64,000 bases of DNA from Candidatus Latescibacterota bacterium (lineage in GTDB: Bacteria > Krumholzibacteriota > Krumholzibacteriia > WVZY01 > JAKEHA01), in NCBI GenBank assembly GCA_963707635.1, contig OY970173.1:1120001-1184000 (forward strand), given 5' to 3'. Of this stretch, positions 1 to 64,000 are shown in pieces. Each line of letters begins with the position of its first letter. Position 1 is the stretch's first letter. The notes under the pieces were generated by a model, which worked only from the letters and a program-made list of their open reading frames with translations, was not told where the DNA came from and did not search any database. The position numbers and the translations under genes are program-made.

Positions 1-1626
1 GCGAAGCCCGTCGAAACCGAGGCGCCCGCGGAGGAATCGAAACCGCCGCGCTCGCGCCGTTCCTCCCAGGGTTCGTACTCCTCCGCCGAAACCATCGCGC
101 AGAAGCAGCGCGAGATCTCGGTCAGCGAGTTCTTCGCGAAGAACCGCCACATGCTCGGTTTCGACTCGCCGACCCGCGCCCTGCTGACGGCGGTGAAGGA
201 GGCGGTCGACAACTCGCTCGACGCCTGCGAAGAGGCGGGCCTCGCGCCCGACATCCGGGTCGAGCTCCATGAGCTGGCGGAAGACCGCTACAAGGTGATC
301 GTCGAAGATTCCGGCCCCGGCATCGTCAAGCAACAGGTGCCGAAGATTTTCGGGAAGCTGCTCTACGGGTCGAAGTTCCACGAACTGCGCCAGTCGCGCG
401 GCCAGCAGGGGATCGGCATTTCCGCGGCCGTCATGTACTCGCAGCTCACCACCGGCAAGGCGGTGAAGATCACCTCGCGCACGGGCGCGAAGCAGAAGGC
501 GCACCTGTACGAGCTGCAGATCGACACCAAGAAAAACGCGCCCATCGTCCTGGACGACGGCCCGGTGGAATGGGAGCGCCCGCACGGCACCCGCATCGAG
601 ATGGAGATGGAAGCCGTCTACCAGAAGGGCAAGCGCTCGGTGGACCAGTACCTCCACCAGGTCGCACTCGCCAACCCGCACGCCGACATTCACTACCTCG
701 CGCCCAAGTCGGACCCGGTTCACTACGCGCGTCTCTCCGACCAGCTGCCGCCTCCCTCGATGCCCATCAAGCCGCATCCGTACGGCGTCGAGCTGGGCGT
801 GCTGATCGAGATGATGCAGACCTCGGGCGCGCGCAACGTGGCGGCGTTTCTCTCGCACGAGTTCTCGCGCATGAGCCCGAAGATCGCGCAGGAAGTCCTG
901 CAGATCGCGGGCGTGCCGGTGTCGACCAAGCCCGGGCGCGTCACCCGCGACCAGGCCGAGGCGATCATCAAGGCCTTCCCGCAGGTAAAAATCATGCGCC
1001 CGCCCACCGACTGCCTCTCGGTGGTGGGGGAAGATCTCCTGGTCAAGAGCCTCCAGCGCGAGATCACCGCGTCGTTCTACACCGCCGTCACACGACCGCC
1101 CACCGTGTACCGCGGCAATCCGTTCCAGATCGAAGCCGCGCTCGCCTACGGCGGCAGCGAAATGCCCGGCGACGAGATCGTCCAGCTCTACCGCTTTGCG
1201 AACCGCGCGCCGCTGATCTACCAGCAGAGCGCGTGCGCCATCACCCACGCGGTCATGAACACGGCGTGGAAGTCGTACGGGATCGAACAGAGCCGCGGCG
1301 CGCTCCCCACCGGCCCCATGATCATCATGGTGCAGATCGCGAGCGTGTGGGTGCCGTTCACCTCCGAGAGCAAGGAGGCGGTCGCCCACTACGACGACAT
1401 CATCAAGGAGATCAAGCTGACGCTGCAGGAGTGCGGACGCCGGCTGGGCGCGTTCATTAGACGCGGCGCGCGCGAGCGCGACGAGATGAAGAAACGCTCC
1501 TACATCGAGAAGTACATCCCGCACATCGGCATCGCGCTCCAGGAAATCCTGGGCATCTCCGAGGCCGAGGAGAAGAAGATCGTGGAGACGCTCGAGGACA
1601 CGCTGGAGCGAAGCCGAAAGCTATAA
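1..1626 (+). CDS. top6B: DNA topoisomerase VI subunit B (5' end lies upstream of window)
   Basis: Frame is open from base 1 (..[20 protein letters not shown]..). GHKL motifs [14 protein letters not shown] and [28 protein letters not shown]. Adjacent to top6A. Confidence 0.95.
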
Positions 1627-1636
1627 GGAGAACGCG

Positions 1637-2725
1637 ATGTCGTCTGGCAAAGTCTCCAAGAAGATCAAAGACGAAGCGGCGCGCGTGAAGACCGCCATCG
1701 TTGAGCGCAAGAAGCCTTCGATGAAGTTTCCGCTGCGCGCGCTCACCAACGTCAAGTACCAGCCCAAGGTCGGCTACCTCGAGATGAAGGGGAAGACCAA
1801 GGAGCGCACACTGACCGTCAACACGGTCAAGACCTTCGCGCAGACGCTGCGCATGATGGCGCTCTCCAAGCAGCTGGTCGACACCGACGACATCGCCACC
1901 AAGCGAGAGGCGTACTACGTCTCCAAGAACTGGGACGACGCGCGTTTCGACGAGCAGCCCGAGAGCGACACGGTCATGGACGACGTGGAGGCGCTCTTCG
2001 GGTTGAACCGCGAGCAGCTCGGCTTCATCCCGGAGGAAAAAGGCGGCGAGATCGCGGGCAAACTCATCATCGTCGACAAGGACCGCGACACCGGCAAGCC
2101 GCTGCGCATCGACTGCACCAAGTTCGGCAGCGGCGCGTATTCGATTCCGATCACCGTCGAGCACCTCGAGTTCGAGACCGACGCGAAGTTCATCCTGGTG
2201 ATCGAGACCGCCGGCATGTTCCAGCGGCTGGTGAAGCACAACTACTGGAAGTCGGCCAACTGCATCCTGGTCTCGATGGGGGGCGTGCCCACGCGCGCGT
2301 GCCGGCGCTTCATTCGCCGGCTCTCCGACGAGAAGAAGCTCCCCGTATACGTGTTCGTCGACGGCGACCCGTACGGGATCAGTAACATTTACCGCACCCT
2401 CAAGGTCGGAAGCGGCAACGCGGCGCACTTGAACGAATTCTTCTGCGTGCCGCAGGCGCGTTTTCTCGGGATCACGCCGCAGGATATCGTCGAGTACAAG
2501 CTGCCTACCCACCCGCTGAAGGACGTGGACATCAAGCGCGCCAAGGACGCGCTCAAGACCGACCCCTTCTTCCTCCACCACAAGGCCTGGCAGGACGCGA
2601 TCAACCAGCTGGTCGGGATGGGCGTCCGCGCGGAGCAGCAGGCGCTGGCCAAGCACGGGCTCAACTACGTGATCGACGAATACCTCCCCGAGAAGCTCAA
2701 GCACCCGGAGCGGTTCCTGCCGTAG
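1637..2725 (+). CDS. top6A: DNA topoisomerase VI subunit A (Spo11-like)
   Basis: TKREAYY catalytic Tyr region; FDEQPESD; TOPRIM motifs LVIET, GGVP, DGDPYG; AEQQAL. RBS AAGGAG upstream. Confidence 0.95.
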   Translation: MSSGKVSKKIKDEAARVKTAIVERKKPSMKFPLRALTNVKYQPKVGYLEMKGKTKERTLTVNTVKTFAQTLRMMALSKQLVDTDDIATKREAYYVSKNWDDARFDEQPESDTVMDDVEALFGLNREQLGFIPEEKGGEIAGKLIIVDKDRDTGKPLRIDCTKFGSGAYSIPITVEHLEFETDAKFILVIETAGMFQRLVKHNYWKSANCILVSMGGVPTRACRRFIRRLSDEKKLPVYVFVDGDPYGISNIYRTLKVGSGNAAHLNEFFCVPQARFLGITPQDIVEYKLPTHPLKDVDIKRAKDALKTDPFFLHHKAWQDAINQLVGMGVRAEQQALAKHGLNYVIDEYLPEKLKHPERFLP

Positions 2726-2853
2726 GCGAGGCCGCGGCCGACGGAAATGCTTGCCACGGCGCACCCCTGACGCGGTAGACTCCGCGTCACGCCGTTCGGG
2801 CGCGCGTGCCGTGCGGGCACGCCCGTGTTGCGTCGACCGGAGGGAGACCCCGG

Positions 2854-4614
2854 GTGCTCAAGGACATCCTCCGAACCAAGAACATCGCGCACATCCTGGC
2901 CACGGCCGACGGCCACGATTCGCTCAAGCGCACGCTCGGACCCGTGCAGCTCACGCTGCTCGGCATCGGCGCCATCATCGGCGCCGGGATTTTTTCCACC
3001 GTAGGCACCGCCGCCGCCGGCGGCGCGTCCCACAGCGGCGCCGGGCCGGCGCTGATACTCTCCTTCGTCCTCACCGCGATCACCTGCGGGTTCGCCGCGC
3101 TCTGCTACGCCGAGTTCGCCTCGATGGTGCCGATCGCCGGTTCCGCCTACACCTACGCTTACGCCACGCTGGGCGAATTCATCGCGTGGATCATCGGCTG
3201 GGACCTCATCATCGAATACGCGGTGGGAAACGTCGCGGTCGCGATCTCGTGGTCGGGGTACTTCCAGGAATTGCTGCGCGTGGTCGGTCTCCACATGCCG
3301 GACTGGCTCGGCATCGATTACCGCAGCGCCGCGCAGGCCGCCGCGCAGGTGAAGACGGCGATGGCCGGCGGTCCCGAGGCGCTGGAGGCGCTCGGCACGG
3401 CGACGCTGCGCGCCGGGCAGGCCTTCGGGCACGCGCCGCGTCTTTTCGACGTGCCCATTGTGTTCAACCTGCCCGCGGTGGCGATCGTGGCCGTCATCAC
3501 CTGGATTCTGGTGATCGGTATCCGCGAGAGCGCGTGGTTCAACACCACCATGGTGGTGCTCAAGCTCGCCATAATCGCTTTCTTCGTGGTCTTCGGCGCG
3601 TTCTTCGTCGACCCGGAGAACTGGCACCCCTTCGCCCCGAACGGCTCGGCGGGCGTATTCTCCGCGGCCGCGATCATTTTCTTCGCCTACATCGGATTCG
3701 ACGCGGTATCCACCGCGGCGGAAGAAACGAAGAATCCAAAGCGCGACATGCCGATCGCGATCATCGCCAGCCTGGTGGTGTGCACGATTATCTACATGGC
3801 GGTGGCGGTCGTGCTGACCGGCATGCTGCCGTGGCAGCAGCTGGGCACCGCGGAGCCGCTCGCGACGGCGTTCTCCGGCCGCGGGATGGTGTGGCCGACG
3901 CTGGTCATCGCCCTCGGCGCCGTGTTCGCGACCACGTCGGTGCTGATCGTGTTCCAGCTCGGACAGCCGCGCATCTTCTTCTCGATGGCGCGCGACGGGT
4001 TGCTGCCCAAGTGGGCCGCCGGCGTCCACTCGAAGTATCGGACCCCGCACGTGACCACTATCGTCACCGGCGTCGTCGTCGGGGTGCTCTCCGCGGTGGC
4101 GAACATCAATGAGGTCGTGGAGCTGACGAACATCGGGACGTTGTTCGCGTTCGTGCTGGTGTGCATCGGCGTGACCGTACTCCGGCTGCAGGAACCGGAG
4201 CGCGAGCGCCCGTTTCGCGTGCCGATGGGGCCCTGGCTGCTCCCGTCGCTGGGAGTCCTCTCGTGCGTGTTTCTCATGATCCACCTGCCGCCGGCGTCGT
4301 GGTGGCGCTTCATCGGGTGGCTGGTGCTGGGGATGTCGGTGTACTTCTCCTTCGGCTACAACCACAGCGCGATCGGCCGCGCGGCGGGCCGGCCGCTGAC
4401 CGCGTCGCCGGTGCAGCGCGCGGTGGCGATCGGGTTTCTCCTTGCGGGGGTGGGGTTGTTCGTGATTCCGCACAACGCGGGACCGGGCGAGCTCGCGCGG
4501 CTCGCGGCGGAGTCGAACGTACGCACGATCGCCGGTTTGCTCATGATCTTCGTGGGGTTGGTCGCCGCGAGTGCAGCCGGGTTCCGCCTGGGTACGGGAC
4601 GCGGTAACGGGTAG
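2854..4614 (+). CDS. APC-family amino acid permease
   Basis: GIGAIIGAGIF, CYAEFASMVPIAGSAYTY, FFAYIGFDAVSTAAEE, MARDGLLP. GTG start at 2854 follows GGAGGGAG. Confidence 0.9.
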   Translation: MLKDILRTKNIAHILATADGHDSLKRTLGPVQLTLLGIGAIIGAGIFSTVGTAAAGGASHSGAGPALILSFVLTAITCGFAALCYAEFASMVPIAGSAYTYAYATLGEFIAWIIGWDLIIEYAVGNVAVAISWSGYFQELLRVVGLHMPDWLGIDYRSAAQAAAQVKTAMAGGPEALEALGTATLRAGQAFGHAPRLFDVPIVFNLPAVAIVAVITWILVIGIRESAWFNTTMVVLKLAIIAFFVVFGAFFVDPENWHPFAPNGSAGVFSAAAIIFFAYIGFDAVSTAAEETKNPKRDMPIAIIASLVVCTIIYMAVAVVLTGMLPWQQLGTAEPLATAFSGRGMVWPTLVIALGAVFATTSVLIVFQLGQPRIFFSMARDGLLPKWAAGVHSKYRTPHVTTIVTGVVVGVLSAVANINEVVELTNIGTLFAFVLVCIGVTVLRLQEPERERPFRVPMGPWLLPSLGVLSCVFLMIHLPPASWWRFIGWLVLGMSVYFSFGYNHSAIGRAAGRPLTASPVQRAVAIGFLLAGVGLFVIPHNAGPGELARLAAESNVRTIAGLLMIFVGLVAASAAGFRLGTGRGNG

Positions 4615-4626
4615 AACCCGCGAACG

Positions 4627-6306
4627 ATGTCGCTGACGCTTCTCGCCATCGCGTTCATGGTGCTGCTGGTCTCGGCGTACCGTCTCTACGGCGGGTGGGT
4701 GGCGCGGCGCTTTACCCTCGACGACACGCGCGCCACGCCGGCGCACCGCCGCGCCGACAACATCGACTTCGTTCCCACTCGCCCGTTCTATCTCTTCGCC
4801 CAGCACTTCTCCGCGATTGCGGCGGCGGGTCCGATCGCGGGGCCGATTCTCGCCTGCCAGTCGTTCGGGTGGTTGCCGTGCCTGATCTGGATCAGCCTCG
4901 GCGTGGTCCTGATCGGGGCGGTGCACGACTTCTCCACGCTGATCGCCAGCGTGCGACACGGCGGGCGCTCGATCGCCGAGATCGCGCGCGAGCACCTGGG
5001 CACCCGCGCCGGCCGTGCGCTCATGATCTTCATCTGGCTCGCGCTCATTTATGTGATTGTGGCTTTCGCGGACATTACCGCGGCGTCATTCGTGGTCGGC
5101 ACGGAGGAGTTGCAGCAGGGCAGCGTGTCGTTTAACCCCGGCGGCGCGGTAGCCGCGGCAAGCGTGATGTACCTGGCCCTCGCCGTGCTCCTGGGGTTGG
5201 TGCAGCGCTTCCTGAAGCCGTCGCTGTGGCTGGTCACGATCCTATTCGTCCCGGCGACGTTTGGTGTCGCGTGGCTCGGCACGTACACGTCGCACGCTCT
5301 CGTCCTTGATCACCGCACGTGGGGGCTGCTGATACTCGGCTACTGCTGCGTGGCGTCGGTCGTGCCGGTGTGGGCGCTGCTCCAACCGCGCGGATACCTC
5401 GGCGGTTTCGTCCTCTACAGCGCGATCCTGGTGGGCGTGATCGGGCTCCTCTTCGGCGGCTACCACGTGAAGCAGCCCGCGTTCAAGGGCTGGGAAGTGG
5501 GCGGGATGACCGGAACCCTGTTCCCATTCCTGTTCGTGACCATCGCCTGCGGCGCGTGCTCTGGATTCCACGGCCTGGTGTGCTCGGGGACGACGTCGAA
5601 GCAGGTCGAGAAGGAATCCCACACCCACGCGATCGGGTATGGCGCGATGCTGGCGGAGGGGTTCGTGGCGTTGATCGCGCTGGTCACCATCATGATCGCG
5701 ACCCCGGAGGACGTCAAAGGGCTGGCGCCGGGGACGATCTACGGCAACGGGATCGGAAAGTTCCTGACCCTCTTGATCGGCGAGGAGCGCCTTCCATTTG
5801 CGATCACTTTCGGCGCGATGGCGTTCTCGACCTTCGTGTTCGACACCCTGGACGTATCGATGCGCCTCGGTCGCTATCTCCTGCAGGAGCTGTTCGGCTG
5901 GCGGGGTCGTGCGGGTGCACTCGTCGGGACACTCGCGACGGTGGCGATGCCGGCGTGCTTCCTCGCTTTTGGTGAGCGAGGCAGCTGGCTCAAGTTCTGG
6001 ACCCTCTTCGGAGCGTCCAACCAGCTGCTGGCGGCGCTGTCGCTGCTCGTGATCACGGTATGGCTGCACCAGGCGCGGCAGCGGATCGCGTTTACGCTGC
6101 TCCCGATGCTGTTCGTGCTCACGATCACGCTGTGGTCGTTGACCCGGCTCACGATCGCCAATTTCGCGGCGGCGAACGGGGTCGACATCGCTTTTTTCAA
6201 CGCCGTCTCCGCGCTGGCGCTGACCCTGCTGGCGCTCTATCTGGTGGTGAGCGCGGTGATACGGGTGCGCGAGGAGCGCGCGACGACCCTGGTCCCGGAG
6301 CCATGA
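4627..6306 (+). CDS. cstA: Carbon starvation protein A family peptide/pyruvate transporter
   Basis: TPAH..D.IDFVPT, HFSAIAAAGPIAGP, GAVHDF, LLQPRGYL, TIACGACSGFH, FGASNQLLA. Confidence 0.9.
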   Translation: MSLTLLAIAFMVLLVSAYRLYGGWVARRFTLDDTRATPAHRRADNIDFVPTRPFYLFAQHFSAIAAAGPIAGPILACQSFGWLPCLIWISLGVVLIGAVHDFSTLIASVRHGGRSIAEIAREHLGTRAGRALMIFIWLALIYVIVAFADITAASFVVGTEELQQGSVSFNPGGAVAAASVMYLALAVLLGLVQRFLKPSLWLVTILFVPATFGVAWLGTYTSHALVLDHRTWGLLILGYCCVASVVPVWALLQPRGYLGGFVLYSAILVGVIGLLFGGYHVKQPAFKGWEVGGMTGTLFPFLFVTIACGACSGFHGLVCSGTTSKQVEKESHTHAIGYGAMLAEGFVALIALVTIMIATPEDVKGLAPGTIYGNGIGKFLTLLIGEERLPFAITFGAMAFSTFVFDTLDVSMRLGRYLLQELFGWRGRAGALVGTLATVAMPACFLAFGERGSWLKFWTLFGASNQLLAALSLLVITVWLHQARQRIAFTLLPMLFVLTITLWSLTRLTIANFAAANGVDIAFFNAVSALALTLLALYLVVSAVIRVREERATTLVPEP

Positions 6307-6329
6307 GACGGGAAGGCACGACTATTGCT

Positions 6330-6359
6330 TTGACAGGTTTGGGCGATCGCGCCTATATT
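6330..6359 (+). promoter_or_regulatory. sigma70-type promoter of the desaturase gene
   Basis: TTGACA-18 nt-TATATT. Confidence 0.55.
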
Positions 6360-6429
6360 GAGAATACGGGTTGCTCACACGCGGTGAAGGACCCCTTGGC
6401 AGTGCTGCACGAAAAGAGTTGACTCCCTC

Positions 6430-7524
6430 ATGAACACAGTCGAGAAACCCGCGCCCAGCGGCTCAAGAGCGCCAGCGTGGTTGAAAGCGGTCGCGAATTA
6501 TCGCCGACCCCACCACGGCCGGAGCGCCTGGCAGCTCATCAACACGCTGGGCCCCTACTTCCTCACCTGGTACCTGATGATTCGATCGCTCGAGGTCTCC
6601 TACTGGCTGACCCTGGCGATTATCCCGATCGCGTCCGGATTCCTGATCCGCTCGTTCATTATTTCACACGATTGCGGCCACGGTGCGTTCTTCCGTTCGC
6701 GCCGGGCAAACACGATCACGGGCACGCTGACGGCCCTGCTCGCGTTCACCCCCTACGACCAGTGGCGCCACGAGCACGCGGTCCATCACGCCTCGGGCGG
6801 CGACCTCGACAACCGCGGCATCGGCGATATCTGGACCATGACCATCGTCGAATACATGCAGTCGCCGCGTCTGCGGCGCTTCCGCTACCGGCTCCATCGC
6901 AGCCCGTGGGTGATGCTCACCATCGGCCCGTTGCTTCAATTCGTGGTCCTGCAGCGGTTCGCGCGCCGCAAGATGACGCGGCGGGAGCACTGGAGCATCC
7001 ACCAGACCAACCTGATGATCTTCGCCGTCGCCACCGTGATGTGCCTGACCGTCGGCTGGCAGGCGTACCTGATGATCCAGTTGCCGGTGATGTTCCTCGC
7101 CGGCGTGATCGGTGTGTGGCTCTTCTACGTGCAGCACCAGTTCGAAGGTGTGCAGTGGGCGCGCCACGAGAAGTGGGATTTTGCGACTGGCGCCGTGGAC
7201 GGGAGTTCGTTCTACCGGTTGCCGCGCTGGCTCCAGTGGATCACCGGCAGCATCGGCTACCATCACATCCATCATTTGAGCCCGAAGATCCCGAACTACT
7301 ACCTGGAGAAGTGCTACAAGGAAAACGCGCTCTTCCAGAAGGTGAAGAGCATCACGCTGCGCACGAGCCTGAAGTCGCTCACGTTCCGGCTCTGGGACGA
7401 GGAGTTGCAGCAGCTGGTCGGGTTCCGGGGCCTCTCCGAGTACCGCAAGCGCCACGGCTTGCCACCCGGCGACCTGGCCTTCGACACGGTGCGCGTGAAC
7501 CCAAACGTCCGGCCCGGGTTCTAG
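6430..7524 (+). CDS. Membrane fatty acid desaturase (Bacillus Des-like)
   Basis: His boxes HDCGH, HAVHH, QH and HHIHH; LWDEE C-terminal motif. Confidence 0.9.
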   Translation: MNTVEKPAPSGSRAPAWLKAVANYRRPHHGRSAWQLINTLGPYFLTWYLMIRSLEVSYWLTLAIIPIASGFLIRSFIISHDCGHGAFFRSRRANTITGTLTALLAFTPYDQWRHEHAVHHASGGDLDNRGIGDIWTMTIVEYMQSPRLRRFRYRLHRSPWVMLTIGPLLQFVVLQRFARRKMTRREHWSIHQTNLMIFAVATVMCLTVGWQAYLMIQLPVMFLAGVIGVWLFYVQHQFEGVQWARHEKWDFATGAVDGSSFYRLPRWLQWITGSIGYHHIHHLSPKIPNYYLEKCYKENALFQKVKSITLRTSLKSLTFRLWDEELQQLVGFRGLSEYRKRHGLPPGDLAFDTVRVNPNVRPGF

Positions 7525-7567
7525 CCTGGCGTACTTCCGCACGTCGGTCCTTCGGGTCGCACGCCCA

Positions 7568-8551
7568 ATGATCCGCAGATCATGGCTCACCCTCGCCGTG
7601 CTCGCCGCCGCGGGGAGTACATCGCCTGGGCGCGCCACCACGCCGCGGTGGAGCGAGACCGTCGTCGTCCGCGGGCAGTTCGGCGCCGCACCCGAGCAGT
7701 TCGGACGCTCCGGCATCGAGACCAGCAAGAAGACGCTGCGTCTGGTCACCTGCTTCGCGGCCAACCCCCGCCACATCGCCGTCCACGACCGCGTCAAGAA
7801 AGATGTAAAGGTGTTCGCGCCCACCGGCGCCTTCGAGGAAGCGTTCCCGCTCATTTTGAAGGAGAGTTCGCGGCCGGACACGGTGCGGGCGCGCGACATC
7901 GCGCTCGACGCCGACGTCCTCTACGTGCTGGTCGACGAGAACGACGGCGGCAAGTCGATCCCGGCGACGATGCGCGTGGCGACGTTCGACGTCGAATCGG
8001 GCGCGTGCACGGGAGTCACGGTGATCGAGACCGCCCGGCTCGCGCAGGCGGGGACACCCACCGCGCGCGGCGCGGACGCGTTCGTAATCCATCCGAACGG
8101 GCCGCGCCTGTGGATCTTCGACACGCTGCGGCAGTTGAGTTTCGAAGTCGTTTCCCAGGGACCGTCGCATTTGAGCGATCGCCCGGTGTTCGGATGGGGC
8201 GGGACGACACGCGTGCGCACCGACGACAACGCCTCGACAATCAACCTGCTCGACGCCGAGGGGAAGCTGACGCGCCGCATCCCGGGATCGGGCGTGCTGG
8301 TTGCGGTCTCGCAGGACGGAGACGCCTTTGCCGTGCTCCAGACGGCGGGCGGGGCGGACTGGGTGGTCGCCGTGTTCAGCGCCGAGGGGGACCCGATCGG
8401 GACTGCGCCGCGGCCGAACCGCTCGTGGAAGCCGTTCAAGGCGCCGGTCATGGAGCGCAAGTACGAAGTCGTCGAGACGCCGGCGGGCGCAGAGCTCTAC
8501 GAGTTGTACGCCGGCACAGACGGCGTGCGGGTCGTCCGGTGGGGACGCTGA
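7568..8551 (+). CDS. Hypothetical secreted protein, possibly a beta-propeller
   Basis: Signal-peptide-like N-terminus, beta-rich sequence, host-like codon usage. Confidence 0.6.
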   Translation: MIRRSWLTLAVLAAAGSTSPGRATTPRWSETVVVRGQFGAAPEQFGRSGIETSKKTLRLVTCFAANPRHIAVHDRVKKDVKVFAPTGAFEEAFPLILKESSRPDTVRARDIALDADVLYVLVDENDGGKSIPATMRVATFDVESGACTGVTVIETARLAQAGTPTARGADAFVIHPNGPRLWIFDTLRQLSFEVVSQGPSHLSDRPVFGWGGTTRVRTDDNASTINLLDAEGKLTRRIPGSGVLVAVSQDGDAFAVLQTAGGADWVVAVFSAEGDPIGTAPRPNRSWKPFKAPVMERKYEVVETPAGAELYELYAGTDGVRVVRWGR

Positions 8552-8562
8552 AGAAGCACCAA

Positions 8563-8592
8563 TTGACCGTCTCGCGCGGGCTGTGCTAGACA
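8563..8592 (+). promoter_or_regulatory. Putative sigma70 promoter of the SxtJ-like/carbamoyltransferase unit
   Basis: TTGACC-18 nt-TAGACA with an extended -10 TG. Confidence 0.4.
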
Positions 8593-8599
8593 AAAGGCG

Positions 8600-8836
8600 A
8601 TGATGAAGTTTCTCAAGCTCATCTGGCGCGGGTGGATGAAGTTCGCCCACGTGCTCGGGTGGATCAACACCCGGATCCTGCTGACCATCTCCTACTTCGT
8701 CGTCTTCGCCATCGCCTGGATCGGCACCCAGTTCTCTCGCGCCGACCTGCTGGACAAGCGGCCGGGCAAGCCGGTCCACTATCACGATCGCCAGCCCTTC
8801 AAGGACACGCTCGCGAGCTGCCGGCGGCAGTTCTGA
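8600..8836 (+). CDS. Small SxtJ-like membrane protein
   Basis: WMKFAHVLGWINTRILLT..YF, DLL, ending RQF; typical carbamoyltransferase neighbour. Confidence 0.75.
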   Translation: MMKFLKLIWRGWMKFAHVLGWINTRILLTISYFVVFAIAWIGTQFSRADLLDKRPGKPVHYHDRQPFKDTLASCRRQF

Positions 8837-8851
8837 AGCGGCGCCCGACCC

Positions 8852-10588
8852 ATGCATATCCTCGGCATTTCGTGCTTCTACCACGACGCGGCCGCCTGCC
8901 TGCTCAAGGACGGCGAGATCATCGCGGCCGCGCAGGAAGAACGCTTCACGCGCATCCGGCACGACCAGGATTTCCCGATCCATGCTATCCGGTACTGCCT
9001 CAAGCACGCGGGCATCACCATCGAGCAGGTGGACTACGTCGGTTTCTACGACAAGCCGTTCATCAAGTTCGAGCGCATCCTCTATACCTACATGGCGACG
9101 TGGCCGCGTTCGTTCCCGTCGTTCATCAAGGCGATGCCGGTGTGGATGAAAAAGAAGCTCTGGATTCCGCAGATGATCAAGAAGGAGCTGAAGTACGACG
9201 GCGATGTCCTGATGGTCGAGCACCACCTCTCGCACGCGGCGAGCAGCTTCCTCGTGTCACCGTACCAGGAGGCCGCCATCGTCACCGTCGACGGGGTCGG
9301 CGAATGGGCGACGTCGACCATCTGCAAGGGCGTGGGGAACGACATCACCATCCTCAAGGAGACCCGCTTCCCGCACTCGCTGGGGCTGCTCTACAGCGCG
9401 TACACGTACTACCTGGGCTTCAAGGTGAACAGCGCCGAGTACAAGGTCATGGGGCTGGCGCCATACGGAGAGCCGAAGTACGTCGACAAGGTGCGCGAGA
9501 CCATCTCCTACGGGGAGGACGGCTCGTTCAAGATGAACATGACGTACTTCGCCTACGACTACGGGCTGGAGATGACGAACCGCCGCTTCGAGAAGTTGTT
9601 CGGCCAGCCCAAGCGCGACCCGGAGTCCAAGCTCGAGCAGTTCCACAAGGACGTCGCGATGAGCGTGCAGGTGGTCACCGAGGAGATCGTGCTGCGGATG
9701 GTGCGCCACGCGTACGAGCTGACCGGGAGCAAGAACCTGTGCATGGCGGGAGGCGTCGCGCTCAACTGCGTGGCCAACGGCCGCGTCATCAAGGAGACGC
9801 CGTACCGGGACGTGTTCATCCAGCCGGCGGCCGGCGACGCCGGCGGCGCCGTCGGGGTGGCCACCTACATCTATCACACCGTGCTCGGCCACGAGCGCAA
9901 ATGGCAGTGGGAGCATGCCTACCTGGGACCCGAGTACCACACCGACGAAATCCGGGACTATCTGAAGAACAACGACATCGTTTTCCATGAGCTCTCCGAG
10001 GATGGAATGATCGACGCCACCGTGCAGGCGATGGTGGATCAGAAGACCGTCGGGTGGTTCCAGGGCCGGATGGAGTTCGGGCCGCGGGCACTCGGGAGCC
10101 GCTCGATCATCGCGGACGCGCGCAACCCGGAGAACAAGAGCGTCGTCAATTTGAAGATCAAGTTCCGCGAATCGTTCCGGCCCTTCGCGCCGTCCGTGCT
10201 GGAAGAGAAGTGCAGCGAGTGGTTCGAGCTGGATGTGCCGAGTCCGTACATGCTGCTGGTCGCGGACGTTCGGGAGGGCAAGCGAACGATTCCGTCGGTG
10301 ACGCACGTGGACAATTCCGCGCGCATCCAGACCGTGGATCCGAAATCGAGCCCGCGCTACTACCAGCTCATCAAGCGTTTCGACGAGAAGACCGGCTGCC
10401 CGCTCATCATTAATACCTCGTTCAACGTGCGCGGCGAACCCATCGTGTGCACGCCGCACGAAGCGTACCTCTGCTTCATGCGCACCAACATGGACGTGCT
10501 GGTGATGGATCGGTTCGTCCTGTACAAGCCCGACCAGAAGCCGCTCAAGGAAGACGTGGACTGGCGGACGCTGTTCGCGCTCGACTAG
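8852..10588 (+). CDS. Carbamoyltransferase (NodU/CmcH family)
   Basis: ILGISCFYHDAAA, EHHLSHAAS, DGVGE, EYKVMGLAPYG, GGVALNC, EFGPRALGSRS, RESFRPFAP, NTSFNVRGEP. Confidence 0.95.
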   Translation: MHILGISCFYHDAAACLLKDGEIIAAAQEERFTRIRHDQDFPIHAIRYCLKHAGITIEQVDYVGFYDKPFIKFERILYTYMATWPRSFPSFIKAMPVWMKKKLWIPQMIKKELKYDGDVLMVEHHLSHAASSFLVSPYQEAAIVTVDGVGEWATSTICKGVGNDITILKETRFPHSLGLLYSAYTYYLGFKVNSAEYKVMGLAPYGEPKYVDKVRETISYGEDGSFKMNMTYFAYDYGLEMTNRRFEKLFGQPKRDPESKLEQFHKDVAMSVQVVTEEIVLRMVRHAYELTGSKNLCMAGGVALNCVANGRVIKETPYRDVFIQPAAGDAGGAVGVATYIYHTVLGHERKWQWEHAYLGPEYHTDEIRDYLKNNDIVFHELSEDGMIDATVQAMVDQKTVGWFQGRMEFGPRALGSRSIIADARNPENKSVVNLKIKFRESFRPFAPSVLEEKCSEWFELDVPSPYMLLVADVREGKRTIPSVTHVDNSARIQTVDPKSSPRYYQLIKRFDEKTGCPLIINTSFNVRGEPIVCTPHEAYLCFMRTNMDVLVMDRFVLYKPDQKPLKEDVDWRTLFALD

Positions 10589-10677
10589 CACCCTGCTCCC
10601 GTCGGCTTGCGGCGTCTCGACGCCGTGTGATACCCTCCCGTTTTCGATTCCACATTTCAAGACCCGGAGGATTTGTC

Positions 10678-11319
10678 ATGCACCTCGCCGACGGAACTCT
10701 TGCCAATCAGGTTTGCACCGCCACGGCGCTCGCCTCGGCGACCGGTCTGGTCTACGCGGCCGTGCGCGCGCGGGCGCATGCGACGCCGCAAACGCTCGCC
10801 CGGGCGGGCGTGGGCGCGGTCGTCGTTTTTGCGGCTCAACTGATGAACGTGCCGTTGTTCGGCGCGGTGCCGGTGCACCCGGTGGGTGCGGCGTTTCTGG
10901 TCGTGCTGTGCGGCCCCGCGCTGGCGCTGCTGGCGATGACGGCGGTCCTCGTCGTCCAGGCGCTGGTCATGCACGACGGCGGGGTTACGGCGCTCGGGGC
11001 GAACGTGTTCAACATGGGAGTGGTCGGGGTGACGGTCGCCACGCTTTGCATGAACGCCGTGCGCGCACGCATCGGCGGGCGCGCGGGCCGGTTGCTCGGG
11101 GTGGCGTTCGCGAGCGCAGCGTCGATGGGCGCCGCGGTCGTGGCCATGGCGGCGGAGCTGGCGCTCTCGGGGGTGTCGCGTGAGGTGTTTACCACGGCGA
11201 TCGCCGCGCACGCGCCGTTTGCGGCCTTCGAGACGGTGGTGACGGTCGCGGTGGTCGCGGCGCTCGCGAACGCGCCGGTATTTGCCGGCGAGACCGGGGT
11301 CGAGAGGGCCGGGAAGTAA
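10678..11319 (+). CDS. cbiM: CbiM/NikM-type Co/Ni ECF substrate-binding membrane protein
   Basis: Metal-binding N-terminus MHLADG, VQAL..DGGVTALGAN.FNMG; RBS GGAGG. Confidence 0.8.
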   Translation: MHLADGTLANQVCTATALASATGLVYAAVRARAHATPQTLARAGVGAVVVFAAQLMNVPLFGAVPVHPVGAAFLVVLCGPALALLAMTAVLVVQALVMHDGGVTALGANVFNMGVVGVTVATLCMNAVRARIGGRAGRLLGVAFASAASMGAAVVAMAAELALSGVSREVFTTAIAAHAPFAAFETVVTVAVVAALANAPVFAGETGVERAGK

Positions 11320-11320
11320 C

Positions 11321-13870
11321 GTGCCAAAACGCGTGGGCGGAAAGCCGGCTGCGAAGCGCGCGGCCGCATCGGCCCGGTTTCGGTTCGAGCTGGCGGCGAA
11401 GGACCTCCGCTGGCGCTGCGACCCCGACGGACTCGGGTTCGAGACGACGCGCGAGATCCAGGCGAAGCCCAACATCATCGGGCAGGATCGCGCGCTCGAC
11501 GCGATTCGCCTCGGGCTCACGCTGCACAGTCCCGGCTACAACATCTTCATTTCCGGCCTCACCGGCACCGGCAAGCTCACGGCGATCCGGTACATGCTCG
11601 AGGCCATGGACTTGCACAGAAACGACCTCACCGACATCTGTTACGTCCACAACTTCCGCGCCGAAGATCACCCGGTGTGCATCCAGCTTCCCGCGGGAAA
11701 AGCGTGCCGTTTCCGCGCCAAGGTGAAGGAACTGCTGGCCACCATCGTCGACTTCATCCCGGCGGCGCTGCAGAGCGACGAGTTCAAGCGTAAGCAGGCC
11801 GTGATCGCCGACGAGACCCGCCACCGGCGCGAGGAGCTCCTGCACTCGCTCGAGAAGGAAGTGATCGAAAAAGGGTTCACGCTGGTGCAGGTGGAGTACG
11901 AGAATCTCTCCCGCCCCGAAATCGTCCCGATGGTCGGTGGGGAGGCGGTGCCGATGGACCGGCTCCCGGGCCTGCTCGTGCAGGGGAAGATCGGCCAGGG
12001 CGACTACGACAAGCTCCAGACGGCCTATCCGACGCTGTCGCGCAAGCTCGACGATTTCCTGCTCGCCACCCGCGACCTGCAGCGCGACCTCGACCACCGC
12101 ACCGCCGACCTCGAGAAGCAGCACCTGGCGCCGCTGATCGACTTCGCCATGAAGGAGATCGTCCACGAGTTCAAGACCGAGAAGGTGTCGCGCTTCGTCC
12201 TGGACTTGCGCGAGTACGTGCTCTCGCACCTGCCGGTGTTCGCGATCAGCAAGGGCGCGGCGGACAGCGGAGCGCGGCCATTCCTGCCGTTTCAGGTGAA
12301 CGTGCTGGTGGACAACGAGGGGCTCAAGGAAGCGCCGGTCGTGATCGAGACCTCGCCGACCTACGGCAACGTATTCGGCACCGTGGAACGGCTCGCGGGG
12401 CCGGACGGCGAGCACTCGGCCGATTTCACCTCCATCCGCGGCGGGTCGTTGCTGCGCGCCAACGGCGGCTTTTTGATCATGAACCTGATCGACGTGTTCG
12501 AGGAACCGCTGGTGTGGCCCGCGCTGAAGCGCGCGCTCAAGAGCCAGCGTCACGCCATCCGCGGGTTCGACTCGTTGCTGCTCATGCCGATCGCCACCAT
12601 CAAGCCGGAGCCGGTTGAGCTCAACTTGAAGGTGATCCTGATCGGCGACGCGTGGAGCTACCAGCTGCTCTGGGAGTACGACGAAGATTTCAAAACCATC
12701 TTCAAGGTGAAGGCGGACTTCGATTCCGCCATGCCGAACACGACCGCGAACCGGTACAAGTACGCGCGCTTCCTGCGCGTGCTGTGCGACCAGGAGAACC
12801 TGCCGGCCTTCCACAAGGACGCGGTCGCGGCGGTGGTCGAGGAGGGCGTGCGCCTCGCGGGCCGCCGCAATCGCCTGTCGACCCGCTTCAGCGACGTGGG
12901 CGACGTGGTGCGCGAGGCTGCCCACTGGGCGGTGAAGAAGAAGTCGAAGACTGTGCGCGCCGCGCACGTCGCGCTGGCGCAGCGCGAGCGAGAGCGCCGC
13001 GTGAGTCTGGTGGAGGATAAGGTGCAGGAGATGTATGACGACGGCGCCATCCTCCTCGACACGACCGGCGCCAAGGTGGGGCAGGTGAATGGCCTCGCCG
13101 TCTACGACCTCGGCGACCATTCCTTCGGCCGGCCCAGCCGCATCACCGCCGAGACCGGGGTGGGACGCGCCGGCGTGATCAATATCGAACGCGAAGCGGA
13201 GATGAGCGGGCGCATTCACAACAAGGGCATGCTCATCCTCGAGGGCTACCTTCGGAAGATGTACGCGCAGGACAAGCCCATCACGGTGTCCGCGAGCCTG
13301 TGCTTCGAGCAGGGGTATTCGTTCGTCGACGGCGACAGCGCGTCATCCGCCGAGATGTACGCGCTCCTCTCGAGCCTGGCGTACGTGCCGCTGCGCCAGG
13401 ACATCGCGGTGACGGGATCGATGAACCAGAAGGGCGAGGTGCAGCCGATCGGCGGCGTCAACGAGAAGATCGAGGGGTTCTTCGACGTGTGCCGCGCGCG
13501 CGGTCTCACCCGCAAGCAGGGCGTCATGATCCCGGCGATCAATATCCCTGAGCTGATGCTCCGCGAAGACGTGGCCGACGCGGTGGCGCGCGGCCGGTTT
13601 CACATCTATGCGGTGAGCACGATCGACGAAGGCATCGAGCTCTTGTCCGGAAAGAAGCCCGGCCGGTGGATCCCGCGCAAGGGGTACGAACGCGGTTCGA
13701 TCCATTTTCTGGTCGACGAGGGGCTGCGCCACTTCCACGATCGCCTGCGCGACGCCGAGGACGGCGGCCACGATGCGGCCCACAAGCACGATAAGAAGAA
13801 AGCGAAACCCGCCAACGACAAGCCGAAGCCGCCCCGGCGGCGAAAGCGCCGCGAAAAACCGCGGCGTTGA
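11321..13870 (+). CDS. Lon-family (LonB/LonC-like) AAA+ protease
   Basis: IIGQDRA, Walker A GLTGTGK, ANGG.L, VGQVNGL; Ser-Lys dyad DGDSAS / IGGVNEKIEGF. Confidence 0.9.
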   Translation: MPKRVGGKPAAKRAAASARFRFELAAKDLRWRCDPDGLGFETTREIQAKPNIIGQDRALDAIRLGLTLHSPGYNIFISGLTGTGKLTAIRYMLEAMDLHRNDLTDICYVHNFRAEDHPVCIQLPAGKACRFRAKVKELLATIVDFIPAALQSDEFKRKQAVIADETRHRREELLHSLEKEVIEKGFTLVQVEYENLSRPEIVPMVGGEAVPMDRLPGLLVQGKIGQGDYDKLQTAYPTLSRKLDDFLLATRDLQRDLDHRTADLEKQHLAPLIDFAMKEIVHEFKTEKVSRFVLDLREYVLSHLPVFAISKGAADSGARPFLPFQVNVLVDNEGLKEAPVVIETSPTYGNVFGTVERLAGPDGEHSADFTSIRGGSLLRANGGFLIMNLIDVFEEPLVWPALKRALKSQRHAIRGFDSLLLMPIATIKPEPVELNLKVILIGDAWSYQLLWEYDEDFKTIFKVKADFDSAMPNTTANRYKYARFLRVLCDQENLPAFHKDAVAAVVEEGVRLAGRRNRLSTRFSDVGDVVREAAHWAVKKKSKTVRAAHVALAQRERERRVSLVEDKVQEMYDDGAILLDTTGAKVGQVNGLAVYDLGDHSFGRPSRITAETGVGRAGVINIEREAEMSGRIHNKGMLILEGYLRKMYAQDKPITVSASLCFEQGYSFVDGDSASSAEMYALLSSLAYVPLRQDIAVTGSMNQKGEVQPIGGVNEKIEGFFDVCRARGLTRKQGVMIPAINIPELMLREDVADAVARGRFHIYAVSTIDEGIELLSGKKPGRWIPRKGYERGSIHFLVDEGLRHFHDRLRDAEDGGHDAAHKHDKKKAKPANDKPKPPRRRKRREKPRR

Positions 13871-13887
13871 CCGACAGGACCCGCGTG
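13866..13887 (+). repeat. 3' half of the palindromic repeat family (see 44955, 52908, 58619)
   Basis: GTTGACCGACAGGACCCGCGTG is 21/22 identical to 52930-52951. Confidence 0.6.
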
Positions 13888-13890
13888 CAA

Positions 13891-14844
13891 ATGAACCCGA
13901 CGCGCGAAGAAACCGTCAAACGCCTGGCCCGCGAGATCGGGTTCTCGCTCGTGGGCATCGCGTCCCTTGAACCCAATCTCCGCTCCAACGATGCGTTCGC
14001 CCGCTGGCTCGACGCCGGCATGCACGGCGAGATGTCGTACCTCGAACGCCACCGCCCGCTGCGTGAGGACTGGCGGTCGCTGTTGCCGGGTGCGCGCTCG
14101 GCGGTGTGCGTGGCGCTGAACTACTACCACGACATCGAGCGCGAACAGCAAGCCATGGACGGGCGCGACCGGCGCGGACGGTTCTCGATCTATGTGCACG
14201 GGGAGGACTACCACACCGTGATGGACCGCATGCTCGCGGACCTGGGCCAACGGCTGGCCGCCAGATTTCCCGGCGCGCTCACCCTCGCGGCCTGCGACAC
14301 CAAACCGGTATCGGACCGCACCCTCGCCATGCGGGCCGGCATCGCCTGGCTCGGCAAGAACACCAATGTGATTTCACCGGAATTCGGGTCCTGGGTGTTT
14401 CTGGGAGAGATACTCACCACGCTCGACCTGCAGCCCGATGCTCCGCTCACGACGCTGTGCGGCAAGTGCACGAAGTGCATCGACGCCTGCCCGACCGGGG
14501 CCCTCGACACCCCCTTCGTGCTCGACGCCCGCCGCTGCATCTCGTACCTCACCATCGAAAAGCGCGGCGAGATCGCGCCCGAGCTGGCGTCGAGGCTCGG
14601 CGCCGACGTCTACGGCTGCGACACCTGCCAGAGCGTGTGTCCGTTCAACCGCGTGGCGTCGGAGTCGATCGTGTTCCGCCGCGAAGACAGAAGCCCGCTC
14701 ATCGACATGACACTCGATGAACTGGCTGTCATCTCGGACGACGAGTTTCGGGACAAGACGAAAGGGAGCGCGATCCGACGCTGCAAGCCGGAGGGGATGC
14801 GGAGGAACGCGCGGGTAGTAAGAGCGAATGCAGAGCTTGGGTGA
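13891..14844 (+). CDS. queG: tRNA epoxyqueuosine reductase
   Basis: GMHGEMSYL, GEDYH, GKNT...GSWVFLGE, CGKCTKCIDACPT, CISYLTIE, GCDTCQSVCPFN. Confidence 0.95.
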   Translation: MNPTREETVKRLAREIGFSLVGIASLEPNLRSNDAFARWLDAGMHGEMSYLERHRPLREDWRSLLPGARSAVCVALNYYHDIEREQQAMDGRDRRGRFSIYVHGEDYHTVMDRMLADLGQRLAARFPGALTLAACDTKPVSDRTLAMRAGIAWLGKNTNVISPEFGSWVFLGEILTTLDLQPDAPLTTLCGKCTKCIDACPTGALDTPFVLDARRCISYLTIEKRGEIAPELASRLGADVYGCDTCQSVCPFNRVASESIVFRREDRSPLIDMTLDELAVISDDEFRDKTKGSAIRRCKPEGMRRNARVVRANAELG

Positions 14845-14857
14845 TCGTTGCGTTGGA

Positions 14858-14881
14858 GTTCGAGTCCTGCCTGGGGAGCCA
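14858..14881 (+). repeat. att-site copy: 3' fragment of a tRNA (tRNA-Asn-like)
   Basis: GTTCGAGTCCTGCCTGGGGAGCCA = T-loop, 3' T-stem, acceptor strand and CCA. The 5' part of the tRNA is absent. Confidence 0.75.
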
Positions 14882-15270
14882 TTCTTTCCCATACAAAGAA
14901 CTTCGCCTGAGAGCGGCTCGACGCCTCCTGGCGGCACGAGCGGGCAAGTGTACTTCAGTTCCGCGATCGGGTAGTCCACGTCGATGCGGCTGACGAACGA
15001 ACGAAGGAACGTCTTCTGCTCGGCGATGGAACCCTTCCGGAGGGTCTCGTGTAGATCCTCGACGTACCGGCGAACGGCCGCGCGGGGAAGAGCCTTGGGG
15101 GCGGGTAGCTGGGTGTTGGCCGTCAACTCGGCTTTCCGTTTCTCCAGTTGCTGCCGACTGGCGGTCAGTTCCCGCAGCCGCGGCGCGGCTTCGTCGAACG
15201 CAAGCTTCTCATCCTCGATGAGGCCGTAGAGCTTCCCGAGCCGGCGATCGGTGTCAACGAGTTGCCTCTC
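14858..15270 (-). pseudogene. C-terminal remnant of a large serine recombinase
   Basis: Coiled coil ERQLVDTDRRLGKLYGLIEDEKL..PRLREL, then EQKTFLRSFVSRIDV and ..GSPGRTRT running into the tRNA fragment. No catalytic N-terminus. Confidence 0.7.
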
Positions 15271-16359
15271 GCGGGAGAAGGGGCGATCTCCCAGATATTG
15301 TACTTGGCAGTAACGAGCCGACTCCTGGATGACCCAGTGTCGATAGCGGTCAAAGGGCCTTCATCGGGTGGAAAGTCCTACTTGGTGAGGCGGGTTCTCG
15401 ATTTCTTTCCGAAGAGCGCCTACTTTGCCCTTAGCGCGATGAGTGACAAGGCGCTCGCCTATTCCCAGGAACCACTGTCGCATCGCTTCCTCGTCCTCTA
15501 CGAGAGCGCCGGCTTGAATAGCGAGACCGCGACGTATCTTCTGCGGTCCCTGCTGAGTGAAGGGCACATCCGATACGAAACCGTTGAAAGCACCAAGAAC
15601 GGTCTCGAGCCACGTCTGATCGAGCGACCTGGGCCGACCGGCTTGATCGTGACCACCACTGCACTCCAGCTGCATCCCGAGAACGAGACTCGCATGCTCA
15701 GCCTCACGGTCACCGACAGCAGGGAGCAGACTAATAGCGTGCTCATGGCCATTGCAGATGAGGACAAGCCCGAGGTCGACATCACCGAATGGGGGGCCTT
15801 TCAGGAGTGGGTGGCGCAGGGGGGGACCCGGGTCATGGTTCCGTTCGGGAAACAGCTGGCTTCACGTATTCCACCAGTTGCGGTGCGACTGCGGCGGGAC
15901 TTCAAGATCGTTCTGACCTTGGTGCGTGCCCATGCGTTGCTTCATCGCGAGAACCGCTCGCGGAACCCGCAGGGGCGTATTGTTGCAGAACTCGATGACT
16001 ACCGCATCGTCCGTGAACTCACGGCCGCCTTCCTCGCGGAGGGCGCAGAGATGTCGGTACCCGAGACAGTCAGGGAAACAGTCCTCGCGGTGGAAGAACT
16101 CCTTGCGTCCCATCCCGAGGTGACCGTGAACGAAGTCGCCGGGCGACTCGGGCTCGACAAGTCCGCGGCGCTCCGACGCGTCAGGAATGCCATCCGCCGT
16201 GGCTTTCTGGTGAACCAAGAGGACCGGAAAAGCCGGCCCGCAAAGCTCGTCATGGGAGATCCACTGCCAGAAGCATGTTCCTTGCTCCCATCTGCCCGGG
16301 AGCTGAGCGGTTGCACGGTTGCAGAAGAAACTGCGGAAGGGGCACCGCATGACGACTGA
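15268..16359 (+). pseudogene. N-terminally truncated P-loop ATPase with C-terminal winged helix (phage/ICE primase-helicase-like)
   Basis: LAGE..ILYLAVTSRLL, Walker A GPSSGGKS, LRSLLSEG, ENETR; HTH VNEVAGRLGLDKSAALRRV. Its upstream region is replaced by the antisense recombinase remnant. Confidence 0.65.
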
Positions 16360-17260
16360 CAAGCAGCGCCGGGCTAATCGCCGTAACGCGCTATGTTCCA
16401 CGGGTCCGAAGACGCGAAGCGGCAAGCAGGCCGTCCGGTGGAACGCCGTGAAGCACGGGTTACTCGCCCGCGAAGTGGTTATCGGTGTCGGTGATGGCAA
16501 AGAGAATCAGCGGGAGTTTCAATGGATGCTGGAACAACTTCGAACGGATCTTCAGCCTCAAGGTGTCTTGGAAGAGGTCCTCGTGGAACGTATTGCCGTG
16601 AGCTACTGGCGCCTTCGCCGGGTACTTCGTTGCGAGGTGGGAGAGATCCGAGTTCACCTCGACGCCGCGATTCGGAATCAGCTCGTGGCAACTGCGGTTG
16701 AGTACAATCGCGAGAAGAGGCTCGCCGCAATCGATCCCGAGCGGCGCCTGGAACGGACCTCGCTGGGGACCAAGCACTTGATTGCCATCATCGATTCGGT
16801 GGCCGAGAGCGTCCAGCAGGAGGGCCAGCTCGCCGAGGGGCCCAGGAAGCTCCTGTTCGACAGTTTCGGGTTCGGAGAGGACGGGATTGCAAGTCGGTGT
16901 TTGCTCTTCCACATCATGGCAACCGAGGGTCCGGAAAAGGCAAAAGCAGATCCCGAACAATACAGGGATACTCCTTCCCCCGAAATGTGCAAGGAGTTGA
17001 TCTTGGGGATTCTGCAAAAGGAAAAGGAGCGTCTCAGCGAGCTCCACGAGGAGTTCACCGAAATCGAGACCTTGCGGCTTAGGGCCCGGGTTATGGGTTT
17101 CAGCCTGCCGAGTGCCGACGCGAGCGACCGGATTCTGCGCTATGAAGGGGCGATCGAGCGCCAGCTCTATCGGGCAATTGCCCATCTTGAACGCCTGCAA
17201 CGCCAGCGCCGTGGCGAGCCCGTCCCTCCCCCGATCAGCGTGGATGTGGGGACGAGCTAA
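16349..17260 (+). CDS. Mobile-element hypothetical protein (ANRRNA..STGPKT..GK....NA.KHGL family)
   Basis: Characteristic N-terminal motif; WRLRR; LRYE..IERQLYRA...LERLQ. Confidence 0.7.
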   Translation: MTTDKQRRANRRNALCSTGPKTRSGKQAVRWNAVKHGLLAREVVIGVGDGKENQREFQWMLEQLRTDLQPQGVLEEVLVERIAVSYWRLRRVLRCEVGEIRVHLDAAIRNQLVATAVEYNREKRLAAIDPERRLERTSLGTKHLIAIIDSVAESVQQEGQLAEGPRKLLFDSFGFGEDGIASRCLLFHIMATEGPEKAKADPEQYRDTPSPEMCKELILGILQKEKERLSELHEEFTEIETLRLRARVMGFSLPSADASDRILRYEGAIERQLYRAIAHLERLQRQRRGEPVPPPISVDVGTS

Positions 17261-17378
17261 AGACTCTTCTGCGAAACAAAGCCAATCAAACTCGTATCAA
17301 GCTGTGGGTTAGTCTCGGGTGGCAGAATCGAATCCAATGTGACCTCGAAAATTGCGCGTGACAGTCGCAGGCAGGACG

Positions 17379-17672
17379 ATGAATGACGAGGTCACGCGTC
17401 GAGAGCGAAGTCTGCAGATCGTCCACATGGCGCTGGTCCAACTCGCGAAAGCGATCGCCGAAGGAGACCTGCGCATGACCTTATCTGATCTCGACAAGCT
17501 CATCCGTCTGGAGGCGTTCTTGAGCGACGAGCCGGAGTCGCGGCATGAAGTCTTGGTGAACGATCTCCGCGACCGGTCGGATGCGGAACTTCGCGAGATG
17601 GTCCAGCAGGAGGTCGATATTCTGCAGGAGATCACGCACGCGGATGTTGCCGCCGAGCCTCCGCCAGGATGA
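17379..17672 (+). CDS. Small helical hypothetical protein or fragment, phage-like
   Basis: Plausible helical ORF (LSDLDKLIRLEAFL) inside the island; may be truncated. Confidence 0.45.
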   Translation: MNDEVTRRERSLQIVHMALVQLAKAIAEGDLRMTLSDLDKLIRLEAFLSDEPESRHEVLVNDLRDRSDAELREMVQQEVDILQEITHADVAAEPPPG

Positions 17673-17812
17673 AGTGTCAGGAGAATCTATCAGGAGCAAT
17701 ATTTCAGTAGACGATAATTGCGGATAGGGCTATCTTGTATTGTATAGGGTGACAGGACGAGCATTTCGAGTTCATTCTTTAAGTTGGGCGCGAGTCCGTA
17801 AAAAAGGAATGG

Positions 17813-18523
17813 ATGACCTTGAAGAAACCATTCGTGGTTCCGCTCATTCTGACTTCAATCCTGGGTGCTCACTGGGCGCTCGCGCAGCACTTAAGCGCCG
17901 ATCCGACCGGTGGGGCGCGAGTGATCGCGATCGAGGAGTTGAAGAAACTGCCGGCCCGCGTTACTGCAGTTCCAAGCCATTCGCCTTTCTTTGTTTCTGA
18001 TCGCAAGCTTCTCGAATCGGCGACCCTGGGAGAGCCATTTGTTTTCTACTGGCCCGATAGCACGTTTCTGACCCATTACAAGAACGCGGAAGCGGGCCAA
18101 ATACTCCGGTATTTTCGGAAGAGTGTGCTCTTTCCCGTGCATGCCGGGGAACGGATGCTTGGAACCATTAGCGTTCAAGTGAATGAGAACGGAGTGTGGG
18201 TGACGGGACCCCGCACAGTAGGTGACCGCGTTGTGAATGCCCTGGAGGAGTGTGGCCGCACTGCTGCCGTCACTGCTGGCCAGAGGCTTTCAATACTCGA
18301 TACGGGGTTCGCGGGCAAATTTGGTGTTGTTGAGGATGAAACAAGAATCATTGCAATGATGCCACTAGACGAATGGACTCGCGAGCTTATTGAGTCTGCT
18401 ATTTCACCCAATGGAGAGAGCGCTTGGATCCTTCCTGAACAAGGGTTTCCAATCATCCAAGCGAAGGTGCGCGCCACCCGGGAGAGTGAACAGCTCCATC
18501 ATGAGCCAATCGACGATCGCTAG
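17813..18523 (+). CDS. Secreted hypothetical protein, possibly a protease propeptide-like partner
   Basis: Signal peptide ending WALA; LGEPF..Y and FPV...G..LGTISV motifs. Confidence 0.6.
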   Translation: MTLKKPFVVPLILTSILGAHWALAQHLSADPTGGARVIAIEELKKLPARVTAVPSHSPFFVSDRKLLESATLGEPFVFYWPDSTFLTHYKNAEAGQILRYFRKSVLFPVHAGERMLGTISVQVNENGVWVTGPRTVGDRVVNALEECGRTAAVTAGQRLSILDTGFAGKFGVVEDETRIIAMMPLDEWTRELIESAISPNGESAWILPEQGFPIIQAKVRATRESEQLHHEPIDDR

Positions 18524-18533
18524 TCCGGTCAAG

Positions 18534-21386
18534 ATGGTCGTTCGCTGTCGATCGCGTGCGCAATTGATAGCTCCTCTGGTCATTGCACTAGCGGTCGCCC
18601 CGAGTGTTGCGCGAGCTCAATTCAACATAATCTGCGGCGTAGTGTGGACACAAGCGATCCACCAGGAATGGGGCGAACCCTGGTGCACGTTTGCGTGTTT
18701 GGAGTTCGTGGCGAACGAGCTTCTCGGTTACGGTGGTGACCAGTGCGATTTTGTGGTCGAGGCCTGCGCCCGTATCCCAAAGCTAACATGCGATGGGAAC
18801 TGTTGCGGCACCTACTGCCATGGTTACTACTTGACCGGAAATGAGCTCAGCTTATTCATGGACTACGTAGGGTTCCAACGGCATGGTGGTGGCATGGTCT
18901 CATGGCAGTCGGGGCCGACCGCCACACCGTCCCAACTGTACGATGCCATATGTGACGAGAACTATCTGATTTCAGCACACAACGAGATGGGAAGTCCGCT
19001 TGGTCACGCCGTTGTGGTTTGCGTCTTCGATATTGATTCTAACGAGATCACAATAATGGACCCGTATTGGGGCTCTTACCAGCAGGAGATAACGTTCGCG
19101 GAGCTCAAGTCGGGTAGCTACCAAGGCGGGTTTGGTTTACCCATGATAGCGTTTCTCCGTGTAGGCTACTTCGACCCGAAATTCGTTGGCATTGATGACA
19201 TAACCAGGCCTTGGGTGGACGAGCACGTGCCCACCCAGTCGGTAACACTAAAGTACGGAGTATACTGGACCGCCGATCCGGATGATTCAACCTGCTTATA
19301 CATATCCGACAATCCATGGGGTCCCGTGCGCCGAGTCCTGGCGACCAAGCCTCTCAGTCAAGCGTTGCCGTACGGTGAGGAGGCGATTGTATCGATTACG
19401 GATGTCCTGCCATACGTTGAACACGCTTTTGTCCGCTATTTCCTAGATCACGGGCCCGGTGGGTTCGCGGCTCTCCGTTCGCCAGACGACCTCAAGAACT
19501 GCGTCAACAATCCAGTAGAGTTACTTGGGTTCAACGTGGAGCGAGACACGTTGGACGCGCCCGACTTGCTTTCCTTGGTGCCCTCCGGGCCCGATCCGCA
19601 GGTCGGCATTCGGCTAGTTTGGGAACTGTCTGATGATGACGCGATCATTGACTACTACAATGTCTATCGTCAGGAGGACCTCGAGTACAACCCTGGTTGG
19701 ATTTGGCTCGCCTCGGTGCCACGCGGAACGAGTAGTTTCGTCGACGACGTGAACATATTCACGGGTGTGAATTATACATATCGGGTCTCAGCGGCTCACC
19801 ATGGCGGGAATCCCTCCGCTGGAAACGGACGAAAGGGTATCTACAACGACTTCAGTGAGCCTATCACCGGGGTCGCAAAGATGGGGGAAATAGCGAACAA
19901 TGAAACGTGGTCCGGAAACGTGTTCGCGACCGGTGATATCACGGTTCAGAGCGGAAAGACGTTGACGATAGCCGCGGGAACCCATATCTGGATCTGGCCG
20001 GTCGACACAAGCAATGCCGGAGTTGATCACGACCGGGTCGAGATCAAAGTCGATGGGACGCTGGTAGCAAATGGGGCCACTGCAAGTCCGATCGTATTTG
20101 AATCTTGGAACGGGCAACCGCAGACAACGCAAGACTGGTGGGGCATTTTCGTGAACGCGGGTGGTGACGGCGCGTTCGAGCATTGTGCCATTCGGAATAC
20201 CCGGTGGGGTATCGGAGCCAACGCACCGATCTCCGTCGTCGGCTGCACGATCGAGTCAACAGCGTATAGAGGCATCAACATCGCATCGGCAGGCACCGTG
20301 ATCGTAGACAACACGACAATCCGGGGCCCAGAGTACGGAATCAACGCGTTAAATGGAACGAACCTCATCCTTTCGAACTCGACCATCGAGGACTGCTCAT
20401 CGTACGGAGTGGCCCTCTACAAGGGTTCAAAGCTCAACGCGACGGAAACCACCTTTGATGGCAACGACATCGGCTTGTATCTCGCGCGTGAGACGACAGC
20501 GTGGGTTAAGGGGACGGTCCATGATTGCACTTTCACCAACAACACCGACGGCATTTGGATCGACGATGTCGGGGACTCTTCGGTGGTCATCGACGGCTGC
20601 ACGATCGATGACAACACGACGAGCGGAATCTACATCGAGGACAATGGCGACGTATCGATTACCGGTAACACGATCACAGGCAGCGCGGCGGGTGTGTTCA
20701 GCTACAACAGCAACCCCTTGATTCGCTCCAGGAACACGATTCAATACAACACGATCGGGATCAAGTGCGACAACTACTCGGCGGCGGTGGTCGAGTCGTG
20801 CACTGTGACCCAGAACTATCGGGGGGTCTGGGTCGGATGGGAATGCACGACGGACCTGGGGAGCTGGGGCTCCGAGTCGAGTGGCCGCAATATCCTAAAG
20901 CCCAACACGGCGCGCTACGTCATGAACTTTTCGGGCTATCCCGTGAGTGCCCTTTGGAACTACTGGCCCACGAACCCGCCCACTAACTGTATCCCGGAAA
21001 GTGCCAAGTTCTACGGCCCCGTGGACGCGTCCTTCCCGCTCTGCACAGCACCCTCCCTGTCGCCGCTTGCATGGCAATTGCCGGCGCCGGACGGGGATGC
21101 GCCGGAGCGTTTCAGCCTGAGTCAGAATTACCCAAACCCGTTCAACCCAACGACAACAATTGCCTATCAGGTCCCGAGACCGGGAGGCGACGTGGATCTA
21201 GCGCTTTATGACGTGACCGGCAGACTCGTTGGCACGTTGGTTCGTGAACATAAGGTACCAGGGTCCTATGTCGTGACGTGGGATGGTCGCGATCGAAGCG
21301 GTGAGCCGGTGGCAACGGGAGTGTATTTCGTGAAGATGCGGGCGGGGTCGTTCGTGGAGACGAAGAAGATTGTGATGCTGAAGTAG
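18534..21386 (+). CDS. Secreted multidomain protein: papain-like cysteine peptidase, FN3, right-handed beta-helix, FlgD-Ig C-terminal domain
   Basis: Signal peptide ..SVARA; Q.....WC, GHAVVV and IMDPYWG (Cys-His-Asp); YNVYR/YTYRVSA; N..GI repeats; QNYPNPFNP...WDGRD...VATGVYF..KKIVMLK. Confidence 0.8.
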   Translation: MVVRCRSRAQLIAPLVIALAVAPSVARAQFNIICGVVWTQAIHQEWGEPWCTFACLEFVANELLGYGGDQCDFVVEACARIPKLTCDGNCCGTYCHGYYLTGNELSLFMDYVGFQRHGGGMVSWQSGPTATPSQLYDAICDENYLISAHNEMGSPLGHAVVVCVFDIDSNEITIMDPYWGSYQQEITFAELKSGSYQGGFGLPMIAFLRVGYFDPKFVGIDDITRPWVDEHVPTQSVTLKYGVYWTADPDDSTCLYISDNPWGPVRRVLATKPLSQALPYGEEAIVSITDVLPYVEHAFVRYFLDHGPGGFAALRSPDDLKNCVNNPVELLGFNVERDTLDAPDLLSLVPSGPDPQVGIRLVWELSDDDAIIDYYNVYRQEDLEYNPGWIWLASVPRGTSSFVDDVNIFTGVNYTYRVSAAHHGGNPSAGNGRKGIYNDFSEPITGVAKMGEIANNETWSGNVFATGDITVQSGKTLTIAAGTHIWIWPVDTSNAGVDHDRVEIKVDGTLVANGATASPIVFESWNGQPQTTQDWWGIFVNAGGDGAFEHCAIRNTRWGIGANAPISVVGCTIESTAYRGINIASAGTVIVDNTTIRGPEYGINALNGTNLILSNSTIEDCSSYGVALYKGSKLNATETTFDGNDIGLYLARETTAWVKGTVHDCTFTNNTDGIWIDDVGDSSVVIDGCTIDDNTTSGIYIEDNGDVSITGNTITGSAAGVFSYNSNPLIRSRNTIQYNTIGIKCDNYSAAVVESCTVTQNYRGVWVGWECTTDLGSWGSESSGRNILKPNTARYVMNFSGYPVSALWNYWPTNPPTNCIPESAKFYGPVDASFPLCTAPSLSPLAWQLPAPDGDAPERFSLSQNYPNPFNPTTTIAYQVPRPGGDVDLALYDVTGRLVGTLVREHKVPGSYVVTWDGRDRSGEPVATGVYFVKMRAGSFVETKKIVMLK

Positions 21387-21398
21387 GGCGGTGCGTAG

Positions 21399-21962
21399 AT
21401 GATGGACTCAAGGAGACTTCTAGCACTGGCGTCGGCGTGGGTTGTCCTAACTGGGGCCGCCTCGGCACAGACACCAGGGAAGATCTCGATCATGATCCGT
21501 GGCACTGACGCGTCAGTGCACGCGGGCGAAAAGACGACTCTTGGGCAGTGCTACACGGTTCAGTATGCGCTACCGGACGATCTTACGAGCCAGCAGGTCG
21601 AGCGTGCGGTGTTGGAATTGTATGTCGATGTTCGAGCGAAGACCCGGGAGGACTACATCAACGAGGCTCCGATTCTTGAGGTCTACGCGCCGACGGAAGC
21701 ATTCGCAGGTGGCGTCGACCTGAAGAAGGTCGACATCGCTACGCGAGCTGGTCGACCGATCGCTCTTGGCGCGAAACGTCTTGTGCGCATCGATGTAACA
21801 AGAGTCGTTCGCGCGCATGCAAGCAAGACCTTGGCTAATTATGGGCTCGTGATCGGATCACTATCAGGAATGCGCGAAGGCGACTTCACGATTGTTGCAG
21901 ACATGTTTCCTGACGGGGCGATAGGACGGCTGAACATCTACACGAGTGATCCGGTCAAGTGA
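21399..21962 (+). CDS. Secreted hypothetical protein (DNRLRE-like beta domain)
   Basis: Signal peptide ..AASA; VERAVLELYV, IDVTRVVR, NYGLVI. Confidence 0.65.
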   Translation: MMDSRRLLALASAWVVLTGAASAQTPGKISIMIRGTDASVHAGEKTTLGQCYTVQYALPDDLTSQQVERAVLELYVDVRAKTREDYINEAPILEVYAPTEAFAGGVDLKKVDIATRAGRPIALGAKRLVRIDVTRVVRAHASKTLANYGLVIGSLSGMREGDFTIVADMFPDGAIGRLNIYTSDPVK

Positions 21963-21994
21963 CGACGGCGCTCCGGCGCGACGACGTCTCTCTG

Positions 21995-22026
21995 GAAGGG
22001 CCGCCTTCGGGTGGCCCTTCTACGTT
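21995..22026 (+). terminator. Putative intrinsic terminator
   Basis: GAAGGGCCGCC-TTCG-GGTGGCCCTTC hairpin; weak U tract. Confidence 0.6.
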
Positions 22027-22142
22027 GCTGGGCAAGTGCCGCGAAACGTGCATAGGGACCCCCAATGCGGTTGCACGGTTGCGCCTACGTCGGCGGAGCA
22101 CGGACCTAGAGAGGGATCGCGATCCTCAAAGTTCTTGATATG

Positions 22143-22160
22143 GTCCTACCCGGGGAGCCA
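22143..22160 (+). repeat. Second att-site copy (tRNA 3' fragment)
   Basis: GTCCTACCCGGGGAGCCA is 16/18 identical to 14864-14881. Confidence 0.7.
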
Positions 22161-22176
22161 CTTCATTGCGCCGGGC

Positions 22177-22707
22177 TCAGGCGGCGTCCGATAGAAAGGC
22201 ATCCACGGCCGTTTCGACCGCGCTCCTCGACAGGCTGGGATACTTCGCGTATGCGGAATCGGGGATGGCCGCTACCAGGGCTCGGAATCGCGCGGGATCC
22301 ACCATGCCGCTGCGAATGAACTCCCGCGCATCTTCCAGATCGCGCTGGAACCCACGGACGACCTTGGATAGAAGCTGCGCATAGGGATCGTAGTGGTAGA
22401 ACGTGATCGAGCCCACGGTATCGATGAACGCGTGGCGATCCGCGCTGCCTTTCAGCGGCGGCACGAAGTCTTCCGGACGGGCGAACTCGACGTTGATATT
22501 GAGCCGCTCCTTGATCTCCTGAATGCCGCGAAATACGACCTCCTGGTCGGAGAAGAGATCCACATCGATGGATGATCGTCGCCAACCGAGGTAGACGGCG
22601 GTCCCCCCACCCACCAGGTAAACCGCGAACGCACGTCGATGCGGCGCCGCTCGCGCCAGCTCCTTCATGAGCGGCACAAGGCGCTCACGGGTCATCTCTT
22701 GGCGCAT
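22177..22707 (-). CDS. DUF6036-like nucleotidyltransferase (putative toxin)
   Basis: VYLVGGGTAV..GWR.SSIDVDL (GG..A / DxD); SKVVRG..RDLED. Confidence 0.75.
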   Translation of the reverse strand: MRQEMTRERLVPLMKELARAAPHRRAFAVYLVGGGTAVYLGWRRSSIDVDLFSDQEVVFRGIQEIKERLNINVEFARPEDFVPPLKGSADRHAFIDTVGSITFYHYDPYAQLLSKVVRGFQRDLEDAREFIRSGMVDPARFRALVAAIPDSAYAKYPSLSRSAVETAVDAFLSDAA

Positions 22708-22714
22708 GCGATCC

Positions 22715-23152
22715 TCACTCCAGGCGGGCGGCTGAGCACGCATCCGCGAACGACTCGGCCTGCCGCAGATAGGCGAGATAGCGCGCATGCGCCAGGCCGC
22801 CGGCCGTTCGCTCGAGCAGGCGATAGAGTCGCACGTCCGCATCCGCGAACACGTCGCGAGGAACGGGCACGCCCTCGCGCTTGAGGCGCGGAGCGGAGAG
22901 CGACACCAGCAGGCTCTCGATCGACTCTTCGCCGGCCGCGAGGGAGGCCAGCCCTGCGTCGACGATCTCGCCGCCGGGCAGGGCAAGCGCCTTGAAGTCG
23001 GGGGCACCGAAGCGGACCTGAATCCAGCGTCGGATGGCGCCCTGACAGGCCACGCGTTTCCGCGCCCCCGGGCTCATGCGCGCGGCTCGCGCGCGGCCGC
23101 CGCGGCGGCCGTGGGAACGAAACTGCTCTCGAACGGATTCGGGGAGCTTCAT
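22715..23152 (-). CDS. Hypothetical partner of the nucleotidyltransferase (putative antitoxin)
   Basis: Basic N-terminus GRRGGRARA; LPG.E.V..GL..L; 7 nt upstream of the NTase gene. Confidence 0.65.
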   Translation of the reverse strand: MKLPESVREQFRSHGRRGGRARAARMSPGARKRVACQGAIRRWIQVRFGAPDFKALALPGGEIVDAGLASLAAGEESIESLLVSLSAPRLKREGVPVPRDVFADADVRLYRLLERTAGGLAHARYLAYLRQAESFADACSAARLE

Positions 23153-23158
23153 GATTCG

Positions 23159-23187
23159 AATTTACTAAGGGGGTAAGCATTTGTCAA
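23159..23187 (-). promoter_or_regulatory. sigma70 promoter, probably giving a leaderless mRNA
   Basis: TTGACA-17 nt-TAAATT, then 6 nt, then the ATG at 23152. Confidence 0.65.
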
Positions 23188-23239
23188 CCGGCGATACGCC
23201 GCCAGGCCGCGAGGATGCAGGCGTGCTGAAAACGGGGTG

Positions 23240-24854
23240 CTAGCGGCTGGTGCTGAGCAGCGTCGGCGGCGGCGTGTCCTTGCCTTCGGCGAGGCCTTCG
23301 AAGTAGCGCTTCCGCGCCTCGAGGATCCAGTCGTAGAGATACTCTTTACGCCAGAACTTCCCGGCGCGCTCGTAATGTTTGGCCGCCGCGGTGTAGTCGC
23401 CGCGGCTGCCGAGAATCTCACCCGCGCGCACGCACGCGTACAACTGGTAGCGCTCTTCCCACGGGGCCGCCTTCGGGTTGAGCGCCCCCGTGTAGGCGGC
23501 GAGCGCCTGCTCCGTGTCGTTCGACAAGAGCCACGCCTCGCCGAGATAGAACATGTCGGCGACGGTCGGTTCCGTGGTCGCCTCGATCTGCCGGCGCACC
23601 TCGGCGCGCGCGTCCTCGTCCGCGTAGTAGATGGCGGCGACGTCGGCCGGTCCCGCCGCTGGGCCCACGTCGGTGCTGGTCGAGGTAGGTGCGCATGGTC
23701 CGGATTTCGTCGTGCAGGTACTTCACGCCCGCGTTGTCGAGGGCCTGATCCCAGTACTCCCGCGCGGCGCCGGCGTTGCCCCGGGACGCCATCATGCATC
23801 CGAGTTCGTACGCGGCGAAGCCCGGCACCCAGTCCGGGTGCTCGGGGTTCTCGCTCACGATCTGCTCGAAGCGTTCGATCGCGCGCGGCGGATTGAAATA
23901 GCGGTCCGCGCACGCGCGCTCGAAACGAATGAGCGTGTTCGTCATCTGATCGCCTTCGTTCGCGGGCAGCGCGGAGATCCGCGCCATGGCCGCGTCGAGA
24001 CTGTCGCCGACGGCGGAGTAGCGGCGCGGCAGGAAGGGATACATGATCGCGGCGGGGCGCAGGAAGGTCGCGTGGTCCGGGTACCCCCTGCGCAGGTAGG
24101 CGAACCCGTCGAGCCCCTCTTCGAATTGCCCCTCGAATCCGAGGTACACCGAGTAGAGAATGAGCGAATTGTCGGTCTCCATGAAACTGTTCGCGCCCCG
24201 CGCAATCTCCATCATCTGCAGGCCGCGGTCCCGGTCCCCGGACGGGAGGAAGAACAGCTTCGAGACGAACTTGTAGGCGGACGGGAGCGTGTCCGCGAAA
24301 TACAGGAACGCGCCCATTAGCGCTGACGCCACCGCGTCGTTCGGTTCCCTCTGCAGGTACCACTCGAGGTCTTCCTTGCCCTTCTTCGCCTCGCGGCCCG
24401 CGGACCAGAAGCTCTTCTCGTAGGTGTGTACGTGCGACATCATCATCCACGCCCAGCCGCGGTAAAGGCGAAGCGTCGGGTCGGTGTCCTTCGCATCGAG
24501 GCGCGCGTCGCAATACGCGATCACGTGGTCGAGCTCGGCGAACAGCGGCTTGTTCTCGCGCTTGAGGACCTCTTTCTGCTCGTCGTCGACCGGGATCAGC
24601 TCGCGCAGGAGCCGGGCCCGCATCAAGTGGTAGCGGGGTCGGCCCGCGCACTCGGGGGCCAGCGAGTCCGCCCAGGCCAGGGTCTCGCGCACGCGAGCCC
24701 GGAACACGCGGTCCAGCACCATTCGCACTTCGTCGTCGGTGAGGTCGCGAGATGCGGTGAGGGCGGGCCCGTCGCCGGCCGCGGGGCGGCTGGCCCCGAG
24801 CGCCCATCCCGCCACGGCCATCCCGGCAACCAACAGTAAGATATAGCGTTTCAT
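23240..24854 (-). CDS. Secreted TPR-like protein with a one-base frameshift near 23671
   Basis: Signal peptide MKRYILLLVAG; helical TPR-like repeats. Coding-like sequence switches frame after ..TYLDQH into DVGPAAGPADVAAIYY.. Confidence 0.7.
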
Positions 24855-24987
24855 AAAGTTAAGCCGGCCTGGAGCCGGCTGGAGTGCCGCACAGTATGCA
24901 CGAACCGGACCGCTTTCGCCAGTCCCGGCCGGCGGGGTCCGTGGCATGGGGGTTGCAGCGCGACTGCGGATTCCTTCCACAATTCAT

Positions 24988-26820
24988 ATGCAGACGAAAG
25001 ATACGAAATCCCCCGGGGCGGCGGAACGGCCCGCGGCCACCCGGCAGGACACGGCGGTCGACGCCGTCGTCAAGGCGCTGGTCAAGCTCGTCAACGGGCG
25101 GAAGATCTACGCGGACAACAACCCGCGGCTCGAACAATTCCGCCAGGAGTTCGAAGCCGCGCTGCAGCGGTTTTTCGAGCAGGAAGACGAGCTGGTGCTG
25201 GCGATCGACCAGTTCGCGATGCGCTGGAACGACCGGGTGGTCTACGAGAACGTGCGGCGCGAAGACAGCCTCGCGTTCATCCTGTTCAAGGACGGCATCG
25301 GCGAAATCACCGTGCAGCCGAAAGCCGTCGGCAAGGAGACCACGGCGCTGATCGGCATCCTCGCCGACGAGCTGCACAACGTGACCAGCGACGAAGACGT
25401 CGTCACCCGGTTCTGGAACGCGGACTTCCAGCACATCACCTATCGCGTGCTCGACGACTACCTGGCCAACGAATTCGGCGCCGGCGGCGCCACCGCCGAC
25501 GGCGCGGGGAAGTCGGACGAAACCAGCGACCATGAGGAATTGCTCCCGAGCCTCGCCGACAAGGGGCGCGTGATCATCCAGCATTCGGCGTCGCTGGTGT
25601 CGATCGACACCATGCTGCGCGAAATGGTCTCCCGGCACCACCACGACGCCGACGAGCGCGAGCAGGAGGCCCAGTACCAGCGCACCCTGCGCGCCAGCTT
25701 CACCGTCCCGGCCGAGGAAATTGCGCTGTATTCCGCCGAGATCGAGCGCGAGCGCAACGAGGACGGCGTCATCGCCTTCGTCGATGCGATCTTCGTGTTC
25801 ATGCTTCTGACCGATAACCCGTCCGCCGTGCGCGACGTGGCCTCCATCGTCGAGCGCTTCGTCACCTTCGCCCTGGAGGAGAAGAACCCGGTCACGCTGG
25901 AAGGTCTGGCCCGCTTCATCCGCGAATTCAGCGAACGCGAGGATCTGCCGGAATCGGTGAAGACCTTCTGCGCGGGCATGCGGGCGCAGGTCGCGAGCCC
26001 CGCGCTGGCGTCGGCGTTTCTCGACGAGCTCACCGCCGCGGATGCCTCCGCGGATGTCGCTCTCTCGTACGCGGCCGAAGTGGGAGCCGCCGCGACGGAC
26101 GCGCTGGTGCGCACGCTCCACCGCATCGACGCCGGCCCGTTGCACCGGCGCATCTGCGACACGCTGATCGCGGTTGCGGGCGAGAAGCTGGCCCCGGTGC
26201 TCGACCGCTTCGACGTCGACCACCCCGAGGTCGCGCTCGACGCGGTCTACCTCGCGAAGGCGATCCGGATTCCGTCGCTCTCGCCGCGGCTTCGCCAGCT
26301 CGCGTTCTACCCCGACTCGCGGGTGAAGCTGGAGATGCTGGGCTGGGTGATCGAACGAAACGACCCGGACTCCACCGAGGTCCTGCTCGCGTCGCTGAAC
26401 GATCCCGACAAGCGGGTGCGCCTCAAGGTGCTCGAGGCGCTGCTCGAACGCCCGCAGGCGCGGGTGCGGGAGGTGCTCGCCGGGATCGCCTTCGGCAGGG
26501 AGCTGGCCGAGCGGTCGGCCGACGAGCAGGACGCCATCTTTCGCACCCTGGGCCGCGTCGGTGACGCGGGCACCGTGACGCAACTGCGCGCGATGGTGGA
26601 ACGGCGCAAGATCGGGTTGAACAAGGGCAACGAACCCAAGCTGCTCGCGCTGCGCGCGCTGGAGAATATCCGTGACAGCTCCGCGCTGGAGCTGGTCGCG
26701 CGCCTCGCGGAAGACCCGAACGAAGCGGTCCGGCTGCGGGCGCTGCGCGCGAAGGACGCGATGGCCGCGGCCCTGGCGGCGCCGTCGGGTGCCGCCGCGA
26801 AAGGGGAGAAGCGACCATGA
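24988..26820 (+). CDS. HEAT-repeat protein
   Basis: C-terminal LNDPDKRVRLKVLEAL and LAEDPNEAVR repeats. Confidence 0.8.
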   Translation: MQTKDTKSPGAAERPAATRQDTAVDAVVKALVKLVNGRKIYADNNPRLEQFRQEFEAALQRFFEQEDELVLAIDQFAMRWNDRVVYENVRREDSLAFILFKDGIGEITVQPKAVGKETTALIGILADELHNVTSDEDVVTRFWNADFQHITYRVLDDYLANEFGAGGATADGAGKSDETSDHEELLPSLADKGRVIIQHSASLVSIDTMLREMVSRHHHDADEREQEAQYQRTLRASFTVPAEEIALYSAEIERERNEDGVIAFVDAIFVFMLLTDNPSAVRDVASIVERFVTFALEEKNPVTLEGLARFIREFSEREDLPESVKTFCAGMRAQVASPALASAFLDELTAADASADVALSYAAEVGAAATDALVRTLHRIDAGPLHRRICDTLIAVAGEKLAPVLDRFDVDHPEVALDAVYLAKAIRIPSLSPRLRQLAFYPDSRVKLEMLGWVIERNDPDSTEVLLASLNDPDKRVRLKVLEALLERPQARVREVLAGIAFGRELAERSADEQDAIFRTLGRVGDAGTVTQLRAMVERRKIGLNKGNEPKLLALRALENIRDSSALELVARLAEDPNEAVRLRALRAKDAMAAALAAPSGAAAKGEKRP

Positions 26821-28328
26821 GCGAGGGACGGAGCCAGGTCAGCGCCCTCGACGCCATCGACGCGCTGGGCAGCGACGACGGCCGCACACCCGAGGATCGC
26901 GCGTTCTTGAAGGCCCACGGCGAATCGCTGGTCATCCACCTGTTTGCGGCCAGCAAGACGCTGCGGCTCTACGACCTGAAGAACCGCGCGACGCAGCGCG
27001 CGCTCGCCGACGTGATGACCCCGCTGCGCAAGCTCCTCGAGCGCGAGGGGCGGGTCCTGCTACGCTCGTCCAACGAATTCCTGCTCCTGAACGAGTACCG
27101 CATCACCGTGGAGTCGCAGCACTACGGGCCGTTCGAGTACTGGGTCGGGGAAATGAAGAAGCGCGGCGTCGAAGCGATCGAGTTCGGCGCGGCCGCCGGC
27201 GGGGAAGAGGTCGCGACCTTCCTGCTGGAGTTCTTCAAGGTCGAGGCGGGCGAGGATGCCTGCGCGGAGGTCGAGCATCGCCTGAAGGCGGCGGGCGTGG
27301 ACACGATCGCGGTCACGCGCTACGTCGAGCGGGAGACCGTGCTGGCCGACGTGCGCCGGACCGTCACCGACGTACGCCAGGACAGCAACCGCGTCTACTT
27401 TCGCACGGTGGCGCTGATGGGGAACGTGCTGCGCACCGCGGAAGAGACCCACGTGCTCCAGGTGCGCAAGGCGAAGCGACTCACCCAGCAGATGGTCGAC
27501 ATCATCCAGACCGACGAGTCGATGCTGGTCGGGCTCGCGAGCATCCGGGACTTCGACGCGTACACGTTCGCGCACTGCGTCAACGTGTGCGTGCTGTCGA
27601 TGCTCATCGGCGACCGCATGCGCCTCGACAAGGCCGACGTGGCCCGGCTGGGGCTCACCGCGCTCATGCACGACATCGGCAAGACCTACATCCCGGCCAC
27701 CATTCTCAACTCGACGGGCAAGCTCACGGAGCGCGAGTGGGAGCTCATGAAGTACCACACCTTCTTCGGGGTGAAGGAACTCTCGCGCGTGAACGCGCTG
27801 CGCGAGGCGATCGACCCGATGTTCGTCTCCATCCAGCACCACGCCCAGTTCAACGGCAACGGGTACCCGCAGCGACCGGGCGGGTGGAAGCTGCGGCTCT
27901 TCAGCCGGATCGTCACGGTGGCGGACTACTACGACGCCATGACCGCCTACCGCGTCTATCAGAAGGAACCGATCACGCCGGACAAGGCATTACAGTTCAT
28001 CCTGCAAAACGCGGGCAACATCTTCGACCCCTTCATCGCGAAGGTGTTCATCCAGGCGATGGGGCTCTTTCCGGTGGGGACGATCGTGGAGCTGGATCGG
28101 GGAGAAATCGCCGTGGTCACGCGGCAGAACGCCGACAACCGGCTCCTGCACCGGCCGGTGGTGGAAGTGCTCCACACCGACGCCGGCGTGATGACGCGCG
28201 AGAACGTCGACCTCTCGGAGCGCGACCCCGCCGGCGGGTACAACCGCACCATCAAGCGCGCGCTCCACGAGTCGCAGGTCGGCGTGGACAAGCGCCTCTG
28301 CTTCCTCGCCGACGCGGCGGCCGACTAG
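26817..28328 (+). CDS. HD-GYP domain protein (cyclic dinucleotide phosphodiesterase-like)
   Basis: YTFAHCVNV, HDIGK, HH..FNGNGYP, ADYYDAMT..RVY, FDP; ATGA overlap with the HEAT gene. Confidence 0.9.
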   Translation: MSEGRSQVSALDAIDALGSDDGRTPEDRAFLKAHGESLVIHLFAASKTLRLYDLKNRATQRALADVMTPLRKLLEREGRVLLRSSNEFLLLNEYRITVESQHYGPFEYWVGEMKKRGVEAIEFGAAAGGEEVATFLLEFFKVEAGEDACAEVEHRLKAAGVDTIAVTRYVERETVLADVRRTVTDVRQDSNRVYFRTVALMGNVLRTAEETHVLQVRKAKRLTQQMVDIIQTDESMLVGLASIRDFDAYTFAHCVNVCVLSMLIGDRMRLDKADVARLGLTALMHDIGKTYIPATILNSTGKLTEREWELMKYHTFFGVKELSRVNALREAIDPMFVSIQHHAQFNGNGYPQRPGGWKLRLFSRIVTVADYYDAMTAYRVYQKEPITPDKALQFILQNAGNIFDPFIAKVFIQAMGLFPVGTIVELDRGEIAVVTRQNADNRLLHRPVVEVLHTDAGVMTRENVDLSERDPAGGYNRTIKRALHESQVGVDKRLCFLADAAAD

Positions 28329-29764
28329 TACTTCGGGAGCGCCGGGTCGATCTCGTCCGACCAGGCGTGGATGCCACCCTTCAGGTTCCACACCCGCTCG
28401 AACCCCGCGTCCTGCAGGAATTCCACCGCCTGCGCGGAGCGAATCCCGGTCCGGCAGTGCACCACGATGTCGTGCGCCGAATCCAGCTCGTGCACGCGCG
28501 CGGCCAACTCGCCCAGCGGAATCAACCGGCCCCCGATGTTGCAGATCTGGTACTCGTGCGGCTCGCGCACGTCGAGCACCACCACGTCTTCGCCGGCGTC
28601 GAGCCGGCGCTTGAGCTCCTTTACCGCCATTTCCGGAACCGCCACGTCGTCCTGAACCTCCTCGCCGCGAATGCCGCAGAACGCGTCGTAATCGATGAGC
28701 GCGTGGAGCGTGCGGTGCACTCCGCACACGGGGCAGTCGGGATTCCTCCGCAGCTTGAGTTCCCGAAAGCGCATCTTGAGCGCGTCGAACAGGAGCAGAC
28801 GGCCGCTCAACAGGTCGCCGGCCTGCAAGATCCACTTAATGGCCTCGTTGGCCTGGATCGCCCCGACGATCCCCGGGAGGACCCCCAGCACGCCGCCCTC
28901 GGCGCAGCTCGGCACCAGCCCCGGCGGCGGCGGCGACGGGTAGAGGCAGCGATAGCACGGGCCGTCCGCCGTCGCGAACACCGTGATCTGGCCTTCGAAG
29001 CGGAAGATGCTCCCGTAGACGTACGGCTTTCCGAGCAGCACGCACGCGTCGTTGACCAGGTAGCGCGTCGGAAAATTGTCGGTGCCGTCGACGACGATAT
29101 CATAGTCGCGGATGATGTCCAGCGCGTTGGCGCTGGTGAGCCTCGTCTCGTGCAGCACGAACTCGACTTCGGGGTTCAAGTCCGCCAGGCGCTCGCGCGC
29201 GGCGTGCAGCTTGGGACGCCCGACATCCTTGGTGCCGAAGGTAACCTGTCGCTGCAGGTTGGTGGCGTCGACCACGTCGAAATCGACCAGCCCGATGCGC
29301 CCCACGCCCGCCGCGGTCAGGTACAGCCCCGCCGGCGCCCCCAGCCCGCCGGTGCCGATCAACAGCACGCGCGCGCGCTTCAGCCGCAGCTGTCCCTCGA
29401 CGGCCACCTCGGGCATGATGAGGTGGCGGCTGTAGCGCTTCACCTCCTCGGGCGAGAGCCCCTCGACCGCGTAGACATTCGGCTTCGGCGACCCGCCCGC
29501 GATGGACGGGACGATGCTCACCACGTCGCCGGCGGCGAGCGTGGTCGCGTCCTGCGCGAGATAGCGCACGTCCTCGTCGTTCACGTACACGTTCACGAAG
29601 CTGCGGAGCCGGCCGTGCTCGTCGAAGAGGTGCTTCTCGAGGTCGCGGTGCTCGGCGACGAGGCGCTGGAGCGCCTCTCCGACCGTGCGCGCGTCCACGT
29701 CCACCGCGTCGCGCGCGCCGGTGAAACGGCGCAGCGCGGACGGAATCAGAATCCGGGTTGTCAT
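28325..29764 (-). CDS. moeB: Fusion: MoaD/CysO-like ubiquitin fold + MoeB/E1 adenylyltransferase + rhodanese
   Basis: 91-aa Ubl ending SIVPSIAGG, then RYSRH, GTGGLG, NLQRQ, DGTDNF, CYRC, SCAEGG, CPVC; rhodanese HCRTGIRS. Confidence 0.9.
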   Translation of the reverse strand: MTTRILIPSALRRFTGARDAVDVDARTVGEALQRLVAEHRDLEKHLFDEHGRLRSFVNVYVNDEDVRYLAQDATTLAAGDVVSIVPSIAGGSPKPNVYAVEGLSPEEVKRYSRHLIMPEVAVEGQLRLKRARVLLIGTGGLGAPAGLYLTAAGVGRIGLVDFDVVDATNLQRQVTFGTKDVGRPKLHAARERLADLNPEVEFVLHETRLTSANALDIIRDYDIVVDGTDNFPTRYLVNDACVLLGKPYVYGSIFRFEGQITVFATADGPCYRCLYPSPPPPGLVPSCAEGGVLGVLPGIVGAIQANEAIKWILQAGDLLSGRLLLFDALKMRFRELKLRRNPDCPVCGVHRTLHALIDYDAFCGIRGEEVQDDVAVPEMAVKELKRRLDAGEDVVVLDVREPHEYQICNIGGRLIPLGELAARVHELDSAHDIVVHCRTGIRSAQAVEFLQDAGFERVWNLKGGIHAWSDEIDPALPKY

Positions 29765-29774
29765 GGATATCACC

Positions 29775-30266
29775 TCAAGCACTCTCGGCGCGCGCTGCCG
29801 GGCCCCGGCCCGGCCCCTCGCCCGCGATGGGTTCGAACGTGAAGGCGTGGCGGTCGTCGTCCAGCACCCAGCTCGTCAGGTCGGCGGGTGTCTCTCCGGC
29901 GCGGCCGGCGCGCACCGAAATGATGACGTACGAGTACCACGGCAGCGCGTGCTCGCGGTCGTACTCCGACGGGCGCGCGGGATGGTCGGGATGCGAATGG
30001 TAGAACCCGAGCACGTCGAGCGCGCGCTCGCACGCCTCGCGTTCGATGGCCCGGTAATCGTCGGGCGTGATGAGAAAGCGACGCGGCGCGGCTTCGGCCT
30101 CGCGGCGGTTCTCCGCCGCGCGCAACGCGATTACCACGCGCGTCTCGCCGGCGCCCGCTGCCGACGGTTCGACGCGGCCCAGGAGCGCGCCGCAACATTC
30201 GTGCGGGTAGTCGCGCCGGGCGTGGTCGCGAATCGCTCCTACCAGGGCGTCGGGGATGTGGATCAC
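29775..30266 (-). CDS. JAB/MPN+ (M67, Mec-like) metallopeptidase
   Basis: YPHECCGALLG and YHSHPDHPARPSEYD; GTGA overlap with the cysM stop; RBS GGAGG. Confidence 0.9.
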   Translation of the reverse strand: MIHIPDALVGAIRDHARRDYPHECCGALLGRVEPSAAGAGETRVVIALRAAENRREAEAAPRRFLITPDDYRAIEREACERALDVLGFYHSHPDHPARPSEYDREHALPWYSYVIISVRAGRAGETPADLTSWVLDDDRHAFTFEPIAGEGPGRGPAARAESA

Positions 30267-31246
30267 GCCGGTTCCTCCGTACTCTCTTCGGGCAGCTCCT
30301 GCCAGAATCGCTCGTTTAAGTACTTCTCGCCGTGGTCGGGGAAGATGGTCACGATCATGGCCGGGCGGCCGGGCGGAATCCGCCGCGCCACCTCCAGGCA
30401 CGCCACCAGCGCGGCCCCGGACGACACGCCGACCAGCATTCCCTCCTGGCGAATCAGCCGCTTCACCGCGCGGTACGCGTCTTCGGTGCGCACCTCGATG
30501 TTTTGGTCGGCGAGCGACGGGTCGTAGATGGCGGGCACCCTCGCGCTCGGCATGTGCTTCATTCCTTCGAGCCCGTGAAACGGCGCGTCCGGCTGGACGG
30601 AAATGCACCGGACGCGCGGGTTGAGCTCGCGCAGGCGCCGCGTCGTGCCGGTGAAAGTCCCGCTGGTCCCGAGCACGCTGACGAAATGGGTGAGGCAGCC
30701 GGCGGTCTGATTCCAGATCTCCCACGCGGTTCCTTCGTAGTGGGCGCGCCAGTTGTCGTCGTTGTCATACTGGTTCAGGTACACATAGCGCTCGGGGTCG
30801 GCGGCGTAAATGGCCCGCGCTCGCTCGATGGCGCCGTCCGCGCCGAGACCGGGGTCGGTGAGGGTCAGGGTGGCTCCGAACGCGTGCAGGATCCGGATGC
30901 GTTCCGGGCTCGCGTTGGCCGGCAGTGTCAAATGGACCGGGTGGCCACGTGACGCGCCGATCATGGCGTAGCCGATGCCGGTGTTCCCCGAGGTGGCGTC
31001 CAGGATGGTGCGTCCCGCGGTGAGGCGGCCGGACTGCTCCGCGGCCAGGATCATCCGCAGCGCGGGCCGGTCCTTGACCGAACCGCCGGGATTGAGCCAC
31101 TCGGCCTTGGCGTAGATCGAGACGTGGGGAAGGTCGCGGTCGACCCGTTCTAATCGAAACAGGGGCGTCCGGCCGACTTTCGACAGGATCGACTCACTCT
31201 CGGACCCCTGGTTGGGCCGGATGAGGCGAAGTGGGATCGACAACAT
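30263..31246 (-). CDS. cysM: PLP-dependent cysteine synthase (CysM-like)
   Basis: GRTPL, KAEWLNPGGSVKDR, ATSGNTG, GTSGT, GVSSGA, FPDHGEKYL. Confidence 0.9.
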   Translation of the reverse strand: MLSIPLRLIRPNQGSESESILSKVGRTPLFRLERVDRDLPHVSIYAKAEWLNPGGSVKDRPALRMILAAEQSGRLTAGRTILDATSGNTGIGYAMIGASRGHPVHLTLPANASPERIRILHAFGATLTLTDPGLGADGAIERARAIYAADPERYVYLNQYDNDDNWRAHYEGTAWEIWNQTAGCLTHFVSVLGTSGTFTGTTRRLRELNPRVRCISVQPDAPFHGLEGMKHMPSARVPAIYDPSLADQNIEVRTEDAYRAVKRLIRQEGMLVGVSSGAALVACLEVARRIPPGRPAMIVTIFPDHGEKYLNERFWQELPEESTEEPA

Positions 31247-31499
31247 GGCAGGCGCATGGCGATATCGGACTTCTTTGGTGCGATTTAGCCGTTTCAAAAA
31301 CGCGCCCCCCAGGCGCGCACCGCAAAGCATAGCACCGGTTTCCCGCTCCCGCAAGATCCTGGGCGGCCCGGCGGGCCCGCTTCATGCTCAAAACGGCGTG
31401 GAACCTGCTGCAGCGGCAGCGTATAATACCGATGCCGCCCCCCGGACGAGGGCCATCCAGCCGGTATCGTTACTCATTGAAAGGAAACGGCTTCGAAAA

Positions 31500-32552
31500 A
31501 TGACCTCCGCGAGAAACCGTACGAGAAATGTGCTCGTCAGTACTGCTGTGTGGCTCGCCGCGGCCGTTGCCTCCGGATCGGGAGCCCAGGAAGCGGCGAA
31601 GAGTGCCTCCGGAGAGGCCTCCGTCGAGATTCCGAAGATGAGAATCGACCTCGGCAAGGTCTACGAGCGCGACACGTACGAGTACAACTTCGTCGTTCGC
31701 AACAAGGGCAGCGCGAACCTCGTGATTGACGTCAAGCCGGGGTGCGGGTGCACCGCGGCCAGGTTCGACAGCGTGATCGCTCCCGGCAAGGAGGGCAACA
31801 TCGCGCTGATCGTCGACGGCCACCGGGTGGACGGGGAGTTCACGAAGCAGGCGACGGTCGTGACCAACGATCCTAAGTACCCGGAGCTGATGATCTTCGT
31901 GGAGGGATCGAAGATTCCGTTTCTGACCGTCACGCCGCCGGGGATGATCTTCCTGCAGGGGCTCTACGGAGAGCCGGTCGAGCAGGAGCTTACCATTGTG
32001 TCCAACGAGGAGGGTCTGGATCTGAAGGTGCTCTCCATCCGCTCGGACATGGACGACAAGATCAGCTACGAGGCGAAGCCGGGTGCGAAGAAGGGTGAGT
32101 ACAGGCTGCGCGTGAGCAAGAACCCCAAGCTCCCGACGACGTCGGCGTACGGTTCGCTTATCGTCACCACCAACAGCACGCGCCACCCGGAGGCGATCCT
32201 GCAAGTGCGAGTGTTGACGAAGGGTTCGATCAGTGTCAGCCCCAATGTCCTCAACTTCGGCGCGGTCAAATTCGCGGAAGGGGACACTCGCGCCGAGCCC
32301 GTGTCGCGGTACGTCATGCTGACCAAGACGACGGCGGGCCGCTTCCAGATTCAAAACGTCACCGTGGACAATCCACACTTCGTCGCCAAGGTCGAGCCGA
32401 TCAACGCGGGCGAAATCTATCGCGTCAACGTGACCTTCACGCCGCCGGTGAAGAGGACGAAGCGCCAGAACGAGAGGGCGGAAATGATCATTCTTACCGA
32501 TGACGAGCAGGCGCCGTCGATTAGCGTCCAGCTCGTGGCGCGGACGATGTAA
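31500..32552 (+). CDS. Exported DUF1573-domain protein (Cys form, CGC motif) with further Ig-like domains
   Basis: Signal peptide; F.VRNKG..NL.I..VKPGCGCT....IAPGKEG.I; K..TV.TNDP. Confidence 0.85.
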   Translation: MTSARNRTRNVLVSTAVWLAAAVASGSGAQEAAKSASGEASVEIPKMRIDLGKVYERDTYEYNFVVRNKGSANLVIDVKPGCGCTAARFDSVIAPGKEGNIALIVDGHRVDGEFTKQATVVTNDPKYPELMIFVEGSKIPFLTVTPPGMIFLQGLYGEPVEQELTIVSNEEGLDLKVLSIRSDMDDKISYEAKPGAKKGEYRLRVSKNPKLPTTSAYGSLIVTTNSTRHPEAILQVRVLTKGSISVSPNVLNFGAVKFAEGDTRAEPVSRYVMLTKTTAGRFQIQNVTVDNPHFVAKVEPINAGEIYRVNVTFTPPVKRTKRQNERAEMIILTDDEQAPSISVQLVARTM

Positions 32553-32577
32553 CACAGGCGTTGCGAGGAGTGCAGAG

Positions 32578-33612
32578 ATGAAAAGTCGCTACCTGGCTAC
32601 CGTGCTCGTACTGGCAATTGCGCTGCCGGGGGTAAGTTCCGCGCAGGACGACAAGCAGAAATCGAAGGGCCCCAAGCCGGTGATCGAGATTCCCGACATG
32701 ACGTTCAACCTCGGCACGGTCTTCGAGCGCGCCAAGTATGACCACACCTTCACGGTGCGCAACCGGGGCAACGGCGACCTCATCATCGAGGACGTGAAGC
32801 CTGGGTGAGGATGCACCGTGGCCAAGTTCGACAAGGTCATCCCTCCTGGTCAGGAGGGGAAAATCGAAGTTTCGCTCAACGGTGAAAAGGTGCACGGCAC
32901 GTTCAGCAAGACGGCGACCGTGACGAGCAACGATCCGGTGCACACGCACATCACGCTGGCTATAGAAGGGACCGAGATCCCGTACCTCAACATCGTGCCG
33001 GAGGGAGTTGTGTATCTCCATGGCCGCTACGGCGAGGTCATCGAGAAGACGCTGAAGATCACGTCGAACGAGGAGGACCCGAATTTCAAGATAACGAGCG
33101 TGACCTCCAACGTCGACGACAAGGTGACGTACCGCGTCGAGCCCGGCGCGAAGCCGGGCGAGTATGCGCTCCACGTGTTCAAGAACTCGAAGCTGCCGAC
33201 GATGTCGACGTTCGGAAATCTGTTCATCCACACCAACAGCCAGAACGCCCCCGAGACCACGCTACCGGTGCAGATAATGACCAAGGGGTCGATTTCGGTC
33301 AGCCCGACGTCGGTGAACTTCGGCGTGTTGAAGTTCACGGACGAGAACGGCCCGGGAACGCCGGCGACGCGCAGCGTGGTCGTGTCGAAATTGACGGGGC
33401 AGTTCTCGATCAAGGAAATCACGGTGAACAACCCCGAGTTCGCCGCGGGGCTCGAGCCGGTGACGCCGGGGCAGCAGTATCGAATCCAGGTGACATTCAC
33501 GCCTCCCACCCGAACGGCGTCGGGGCAGACCGAGTTCGCGGAGATGGTCCTCCACACCGACGATCCGCAGGAACCGGAGCTCCGCGTTCAGCTCATCGCA
33601 CGCGCCAGGTAA
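32578..33612 (+). CDS. Exported DUF1573-domain paralog with in-frame TGA (codon 77), probable selenoprotein (UGC motif)
   Basis: RBS GAGGAG and signal peptide. Reads DVKPG-TGA-GCTVAKFD against DVKPGCGCTAARFD in the upstream paralog. Homology continues in the same frame to the C-terminus. Confidence 0.8.
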
Positions 33613-33627
33613 CGCCAAAGGAAGTTC

Positions 33628-34680
33628 ATGAACAGGAACGTCATGATAGCGGTGGGGCTCGTGGTGGTCGTGGTTGCCGGCGGGATGCTGGTCGCGGGCC
33701 GGAGCAAGGAGGCGCCGGTGGATGCGGTTGCCGCGTCGGCCCAGATCAAGGATGAGGGGACGAAGGCGCTCGGCGAGCCGCCGACGGCGAACGTCACCCT
33801 GCCGCCCGGCGCCAACGCGTCCGCGGTGTACGCGGCGCTCACCGAGCAGATCAAAACGGTTTCCCAGCAGGCCATGTCTTCAGAAGCGCCGGATCTGCGG
33901 ACGCGGGCGTTCATGGAGATCGAGGCCAAGCTGATCGCGTTCCGCAAGGCCTACCCGGGTACGCCCGAAGCGCTCGACGCCGCATTCCAGCTCGGCACCA
34001 TGGAGTTCGGCATGCAGAGGCCGGACCAGGCGCTCCCGTATCTAGTCGAGTTCGTCGCGAAGGCGAACGAATCCCTGCACGAACAGGTGGGCTACGCGCG
34101 CTTCTATCTCGCGGAGATTTATCGCGGGCAGGGAAAGTACGACGCCGCCGAAGGCGAGTACAAGCTGGTGATTTCGAAGTACAAGGACGTCAATCCGCGC
34201 CTCACCCAGTACGCGCAGACCAACCTCGACGGCCTCACGGCCGAGCGCAAGATCGCGGTGGGAGCGGAGCCGGTTGCGTTCAGCGTGACCAGCATCGACG
34301 GCAAGAAGCTCTCGCCGGCCGACTACAAGGGTAAGGTGCTGCTCATCGATTTCTGGGCCACCTGGTGCGGTCCCTGCGTCATGGAAATGCCGAACGTCAA
34401 GAGCGTCTACAGCCGGTACCACGCGAAGGGTTTTGAGATCGTCGGCATCTCGCTGGATCAGTCGCGCGACAAGCTCGACGCATACCTCCAGCAGCAGCAG
34501 ATCGAATGGCCGCAGTACTTTGACGGCAAGTGGTGGAGCAACGACGTCGCCGTGAAGTACGGGATTACATCGATTCCCACCACCGTGCTCATCGACCGAA
34601 AGGGAAAGATCCGTTACAAGACCCTGCGCGGGAAACAGCTGGAAAAGGCCGTGCAGGAACTCCTGGACGAGGAAGTCTGA
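33628..34680 (+). CDS. Membrane-anchored TPR + TlpA-family thiol-disulfide oxidoreductase
   Basis: N-terminal TM segment, TPR repeats, GKVLLIDFWATWCGPC, GISLD, IPTT.LIDRKG. Confidence 0.9.
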   Translation: MNRNVMIAVGLVVVVVAGGMLVAGRSKEAPVDAVAASAQIKDEGTKALGEPPTANVTLPPGANASAVYAALTEQIKTVSQQAMSSEAPDLRTRAFMEIEAKLIAFRKAYPGTPEALDAAFQLGTMEFGMQRPDQALPYLVEFVAKANESLHEQVGYARFYLAEIYRGQGKYDAAEGEYKLVISKYKDVNPRLTQYAQTNLDGLTAERKIAVGAEPVAFSVTSIDGKKLSPADYKGKVLLIDFWATWCGPCVMEMPNVKSVYSRYHAKGFEIVGISLDQSRDKLDAYLQQQQIEWPQYFDGKWWSNDVAVKYGITSIPTTVLIDRKGKIRYKTLRGKQLEKAVQELLDEEV

Positions 34681-34704
34681 CCGTATACGCCCGCAGGGCG
34701 CACG

Positions 34705-34738
34705 AGGCGGCCGGGCACGCGCCCGGCCGCCTTTTTTT
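34705..34738 (+). terminator. Intrinsic terminator
   Basis: AGGCGGCCGGGC-ACGC-GCCCGGCCGCCT followed by a T run. Confidence 0.85.
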
Positions 34739-34742
34739 CTGA

Positions 34743-35972
34743 TCAGCCGCGCCCGGTCAACTCGTCGACGATCGTCATTTCATCCCGGATGCGCCGGTCC
34801 CACGATACGAACTTCTCCTGCGCGAGCCGCCGGGCCGCCTCGGCCAGACGCGCGCGTCGCTGTTCGTCGCCGAGGAGCCGCCCGATCGCGGCCGCCAGCG
34901 CATCGACGTCGCCATCCTTCACCACCAGCCCGGTTGCTTCGTCCCGGACCACGGTGGTGGTGTCGCCGGTGTCGTATGCGATCACCGGGACGCCGCAGAT
35001 CATCGCCTCGCACGTCGGCAGCGCGCGGTTGGTCAGCGTGCTGGTGGAGACGAAGACGTCCGCGGCGGCCATTAGAGTCGGCACGTCGTCGTGGGCGACG
35101 GTGCCCAGGAAGTGGGTTCGCTCCGTCAGACGGAGTTCTCGCGCCGCCTGCTCGCAGGCGCGGCGCTGACTGCCGTCGCCGGCGAACACGAATCGCGCCG
35201 GCGCTTCCACGCGGGCGGCGGCGTGCAGGAGGTCGAGCGGCCGTTTCGATTCGACCAGCCGGGCCAGGAACAGCACGACGGGGCCGTCCGACGGCAGCTC
35301 GAACTTCGCGCGCGCGGCCGAGCGGTCGACCTTCGCGTCCATCCACTCCATATTGAGCCCGTTGGGGAGAAAGTGGATGCGGCCCCAGGGGATCCCGCGC
35401 CCGCGCAGGATCCGGTCCCCGCGCGTGCCGTCGTCGAGCACGATCCATGCGTCCTGCGGAAACTCGAGGGCGAGGAGCTGCTCGACGTTCTTGAACCAGT
35501 ACTTGAGCGGCGGCCACTCGGTGTGGACCAGGTCCATCACGCCGAAGAGTTTCACCGCGGAGCGCACGCCCAGGCGCCGGGCGCAGAGCCAGGTGGCGAA
35601 GGTCGAGTAGTGCGAGTGCCCGAGCACGAGGTCGGCCCCCAGCGACTTCGCGAGCGACAGCGCGCGCGGTGCGACCAGCACGTGAAATAGGAGCGGCCAC
35701 AGCGGGCGCTTGAATGGAGTGGGAAGCCACCGCGTGAGCCGGAAGAAGTTGGGATAGAAGTGCGTGGTCACGCGGGGGTCGCGCTTCGCGGAGCGCGGGC
35801 GGAGAAAGTGAAGTTGGTAGCCGGCGCGGATGAAGCCGTCGATGAAGCGATCGTCGTCGGAGACGCCGGCGGCGACGTCATCGCGGCCCAGGGACCACAC
35901 CGTCTCCCACGGCGAGACGACCAGGATGCACGCCCGGTCCGGGCGCGCGGGTGGTTCGCGCCCGCTGCTCAC
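34743..35972 (-). CDS. GT4 family glycosyltransferase
   Basis: LPNG, FLARLVESK, AGDG, EAMICGVPVI; GTGA overlap with the upstream gene. Confidence 0.85.
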   Translation of the reverse strand: MSSGREPPARPDRACILVVSPWETVWSLGRDDVAAGVSDDDRFIDGFIRAGYQLHFLRPRSAKRDPRVTTHFYPNFFRLTRWLPTPFKRPLWPLLFHVLVAPRALSLAKSLGADLVLGHSHYSTFATWLCARRLGVRSAVKLFGVMDLVHTEWPPLKYWFKNVEQLLALEFPQDAWIVLDDGTRGDRILRGRGIPWGRIHFLPNGLNMEWMDAKVDRSAARAKFELPSDGPVVLFLARLVESKRPLDLLHAAARVEAPARFVFAGDGSQRRACEQAARELRLTERTHFLGTVAHDDVPTLMAAADVFVSTSTLTNRALPTCEAMICGVPVIAYDTGDTTTVVRDEATGLVVKDGDVDALAAAIGRLLGDEQRRARLAEAARRLAQEKFVSWDRRIRDEMTIVDELTGRG

Positions 35973-36826
35973 CCGATCCTGCACGACAACGAGCCGATCC
36001 GGCCGATGGTTGCGACGAGGCGGTCGCCGCGCGCGAGGAAGCGCGGCGGCTTGCGATAGACGCCCACGCCCGCGGGCGTCCCGGTCGCGACCACGTCGCC
36101 CGGTTCGAGCGTGGCGGTCTGGGAAATGTGGTGGACGAGGAAGTCGACGGTGAACGTCATGCGGTCGGTGCGGCTCGACTGCATGGTCTCGCCGTTCAAG
36201 GCGAGCGCGATGTCGAGCGCGTGCGGGTCCGGAACCTCGTCGCGCGTAACCAGCCACGGGCCGAAGGGGCCGCTCCCGTCCGCGCTCTTGGCGCGAAACC
36301 ACTGCTTCTCCTTCGCCTGGAGGTCGCGCGCGGTCAGGTCCATGAACACCGAGTATCCCGCGACGTACTCATACGCCCCCTCGAGCGGAACCCGGCGCGC
36401 GCGGCGTCCGATCACGAACGCCAGCTCGACCTCGTAGTCGAACTGTTCGACGCCGATCGGATATGGCACCGTGTCGCCGTCGCCGCAAATCGAGTTCGGT
36501 CCCTTCGCGAACATCATCGGGTAGTCGGGCGCGGCCTTGCCCTGCTCCTCGGCGTGGTCGGCGTAGTTCAGACCCAGGCAGACGATCTTCGACGGGTTGA
36601 CGATCGGCGGTCCAAGCCGCACGTCGGTTCGCGGATGGCGCGCGGCGCGGGGCAGCGTGTCCGCGCGCCCGACGATTGCCCGGACCTCGTCCAGCGCCTC
36701 GCCGGCGAGGATGTCGCGCACGGTTCTGGGGAAGGACGAGGATACGGCACCGAGATCGACCACGGTGTCGCCTACGACGACGCCCGGCTTCTCTTCGCCG
36801 GCGGGACCGAAGCTCACCAGTTTCAT
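35969..36826 (-). CDS. Fumarylacetoacetate hydrolase family protein
   Basis: KIVCLGLNYADH, DYEVEL, TARDLQ, TGTPAGVG. Confidence 0.9.
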   Translation of the reverse strand: MKLVSFGPAGEEKPGVVVGDTVVDLGAVSSSFPRTVRDILAGEALDEVRAIVGRADTLPRAARHPRTDVRLGPPIVNPSKIVCLGLNYADHAEEQGKAAPDYPMMFAKGPNSICGDGDTVPYPIGVEQFDYEVELAFVIGRRARRVPLEGAYEYVAGYSVFMDLTARDLQAKEKQWFRAKSADGSGPFGPWLVTRDEVPDPHALDIALALNGETMQSSRTDRMTFTVDFLVHHISQTATLEPGDVVATGTPAGVGVYRKPPRFLARGDRLVATIGRIGSLSCRIG

Positions 36827-36828
36827 GG

Positions 36829-38688
36829 TCAGCCCGCGATCTGTTGCAGCCGGCGGAGAAATTCGTTCTTGTCGATGAACTGCACCGCGCGCAGGTCTTT
36901 CACTTCCGCGCCGCGCTTGTCGATGAAGATCAAGGTCGGCACGCCGCGAATGTCGTACTTCTTGCGCAGCGCGCGCACGTCGGGCGATCCGTGCTGGGTC
37001 AGGTCAGCCTTGAGGGTGATGATATCCTCCGCGGCGGCGACCACCTCGGGCTGGTTGAATGTCTGGTGCTCCAGTTCGCGGCACGGCAGACACCAGCTGG
37101 CGGAGAAATCGATCACGACCGGCTTGCCGCCCGCGATCGCGTCGGCGAGCGCCACCTCGGCGTAGGGAGCCCAGACGATTGCCTCGCCCTTTTCGCGCCC
37201 CAGCATGTGGCCGGGTGCGAGCATCACGTAGAGGCCATAAAGCGGCGCCGCCACACCCACGAATCGCCGGAACGCGGTGAACAAGAGCGCGGAGGCGCGC
37301 ACCCGCGACACGAAGCCGAGCCATACCCCGCCGACGACCAGCACGGCGCCGAGCAGGCCGAAATAGAGCGCGTCGTTGAGCAGCGGATCGAGGAAGTACA
37401 CCGCCATCGCGAGCAGCACGACGCCGAACAACCGCCGCACCCATTCCATCCACTCGCCCGACTTGGGGAGCTGGCGGATGTTGCCCGACGCCACCGCGAG
37501 CACGACGAAAGGAGTGCCGAGGCCCAGCGCCAGCACGAAGAACAGGGAGAAGCCGAGCAGCAGGCTCCCCCGTTCGCCGACGAAGGTAAGCAGCCCGAGC
37601 ACGAAGGGGCCGATGCACGGCGCGGCAACGATCCCCACCGTCAGCCCCATCAGGAACGAGCCCAGCGACCCCTGTTTCGCGGTTCCGGCCACGCCGGCAA
37701 GCCGGGTGGGCACGCGAATCTCGTAGTAACCGAACATCGACATCGCGAGCCCGACCATCACCAGCGAGATCGCGATCACGACGATCGGGTTCTGGAGCGC
37801 CGACCCGAACAGACTGCCGGTGAACGCGGCGAAGAGTCCGAGCGCCGAATAGGTGGTCGCCATGCCCAGCAGATAGAGCAGCGCCAGCATCACGGTGCGC
37901 GACCCGCGCCCGCGCGCCTGGCCGCCGAAGTAGCTCACCGTGATCGGAATCATGGGATACACGCACGGGGTCAGGTTCAGCGCCAGGCCGCCGATGAACA
38001 CCAGCACGAATCCGAACAGCAGCCCGCGCGAGGCGATGGCCTGCTGGAGGGTATTCTCCTCGCCGGCGCTGGCGCCGGCGCCGTCGCTGGTCTCCGCGTC
38101 CATCGTGCCCAGCGCGCCGAAATCGATCCGGTCGAAGACGTCCGCGTTCGCGAGATCGACCGCGTCGACCGGCGACGAAATCGCCACCGGGATGAACACC
38201 TCGGAGGTCTGCGGCAGCAGGCACTTCTCGTTATCGCAGGCCTGGTAGGTGACGATCGCCTTGAGCGCGGCCTGCCCGATCGGCGCGTCCCCGGCCACGT
38301 CGATCACGGCGCCGATGTAGACGGTGCCTTCGTAGAGCCGCAGCGGAGTTTCCGCGAATGCGAGCTTCTTCTCCACGTACTTCGGATAGACAATGCCGCG
38401 AACGGTGATGCCGGCGGGCGCTTCGATCGCGACCTCGGTCGGAATCAGGAAGTCTTCGGTCACCTGGTTCGCGTTCACGTGCCAGGGCGCGCGAATGGCA
38501 ATGGCGACTGCCACCTGCGCGGTGCCGCCCTGAGGGACGTTGGTGAGCGAAAGGTACCCGGTGGTCGTGATCGGCTCCGCGAACGGGTCGGCGAACGGCG
38601 TCGCGGTGTCGATGGCCCACGCGCCGCCGACCGGAGCCACCACCGCAAGCGCGGCGGCCAGGACCGCAAGTAAGAAAGTTTTTCTCAT
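36829..38688 (-). CDS. dsbD: Protein-disulfide reductase DsbD
   Basis: N-domain YQACDNEKCL; TM domain LTPCVYPMIP and AAPCIGP; PKSGEWM; thioredoxin domain ASWCLPC. Confidence 0.9.
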   Translation of the reverse strand: MRKTFLLAVLAAALAVVAPVGGAWAIDTATPFADPFAEPITTTGYLSLTNVPQGGTAQVAVAIAIRAPWHVNANQVTEDFLIPTEVAIEAPAGITVRGIVYPKYVEKKLAFAETPLRLYEGTVYIGAVIDVAGDAPIGQAALKAIVTYQACDNEKCLLPQTSEVFIPVAISSPVDAVDLANADVFDRIDFGALGTMDAETSDGAGASAGEENTLQQAIASRGLLFGFVLVFIGGLALNLTPCVYPMIPITVSYFGGQARGRGSRTVMLALLYLLGMATTYSALGLFAAFTGSLFGSALQNPIVVIAISLVMVGLAMSMFGYYEIRVPTRLAGVAGTAKQGSLGSFLMGLTVGIVAAPCIGPFVLGLLTFVGERGSLLLGFSLFFVLALGLGTPFVVLAVASGNIRQLPKSGEWMEWVRRLFGVVLLAMAVYFLDPLLNDALYFGLLGAVLVVGGVWLGFVSRVRASALLFTAFRRFVGVAAPLYGLYVMLAPGHMLGREKGEAIVWAPYAEVALADAIAGGKPVVIDFSASWCLPCRELEHQTFNQPEVVAAAEDIITLKADLTQHGSPDVRALRKKYDIRGVPTLIFIDKRGAEVKDLRAVQFIDKNEFLRRLQQIAG

Positions 38689-38702
38689 AGGTAGTGTGTC
38701 GA

Positions 38703-39188
38703 TCAATCCGGCGCCGACTGCGCCATTCGGTCCAGCATGAACGGGGCGAAGCGCTTGTAGATCGGTCGAAGGACCTTCCAGTAGCGCCTACCCTTGGGTT
38801 CCTGAATCCTGACCGCGGTGGCGATCGAAAGGGTGGCGGGGTCGGTTCCGCGATCCAGGATGTACGAGAGGAAGTACTGGAGACCCAGGGTATGGCCCTC
38901 GAACACCACTTCTCGCTCGTCGCGGTACACTTCGCGGTCCCCCTTGTGAAACGCGTGCTCGATCACGGTCTCGAGCTTGACATAGGTGGTGAATTCCAGC
39001 GGCACGCGGTAACAGTCGACGTAGTCGACCGGCCCCAGCTGGTTGGCGATGTAACTGTACGAAGGAACCGGAATCGGCACCACGTCGTGAGTGCCCGCGA
39101 CCCCCGCCATGATGAACACGCCGATGATGGCCGTGATCACCACTACGATCGCGATCACCACCACCGCTTTCAACACCGTGCCGATCAT
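38703..39188 (-). CDS. Hypothetical membrane-anchored protein (DUF2867-like)
   Basis: DYVDCY, GRRYW..LRP; coupled to neighbours by 4-nt overlap. Confidence 0.55.
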   Translation of the reverse strand: MIGTVLKAVVVIAIVVVITAIIGVFIMAGVAGTHDVVPIPVPSYSYIANQLGPVDYVDCYRVPLEFTTYVKLETVIEHAFHKGDREVYRDEREVVFEGHTLGLQYFLSYILDRGTDPATLSIATAVRIQEPKGRRYWKVLRPIYKRFAPFMLDRMAQSAPD

Positions 39189-39937
39189 GGAGTTTCCATC
39201 CTCACCAGCCGGGTTTCGAACACCGCCGTGAACGGGCCCCGCTTACCCCTATGTTGCACCAAGACGTGCGGCGCGTCCACGGTGATCCAGAAGGTGATCT
39301 TGGGGCGGAACACGAGCACCCGGACGGTGACTTCCATGCGGTGGCACGCGAACGTTCCTGCGGGCACGGCGATGGTCTCGATTCCGCGGTCGCGCACGTC
39401 GACGTCGACGGTTCGGTGCGACCAGTCCGCCATGAACACGTCCCGGGCCTCGGGATCGCCGAAGGGAAAGTGCCGCATCCACAGGAGCAGGGAAGCGTCC
39501 GCCGCGATCGGCCGATCGCGGGGGCACTCGGCGCGGGAGGTTTGGGTCTCGCCGTCGCGCCAGGTCTCCATGACCAGCGTCGAGCCGTCGACCCGGAGCG
39601 AGTCGCTCTCATACACCGAGCCGTCGCGCCCGTAGCGCCGCCGGACCGCCGTGACCAGGACTCCGGCTTCCGTGGTCTCGATCACCCCGCGGTCCACCAG
39701 ACCGCCGCCGAAGCGGATGTCGAACGCGTACACCGCTCCCACGCGCGTCGAGGTGATGGTGACGGAATGCGTCTCCTCGGTCGCGCTGTCAGCGTGTTCG
39801 GGGCTGGCGAGGTAGACGTACCGCTCGACCACCGCCGCCGTGTCGGTGGGAGCCGACTCCGCGCGCCCGCTCCGGCCCCCGCCCAATGCGACGGCGAGCG
39901 TGGCGAGAGCCGTTACGAGGATCCGCGCAGACGCCAC
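39185..39937 (-). CDS. Hypothetical secreted protein (DUF3108-like)
   Basis: Signal-like N-terminus; GIETIAVPAGTFAC. Confidence 0.6.
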   Translation of the reverse strand: MASARILVTALATLAVALGGGRSGRAESAPTDTAAVVERYVYLASPEHADSATEETHSVTITSTRVGAVYAFDIRFGGGLVDRGVIETTEAGVLVTAVRRRYGRDGSVYESDSLRVDGSTLVMETWRDGETQTSRAECPRDRPIAADASLLLWMRHFPFGDPEARDVFMADWSHRTVDVDVRDRGIETIAVPAGTFACHRMEVTVRVLVFRPKITFWITVDAPHVLVQHRGKRGPFTAVFETRLVRMETP

Positions 39938-40875
39938 AAGAAATACGCGAACGGGATGAGGCCGAACCACATGATGAAATTGAGCGCGTTGATCATAATG
40001 GAGTCGATGCGGCGGTCGTAGTTGCCCGAGCGCGCGAAGCGGGTCAGCACGAACGCCAGCGCGAGTGCGTGCGGGACGGTGAGAAAGAACACGAGTCCGA
40101 AGCTTCCCGGCACGAGCCCGTCCATCCACAGTGTGATGCCACCCACGCTGGCCGCGACGGCGGCGAACGACGCGATGAACGCGGCCCGCGTCGGCCCGAA
40201 AATCACGCTGTACGAGCGCTTGTTCACGGAGGCGTCGGCGGCGTGGTCGGGAATGCCGGCGACGGTGTTGGCGGCGAACACCGCGCAGAAGACCGGCATG
40301 CTCACGAGATACGGGAGCGGGTCGTGCCAGTCGCCGCCCTGTGAGACCCACCCGAAGAGCATCGCGTAGGTGCTGTGGGTGAAGGAGACGACTATCTCCC
40401 CGTAGCCGCGGTAGCTCAATTTGAGCGGCGGCGCCGTGTAGCCGAGGCCGAGGACGGCGCCGAGCACGACCAGCACGGCCACGGGCAGGCGCTGATCGGC
40501 CGGCGTGCGGAAGAGCAGCAAGCCGGCTGCGGCGAGCAGCACGACGATCGCGCCGGTCGCGGCGCGCTGGACTTCCTGGCGGCGCAGCGCCCCGACCACC
40601 AGCATGCGGGAGCCTCCGGTGAACGGGCTGGCGTTGCGATTGCGCAGGTCGCCCTCGTAGTCGAAGTGCTCGTTGGTGAGGACGGTGGCGAATTCGATCA
40701 GGAACAGGCACGCGTAGGCGAGGAGCGCGCGGGTCCAGTCGAAGGCGCCCCCCGCCAGTGCCGCCGCGATCGCACCGGCCCCGTAGACGAAGATCACCAT
40801 CGGGTAGAACTGCAAACGCGCGACGCGGAACCACGCGATCGGTCTCGGGATCACGGCTGCCGGCATGTGGTTCAT
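39913..40875 (-). CDS. UbiA/MenA-family prenyltransferase
   Basis: NEHFDYEGD, FTGGSR, YTAPPLKLSYRGYGE, D...D..VNKRS. Confidence 0.85.
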   Translation of the reverse strand: MNHMPAAVIPRPIAWFRVARLQFYPMVIFVYGAGAIAAALAGGAFDWTRALLAYACLFLIEFATVLTNEHFDYEGDLRNRNASPFTGGSRMLVVGALRRQEVQRAATGAIVVLLAAAGLLLFRTPADQRLPVAVLVVLGAVLGLGYTAPPLKLSYRGYGEIVVSFTHSTYAMLFGWVSQGGDWHDPLPYLVSMPVFCAVFAANTVAGIPDHAADASVNKRSYSVIFGPTRAAFIASFAAVAASVGGITLWMDGLVPGSFGLVFFLTVPHALALAFVLTRFARSGNYDRRIDSIMINALNFIMWFGLIPFAYFLWRLRGSS

Positions 40876-41507
40876 CGCTTGACCGCGATGGTGATCCCGT
40901 CGCGGATCGGGAGCATGACGTGCTCCACGCGCGGGTCGCGCGCGATGTGTTCGTTGAACGCGGCCAGCGCGCGCGCGTCCGCCTCCTTCGGGGCGAGGAC
41001 CTCTCCGCTCCAGAGCACGTTGTCCGCCAGGATTACGCCGCCCGCGCGGACCTTGGGCAGGCAGGCGTCCCAGTAATGGATGTAGTTGGTCTTGTCGGCG
41101 TCGATGAACACCAGGTCGATCGGACCGGCGAGGCCGGCGATGGTGTCGAGCGCGGGGGCGAGCCGGAGCACGATCTTTTTCCCGTGGAGGCTTTGATTCC
41201 AGTACTTGGTCGCGATCGCGGTGGCCTTGGGATCGATGTCGCAGGTGACGATCTCGCCGTCGTCGGGAAGCCCCTCCGCCATCGCGAGCGCGCTGTAACC
41301 GGTGAAGGTGCCGATCTCGAGTACGCGCCGCGCCGAGGTCATGCGCACGAGCAATTTCAGCAGGAGTCCCTCGCCGTGGCCGACCATCATCTGGGGCTGG
41401 GTGGTGGCGGCGCGCGTCTCGGCCGCGAGTTCCTTGTAGAGGGTTGCTTCCGGCGACGAATGCGCGTCGGCGTAGGCTTGGATGTTTTCGGGAACAAACG
41501 AGATCAC
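40872..41507 (-). CDS. Class I SAM-dependent O-methyltransferase (CCoAOMT-like)
   Basis: VLEIGTFTGYSAL, DLVFIDADK, DNVLWSG, IRDG. Confidence 0.9.
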   Translation of the reverse strand: MISFVPENIQAYADAHSSPEATLYKELAAETRAATTQPQMMVGHGEGLLLKLLVRMTSARRVLEIGTFTGYSALAMAEGLPDDGEIVTCDIDPKATAIATKYWNQSLHGKKIVLRLAPALDTIAGLAGPIDLVFIDADKTNYIHYWDACLPKVRAGGVILADNVLWSGEVLAPKEADARALAAFNEHIARDPRVEHVMLPIRDGITIAVKR

Positions 41508-41752
41508 GGCGGCCTTCCTGCTCCGAAAGAATACGCGATGGTGGCGTTTCAAGCAAGCTCCCATGGGCGCGTGAGCGCGCCCGGAGCGGCTCGCGAGGAC
41601 GATTCCGGAGCGAATCCGCAGCGCGCTTTCAACCATCGCGCGCGAGGACCCTGAGCGAAGGAACGTCTTCGCGAGCCGGTAGTTTCCCAGGAAACTACGC
41701 GCGAGCCGGGTGGTTGAACAATGTCACCAGCGCTGATAAGCTGCGCGTCTCG

Positions 41753-42412
41753 ATGCCCACGAAGATGCAGGTCCTCTATCTCATCCGCCACGCCGAGACC
41801 ACGTACAACCGCGAGGGGCGCGTGCAGGGCCATGTCGAGTCGTCGTTGAGCCGGCTCGGCTCCCGTCAGGCAAAACGCATCGGCGAACGACTCGGGTACG
41901 TCGAGTTTGTCGCCGCGTACTCGAGCCCGTCCAAACGAGCCGTGCAGACGTCGAAGCTCGCATTCGGTGGCGCGTTCGACGTCGAAACGCGCGAGGGGCT
42001 GCGCGAAATCCGTCTCGGCAAGTGGGAGGGCCAGAAGGCGAGCGTGTTGCGCCGCCGCTACCCGCGGGAGGTGCACCTGTGGTTTCACCAGCCCAGCGCG
42101 GTTCGCATCCCCGGCGCCGAGACCATCGGACTGTTTCGCCGCCGCGTCGTGCGCGAGGTCAATCACATCCGCAAGGAGCACCCGGCCGGCGAGGTGGCGA
42201 TCGTGACGCACGGAGGCGTGATCTGCGCCTACCTGACATCCGTGCTCGGTATGAAACTCGACGACCTGTGGCGCTTCAAGATTCGCAACGCGTCGGTGAC
42301 GCGGGTGCTCTTCCCACAGGGCCGCGCGCGCGTCGACCTGCTGGGCGACATCCACCACCTGAACGGCGTGTTTCGCGACGTGCCCGACCGGCCGTTTCGA
42401 TTGTTTCCGTGA
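41753..42412 (+). CDS. Histidine phosphatase family protein
   Basis: LIRHAET, SSP..RA.QT, LREI..G.WEG, VTHGG. Confidence 0.85.
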   Translation: MPTKMQVLYLIRHAETTYNREGRVQGHVESSLSRLGSRQAKRIGERLGYVEFVAAYSSPSKRAVQTSKLAFGGAFDVETREGLREIRLGKWEGQKASVLRRRYPREVHLWFHQPSAVRIPGAETIGLFRRRVVREVNHIRKEHPAGEVAIVTHGGVICAYLTSVLGMKLDDLWRFKIRNASVTRVLFPQGRARVDLLGDIHHLNGVFRDVPDRPFRLFP

Positions 42413-42421
42413 CGCACGCGG

Positions 42422-43156
42422 CTACCACCGGACGGATCCCGCCGCGCGAATCCGCCTGATTTCCGGTCCCGCCAGCAGGAAGGCCCCCAGCATGCCCGCC
42501 ACGAATCCGCCGATGTGCGCGAACCATGCGACCCCGCCCGTGACCTCTCTCGCGCCCAGCGACAGGAACCCCTGGAGCGATTGCATCACGAACCAGAGCA
42601 ACAGAAGCAGGCTGGCGGGGACTTCGATCAGGCGGATGAAGAACGGGATCACGACCGCGGTCAACACGCGGGCGCGCGGGTAGGTGACGAGGTAGGCGCC
42701 CAGCACGCCCGCGACCGCGCCGCTCGCGCCGACCGTCGGGGTGGTGGATCCCGGATTGGAGAGGATGTGGGCGAACCCCGCCGCCACGCCGCACGCGAGA
42801 TAGAACACGATGAATTTCACGCGTCCCATGAGGTCCTCGACGTTGTTCCCGAAGATCCACAGGTAGAGCATGTTGCCGAAGATGTGCATGACGCTCCCGT
42901 GCATGAACATCGACGTGAGCAACGTGAGGGGCAGAAACGGCGGGCCCGCCGCGTGTTCGAACGGGCCGCCGTGGGTGCCGACCAGGTCGGCGAAATGAAC
43001 GATCTCGTAGGGAACGACTCCGTACGCCGCGACGAAACGCGACAGCGAGTCGCCGAGCGTCATCTCATAGAGAAAAACCACGACGTTGATCGCGACCAGC
43101 GCGATGGTGACGACCGGCGTGCGACGGGTGGGATTGTGATCCTTGAGCGGAAACAT
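42422..43156 (-). CDS. Rhomboid family intramembrane serine protease
   Basis: SMFMHG..HIFGNM, VGASGAV, AWFAHIGGF. Confidence 0.9.
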   Translation of the reverse strand: MFPLKDHNPTRRTPVVTIALVAINVVVFLYEMTLGDSLSRFVAAYGVVPYEIVHFADLVGTHGGPFEHAAGPPFLPLTLLTSMFMHGSVMHIFGNMLYLWIFGNNVEDLMGRVKFIVFYLACGVAAGFAHILSNPGSTTPTVGASGAVAGVLGAYLVTYPRARVLTAVVIPFFIRLIEVPASLLLLLWFVMQSLQGFLSLGAREVTGGVAWFAHIGGFVAGMLGAFLLAGPEIRRIRAAGSVRW

Positions 43157-43159
43157 GGC

Positions 43160-43836
43160 CTATCGACGCCGCGGTCGCAGCGTGCCGAGCAGGCGCTCGG
43201 TCCTGGGCAACAGGGGGGTTCCGGCCGCCAGCCGCGCCCGGCACAGGCCCTCCAGCAGCTCGAGCCCGCCGGCGTCGTCGACGTCGTACCACAGCGGCAG
43301 CAGCGACAGCGACAATCCCGCACGAGCAATCGCATCGACGGTGTCCGCCAGCACCGTGCGCGTTCCCCAGGGGATGCCGGCGAACAGAGAAGGCGCCGGC
43401 GCACGCAGGCCGACGAGATAGTAGCCGCCGTCGGCGGCCGGGCCCAGGACGACGTCGCGGTGCTTGAGCTTCTGGAAGGCGCGCGCGAGGTGGGACACCG
43501 GGAGGTCGGGGCTGTCCGAGCCGATGACAACCGCCCGCGCGGCGGGCGGCTCCAACAAGTGGTCGAATGCGGCGGCGAGTCTCGCGCCGAGGTCGGCGCC
43601 GGCCTGCGGGACCAGCGGCCAGCGCGGCGGCACCATCGACTCGAGCTCCGCCGTCCGCTCGCCCGAATAGAAGACGGTCGGGATAAACTTCGCCTCGCGC
43701 ACGCGCGGGAACAGGTCGGCCAGAAACGCGGCGTAGAGGTCGCGCGCGCCGGCCGCATCCAGGGGTGGAACCAGCCGGGTCTTGACCTCGCCGCGACGGG
43801 TGAGCGCACGAATATGCCGAGCCTCTTAATTATCAC
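43160..43836 (-). CDS. DUF2064/TIGR04282 glycosyltransferase-like protein with a one-base frameshift near 43790
   Basis: Restoring one base gives SPVAGEVKTRL; Q.GADLGARL, IGSDSP, LGPAADGGYYLVG, DVD. Confidence 0.8.
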
Positions 43837-43937
43837 GATTGAAAGCGGTTCCGGTGGCGGGTGTGACGGTCACCATACCACGGTCTGGCGGGCGCGTGCA
43901 CGGGCCAATCCCGGCGATCCTCGCCCCGGAACGAGAG

Positions 43938-43999
43938 TTGACACCCCGGCGGGTACCGAGTACCTTCAACGCGGAACCCATTGTGAAACTGGGTTACAA
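43938..43999 (+). promoter_or_regulatory. sigma70 promoter of nuoA-F plus imperfect palindromic operator
   Basis: TTGACA-17-TACCTT; TTGTGAAACTGGGTTACAA at 43981-43999. Confidence 0.6.
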
Positions 44000-44046
44000 G
44001 GTCCCCGGGCCCTTTCTCCCGACACACCGAAACGCCTGACGCGACG

Positions 44047-44409
44047 ATGGACCTGGCGCTCAAGTACACACCGGTGCTCGTGCTGTTTCTGCTCGCGTTC
44101 GCGATCCCGCTCATCATGCTGGCGATCGCGGGGGTGACCGGTCCGCGCCAGCCGAGTCCGCGCAAGATGACCCCGTTCGAGTGCGGCGTCGAGTCGCTCG
44201 GCGACACACGGCACCGATTCTCGGTGAGATTCTTCCTGGTCGCGCTGCTGTTCATCATCTTCGACATCGAATCCGTCTTCATCTTCCCGTGGGCGGTGCT
44301 GTTTCGCGAGCTGGGGATGTTCGGATTCGTGGAGATGTCGATCTTCCTGACCATCCTGCTCCTCGGCCTGTTCTACGTGTGGAAGAAAGGAGCGCTCGAA
44401 TGGGAATAG
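44047..44409 (+). CDS. nuoA: NADH-quinone oxidoreductase subunit A
   Basis: PFECG, FIIFDIE, WKKGALEWE. Confidence 0.95.
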   Translation: MDLALKYTPVLVLFLLAFAIPLIMLAIAGVTGPRQPSPRKMTPFECGVESLGDTRHRFSVRFFLVALLFIIFDIESVFIFPWAVLFRELGMFGFVEMSIFLTILLLGLFYVWKKGALEWE

Positions 44410-44939
44410 ACCAGAGCCTCTTGCCGGCCACCAAGGACGAGGCCGGCATCGTCACCACCCGGCTCGACGAGATCGTGCGCTGGGGGCGGAAGAACTCGCT
44501 GTGGCCGCTCCCGTTCGGGACGGCGTGCTGCGCGATCGAGTTCATGGGCGTCGTTTCCAGCAAGTTCGACATCTCGCGCTTCGGCGCGGAGCTGGTGCGC
44601 TTCTCGCCGCGGCAGTCGGACATGATCCTGGTGGCCGGCACCATCAACTACAAGCTGGCGCCGGTCTTGAAGCGCATCTACGACCAGATCGCCGAGCCCA
44701 AGTACGTGATCTCGATGGGCGCGTGCGCGTGCTCCGGCGGCTTCTACGACAACTATGCGACGGTGCAGGGGATCGACCAGATCATCCCGGTCGACGTGTT
44801 CATCCCCGGTTGCCCGCCGCGCCCCGAGGCGATCCTGCACGCCGTCATGAAGCTCCAGGAACGCATCGACAAGGAACCGGTCGCGCGCCGCGGTCAGCCG
44901 CGCCGGCACGAAGTGGTCGAGAAGTTCAAGGATAACTAG
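44400..44939 (+). CDS. nuoB: NADH-quinone oxidoreductase subunit B
   Basis: GTACCAIE, SPRQSD, MGACA, PGCPPRPE. Confidence 0.95.
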   Translation: MGIDQSLLPATKDEAGIVTTRLDEIVRWGRKNSLWPLPFGTACCAIEFMGVVSSKFDISRFGAELVRFSPRQSDMILVAGTINYKLAPVLKRIYDQIAEPKYVISMGACACSGGFYDNYATVQGIDQIIPVDVFIPGCPPRPEAILHAVMKLQERIDKEPVARRGQPRRHEVVEKFKDN

Positions 44940-44954
44940 GCCGGGAACTGGGGA

Positions 44955-45021
44955 GCGGGTGGCGCCGAGCTGGGGCCCCCGCGCGGCGAAGCCCGCGGGG
45001 TAGCGAGGCGACAGGCCCCGC
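44955..45021 (+). repeat. Nested-hairpin palindromic repeat (REP-like), copy A
   Basis: GCGGGTGGCG..GGGGCCCCCG..CGGGGT..GCGACAGGCCCCGC, collinear with 58619-58692. Confidence 0.7.
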
Positions 45022-45041
45022 GATGCACGATAGGAGCGCAG

Positions 45042-45572
45042 TTGACTAGCAAAGACACCGCACGACACGACGCGCTGGTCGCGGAACTCAAGGGCCGCTT
45101 CGGCGCGAGTGTTCTCGACGTCGATCGTTCCTTCGACGATTGCGCGGTCGTGGTCGCGAAGGACGCGCTGCACGACGTGCTGGCGTTCCTGAAGAACGAG
45201 CGCCGGTTCGACTTCCTCATGGACATCGCCGGCCTCGACTGCGCGAATCTCCCGACCTGCCGCGAGCGGTTCGAGCTGGCCTACGTCCTCTACTCGTCCC
45301 CCGACGACCTGCGCGTCCGCGTCGACGTCCCCGTCTCCGAGCTGGACCTGAAAGTACCCACCGTGACCGACCTGTGGAAGTCGGCCAACTGGGCGGAGCG
45401 CGAGGCGTTCGAGATGTTCGGCTTCGACTTCGTCGGGCATCCGTGCCTGAAGCGGCTGCTCACGCACCACGAGTTCGTCGGGCACCCGCTGCGCAAGGAC
45501 TACCCCATCATGGGCGGGCAGTGGTGCACGTCGACGTCCGACATGACCGAGGAACTCAACGAGCCCCGGTAG
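45042..45572 (+). CDS. nuoC: NADH-quinone oxidoreductase subunit C
   Basis: ANWAEREAFEMFG, GHPLRKDYP. Confidence 0.95.
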   Translation: MTSKDTARHDALVAELKGRFGASVLDVDRSFDDCAVVVAKDALHDVLAFLKNERRFDFLMDIAGLDCANLPTCRERFELAYVLYSSPDDLRVRVDVPVSELDLKVPTVTDLWKSANWAEREAFEMFGFDFVGHPCLKRLLTHHEFVGHPLRKDYPIMGGQWCTSTSDMTEELNEPR

Positions 45573-45579
45573 GGACGCG

Positions 45580-46890
45580 ATGGCGGATCACAAGACGGTC
45601 GACATCCAGGACTTCGTGCCCCGCGACGGCGAGGCGCGCGTCCCGTACTCGTCGAAGGACTTCGACCGCGACGTCGACGTTGCCCGCGACGACTTCAACG
45701 AGGGCCTCCAGCTCCCCGACATCGACTCGACGCCGATGTTCATCAACATCGGCCCGACCCATCCGGCGACGCACGGCACCTTCCGCGTCTACGCCCGACT
45801 CGACGGCGAGACGGTCGAGAAGGCGGGCGTGGACGTCGGCTATCTCCACCGCGGGTTCGAGAAGATCGTGGAGACCAAGCAGTACACGCAGGTCATTCCC
45901 TACACCGATCGCTTGAATTATTGCAGCGGGCTCACCAACAACGTGGCCTTCTGCAAGGCCGTCGAGCGCATGATGGGCATCGAGGTCTCCGAGCGGGTGA
46001 AGATGATCCGCGTGATCATCATGGAGATCCAGCGCATCATGGATCACATGATCTGCTCGGGCACGAATATCGTCGACATCGGCGCGCTCACCAACTTCTG
46101 GTACTTCTACAACGCGCGCGATCGCCTGGGCGACCTGCTGGAGGCGCTGACGGGCGCGCGGCTCACCTACAGCTACATCCGCATCGGCGGGCTCGCGTGG
46201 GACCTGCCCGCCAACTGGCGCGAGAACGTGAAGGCGGCCATCAAGCAGGTGCCCGCCGCGATCGCCGACGTGCGCGGCCTGGTCGCCAAGAATCGCATCT
46301 TCCAGGACCGCACGCGCGGGGTGGGCAGGATCAGCACCGAGGACGCGATCAGCTTCGGGTGGACGGGACCGTGCCTGCGCGCGACCGGAGCCGACTTGGA
46401 CCTGCGCAAGGTCCGGCCCTACTATGGCTACGAGCAATTCGACTTCGACGTGCCGGTCGGCGCCAACGGCGACGTGTACGACCGCATCCTCGTTCGGATA
46501 GCGGAAATGGAAGAGAGTCTCAAGATCATCCAGCAGGCGATCGATCGCGTGCCGGACGGTCCCATTAATGTGGACGACAAGCGCGTCACCCTGCCGCCGA
46601 AGCAGAAGGTGCACACGTCGATGGAGGCGCTCATCAACCACTTCAAGCTGGTGATCGAAGGAATCCAGCCGCCGCCGGGGCGCATCTACGACGCCACCGA
46701 GACGCCCAACGGCGAACTCGGGTTCTACATCGTGAGCGATGGCAGCGGACACCCGTACCGGATCAAGGTCCGTCCGCCGTGCTTCTACGCCATGAACACG
46801 CTCAAGTTTTTGATCGAGGGCGGCATGGTCGCGGACATCGTCGCCATCCTCGGCGGGTTGAACGTCATCGCGGGCGAGCTGGATCGCTGA
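45580..46890 (+). CDS. nuoD: NADH-quinone oxidoreductase subunit D
   Basis: GPTHPATHG, GYLHRG.EK, DRLNY, GELDR. Confidence 0.95.
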   Translation: MADHKTVDIQDFVPRDGEARVPYSSKDFDRDVDVARDDFNEGLQLPDIDSTPMFINIGPTHPATHGTFRVYARLDGETVEKAGVDVGYLHRGFEKIVETKQYTQVIPYTDRLNYCSGLTNNVAFCKAVERMMGIEVSERVKMIRVIIMEIQRIMDHMICSGTNIVDIGALTNFWYFYNARDRLGDLLEALTGARLTYSYIRIGGLAWDLPANWRENVKAAIKQVPAAIADVRGLVAKNRIFQDRTRGVGRISTEDAISFGWTGPCLRATGADLDLRKVRPYYGYEQFDFDVPVGANGDVYDRILVRIAEMEESLKIIQQAIDRVPDGPINVDDKRVTLPPKQKVHTSMEALINHFKLVIEGIQPPPGRIYDATETPNGELGFYIVSDGSGHPYRIKVRPPCFYAMNTLKFLIEGGMVADIVAILGGLNVIAGELDR

Positions 46891-46891
46891 C

Positions 46892-47437
46892 ATGTCGCAC
46901 GGAACCCACGCACTCGTCGCCACCGGCAAGCCGTTCGCGTTCTCGCACGAGAACGAGGCGAAACTCGCCGACCTTCTCACCAAATACCCGACCAAGCGCG
47001 CGGTGGTCCTTCCGGCCCTGTGGCTGGCGCAGGAGCAGGAGGGACACCTGCGCATCGAATCGATGGAGTACGTGGCGAAGCGGCTCGAGCAGTCCGCCGT
47101 GTCGGTGTTCGCGGTGGTCGAGTTTTATACCATGTTCAAGACCGAGCCGATGGGGAAGCACCACATCCAACTATGTCGCACGCTCTCCTGCACCATGCGC
47201 GGGTGCGAAGACCTCCAGGGGCTGATCGAGCGCAAACTCGGCATCGGTCCCGGCGAGAAGACGCCCGACGGAACCTTCAGCTTCGAAACGGTGGAGTGCC
47301 TGGGGTCGTGCGGGACGGCGCCCATGATGCGGATGGACAAACGCTACTGGGAGAACCTCACGGTCGACAAGCTCGAGCGCATCATCGAGGCGTGCCGCCA
47401 GGGGCGCGACCCGTCGTCGGAGGACTTCAGCCGCTAA
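46892..47437 (+). CDS. nuoE: NADH-quinone oxidoreductase subunit E
   Basis: FYTMF, CRTLSC, ECLGSCGTAP. Confidence 0.95.
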   Translation: MSHGTHALVATGKPFAFSHENEAKLADLLTKYPTKRAVVLPALWLAQEQEGHLRIESMEYVAKRLEQSAVSVFAVVEFYTMFKTEPMGKHHIQLCRTLSCTMRGCEDLQGLIERKLGIGPGEKTPDGTFSFETVECLGSCGTAPMMRMDKRYWENLTVDKLERIIEACRQGRDPSSEDFSR

Positions 47438-47451
47438 CCGGTCGAACCGCC

Positions 47452-48777
47452 ATGTCCAAGAAGATCATCAGCAGCCGGTTCGACACGCCGAACAACCACA
47501 CCCTCGCCACCTACCAGGCGAACGGTGGCTATGGCACGCTCAAGAAGCTCTTCGCCATGAAGCCCGACGCCGTGACCGAGGAAGTGAAGCGCTCGGGGCT
47601 GCGCGGCCGCGGCGGCGCGGGCTTTCCGACCGGCATGAAATGGAGCTTCGTCCCCAAGTCCACCGACAAGCCGAAGTACCTGTGCGTGAACGCCGACGAA
47701 GGCGAGCCGGGGACGTTCAAGGATCGGTTGATTCTGGAGCGCGACCCGCACGCGCTGATCGAGGGCATCATCATCTGCTGCTTTGCGGTCGGTATCAAAA
47801 CCGCCTACGTCTACATCAGAGGCGAGTACGATTTCCCGATCCTGCGCTTCTCGGCGGCGGTGAAAGAGGCCTACGCGAGCGGCTTGCTCGGGAAGAACAT
47901 CAAGGGCTCCGGCGTGGATCTCGATGTCGTGGTGCACAAGGGGGCGGGCGCCTACATCTGCGGCGAAGAAACCGGCCTGATCGAGTCGCTCGAAGGAAAG
48001 AAGGGCCAGCCGCGTCCGAAGCCGCCGTTCCCGGCGGTCATCGGCGTGTTCGGCTGCCCGACCGTCGTCAATAACGTGGAGACCCTCGCCGCGCTGCCCT
48101 GGATTCTCGAGCACGGCGCCGACGCCTACGCCGCGATCGGCACCGACAAGAGCAAGGGCACGATGCTGTTCTCGATCTCCGGCATGGTCGAACACCCCGG
48201 CGTCTACGAGGCCGACTTCGGCGTGAACCTCTGGGACTTCATCGAGCAGTCGACCGGCGGGGTCAAGGGCGGGAAGAAGCTCAAGGCCGTGATCCCGGGC
48301 GGGTCGTCGGCGGCGATTCTCACCGCCGACGAAGCGCGCAGCGTGAAGCTCGACTACGAGTCCATCGCGGCCGCCGGGTCGATGGTTGGCTCGGGCGCCA
48401 TCATGGTGCTGGACGAAGACACGTGCGTGGTGAAGGCGCTGGAAGTGGTGCTGCGTTTCTACGCGCACGAGTCGTGCGGTCAGTGCCCGCCGTGCCGCGA
48501 AGGGACGTACTGGCTCTACGAGATCGTCCACCGGATCCGCACCGGCAAAGGACGGCCGGAAGACATCGACCTGATGCTGTCGATCTGCCCGGACATGCTC
48601 GGCCGCACCGTGTGCGTGCTCGCGGACTCCGCGGCGATTCCCGCGGCGAGCTACATCAAGAAGTTCCGCTCCGAGTTCGAGGCCTATCATCGACAAGGCG
48701 AACCTGCCGACGCGCACTCTCCACCCGGGCGGCGTCAATCTGGAAGCGAGAGCGCTGTAGCTGCCCGCTCTACTTGA
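47452..48777 (+). CDS. nuoF: NADH-quinone oxidoreductase subunit F
   Basis: GLRGRGGAGFPTG, NADEGEPGTFKDR, YICGEET, HESCGQCPPCREG. Confidence 0.95.
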   Translation: MSKKIISSRFDTPNNHTLATYQANGGYGTLKKLFAMKPDAVTEEVKRSGLRGRGGAGFPTGMKWSFVPKSTDKPKYLCVNADEGEPGTFKDRLILERDPHALIEGIIICCFAVGIKTAYVYIRGEYDFPILRFSAAVKEAYASGLLGKNIKGSGVDLDVVVHKGAGAYICGEETGLIESLEGKKGQPRPKPPFPAVIGVFGCPTVVNNVETLAALPWILEHGADAYAAIGTDKSKGTMLFSISGMVEHPGVYEADFGVNLWDFIEQSTGGVKGGKKLKAVIPGGSSAAILTADEARSVKLDYESIAAAGSMVGSGAIMVLDEDTCVVKALEVVLRFYAHESCGQCPPCREGTYWLYEIVHRIRTGKGRPEDIDLMLSICPDMLGRTVCVLADSAAIPAASYIKKFRSEFEAYHRQGEPADAHSPPGRRQSGSESAVAARST

Positions 48778-51117
48778 GCAGCACCATCTTGTAGCGCGTG
48801 TCGCTCGCGTGGAAGTCACGCGCGCGAAGTACACGCCCGAGCCCACGACCCCTCCGTTCGCGTTCGTCCCGTCCCAGGCGGACGTGTACGCCCGCCGCGT
48901 CTTCTCCTCGTCGACCAGCGTCGCCACGCGCGCCCCTCGCGCGTCGTAGACGGCGATCGTCACGCGGCCCTTCGAGGGAAGCGTGTAACGAATCGTCGTC
49001 TCCGGGTTGAACGGATTGGGGTACGAGGAAATCGAGAGCACATAGGACTCCGGCGTTCCGTCCACGCCCGAGAGCGTATTGACCACCGCCGGCTTCCCTT
49101 CGTTACCGGAGAAGTCGGTGGCCGTCGCGAAGTAGAACGTGTACGGCGAGGCGGTGACGTCCATCGCCGGGGTGACCGTGTAGTCGATCAGCGTCGCCGA
49201 GGCGAAGGAGTTGGTGTTGGAGCCGTAGATGGAGAAGTAATCGAAATCCTCGGCGCCCGACTCGTCCCAGGAGAGTTGGCCGGCGCTGTAGGCGAAGCCG
49301 CCGGGAACACCGGGAGCGAGGTTGTCGAGCGAGTAGCCGCTGTCGGGAGCCGAATCGAAGTAGAGCGTGGGGCTGGCAGTCGCCGCGGTGACGTAGAACA
49401 CGGAGCGATACATCCCGAACGCGACCGTCGAGTCCGCGACGGTCGGCGCGGTCATGTAGTACTCGTTCTTTCCGTGCGCCGGTGCCGAGCCCGCGAAGAC
49501 CCAGCCCGGGGCTGTGGGTGAAGGTGCTCCCGGCGCATCCGTCACAACCGGTCCCGGCGCCGAGACCGCTCCCGCCGGCACCGGATCGAGGCGGCGGTAT
49601 GCGTCGTATCGTTCCACGGGTTTCGCCGCCACCGCGTCGTCGGCGGCGGAGCGCGTGAACCGGATCGTGACCTGGCGTCCCTGGTCGTTTCCGACGTCCG
49701 CGATGCTCTGGATCGACGGCTCCGCGAAGCCCGCGCCGAAGGCGGCCATGAACCAGTCGTAACCGCCGGCGCTGACGAGGTTGTCGCCGCCGAGGTTCAT
49801 CGTCTCCAAAAAGTAGCCCGCGATGTACGGATTGCCGCCGGCGCCCACGGCCATAGTGAGGATGTAATCGTCATAGAGGTTGCCGAACCCGGCGCTCCAT
49901 ACGTGGCCGCCCGCGGTCGTGAACTTCGCGATGAAGACGTCGTAGCTCTCGGCGCCGACCAGGTTGGCTCCACCGAAGTTGATTGCCCCCCAGAAACTGC
50001 CGCCCAGGATCCAGTTGCCCGACGGGTCGGCTGCAACCGTCATCGCGAACTGATCGGACGCGTCGCCGAAGCGCTTGCTCCACTGGGCCACGCCCGTGGA
50101 ATTGAACTTCGCCAGGAAGACGTCCTGAAGTCCGGTGCTGACCAACGGGGGACCTCCGCCGAAGGTGATCGTTCCGCTGAAGCTTCCGGCGAGCGCGACG
50201 TTCCCCGAGGCGTCGGTTGCCACGGCGCCTCCAAATTGACTGCTCGCGTCCCCGAATATCTGGCTCCACTGGTGCACGCCGGCAGAGTTGAGCTTGGCCA
50301 GAAACGCGTCGTATCCACCCGCGCTGGTGAGGTTCCCCCCACCGAAGTTGACCGTCCCGGAGAATCGACCCGCCACCAGGACGTTCGCGGATGCGTCGGT
50401 GGTCACCGAAGCTAGGGACTGGAAGCTCGCGTCCCCATATCGCTGGCTCCACTGGTGAACACCGGCGGAGTTGAACTTGACCAGGAACATGTCGTATCCA
50501 CCCACACTGGTCAGATTTCCCCCGCCAAAATTCAGGATCCCGTTGAAGGTCCCGCCGACGATCACGTTACCGGAGGCGTCGGTCGCCACCGCGTAGGCGT
50601 ACTGGTCGCTTCCATCTCCGAAGCGCTGACTCCATTGCAAGACTCCGAGCGAGTTGAATTTTGCGACGTAGACATCGAAGCTGCCCACGCTGACGAGGCC
50701 CCCGCCGCCCAGGTCCAGCGTTCCCGCGAAGCTTCCCACGACGATCACGTTCCCGGCGGCGTCGGTCGCCACTGCGTACGCGAACTGGCTGTCGAAGTCA
50801 CCGAAGCGCTTGCTCCACTGGTGAACGCCGGCGGCGTTGAACTTGGCCACCACGATATCCGTGTTTCCCGCGCTGGTCAGGTCGGCACCGCCGAGATTGA
50901 CGGTTCCCGAATAGTCGCCGGCCATCACGATGTTGCCGGAGGGGTCGACTGCCACGTGGATCTCATCCTCGTCGCTCGTGCCGCCGAGGCGCTGACTCCA
51001 CAGCGGGACCATGGTCGCGCCGAGCGAATGCGTTGGGTAGACGCACGGGACGACGAGGAGGGCGAAGAAGATGAGCGACTGGGTGAGGGCGGACCGATTC
51101 AGCAGGAAGATGCGCAC
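48770..51117 (-). CDS. Secreted beta-propeller protein with FlgD-Ig C-terminal domain (frameshift near 48800)
   Basis: Signal peptide; seven ~61-aa repeats; SYPNPFNP..GVYFARV. The expected ending YKMVLLK* lies in another frame, with its stop at 48770-48772. Start codon uncertain. Confidence 0.8.
49735..51000 (-). repeat. Seven intragenic ~183-bp repeats (SBBP-like propeller blades)
   Basis: Unit WS.RFGD...Q....VATDASGNV...G.F.G...FGG..L.S.G..D.F.AKFNS.G..Q. Confidence 0.85.
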
Positions 51118-51242
51118 GACTGCACCCCGCAGGTTGAAGGCACAGCAACTCACTGAGTGTAGCGTACCAACGGCCGCGACCGCGATCTGAAACTATCCCC
51201 GTGGCGCTCCGATGTGGGTATTGCCACACGCTTTGTCCTGCC

Positions 51243-51302
51243 TTGACACCCCCGTCCAGTCGGGGTAACGTGGCACCTCTAGCCTTGTGAAAAGCGGCAC
51301 AA
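51243..51302 (+). promoter_or_regulatory. sigma70 promoter of nuoG-N plus Rex-like operator
   Basis: TTGACA-17-TAACGT; TTGTGAA-AAGC-GGCACAA at 51285-51302. Confidence 0.6.
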
Positions 51303-51307
51303 CACCA

Positions 51308-52900
51308 ATGTCTGTTACTCTCACCATCGACGGTAAGACGGTCGAGGCGCCCGACGGCGCGCTCGTGATCGACGTTTGCCGCGAGATCGGCATCGACATC
51401 CCGCATTTCTGCTATCACCCCGGCCTCGGCCCCGACGGCAACTGCCGCATGTGCCAGGTCGAGTTCATGGGGGAGCGCGGGGGACGCCTCGCCATCTCGT
51501 GCAAGGCCGTCGTCACCGAGGGCATGGTCGTGGAGACCAACAGCCCGGCGGCGAAGAAAGCCCGTGCATCGGTCGAGGAGATGCTGCTGCTCAACCATCC
51601 GCTCGACTGTCCCATCTGCGACAAGGCCGGCGAGTGCTCGCTCCAGAACTACTATATGGAGCACGACCTGCAGGAAGGCCGGCAGGACTTCACCCGCTTC
51701 CGCAAGGACAAGGCGAAGGACATCGGACCCACGATGATCCTCGACCAGGAGCGTTGCGTGCTATGCGACCGTTGCGTACGGTTTCTCCGCGACGTTGCCA
51801 AGGACGAGCAGCTCTACATCGCGGGCCGCGGCCACGAGGCGTACATCACGACCTTTCCCGGGCAGGAAGTCACGAGCCCCTATTCGCTCAACACGGTGGA
51901 CCTGTGCCCGGTGGGCGCGCTTACCGCGAAGGACTTCCGCTTCAACTCGGCGACGTGGTTCTTGAAGAACACGAACTCGGTCTGCACGACGTGCGCGCGC
52001 GGGTGCAGCATGCAGGTGCAGACCAAGAAGGATCAGGTCTACCGGATTCGCCCGCGCCACAACCCGGACGTCAACGGCTACTGGGCGTGCGACGAGGGGC
52101 GCGTCAACTACCAGTTCGTCAACTCGGATCGCCTGCATCGGCCGTTCATGCGGCGGGGCTCGGAGATTATCGAGTGTTCGCTGCAAGAAGCCGTGGCGGA
52201 GATGCGTACCCTCCTGGGCTTCAAGCCAGCGGGTCCGATCGACGGCGCCGGGCCGGGTAAGGCGGTGGTGCTCGTCTCCGCGAACTCGACGCTCGAGGAG
52301 ATGTATCTCTTCCAGCGCCTGGCGAAGGAGTGCCTGAAGGCGCCGGTGTTCGTCGCGCGGCACATTCCGGACGGCGAGAACGATTTTCTGCTCCGCCGCG
52401 CCGACAAGCACGCGAACGCCAGGGGAGCCGAGATGCTGGGTCTGCGCGTGCTGGACCTCCAGAAAGGCAGCGACGACGCCGTGACGGGAGCGCTGGGAAG
52501 CGGCGGTGTGCTGATCGCGGTCGGGTTCAGCACGCATGTCGAGGCGCTCGCGCCGGCGCTCGCTCGCGCGAGCCACGTCATCGCGCTCTCGGGCTGCGTG
52601 TCGTCACTCACGGGGCTCGCGGACCTCGTGATTCCGGGCCTGACCTTCGCGGAGAAGGACGGCCTGGTGGTGAACTTCGAAGGGCACGTGCAGCAGCTTC
52701 GGGCCGCGATCGATTCCAGGGGTGAGACGGAGTGGCGCGTCGCCGACGCACTGCTGGCGTCGCTGCGCGGGACGAAACCGCACGAATCGGTTGCCCACGT
52801 CCGCAAAGCGATCATGGACGGCGTGCCGGCGTTTGCCGGCATCGACCTGGTGAAACTGGGTCCGACGGGTGTGCGCGCCACAGCGCAATCGGTAGCGTGA
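51308..52900 (+). CDS. nuoG: NADH-quinone oxidoreductase subunit G (short form)
   Basis: IPHFCYH..GNCRMC, HPLDCPICDKAGEC, CVLCDRC, CPVGAL, CTTCARGC..CDEGR. Confidence 0.9.
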   Translation: MSVTLTIDGKTVEAPDGALVIDVCREIGIDIPHFCYHPGLGPDGNCRMCQVEFMGERGGRLAISCKAVVTEGMVVETNSPAAKKARASVEEMLLLNHPLDCPICDKAGECSLQNYYMEHDLQEGRQDFTRFRKDKAKDIGPTMILDQERCVLCDRCVRFLRDVAKDEQLYIAGRGHEAYITTFPGQEVTSPYSLNTVDLCPVGALTAKDFRFNSATWFLKNTNSVCTTCARGCSMQVQTKKDQVYRIRPRHNPDVNGYWACDEGRVNYQFVNSDRLHRPFMRRGSEIIECSLQEAVAEMRTLLGFKPAGPIDGAGPGKAVVLVSANSTLEEMYLFQRLAKECLKAPVFVARHIPDGENDFLLRRADKHANARGAEMLGLRVLDLQKGSDDAVTGALGSGGVLIAVGFSTHVEALAPALARASHVIALSGCVSSLTGLADLVIPGLTFAEKDGLVVNFEGHVQQLRAAIDSRGETEWRVADALLASLRGTKPHESVAHVRKAIMDGVPAFAGIDLVKLGPTGVRATAQSVA

Positions 52901-52907
52901 ATAAGCA

Positions 52908-52951
52908 CGCGCGGGTGGCGCCGTGGGCTGTTGGCCGACAGGACCCGCGTG
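52908..52951 (+). repeat. Palindromic repeat, short copy C
   Basis: CGCGCGGGTGGCGCC...CCGACAGGACCCGCGTG. Confidence 0.7.
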
Positions 52952-52964
52952 AGAGTTAGCAAGA

Positions 52965-54257
52965 ATGCCTAACTGGATCGACTACGCGATCATCGGCGGC
53001 AAGGCCATCTTCATCTGGGGCTTTGCGCTCTTTCTATTGCCTGTACTCATCTGGTTCGAGCGCAAGGGCGCCGCGTTCATTCAGGACCGCGCCGGTCCGA
53101 ACCGCGCCGCGGTGATGGGCATCCGCCTCGCCGGCTTCATCCATAATATCGCCGACGTGGTAAAGCTCCTCATGAAGGAGATGATGATCCCGCCGCAGGT
53201 CAACCGCGCCTACTTCATGATCGCGCCGGTGCTCGGCTTCACGTTCATCCTGTCGGCCTTCGCCGTGATTCCGTGGGCGGACCGGCTCGTCGTCGCCGGG
53301 CGCGATATCTCGATGCAGGTCGCGGACCTCAACGCCGGCATCCTCTTCATCCTCGCCATCACCTCGCTCAACGTGTACGGCATCGTGCTGGCGGGGTGGT
53401 CCTCGAACAACAAGTTCGCGCTGATGGGCGGGCTGCGCTCCACCGCGCAGATGATCAGCTACGAGATCCCGCTCGGGTTGGCGCTGGTGGGCATTTTCAT
53501 GGTGTACGGGAGCGCGCAGCTCAACGAGATCGTGCGCGGCCAGGGGGAGCTGCTCTTCGGCTTTCTGCCCAGGTGGGGGCTGTTCGTGCAGCCGCTGGGT
53601 GCGATTCTCTTCATCGTGGCCGCCTTCGCCGAGACCAACCGCAACCCCTTCGATCTGCCCGAGGGCGAGTCGGAGATCGTCGCCGGCTACCACGTCGAGT
53701 ACAGCGGCATGCGGTTTGCGCTCTTCTATATGGGGGAATACGTCGCGATCGTGCTGTCGTCGGCGATGATCGCCACGCTGTACTTCGGTGGCTGGCAGGT
53801 GCCGTACTTTCCGACCGAAAAGATCGTGGCGGGTGCCAACACCTGGCTCAAGGTGATGCTGGGGGTGGGAGGCGTGGGCGCGCTGGGATTCGCGGGGCTC
53901 ATGTTCTTCTTTTCGCACCGCATCCGCGGCCGCTTCGGCGACATGCGCGAGCAGGAAGGGAACATCCTCGGCGCGGTCCACGTCGTGATCGGCGGCGCCA
54001 TGCTGTTTTTCTTCTGGAAGACGCTCGGCATGGGCCCGCTCCCCGATTGGGGCGCGCGCACGGTGGCCGCAGTGGCGCAGCTATCGGCCTTTGCGCTCAA
54101 GACCATCTTCTGGTGCTGGGTGTTTATCTGGGTGCGCTGGTCGCTGCCGCGTTTCCGTTACGACCAGCTCATGCGCCTGGGCTGGAAGAACATGATCCCG
54201 CTGGCGTTCGTGAACATCGTCGCCACCGCACTCGTGCTGCTGTGGGTGGGGCGGTAG
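52965..54257 (+). CDS. nuoH: NADH-quinone oxidoreductase subunit H
   Basis: ERK..AFIQDRAGPN, AQMISYE, AETNRNPFDLPEGESE, PRFRYDQLM. Confidence 0.95.
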   Translation: MPNWIDYAIIGGKAIFIWGFALFLLPVLIWFERKGAAFIQDRAGPNRAAVMGIRLAGFIHNIADVVKLLMKEMMIPPQVNRAYFMIAPVLGFTFILSAFAVIPWADRLVVAGRDISMQVADLNAGILFILAITSLNVYGIVLAGWSSNNKFALMGGLRSTAQMISYEIPLGLALVGIFMVYGSAQLNEIVRGQGELLFGFLPRWGLFVQPLGAILFIVAAFAETNRNPFDLPEGESEIVAGYHVEYSGMRFALFYMGEYVAIVLSSAMIATLYFGGWQVPYFPTEKIVAGANTWLKVMLGVGGVGALGFAGLMFFFSHRIRGRFGDMREQEGNILGAVHVVIGGAMLFFFWKTLGMGPLPDWGARTVAAVAQLSAFALKTIFWCWVFIWVRWSLPRFRYDQLMRLGWKNMIPLAFVNIVATALVLLWVGR

Positions 54258-54258
54258 G

Positions 54259-54753
54259 ATGCAGGCGGTGCTTTTCTATATTCTCGCCGGCTTCGCGGTG
54301 ATCGGCGGCCTGCTCATGGTGAGCCTCAAGAACCCGCTCTCGGGTGCCTTCGCGCTCATCCTCTCGCTGTGCTCGCTGGCCGGGCTCTTCGCCATGCTCC
54401 ACGCGGAGTTCGTCTTCATTCTCCAGATTCTGGTCTACGCCGGCGCCATCATGGTGCTCATCATCTTCACCATCATGCTGCTCAATCTCAAGAAAGAGGA
54501 GTTGGAAGAGGCCCCGGTCGGTTGGATGCGGCTCCTGCTCACCGCGACCGCCTGCGCGGCGGCGGCGTTTGCGGCCATCCAGATCTTCGGCGAGGTCACG
54601 CCCGTCAAGGTGGAGATGACGGCGGGCTTCGGCAGCATGGAGGCCGTCGGGCGCTCGATGCTCTCGGACTTCATCTATCCGTTCGAGGTGATCTCGCTGA
54701 TCCTGCTGGTGGCGATCGTCGGCGTCGTGCTGCTGGCGAAAAAGGTGATCTGA
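54259..54753 (+). CDS. nuoJ: NADH-quinone oxidoreductase subunit J
   Basis: [18 protein letters not shown]. Confidence 0.95.
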
Positions 54754-54754
54754 C

Positions 54755-55066
54755 GTGGCCCCGATCGGACTGCAACACTATCTGTATTTGAGCGCCATCC
54801 TCTTCTTCATAGGAGCGTTCGGCGTGCTGTTCCGGCGCAACCTGCTCGTGATGCTGATGTCGATCGAGCTGATGCTCAACGCGGTGAACCTGTCCTTCCT
54901 CGCGTTCGCGCGCCACACGGTGGGGAATATCGACGGCCACGTGATCGCCTTTTTCGTGATGGCGCTGGCGGCGGCCGAAGCGGGCATCGGGCTGGCGATT
55001 CTGGTGATGCTGTTCCGCAACCGCACCACCGTTCAGGCCGACGATCTCACTCTAATGAGAGACTGA
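54755..55066 (+). CDS. nuoK: NADH-quinone oxidoreductase subunit K
   Basis: RRN...[19 protein letters not shown]. Confidence 0.95.
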
Positions 55067-57087
55067 TGAACGACCTGCTTTACTTGATCCCGCTGGCCCC
55101 GCTCGCGGGCGCGGCGTTGAACGGCCTCCTCGCGCTGGTCTTCGCGAAGCGCGAAAAGGGGCCGAACGAGCGCCTGGTGTCGCTCATCGGGTGCGTGGCG
55201 CCGCTGGTCTCATTCGCAATTGTGGTGAAACTGTTCATGGCCATGCGCGGGATGGCGCCCGAGGCGCGGCTGTTCGAGCAAACACTCTTTCCCTGGATCG
55301 CGGCCGGCCCGGTGACGATCGACGTGGCTTACTGGGTCGACGCGCTCTCGATGACGATGCTCCTGATCGTCACCGGCATCGGGTCGCTCATCCATATCTA
55401 TTCGGTCGGATACATGCACGGCGACCGCGGATTCGCGCGCTTCTTCTCCTACTTGAATCTATTCATGTTCGCCATGCTGACACTGGTGATGGCGAAGAGC
55501 CTCCCGCTCCTGTTCGTGGGCTGGGAGGGAGTGGGGCTGTGCTCGTACCTCCTGATCGGCTTCTGGTACAAGGACCTCGCCAACGCGGCTGCGGGCAAGA
55601 AGGCGTTCATCGTCAACCGGATCGGGGATCTCGCGTTCCTGATCGGCATGTTCATCCTGTTCGTGACGACGTGGCACCTCGGGCGCCCGTCGCTGGATGT
55701 GCCGGCGCTGCGCGAGATGGCGGCGGTACACGCCGACGCATTCGCGAAGGTGGGCGTGGCGGCGTGCGTGCTGCTCTTCATTGGCGCGTGCGGGAAGTCC
55801 GCGCAGATTCCGTTGTACGTATGGCTTCCGGACGCGATGGCGGGCCCCACTCCGGTGAGCGCGCTGATCCACGCTGCCACCATGGTGACCGCCGGCGTGT
55901 ACATGATCGCGCGGCTCAATTTCCTCTACGAGCTGGCACCGGCGGCGTCCACGATCGTGGCCGTGATCGGCGCGGCGACGGCGATCTTTGCGGCCACCAT
56001 CGGTTTCGCGCAGCGCGACATCAAGAAGGTGCTCGCGTATTCGACCGTGAGCCAGCTGGGCTACATGTTCCTCGCCGTGGGCGTGGGCGCGTACGCGGCG
56101 GGCGTGTTCCACCTGCTGACCCACGCCTTCTTCAAGGCGTGCCTGTTCCTCGGCGCCGGCTCCGTGATCCACGGGCTCTCGGGCGAGCAGGACATGTTCA
56201 AGATGGGGCAGCTCTCGAAGCACATGAAGATCACGTGGCTCACGTTCCTCGTCTCGGCGTTCGCGATCGCCGGCATTCCGCCGCTCGCGGGCTTCTTCTC
56301 CAAGGACGAGATCCTCTGGAGCGCGTTCAACTCGAACGCGGGGCCGGCCTGGCTGCCGATGACGCTCTGGTTCGTCGGGCTCGCCACGGCGGGCATGACC
56401 GCGTTCTACGTGTTTCGCGCCGTGTTCCTCGTGTTCTATGGGAAGGACAATGTGTCGCACGAAGCGAAACACCACCTGCACGAATCGCCGCCGGTGATGA
56501 CGCTCCCACTGGTGGTGCTCGCGACCGGGGCGGCACTGGTAGGCTTCCTCGGCGTGCCGGCTGCGCTGGGCGGCGGCAACGCGTTTCACCACTGGCTGGA
56601 GCCGGTGTTTGCGGGGCACGTGGGTGCGCACGAGATCGGCGTCGGGATGATGGGTGCTGCCGGCGCGGCCGAGTTCGCCGCCTCGGCCGGCGGCGAGCAC
56701 TCGAGCCTGGAGCTGGTGTTGATGGTGGTGTCCGTGCTGGTGGCGGGGGCCGGCATCCTGTTCGCGCACGGACTCTACGTGCGGGCCCCCGGCGGCGCCG
56801 CGGCGATCACGTCGCGCCTGGGCGGGTTTTACACGCTGGTGTTCAACAAGTACTACATCGACGAGCTCTACGAGCGCGCGATCGTCCGGCCCGGGTATGC
56901 GATCGCCGACAAGCTCATGTACAAGCTGATCGACGCCGGCATCATCGAGGGCATCGTCAACGGGCTCGGTATCACGGCCCGCCTGATCGGCGCGGTGGCG
57001 CGGCTGGTCCAGTCCGGAGTCGTTCGAACCTATGCGCTCTTCATGCTGGTCGGGTTCCTCTACCTCGTCTACTCCCTGGTGAAATAG
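55066..57087 (+). CDS. nuoL: NADH-quinone oxidoreductase subunit L
   Basis: GWEGVGLCSYLLIGFW, GKSAQ.PL..WLPDAMAGPTPVSALIHAATMV. Confidence 0.95.
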   Translation: MNDLLYLIPLAPLAGAALNGLLALVFAKREKGPNERLVSLIGCVAPLVSFAIVVKLFMAMRGMAPEARLFEQTLFPWIAAGPVTIDVAYWVDALSMTMLLIVTGIGSLIHIYSVGYMHGDRGFARFFSYLNLFMFAMLTLVMAKSLPLLFVGWEGVGLCSYLLIGFWYKDLANAAAGKKAFIVNRIGDLAFLIGMFILFVTTWHLGRPSLDVPALREMAAVHADAFAKVGVAACVLLFIGACGKSAQIPLYVWLPDAMAGPTPVSALIHAATMVTAGVYMIARLNFLYELAPAASTIVAVIGAATAIFAATIGFAQRDIKKVLAYSTVSQLGYMFLAVGVGAYAAGVFHLLTHAFFKACLFLGAGSVIHGLSGEQDMFKMGQLSKHMKITWLTFLVSAFAIAGIPPLAGFFSKDEILWSAFNSNAGPAWLPMTLWFVGLATAGMTAFYVFRAVFLVFYGKDNVSHEAKHHLHESPPVMTLPLVVLATGAALVGFLGVPAALGGGNAFHHWLEPVFAGHVGAHEIGVGMMGAAGAAEFAASAGGEHSSLELVLMVVSVLVAGAGILFAHGLYVRAPGGAAAITSRLGGFYTLVFNKYYIDELYERAIVRPGYAIADKLMYKLIDAGIIEGIVNGLGITARLIGAVARLVQSGVVRTYALFMLVGFLYLVYSLVK

Positions 57088-57088
57088 C

Positions 57089-58723
57089 GTGGACCTGCTG
57101 AGCCTGGTGACATTCCTGCCGCTCTTCGGCGCCATCGCGGTGGCGCTGTTTCCCGCGCGCGCCCACGGGGCGATCAAGGGGTTTACGCTCGCGCTGACCG
57201 CCGGCGTATTCGTGCTGTCGTTGAAGCTGGTCGGCGCATTCCAGACCATGCCCGACATGCAGATGGTCGTGGACACGCGCTGGTTGCCGTCGCTTGGGAT
57301 CTCCTACCACATCGGCGTGGACGGCATCAGTCTGTTCTTGATCATGCTGGTCACGTTCCTCACGCCGATCACCGCGCTCGGCTGCTTCGGTTCCATCGAA
57401 GAGCGCGTGAAGGAGTTCTTCATCTGCCTGCTCGTGCTCGAGACGGCGATGATCGGCGCGTTCGTGGCGCTCGACCTCTTCCTCTTCTACGTGTTCTGGG
57501 AAGCGATGCTGATCCCGATGTACTTCATGATCGGGATGTGGGGCGGCGAACGGCGCATCTACGCCACCGTGAAGTTCTTCATCTATACCATGGTGGGTTC
57601 GCTGCTCATGCTGGTGGCGATCCTGTACGTCGTCCACGCGCACAAGATGCAGACCGGCACGCTGACCTTCGACTCGGTCGCGCTGCTGGAGACGACGTTC
57701 GACCCGCGGGCGCAATGGCTCCTGTTCCTGGCCTTCGCGCTGGCCTTCGCCATCAAGGTGCCGATGTTCCCGTTCCACACCTGGCTGCCCGACGCGCACG
57801 TCGAGGCCCCGACGCCGGGGAGCGTGATCCTGGCCGGCGTGCTCCTCAAGATGGGCACCTACGGGTTCATCCGTTTCGCGATGCCGATGTTTCCGGAGGC
57901 CGCGATCCGGGCCATTCCCTTGATCGTGACGCTCTCCATTATAGGGATCATCTACGGGGCGTGTGTGGCGATGGTGCAGCAGGACGTGAAGAAGCTGGTC
58001 GCGTACTCGTCGGTGTCGCACCTGGGATTCGTGATGCTGGGCCTGTTCGCGCTCAACGTGCAGGCGGTCGAGGGCGCGATCCTGGGCATGATCAACCACG
58101 GCATTTCGACCGGCGCCTTGTTCCTTCTGGTGGGCGTTATCTACGAGCGACGGCACACACGCCTGATCAACGAGTACGGTGGGCTCACCAAAGTGATGCC
58201 GGTCTACGCGACCGTGTTCATGATCGTCGCGCTCTCGTCGATCGGGCTGCCTCCGCTCAACGGCTTCGTGCACGAATTCCTGATCCTGGTGGGGGCGTTC
58301 CAGGCCAACGCGTGGTGGGGCATCCTCGCCGCGACCGGTGTGGTGCTGGGCGCGATCTACATGCTGTGGATGTTCCAGCGCGTGTTCTTCGGCGAAATAA
58401 CGAACGAGAAGAACGCCGGGCTGAAAGACCTCTCGCCGCGCGAGATCCTTGTCTTCGTCCCGCTGCTGGTGATGATCTTCTGGATGGGGGTCTACTCGAA
58501 GCCGTTCGTCGACCGCATCGAGCCGTCGGTAGCGCAGTTCGTCGAGCAGATGGAAGGTGTGCGCGAGGCGATGAACGAGAGCGGCGGCGTGCAAGAGCGT
58601 GTGGCGGTCGATTTTTCAGCCGCGGGTGGCGCTGACACGGGGCCCCCGACGGCGACAGCCCGGCGGGGTGTGTCAGCGACAGGACCCGCGGCGGAGACAG
58701 CGGCCCCGGGGAGCGACGACTGA
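57089..58723 (+). CDS. nuoM: NADH-quinone oxidoreductase subunit M (C-terminal tail includes a palindromic repeat)
   Basis: FWEAMLIPMY, HTWLPDAHVEAPT.GS, AYSSVSHLG. Confidence 0.95.
   Translation: MDLLSLVTFLPLFGAIAVALFPARAHGAIKGFTLALTAGVFVLSLKLVGAFQTMPDMQMVVDTRWLPSLGISYHIGVDGISLFLIMLVTFLTPITALGCFGSIEERVKEFFICLLVLETAMIGAFVALDLFLFYVFWEAMLIPMYFMIGMWGGERRIYATVKFFIYTMVGSLLMLVAILYVVHAHKMQTGTLTFDSVALLETTFDPRAQWLLFLAFALAFAIKVPMFPFHTWLPDAHVEAPTPGSVILAGVLLKMGTYGFIRFAMPMFPEAAIRAIPLIVTLSIIGIIYGACVAMVQQDVKKLVAYSSVSHLGFVMLGLFALNVQAVEGAILGMINHGISTGALFLLVGVIYERRHTRLINEYGGLTKVMPVYATVFMIVALSSIGLPPLNGFVHEFLILVGAFQANAWWGILAATGVVLGAIYMLWMFQRVFFGEITNEKNAGLKDLSPREILVFVPLLVMIFWMGVYSKPFVDRIEPSVAQFVEQMEGVREAMNESGGVQERVAVDFSAAGGADTGPPTATARRGVSATGPAAETAAPGSDD
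58619..58692 (+). repeat. Palindromic repeat copy B, inside the nuoM reading frame
   Basis: Nested stems GCCGCGGGT/ACCCGCGGC, CGCTGACAC/GTGTCAGCG and CCCCG/CGGGG. Confidence 0.75.
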
Positions 58724-60213
58724 TGCCTCCATTCACCGCCGAAATCGCGCGCCAGCTGATGCCGCTCTTCATTCTGACCGGCGGCGCCATGGTCCTCCTC
58801 GCCTGGGCCGCGGTGTCGGTCAAGACGGCGCGGCTGCAGCAATGGTTCGCTGCCCTTGTGCACGTCGCTGCCATCGCCAGCATCGTCTCGCTGTGGAACG
58901 CGCTGCCGGGCCCGATCCTGAACGGGATGCTGGTCGTGGACCGCTTCTCGCTCTTCTTCGCCGGGCTGTGCACCATCTGCTCGCTGGGGACGATTCTCGT
59001 TTCCGCCGGCTATCTCAAGCGCTTCGACATCCTGCGCGGCGAATACTACGCGCTGCTCCTGCTCGCCACCGCGGGGATGTTTGTGCTGGTGAGCGCGTAC
59101 GATCTGATGTCGGTGTTTCTGGGCCTCGAGCTGATGAGCCTATCGATCTATGTGATCGTCGGCTTCCGGCGCCGTGATTTCCTCGCCAACGAAGCGGCGA
59201 TGAAGTACTTCCTGCTGGGCGCGTTCGCTATCGCGTTCTTCCTGTACGGGATGTCGCTGGTTTACGGGCTGTGCGGGACGCTCAACTTCAAGGGCATCGT
59301 GATCGAGGCGCTCGACCGTGGAATCGCCACCAGCCCGCCGTTCCTGTTCGCGATCGCGCTGATCCTGGTGGGATTCGTCTTCAAGGTGAGCGCGGTGCCG
59401 TTCCACATGTGGGTGCCCGACGTGTACCAGGGCGCGCCCTCGCCGGTCACCGGCTACATGGCGGGCGCGGTGAAGGCGGCCTCGTTCGCGGCGTTCCTGC
59501 GGCTCTTCTACATGTCGTTCATTTCGTCGCGCTCGCACTGGATCGACATCATCGTGGTGCTGGCGGTGGCGACCATGACGGTGGGGAACATCGTGGCGCT
59601 GGTGCAGCGCAACGTCAAACGCATGCTGGCCTACTCGAGCATCGCGCACGCCGGCTATATCCTGGTGGGAATGGCGGCGCTGGGCATCGACAACACGCGG
59701 GCCGCGTCGAGCATCATGTTCTACCTGGTCGTGTACGCGTTCATGACCATGGGGGCCTTCGCGCTGGTGTCGGCGCTGGAGAACCGCGGCGACTCGCGCG
59801 GACTCGAGCTCGAGGACTTCTCCGGGCTGGGGCTGCGCCGGCCGCTGCTCGGCTTCGCGATGGCGCTGTTCATGTTCGCGATGGCGGGCATCCCGCCCAC
59901 GGCGGGCTTCTTCGCGAAGTACTATGTCTTCAATGCCGCGATCGAACGCGGGCTCACCTGGCTGGCCGTGGTCGGGGTGATGAACAGCGCGCTGTCCCTC
60001 TATTACTATCTGCGCGTCGTCGTCTACATGTACTTCCGCAAGACCAGCGCCGAAACTCCGGTCTTCGACGACTGGGGAATCCGCGCGGTCCTCTTCGGAT
60101 CGGTGGTCGTGGTGATCTGGCTCGGGCTCGGTCCCAGTGGAGTCGTCCCCGGCATCGAGACCGTCCTCGCCTGGACGAGCGATTCGCTGGAGCGAATCGC
60201 GAGCCTGCAGTAG
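58723..60213 (+). CDS. nuoN: NADH-quinone oxidoreductase subunit N
   Basis: EAAMKYFLLG, FK.SAVPFHMWVPDVYQGAP, KRMLAYSSIAHAGY. Confidence 0.95.
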   Translation: MPPFTAEIARQLMPLFILTGGAMVLLAWAAVSVKTARLQQWFAALVHVAAIASIVSLWNALPGPILNGMLVVDRFSLFFAGLCTICSLGTILVSAGYLKRFDILRGEYYALLLLATAGMFVLVSAYDLMSVFLGLELMSLSIYVIVGFRRRDFLANEAAMKYFLLGAFAIAFFLYGMSLVYGLCGTLNFKGIVIEALDRGIATSPPFLFAIALILVGFVFKVSAVPFHMWVPDVYQGAPSPVTGYMAGAVKAASFAAFLRLFYMSFISSRSHWIDIIVVLAVATMTVGNIVALVQRNVKRMLAYSSIAHAGYILVGMAALGIDNTRAASSIMFYLVVYAFMTMGAFALVSALENRGDSRGLELEDFSGLGLRRPLLGFAMALFMFAMAGIPPTAGFFAKYYVFNAAIERGLTWLAVVGVMNSALSLYYYLRVVVYMYFRKTSAETPVFDDWGIRAVLFGSVVVVIWLGLGPSGVVPGIETVLAWTSDSLERIASLQ

Positions 60214-60239
60214 CCAGCTAGCCCGTCCGGTCCTGCCAC

Positions 60240-60268
60240 TTGAAGGACGCGCGAGCCGCGACTATACT
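60240..60268 (+). promoter_or_regulatory. Putative sigma70 promoter
   Basis: TTGAAG-17-TATACT. Confidence 0.5.
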
Positions 60269-60313
60269 GCTGCTGTTCAACACGACGCCGTGACCCTTTT
60301 CGAGAGGCCCCCA

Positions 60314-60853
60314 ATGAGACTCGTGGCTTTGATCCTGGCTGTGGTCATGCTCCCGTCGCTCGCCGCGGCGCAGCAGGGGATATTGGTCTTGTCATCCGAT
60401 CCGGTGATGCTCAATGTCGTCGTCGACGATCATGCTCCGGGCACGACCTCCGTTTATGTCATGCACCTGGGTACCAACGGATCGACTGCTGCGGCCTTCA
60501 GCTACCTGGAGTATCCCGGAGTAACAATGGTAAGGACGGGTGACGGACCTGCCCCCGGGATGCTCGCGGTTGGAGACCTCTACACGGGAATCGAAGTGTC
60601 CTACATGGAGTGCAAGGTGGGGACCTTTCCGATCTATCGCATCGACTACCAGACCTTTGGGACCAGCGCGCCGTGTTCCTTCCTCCAGGTTGGGCCGCAC
60701 CCGACCTACGCGGCTGTCAGAGTCATTGATTGCGTGGGCGGCATTACCGATCAGCCATACGTGATCGTCGCCGTCGTGAATCCCGACGCCACCTGCAACC
60801 CGGGTCCCACTGCATCGAGCACGTGGGGTCGGGTCAAGGCCTTGTATCGATAG
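60314..60853 (+). CDS. Secreted protein with C-terminal TWGxVKALYR motif
   Basis: Signal peptide ..SLAAA; four Cys; ends STWGRVKALYR. Confidence 0.75.
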   Translation: MRLVALILAVVMLPSLAAAQQGILVLSSDPVMLNVVVDDHAPGTTSVYVMHLGTNGSTAAAFSYLEYPGVTMVRTGDGPAPGMLAVGDLYTGIEVSYMECKVGTFPIYRIDYQTFGTSAPCSFLQVGPHPTYAAVRVIDCVGGITDQPYVIVAVVNPDATCNPGPTASSTWGRVKALYR

Positions 60854-60918
60854 GATAGGCATGCGAACGGGGCCGGCGTGATACACGCACAGCCCCGTCC
60901 ACGAGGTGGAAGCCGCCG

Positions 60919-61773
60919 CTAGAACCGGAACACGACCCCCATCTCGGGCGCGAAGTCCGTCGCCTTCGACGTGAGTCCGATCCCCGCGTTCATCTTGAAG
61001 AACAACGCGTTCGAGACGTGCAGCTGCAGCTCGGGAATGAGTGACACCTCGTCGAACGTGCCCTCGACACCCGTATAGACCGTGAGCAGCGGTGACACGC
61101 GCTTGAGGTACTCGACCGCCATCTCGCCGACCTCGAGCTTGCTCTCCTCCGCGACGTACTCGACAGCGGCGCGCACCGTCGTCGTTCCCCACCTGAAGCC
61201 GCGCATCAACCCGGTGCCGAGCTTGAACTCCCAGTCGGTGGTCCCGATCAGTTGGCGATCCTTCTGGAGCGGGAAGACGACTTCGCCATAGCTGAAGAAG
61301 CCCGGCCGGGTTTCGGTTTCCTGCGCCCACAGCCAGCGTATCTGTCCCTCGACGTCGCCAAGGCCTGTTTCCGTGTATTCCTGCGGCATCGCCGTGGGAT
61401 CGTCGGGGGAACGCTCCAGTTCTGCGGAAATAAACGCGGCCTCGAACTCGACGGCGAGACTCCGCGTGAGCCCGTAGGAGAGGAAGATCAGGTACTCATC
61501 GGCCTCGTAGTCCCCGCGAAGATCCTGGTCGAGTCCATACCCGAACTCCTCGGGCGCGTACTCGGCATTGCCGTCGCGGTAGTGCTCGTAGAACGGATAG
61601 ACGAGCAGCTCGCCCGGCAGCACGTAGGTACCGAACATCGAAGTCGGAATCCCGGGACCGCGGTCCTTTAGAAAGTAGGGGAGGTCGGAGGAGTCGTCGT
61701 CCCAGGCGACGACCGTCGCGGGGCAGACGCCCGCGAGGATTACCATAAGCAGCAGGGTGAGAATCGGTCTCAT
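60919..61773 (-). CDS. Putative outer-membrane beta-barrel protein
   Basis: Signal peptide, amphipathic strands, GLGD, C-terminal GVVFRF. Confidence 0.65.
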   Translation of the reverse strand: MRPILTLLLMVILAGVCPATVVAWDDDSSDLPYFLKDRGPGIPTSMFGTYVLPGELLVYPFYEHYRDGNAEYAPEEFGYGLDQDLRGDYEADEYLIFLSYGLTRSLAVEFEAAFISAELERSPDDPTAMPQEYTETGLGDVEGQIRWLWAQETETRPGFFSYGEVVFPLQKDRQLIGTTDWEFKLGTGLMRGFRWGTTTVRAAVEYVAEESKLEVGEMAVEYLKRVSPLLTVYTGVEGTFDEVSLIPELQLHVSNALFFKMNAGIGLTSKATDFAPEMGVVFRF

Positions 61774-61928
61774 TTCGATTACCCCTTTCGCCGTTGCGGG
61801 GCGGCGGTGCTGGCTGGCGTACGCGTAAGTATGCACTGAACGCGGTCTCCCGGTCCACCGGTTTTCCCTTGCCAGTGGGAGTTTCCGCGAATCTGGCTAC
61901 ACTAGAGATGGCCGTCCGGGAGGAAGAA

Positions 61929-62441
61929 ATGCCAACCATCGAAGTCTGGCTGCGGGGGCCGGTTCATGGGGTGCCGGAGACGCTCGTGCCGGTCGCGCAT
62001 GCGCTCCTGCAAGCGCGGGAGGACGTGGCGCGGGTAGCCACCGGCGTGCCGGATGCCGTGCTGTGGTCCCGGCCGGGAGGGGCAGCGTCGCCGGCCTTCC
62101 ACATGTTTCACATGGCCCACGCGCTCGACCGGTTGACGACCTACGCGCGCGGCGAGTCCCTGTCCGACCCGCAACGGGAGGCGCTCGCGATGGAGCGGTC
62201 GGGGGACGTCGACGACAACGCCGCCGAGCTGATTCATCTGGTCGAGACGACGATCGACTGGGCGATTCGCCAGCTGCGGTGCACGCCGGAATCCACACTC
62301 GCCAACGAGCGGCGGGTCGGCAAGGTGGGCGCGCCGTCGAGCGTGCTCGGGCTCCTGTTTCATGCGGCCGAACACACGACGCGTCACACGGGGCAGTTGA
62401 TCACCACGCTCAAGATCCTCCAAGGTGAGCCGAGGCGCTGA
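61929..62441 (+). CDS. DinB family protein
   Basis: EVWLRGP, AFHMFH, HAAEHTTRHTGQ. Confidence 0.85.
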   Translation: MPTIEVWLRGPVHGVPETLVPVAHALLQAREDVARVATGVPDAVLWSRPGGAASPAFHMFHMAHALDRLTTYARGESLSDPQREALAMERSGDVDDNAAELIHLVETTIDWAIRQLRCTPESTLANERRVGKVGAPSSVLGLLFHAAEHTTRHTGQLITTLKILQGEPRR

Positions 62442-62492
62442 AAGATCCACCACGCGAGTGGGTGGCGCCGACGGGCGCTCGCGCCTGCGCGC

Positions 62493-63044
62493 TCAGTCCT
62501 TTTTCTGGTGCTTCTTCCGCCACTGATACGGCTGTTCGAACGGTGGCTTCGGGCCGGCTTCGGCGGCTCGCAGGATTCGGTCGGCCAGATCCGGGAAGCC
62601 ATTGTCTCCGAAATGGCTCACGTTTTCGTACGCGAGCCCGCGCTCCAGGAGCTTCACACCCAGCAGCTCGCCATCGACAAAGACATGCGCAAGTCGGCGA
62701 TCGTAGATATCTCGGCCGTCCTTCGCCAGTTCGACGACCCGCGCGCGTGAGATCCACACCCGGGTCGACTCCGCCGCCTCGCGCCCGTAGGGCTGGTCTT
62801 CGAGGAACCCGGCCTCGGGATCGATGATCTCGGGGGTGTCGATTCCCAGCACGCGGATCGGTTTGCCGCCGACGTCGAAGGTATCCCCATCGACGAAGTC
62901 GATTTGGGCCACGTCGACCCGCACCGCGCCGCGGTAAGATCGTTCCTGCCCTGCCTTAGCGTCGCCACGCCGGCAACCGCCGGCCCCCGGCAGGGCCAAG
63001 ATGGCCAGCGCGACCAGGGCAAGTGTCCTTGCGGCTTTGCACAC
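62493..63044 (-). CDS. Thermonuclease (SNase) family protein, probable lipoprotein
   Basis: DGDTF, IRVLGIDTPE, DIYDRRLAHV, GLAY. Confidence 0.85.
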   Translation of the reverse strand: MCKAARTLALVALAILALPGAGGCRRGDAKAGQERSYRGAVRVDVAQIDFVDGDTFDVGGKPIRVLGIDTPEIIDPEAGFLEDQPYGREAAESTRVWISRARVVELAKDGRDIYDRRLAHVFVDGELLGVKLLERGLAYENVSHFGDNGFPDLADRILRAAEAGPKPPFEQPYQWRKKHQKKD

Positions 63045-63089
63045 GGCTCCATTATACTGCAAGTGCCGCATCACATTGGGAGTACACAC

Positions 63090-64000
63090 ATGCCTCGTAA
63101 TGAGATAACCGTCCGCGTCGCGGGTGAAGGCGGCGAGGGCGTCATCAGCACGGCGGAGATCCTGACCCGGGCCGCGGTCGATTCGGGCCTGGACGTCTTT
63201 ACGTTCCGGTCCTACCCCGCCGAGATCAAGGGCGGCCTGGCGATGATGCAGGTCCGCATTGGCACCTCTGCGCTGTCGTCCATCGGACGCGACGCCGACG
63301 TGCTCATGGCCTTCAACCAGGAGGCGTTCGACGTGTGGGCGCCGCGCCTGGGTCCGGGCGGCGTCCTCCTCTACGATCCCAAGCACTGCATCGTCCCGGA
63401 CGATTTTCCCCACGCGCGCTTCGAGGTTCCCCTCCACGATACCGCGATGAAGGAGACGGGCGCGCGCATCGCCAAGAACATCGTGGCGCTGGCCTCGTTG
63501 ATCGGCACACTCGACATTCCCCCGCAGCACGCGCGGGACCTCATCGCCAAACAGTTCAAGCGCAAGGGTGACGAGGTGGTTGGTATCAACCTCAAGGCGT
63601 TCGACGCCGGGCTCTCGCTCTTAAACGGCGACGCGCGCCTCGCGTCGCTCAAGCTGGCGCGACCTCCGCTCGGCAAGAAAGCCGCCGGCCGCGTCGTCCT
63701 TTCCGGCAACCAGGCCTTGAGTCTGGGCGCCATCGCCGCCGGCTGCCGCTTCGTGGCCGGCTACCCGATCACGCCCGCGACCCAGGTGCTCGAGTTCATG
63801 ATGAAACACCTGCCCGCGTTCGGCGGGAACGTGATCCAGGCCGAAGACGAAATCGCCGCGATCGCGGCGTGTCTGGGAGCGTCGTACGCGGGAACGCGGT
63901 CGATGACCGCGACCTCCGGCCCGGGTCTGTGCCTGATGAGCGAGCTCATCGGCATGTCGTCGATGTCGGAGATACCGGTGGTCGTGGTCGACGTGATGCG
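63090..64000 (+). CDS. korA: 2-oxoacid:ferredoxin oxidoreductase alpha subunit (gamma-alpha fusion), truncated by window end
   Basis: AGEGGEGVIS, SYPAEIKGG, SGNQA, GYPITPAT, QAEDEIAA, TATSGPG. Confidence 0.9.
   Translation, partial: MPRNEITVRVAGEGGEGVISTAEILTRAAVDSGLDVFTFRSYPAEIKGGLAMMQVRIGTSALSSIGRDADVLMAFNQEAFDVWAPRLGPGGVLLYDPKHCIVPDDFPHARFEVPLHDTAMKETGARIAKNIVALASLIGTLDIPPQHARDLIAKQFKRKGDEVVGINLKAFDAGLSLLNGDARLASLKLARPPLGKKAAGRVVLSGNQALSLGAIAAGCRFVAGYPITPATQVLEFMMKHLPAFGGNVIQAEDEIAAIAACLGASYAGTRSMTATSGPGLCLMSELIGMSSMSEIPVVVVDVM

What the first reader, a model, noticed from the sequence alone, without database searches (positions are those of the whole stretch)
31500..34738. Probable exported selenoprotein: tandem Cys and Sec paralogs of a DUF1573 protein with a TlpA reductase
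Seen: two full-length collinear paralogs. Gene 1 reads DVKPG-C-GCTAARFD; gene 2 reads DVKPG-TGA-GCTVAKFD (TGA at 32806-32808) and stays homologous in frame for another 267 codons with no other lesion. The ORF track splits it in two. A TPR-TlpA gene (WCGPC) and a strong terminator follow. Known: UGA aligned to a conserved Cys of a redox-type motif is the hallmark of selenocysteine, and DUF1573 has no established function. Inference: a 344-aa signal-peptide-bearing UxC selenoprotein with a CxC twin, forming an extracytoplasmic thiol/selenol redox or metal-handling module, possibly selenium-tunable. I cannot verify whether this family is already catalogued as a selenoprotein.
Basis: partly seen in the sequence, partly recalled or inferred. 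Interest (0 to 1): 0.88.

Follow-up and report, generated by a model that had tools for sequence, protein, structure and literature searches.

The report
Exported DUF1573 selenoprotein with cysteine twin
The apparent stop codon inside this gene is very likely read as selenocysteine, in an exported protein of a selenoprotein family listed since 2007; the extras here are a likely redox partner next door, an unusually distant RNA insertion signal, and duplicate copies that appear to have swapped selenium for sulfur several times.

Summary
The genome has selA, selB, selD and tRNA-Sec. At this codon, 44 of 81 homologous genes have TGA, 37 have Cys, and none has TAA or TAG. A covarying GG-loop hairpin follows the TGA in Sec copies (96.6% paired) but not in Cys copies (53.7%).

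The family is not new: DUF1573/OS_HP2 (UGC motif) has been listed since 2007 and is NCBIfam NF041425. This scan has already found it on other genomes, once with the same two-hairpin signal.

This locus adds three things:
(1) A TPR-TlpA gene follows it in 33 of 35 genomes, and 10 of 40 long homologs are redoxin fusions. It is likely a periplasmic Ig-fold U-x-C redox protein fed by TlpA and DsbD.
(2) Cys copies are nested among Sec copies and arose repeatedly, mostly in tandem arrays (AU p=1.5e-5), although reviews call Sec-to-Cys change rare in bacteria.
(3) The SECIS loop lies 38-39 nt from the UGA, just beyond the 16-37 nt consensus, behind a second conserved hairpin.

Substrate, activity and selenium tuning are untested.

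The parts
31500..32552 (+). Gene 1: Cys paralog, 350 aa, signal-peptide-like N-terminus, DUF1573 domain with C82-G-C84 (its only cysteines), two further Ig-like domains
   Evidence: PF07610 70 bits; NF041425 78.3 bits, under the cut-off of 100; signal peptide judged by eye
32578..33612 (+). Gene 2: Sec paralog, 344 aa, U77-G-C79 (its only Sec and Cys), three ASH/PapD-like Ig domains, signal-peptide-like N-terminus
   Evidence: PF07610 90.4 bits; NF041425 100.3 bits against a cut-off of 100
32806..32808 (+). In-frame TGA, predicted selenocysteine codon
32818..32840 (+). Proximal hairpin (6-bp stem 32818-32823/32835-32840, variable 11-nt loop), conserved in Sec copies; predicted to fold out the long spacer
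   Evidence: 97.1% paired in 29 Sec copies, weak covariation; 66% in 25 Cys copies
32841..32858 (+). Distal hairpin with GGUC loop at 32848-32851: candidate SelB-binding SECIS, loop 38-39 nt after the UGA
   Evidence: 96.6% paired, 3 pairs with changes on both sides, 0/500 shuffles; 53.7% in Cys copies
33628..34680 (+). TPR-TlpA: N-terminal hydrophobic anchor, TPR region, thioredoxin-like domain with WCGPC; predicted electron donor
34704..34742 (+). Intrinsic terminator-like hairpin and T run closing the three-gene unit
36829..38706 (-). DsbD-like membrane electron transporter (DsbD_N, DsbD_TM, thioredoxin), 2.1 kb from tlpA; candidate upstream donor (start uncertain)
   Evidence: also near the gene in 4 of 6 wide family/order-level loci, in 0 of 5 class-level loci

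Best explanation
Gene 2 very likely encodes a full-length exported selenoprotein of the known DUF1573/OS_HP2 family, predicted to act as a periplasmic Ig-fold redox protein whose U-G-C motif would be kept reduced by the adjacent TPR-TlpA, with gene 1 a later cysteine duplicate. Shown here: the TGA is conserved; Sec machinery is present; RNA structure after the TGA is specific to Sec copies; the model has three Ig-like domains with the motif in a turn between two strands of domain 1; tlpA adjacency is conserved and redoxin fusions exist; Cys copies do not form one clade. Inferred: SelB binds the GG loop at 32848-32851, and the proximal hairpin shortens the effective distance; the protein is exported by the Sec pathway; the motif cycles between selenol/thiol and a selenenyl-sulfide; electrons run DsbD to TlpA to DUF1573 and on to envelope proteins that the PapD-like domains hold, as in disulfide isomerisation or repair; the Cys twin supplies the same function without selenium. 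Confidence by step: Sec readthrough about 0.97; redox coupling to TlpA about 0.65; chaperone-type isomerase or reductase role about 0.4.
For: Machinery: selA, selB, selD over their cut-offs (SelD itself has a TGA), and tRNA-Sec at 71 bits. Four other likely Sec genes of known families were found: Prx, MerB-like, SelW-like, UshA-like. Codon census: 30 TGA, 32 Cys, 0 other stops in 62 genes, plus 14 TGA and 5 Cys in later loci. SECIS stem: against 59; 6 of 6 pairs in 14 of 14 hold-out Sec copies against 2-5 of 6 in 5 Cys copies. Synonymous identity at codons +1 to +17 is 0.75 against 0.47-0.51 elsewhere in Sec copies; Cys copies show no peak. tlpA follows in 33 of 35 genomes and in 0 of 9 loci of distant DUF1573 paralogs. 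10 of the 40 homologs longer than 400 aa carry a redoxin domain. CxC is kept in 125 of 137 representatives that cover the motif. Precedents read as passages: CsgC, an Ig fold with a redox-active CxC at -139 mV (PMC3173608); the ScsB-TlpA-PprX relay (PMC3322552).
Against: There is no protein-level or RNA evidence. The SECIS loop lies 1-2 nt outside the published 16-37 nt range and 10-20 nt farther than in the genome's five other Sec genes (19-29 nt). Four of the 10 fused redoxin domains showed no full CxxC. G031 has the Sec gene with no tlpA within 13 kb. DsbD was absent from all 5 class-level loci and 2 of 6 wide loci. The top-50 fold matches are non-redox ASH/PapD/MSP domains, and neither CsgC nor nDsbD is listed. 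The best solved relative, 2QSV, lacks the CGC in the aligned stretch. No substrate is identified.
Confidence: 0.65

Rival explanations
1. It is a real selenoprotein, but the U-x-C is a soft-metal or metalloid site (Cu(I), As(III), Hg) on an Ig scaffold, and TlpA only keeps the ligands reduced.
For: A vicinal dithiol on an exposed turn suits soft-metal binding (general knowledge, recalled). An earlier scan note ties another DUF1573 Sec gene to arsenic islands (e1-9998374, not tested here). The genome has a MerB-like Sec gene elsewhere.
Against: No metal-resistance or metal-chaperone gene was recognised among the neighbours examined. No third invariant Cys or His appears in the family alignment.
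Confidence: 0.22
2. It is a real selenoprotein, but mainly a structural or adhesin-like Ig-repeat protein whose U-x-C bond is structural or regulatory, and tlpA is linked only by gene-order inertia.
For: All top fold matches are ASH/PapD/cadherin-type scaffolds. The surrounding gene order (moeB, GT4, FAH) is also conserved within the order.
Against: Redoxin fusions occur in distant homologs. The tlpA link persists in class-level loci where the other neighbours were not found. Sec and its SECIS are retained across the class.
Confidence: 0.1
3. The TGA is a true stop, a pseudogene lesion or an assembly error, and two separate peptides are made or none.
For: GTG at 32818 could start a 264-aa ORF, and 26 of the top 120 database homologs are annotated that way.
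Against: The same TGA occurs in 44 genes across several orders and is never TAA or TAG. It splits one predicted Ig domain. The RNA structure is specific to TGA copies. Purifying selection is alike on both sides.
Confidence: 0.03

Closest known systems
DUF1573 domain-containing selenoprotein = OS_HP2 (PF07610; NCBIfam NF041425; motif UGC/UxC)
   Same: Same domain, same motif and the same Sec position. Listed in PMC1976440 (section 12 and passages read), PMC2398784, PMC9312934 and PMC13188914 (table passages read).
   Different: The passages read give only a name, a motif and an accession. They give no function, TlpA partner, export, three-domain form, tandem Cys twin or SECIS architecture. Supplements and figures were not seen.
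Bacterial SECIS consensus (bSECISearch model, as summarised in PMC13188914 section 5, passages read)
   Same: [quoted passage not shown]
   Different: The loop is 38-39 nt from the UGA against 16-37 nt, and a second conserved hairpin precedes it. The review itself says some bSECIS elements fall outside the model.
[quoted passage not shown]
   Same: Periplasmic beta-sandwich with a CxC (CsgC) dithiol on a loop.
   Different: A functional analogy only. CsgC's motif joins the BC loop to strand C; here it follows the third strand. Neither protein is among the Foldseek matches listed. This protein is ASH/PapD-like, has three domains and uses Sec.
ScsB/DsbD to TlpA to substrate relays (Caulobacter PprX; PMC3322552, passages read)
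   Same: A membrane-anchored TlpA with a DsbD-class gene nearby.
   Different: The proposed acceptor is an Ig-fold protein, not a peroxiredoxin, and this TlpA carries a TPR region.

Membership tests
DUF1573/OS_HP2 selenoprotein | PF07610 domain above the gathering score | tested here: met
   90.4 bits against 26.1
DUF1573/OS_HP2 selenoprotein | NF041425 at or above the curated cut-off | tested here: met
   100.3 against 100 for gene 2 read through, a marginal pass; the Cys twin scores 78.3, below it. In the six-frame genome search, 0 of 151 genomes passed the cut-off.
DUF1573/OS_HP2 selenoprotein | UGA at the first position of a U-G-C motif aligned to Cys in homologs | tested here: met
Bacterial selenoprotein | SelA, SelB, SelD and tRNA-Sec in the genome | tested here: met
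Bacterial selenoprotein | Conserved downstream stem-loop with G in the first two loop positions | tested here: met
Consensus bSECIS | 16-37 nt between UGA and apical loop | tested here: not met
   38-39 nt; range from PMC13188914
Bacterial selenoprotein | Selenium incorporated in the protein | not testable with these tools
   needs 75Se labelling or MS
CsgC/nDsbD-type redox Ig fold | Structural match to CsgC or nDsbD with the dithiol at the same place | tested here: inconclusive
   Not among the Foldseek matches listed; the wider structural search was not obtained
TlpA substrate | Electron transfer from TlpA | not testable with these tools
   Only context and fusion evidence

The most novel reading that the evidence does not exclude
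DUF1573 is a non-thioredoxin-fold periplasmic selenoenzyme: a PapD-like chaperone carrying a selenenyl-sulfide, served by a dedicated TPR-TlpA. It is decoded by a distinct two-hairpin SECIS class, in which a proximal hairpin folds out 23 nt to bring a too-distant SelB loop into reach. The lineage has repeatedly hedged against selenium shortage by duplicating the gene in tandem and reverting one copy to cysteine.
Probability: 0.3. Interest if true: 0.62.

Novelty: new variant of a known kind. Interest (0 to 1): 0.38.

Why it matters
The family is on selenoprotein lists, but no function was given in any passage read. The conserved TlpA partner and the fusions give a testable hypothesis, and the Cys twin can be expressed without Sec engineering. 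The Sec/Cys pairs are a natural control set for an out-of-range SECIS that strict SECIS scans would be expected to miss. They also add a family to the short list of bacterial Sec-to-Cys reversions. Practically, gene callers truncate this gene: 26 of the top 120 database homologs start just after the UGA.

Tried and rejected
Complex prediction of TlpA (55-350) with the Cys twin (38-350): no answer, score 0.00, controls not folded. It is no evidence either way.

Sequencing runs: no RNA holder listed. Contigs of 4 DNA runs were laid. Three short pieces cross the TGA and no change at 32806-32808 appears in the rows shown, but 93 rows were hidden and the pieces are mostly from relatives, so this is not used as evidence.

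PDB sequence search with the single protein found nothing significant. Profiles found only 2QSV, of unknown function, and HYDIN/FAP47. The VIA-align structural search was not obtained. The ESM Atlas returned only DUF1573-type clusters. Rfam found no family at the locus. The promoter scan found no sigma-70 site, although a TATAAT stands at 31422-31427.

A single-sequence folding z-score does not separate the copies: the Cys twin's 80-nt segment folds better (z -3.3) than the Sec copy's (z -1.9). The per-gene synonymous-shuffle test reached p<=0.05 in only 11 of 30 Sec copies and 2 of 32 Cys copies. The case therefore rests on the comparative tests.

The first genome scan, which demanded a GGTC loop, missed SelD and Prx. 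The careful tree did not finish, so quick trees were used. One search had a faulty pattern and was redone.

Loss of Sec machinery as the cause of all-Cys arrays was rejected: of the 6 all-Cys genomes, 5 have selA, 5 have selB, and all have at least one.

Paper searches: 'DUF1573' gave 4 papers, whose DUF1573 mentions (three checked) are table rows only; PMC10682907 was seen as a listing only. 'OS_HP2' gave 2 relevant papers among 20 listed of 21. 'Krumholzibacteria' with 'selenoprotein' gave 1, listing only. Subscription papers and supplements were not seen.

Full report
OBSERVATION. Gene 1 (31500-32552, 350 aa) has C82-G-C84. Gene 2 (32578-33612) has TGA at 32806-32808 in place of the first Cys and runs open for 267 more codons, giving 344 aa with U77-G-C79. 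They are 49% identical over 316 residues, and these are the only Cys/Sec residues in each. A TPR-TlpA gene (33628-34680, WCGPC) and a terminator-like hairpin (34704-34733, z -5.85) follow. Both N-termini look like cleavable signal peptides, judged by eye. The closest named homologs are labelled Candidatus Krumholzibacteria by NCBI.

IS THE TGA SELENOCYSTEINE? The genome (one contig, 96% complete) has selA (463 bits), selB (380), selD (376, with its own TGA) and tRNA-Sec (71 bits). A coding-potential scan gave four further likely Sec genes, which match Prx, MerB-like, SelW-like and UshA-like families. Among 60 relatives, selA was found in 55 and selB in 58. Of 62 homologous genes with a readable motif, 30 have TGA, 32 have TGC/TGT and none has TAA/TAG (six duplicate loci and one locus without a pattern match were left out). 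Fourteen loci fetched later added 14 TGA and 5 Cys. dN/dS downstream of the TGA is about 0.09-0.37 in 7 ortholog pairs, similar to upstream. Databases mis-call the gene: 26 of the best 120 homologs are about 264-aa pieces starting just after the UGA.

THE RNA SIGNAL. A hairpin at 32841-32858 with loop GGUC is 96.6% paired in 29 Sec copies, with 3 pairs changed on both sides; 0 of 500 shuffles reached it and all slid controls were lower (L043, which has an extra codon, was left out). The same columns in 25 Cys copies of the same clade are 53.7% paired, at shuffle level. In loci fetched afterwards the 6-bp stem is complete in 14 of 14 Sec copies and has 2-5 of 6 pairs in 5 Cys copies. Related sequences inflate such tests, but the Cys copies are an internal control. 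The loop starts 38-39 nt after the UGA. The published model allows 16-37 nt and notes exceptions (PMC13188914, passages). The other five Sec genes here have candidate loops at 19-29 nt. RNAalifold also predicts a proximal 6-bp hairpin at 32818-32840. It is 97.1% paired in Sec copies and 66% in Cys copies, but covariation is weak: 1 pair, 37 of 500 shuffles. Synonymous identity is 0.91-1.0 at its stem codons (+4, +5, +9, +10) and 0.61-0.69 at its loop codons (+6 to +8); codons +1 to +17 average 0.75 against 0.47-0.51 elsewhere, with no peak in Cys copies. It is complete in 11 of 14 hold-out Sec copies. Inference: it folds out the spacer so that SelB on the distal loop reaches the ribosome. It begins only 9 nt after the UGA and might be partly unwound by the ribosome (recalled knowledge), so the role is unproven. 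An earlier scan note reached the same two-hairpin idea on another genome (e1-8722995); I saw it.

EVOLUTION OF THE TWIN. In quick trees of 54 and 66 rows (8 distant or short rows left out), Sec copies occupy both sides of the deepest split, and Cys copies are nested, mostly in tandem arrays. The label needs 9-10 changes, at least 5 forced by well-supported branches. A single Cys clade is rejected, AU p = 1.5e-5; the group was defined by codon, but the test was run after I had seen a tree. Tandem Sec+Cys arrays appear separately in this genus, in G020, in G032 and in a genus of another order. In this genus 14 genomes show arrays: 8 keep a Sec copy and 6 are all-Cys, though all 6 keep selA or selB. 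The root is a midpoint. With distant paralogs included (mostly Cys, long branches) the deeper origin of Sec is unresolved. Sec-to-Cys change is described as rare in bacteria and mostly limited to FdhA and SelD (PMC1794560, passages; PMC13188914 section 10). 'Selenium-tunable' is not shown: the twin is predicted to share the operon, so any tuning would be at translation.

STRUCTURE AND FUNCTION. AlphaFold2 gives three beta-sandwich domains (pLDDT 88.7) with U-G-C in a turn between strands 68-75 and 80-84. Foldseek matches are ASH/PapD/MSP-type: HYDIN, CEP192, OCRL, pilus chaperones, and 2QSV of unknown function at TM 0.87 for domain 1. CxC is kept in 125 of 137 family representatives that cover the motif. 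The TPR-TlpA gene follows in 33 of 35 genomes of the ortholog clade; the exceptions are G004 (contig end) and G031. It was found in 0 of 9 loci of distant paralogs and in 6 more class-level loci fetched later. All 26 aligned TlpAs keep WCxPC. Of the 40 representatives longer than 400 aa (out of 150 listed), 10 fuse DUF1573 to a redoxin domain; 6 of these show a full CxxC. A DsbD-like gene lies 2.1 kb away here and in 4 of 6 wide family/order loci, but in none of 5 class-level loci. Precedents: ScsB to TlpA to PprX (PMC3322552, passages), and a redox-active CxC on an Ig fold in CsgC, with CGC motifs at -130 to -200 mV (PMC3173608, passages). Most likely mechanism, inferred: after export the U-x-C cycles as a selenenyl-sulfide, is re-reduced by TlpA from DsbD, and reduces or isomerises envelope protein disulfides held by the chaperone-like domains. 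Metal binding is the main rival.

WHAT IS KNOWN. Gene 2 passes Pfam DUF1573 and, narrowly, NCBIfam OS_HP2_seleno. OS_HP2 was reported in 2007 (PMC1976440, section 12), tied to pfam07610 with UxC in 2008 (PMC2398784, passages), and listed as DUF1573/UGC in the 2022 and 2026 reviews (passages). This scan's notes hold six earlier DUF1573 Sec findings on other genomes. In the searches I saw no paper giving the family a function, a TlpA partner, tandem Cys twins or this SECIS form; subscription papers and supplements were not seen.

VERDICT. A real selenoprotein gene (about 0.97) in a known family. The variant features are the TlpA coupling, the out-of-range two-hairpin SECIS and the recurrent Sec-to-Cys duplicates. 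Interest 0.38.

Noticed in passing
window 28325-31246 (-): Cluster divergent from the DUF1573 genes: PLP-dependent CysM-like enzyme, JAB/Mec-like protease and a ThiS-ThiF-rhodanese fusion. It resembles the sulfur-carrier route of cysteine synthesis (recalled). cysM or moeB borders the locus in most family and order relatives.
   Followed up: partly
G000:C1 positions 717992 (+), 1009790 (+), 1039947 (+), 1323852 (+), 431407 (-); loci L058, L061, L004, L059, L060: Five other in-frame TGA genes matching known Sec families: BCP-type Prx, UshA-like (PCGU, with a C-terminal cytochrome c-like match), SelD, MerB-like and SelW-like.
   Followed up: partly
window 151-2722 (+): Bacterial topoisomerase VI B and A genes.
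   Followed up: no
window about 15000-22000: Lower-GC stretch (0.55-0.61 against about 0.66) with few genes that fit the genome's codon model; one beta-helix protein with a FlgD-Ig tail; possibly an island.
   Followed up: no
window 47437-52897: nuo-like NADH dehydrogenase operon (names judged by eye from translations); about 2.5 kb between 48774 and 51308 had no well-scoring + strand ORF in my codon model.
   Followed up: no
L043 (G049:C32): Distant DUF1573 Sec gene with one extra codon before the hairpin, which would put the loop about 41-42 nt from the UGA; no tlpA within 5 kb.
   Followed up: no
P0151, P0192 and similar 540-580 aa homologs: Recurrent fusion of the three-Ig module behind an N-terminal domain of about 240 aa, with a weak matrixin-like hit in one.
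   Followed up: no
L075 (G113:C108): Array of three copies, two Sec and one Cys.
   Followed up: no
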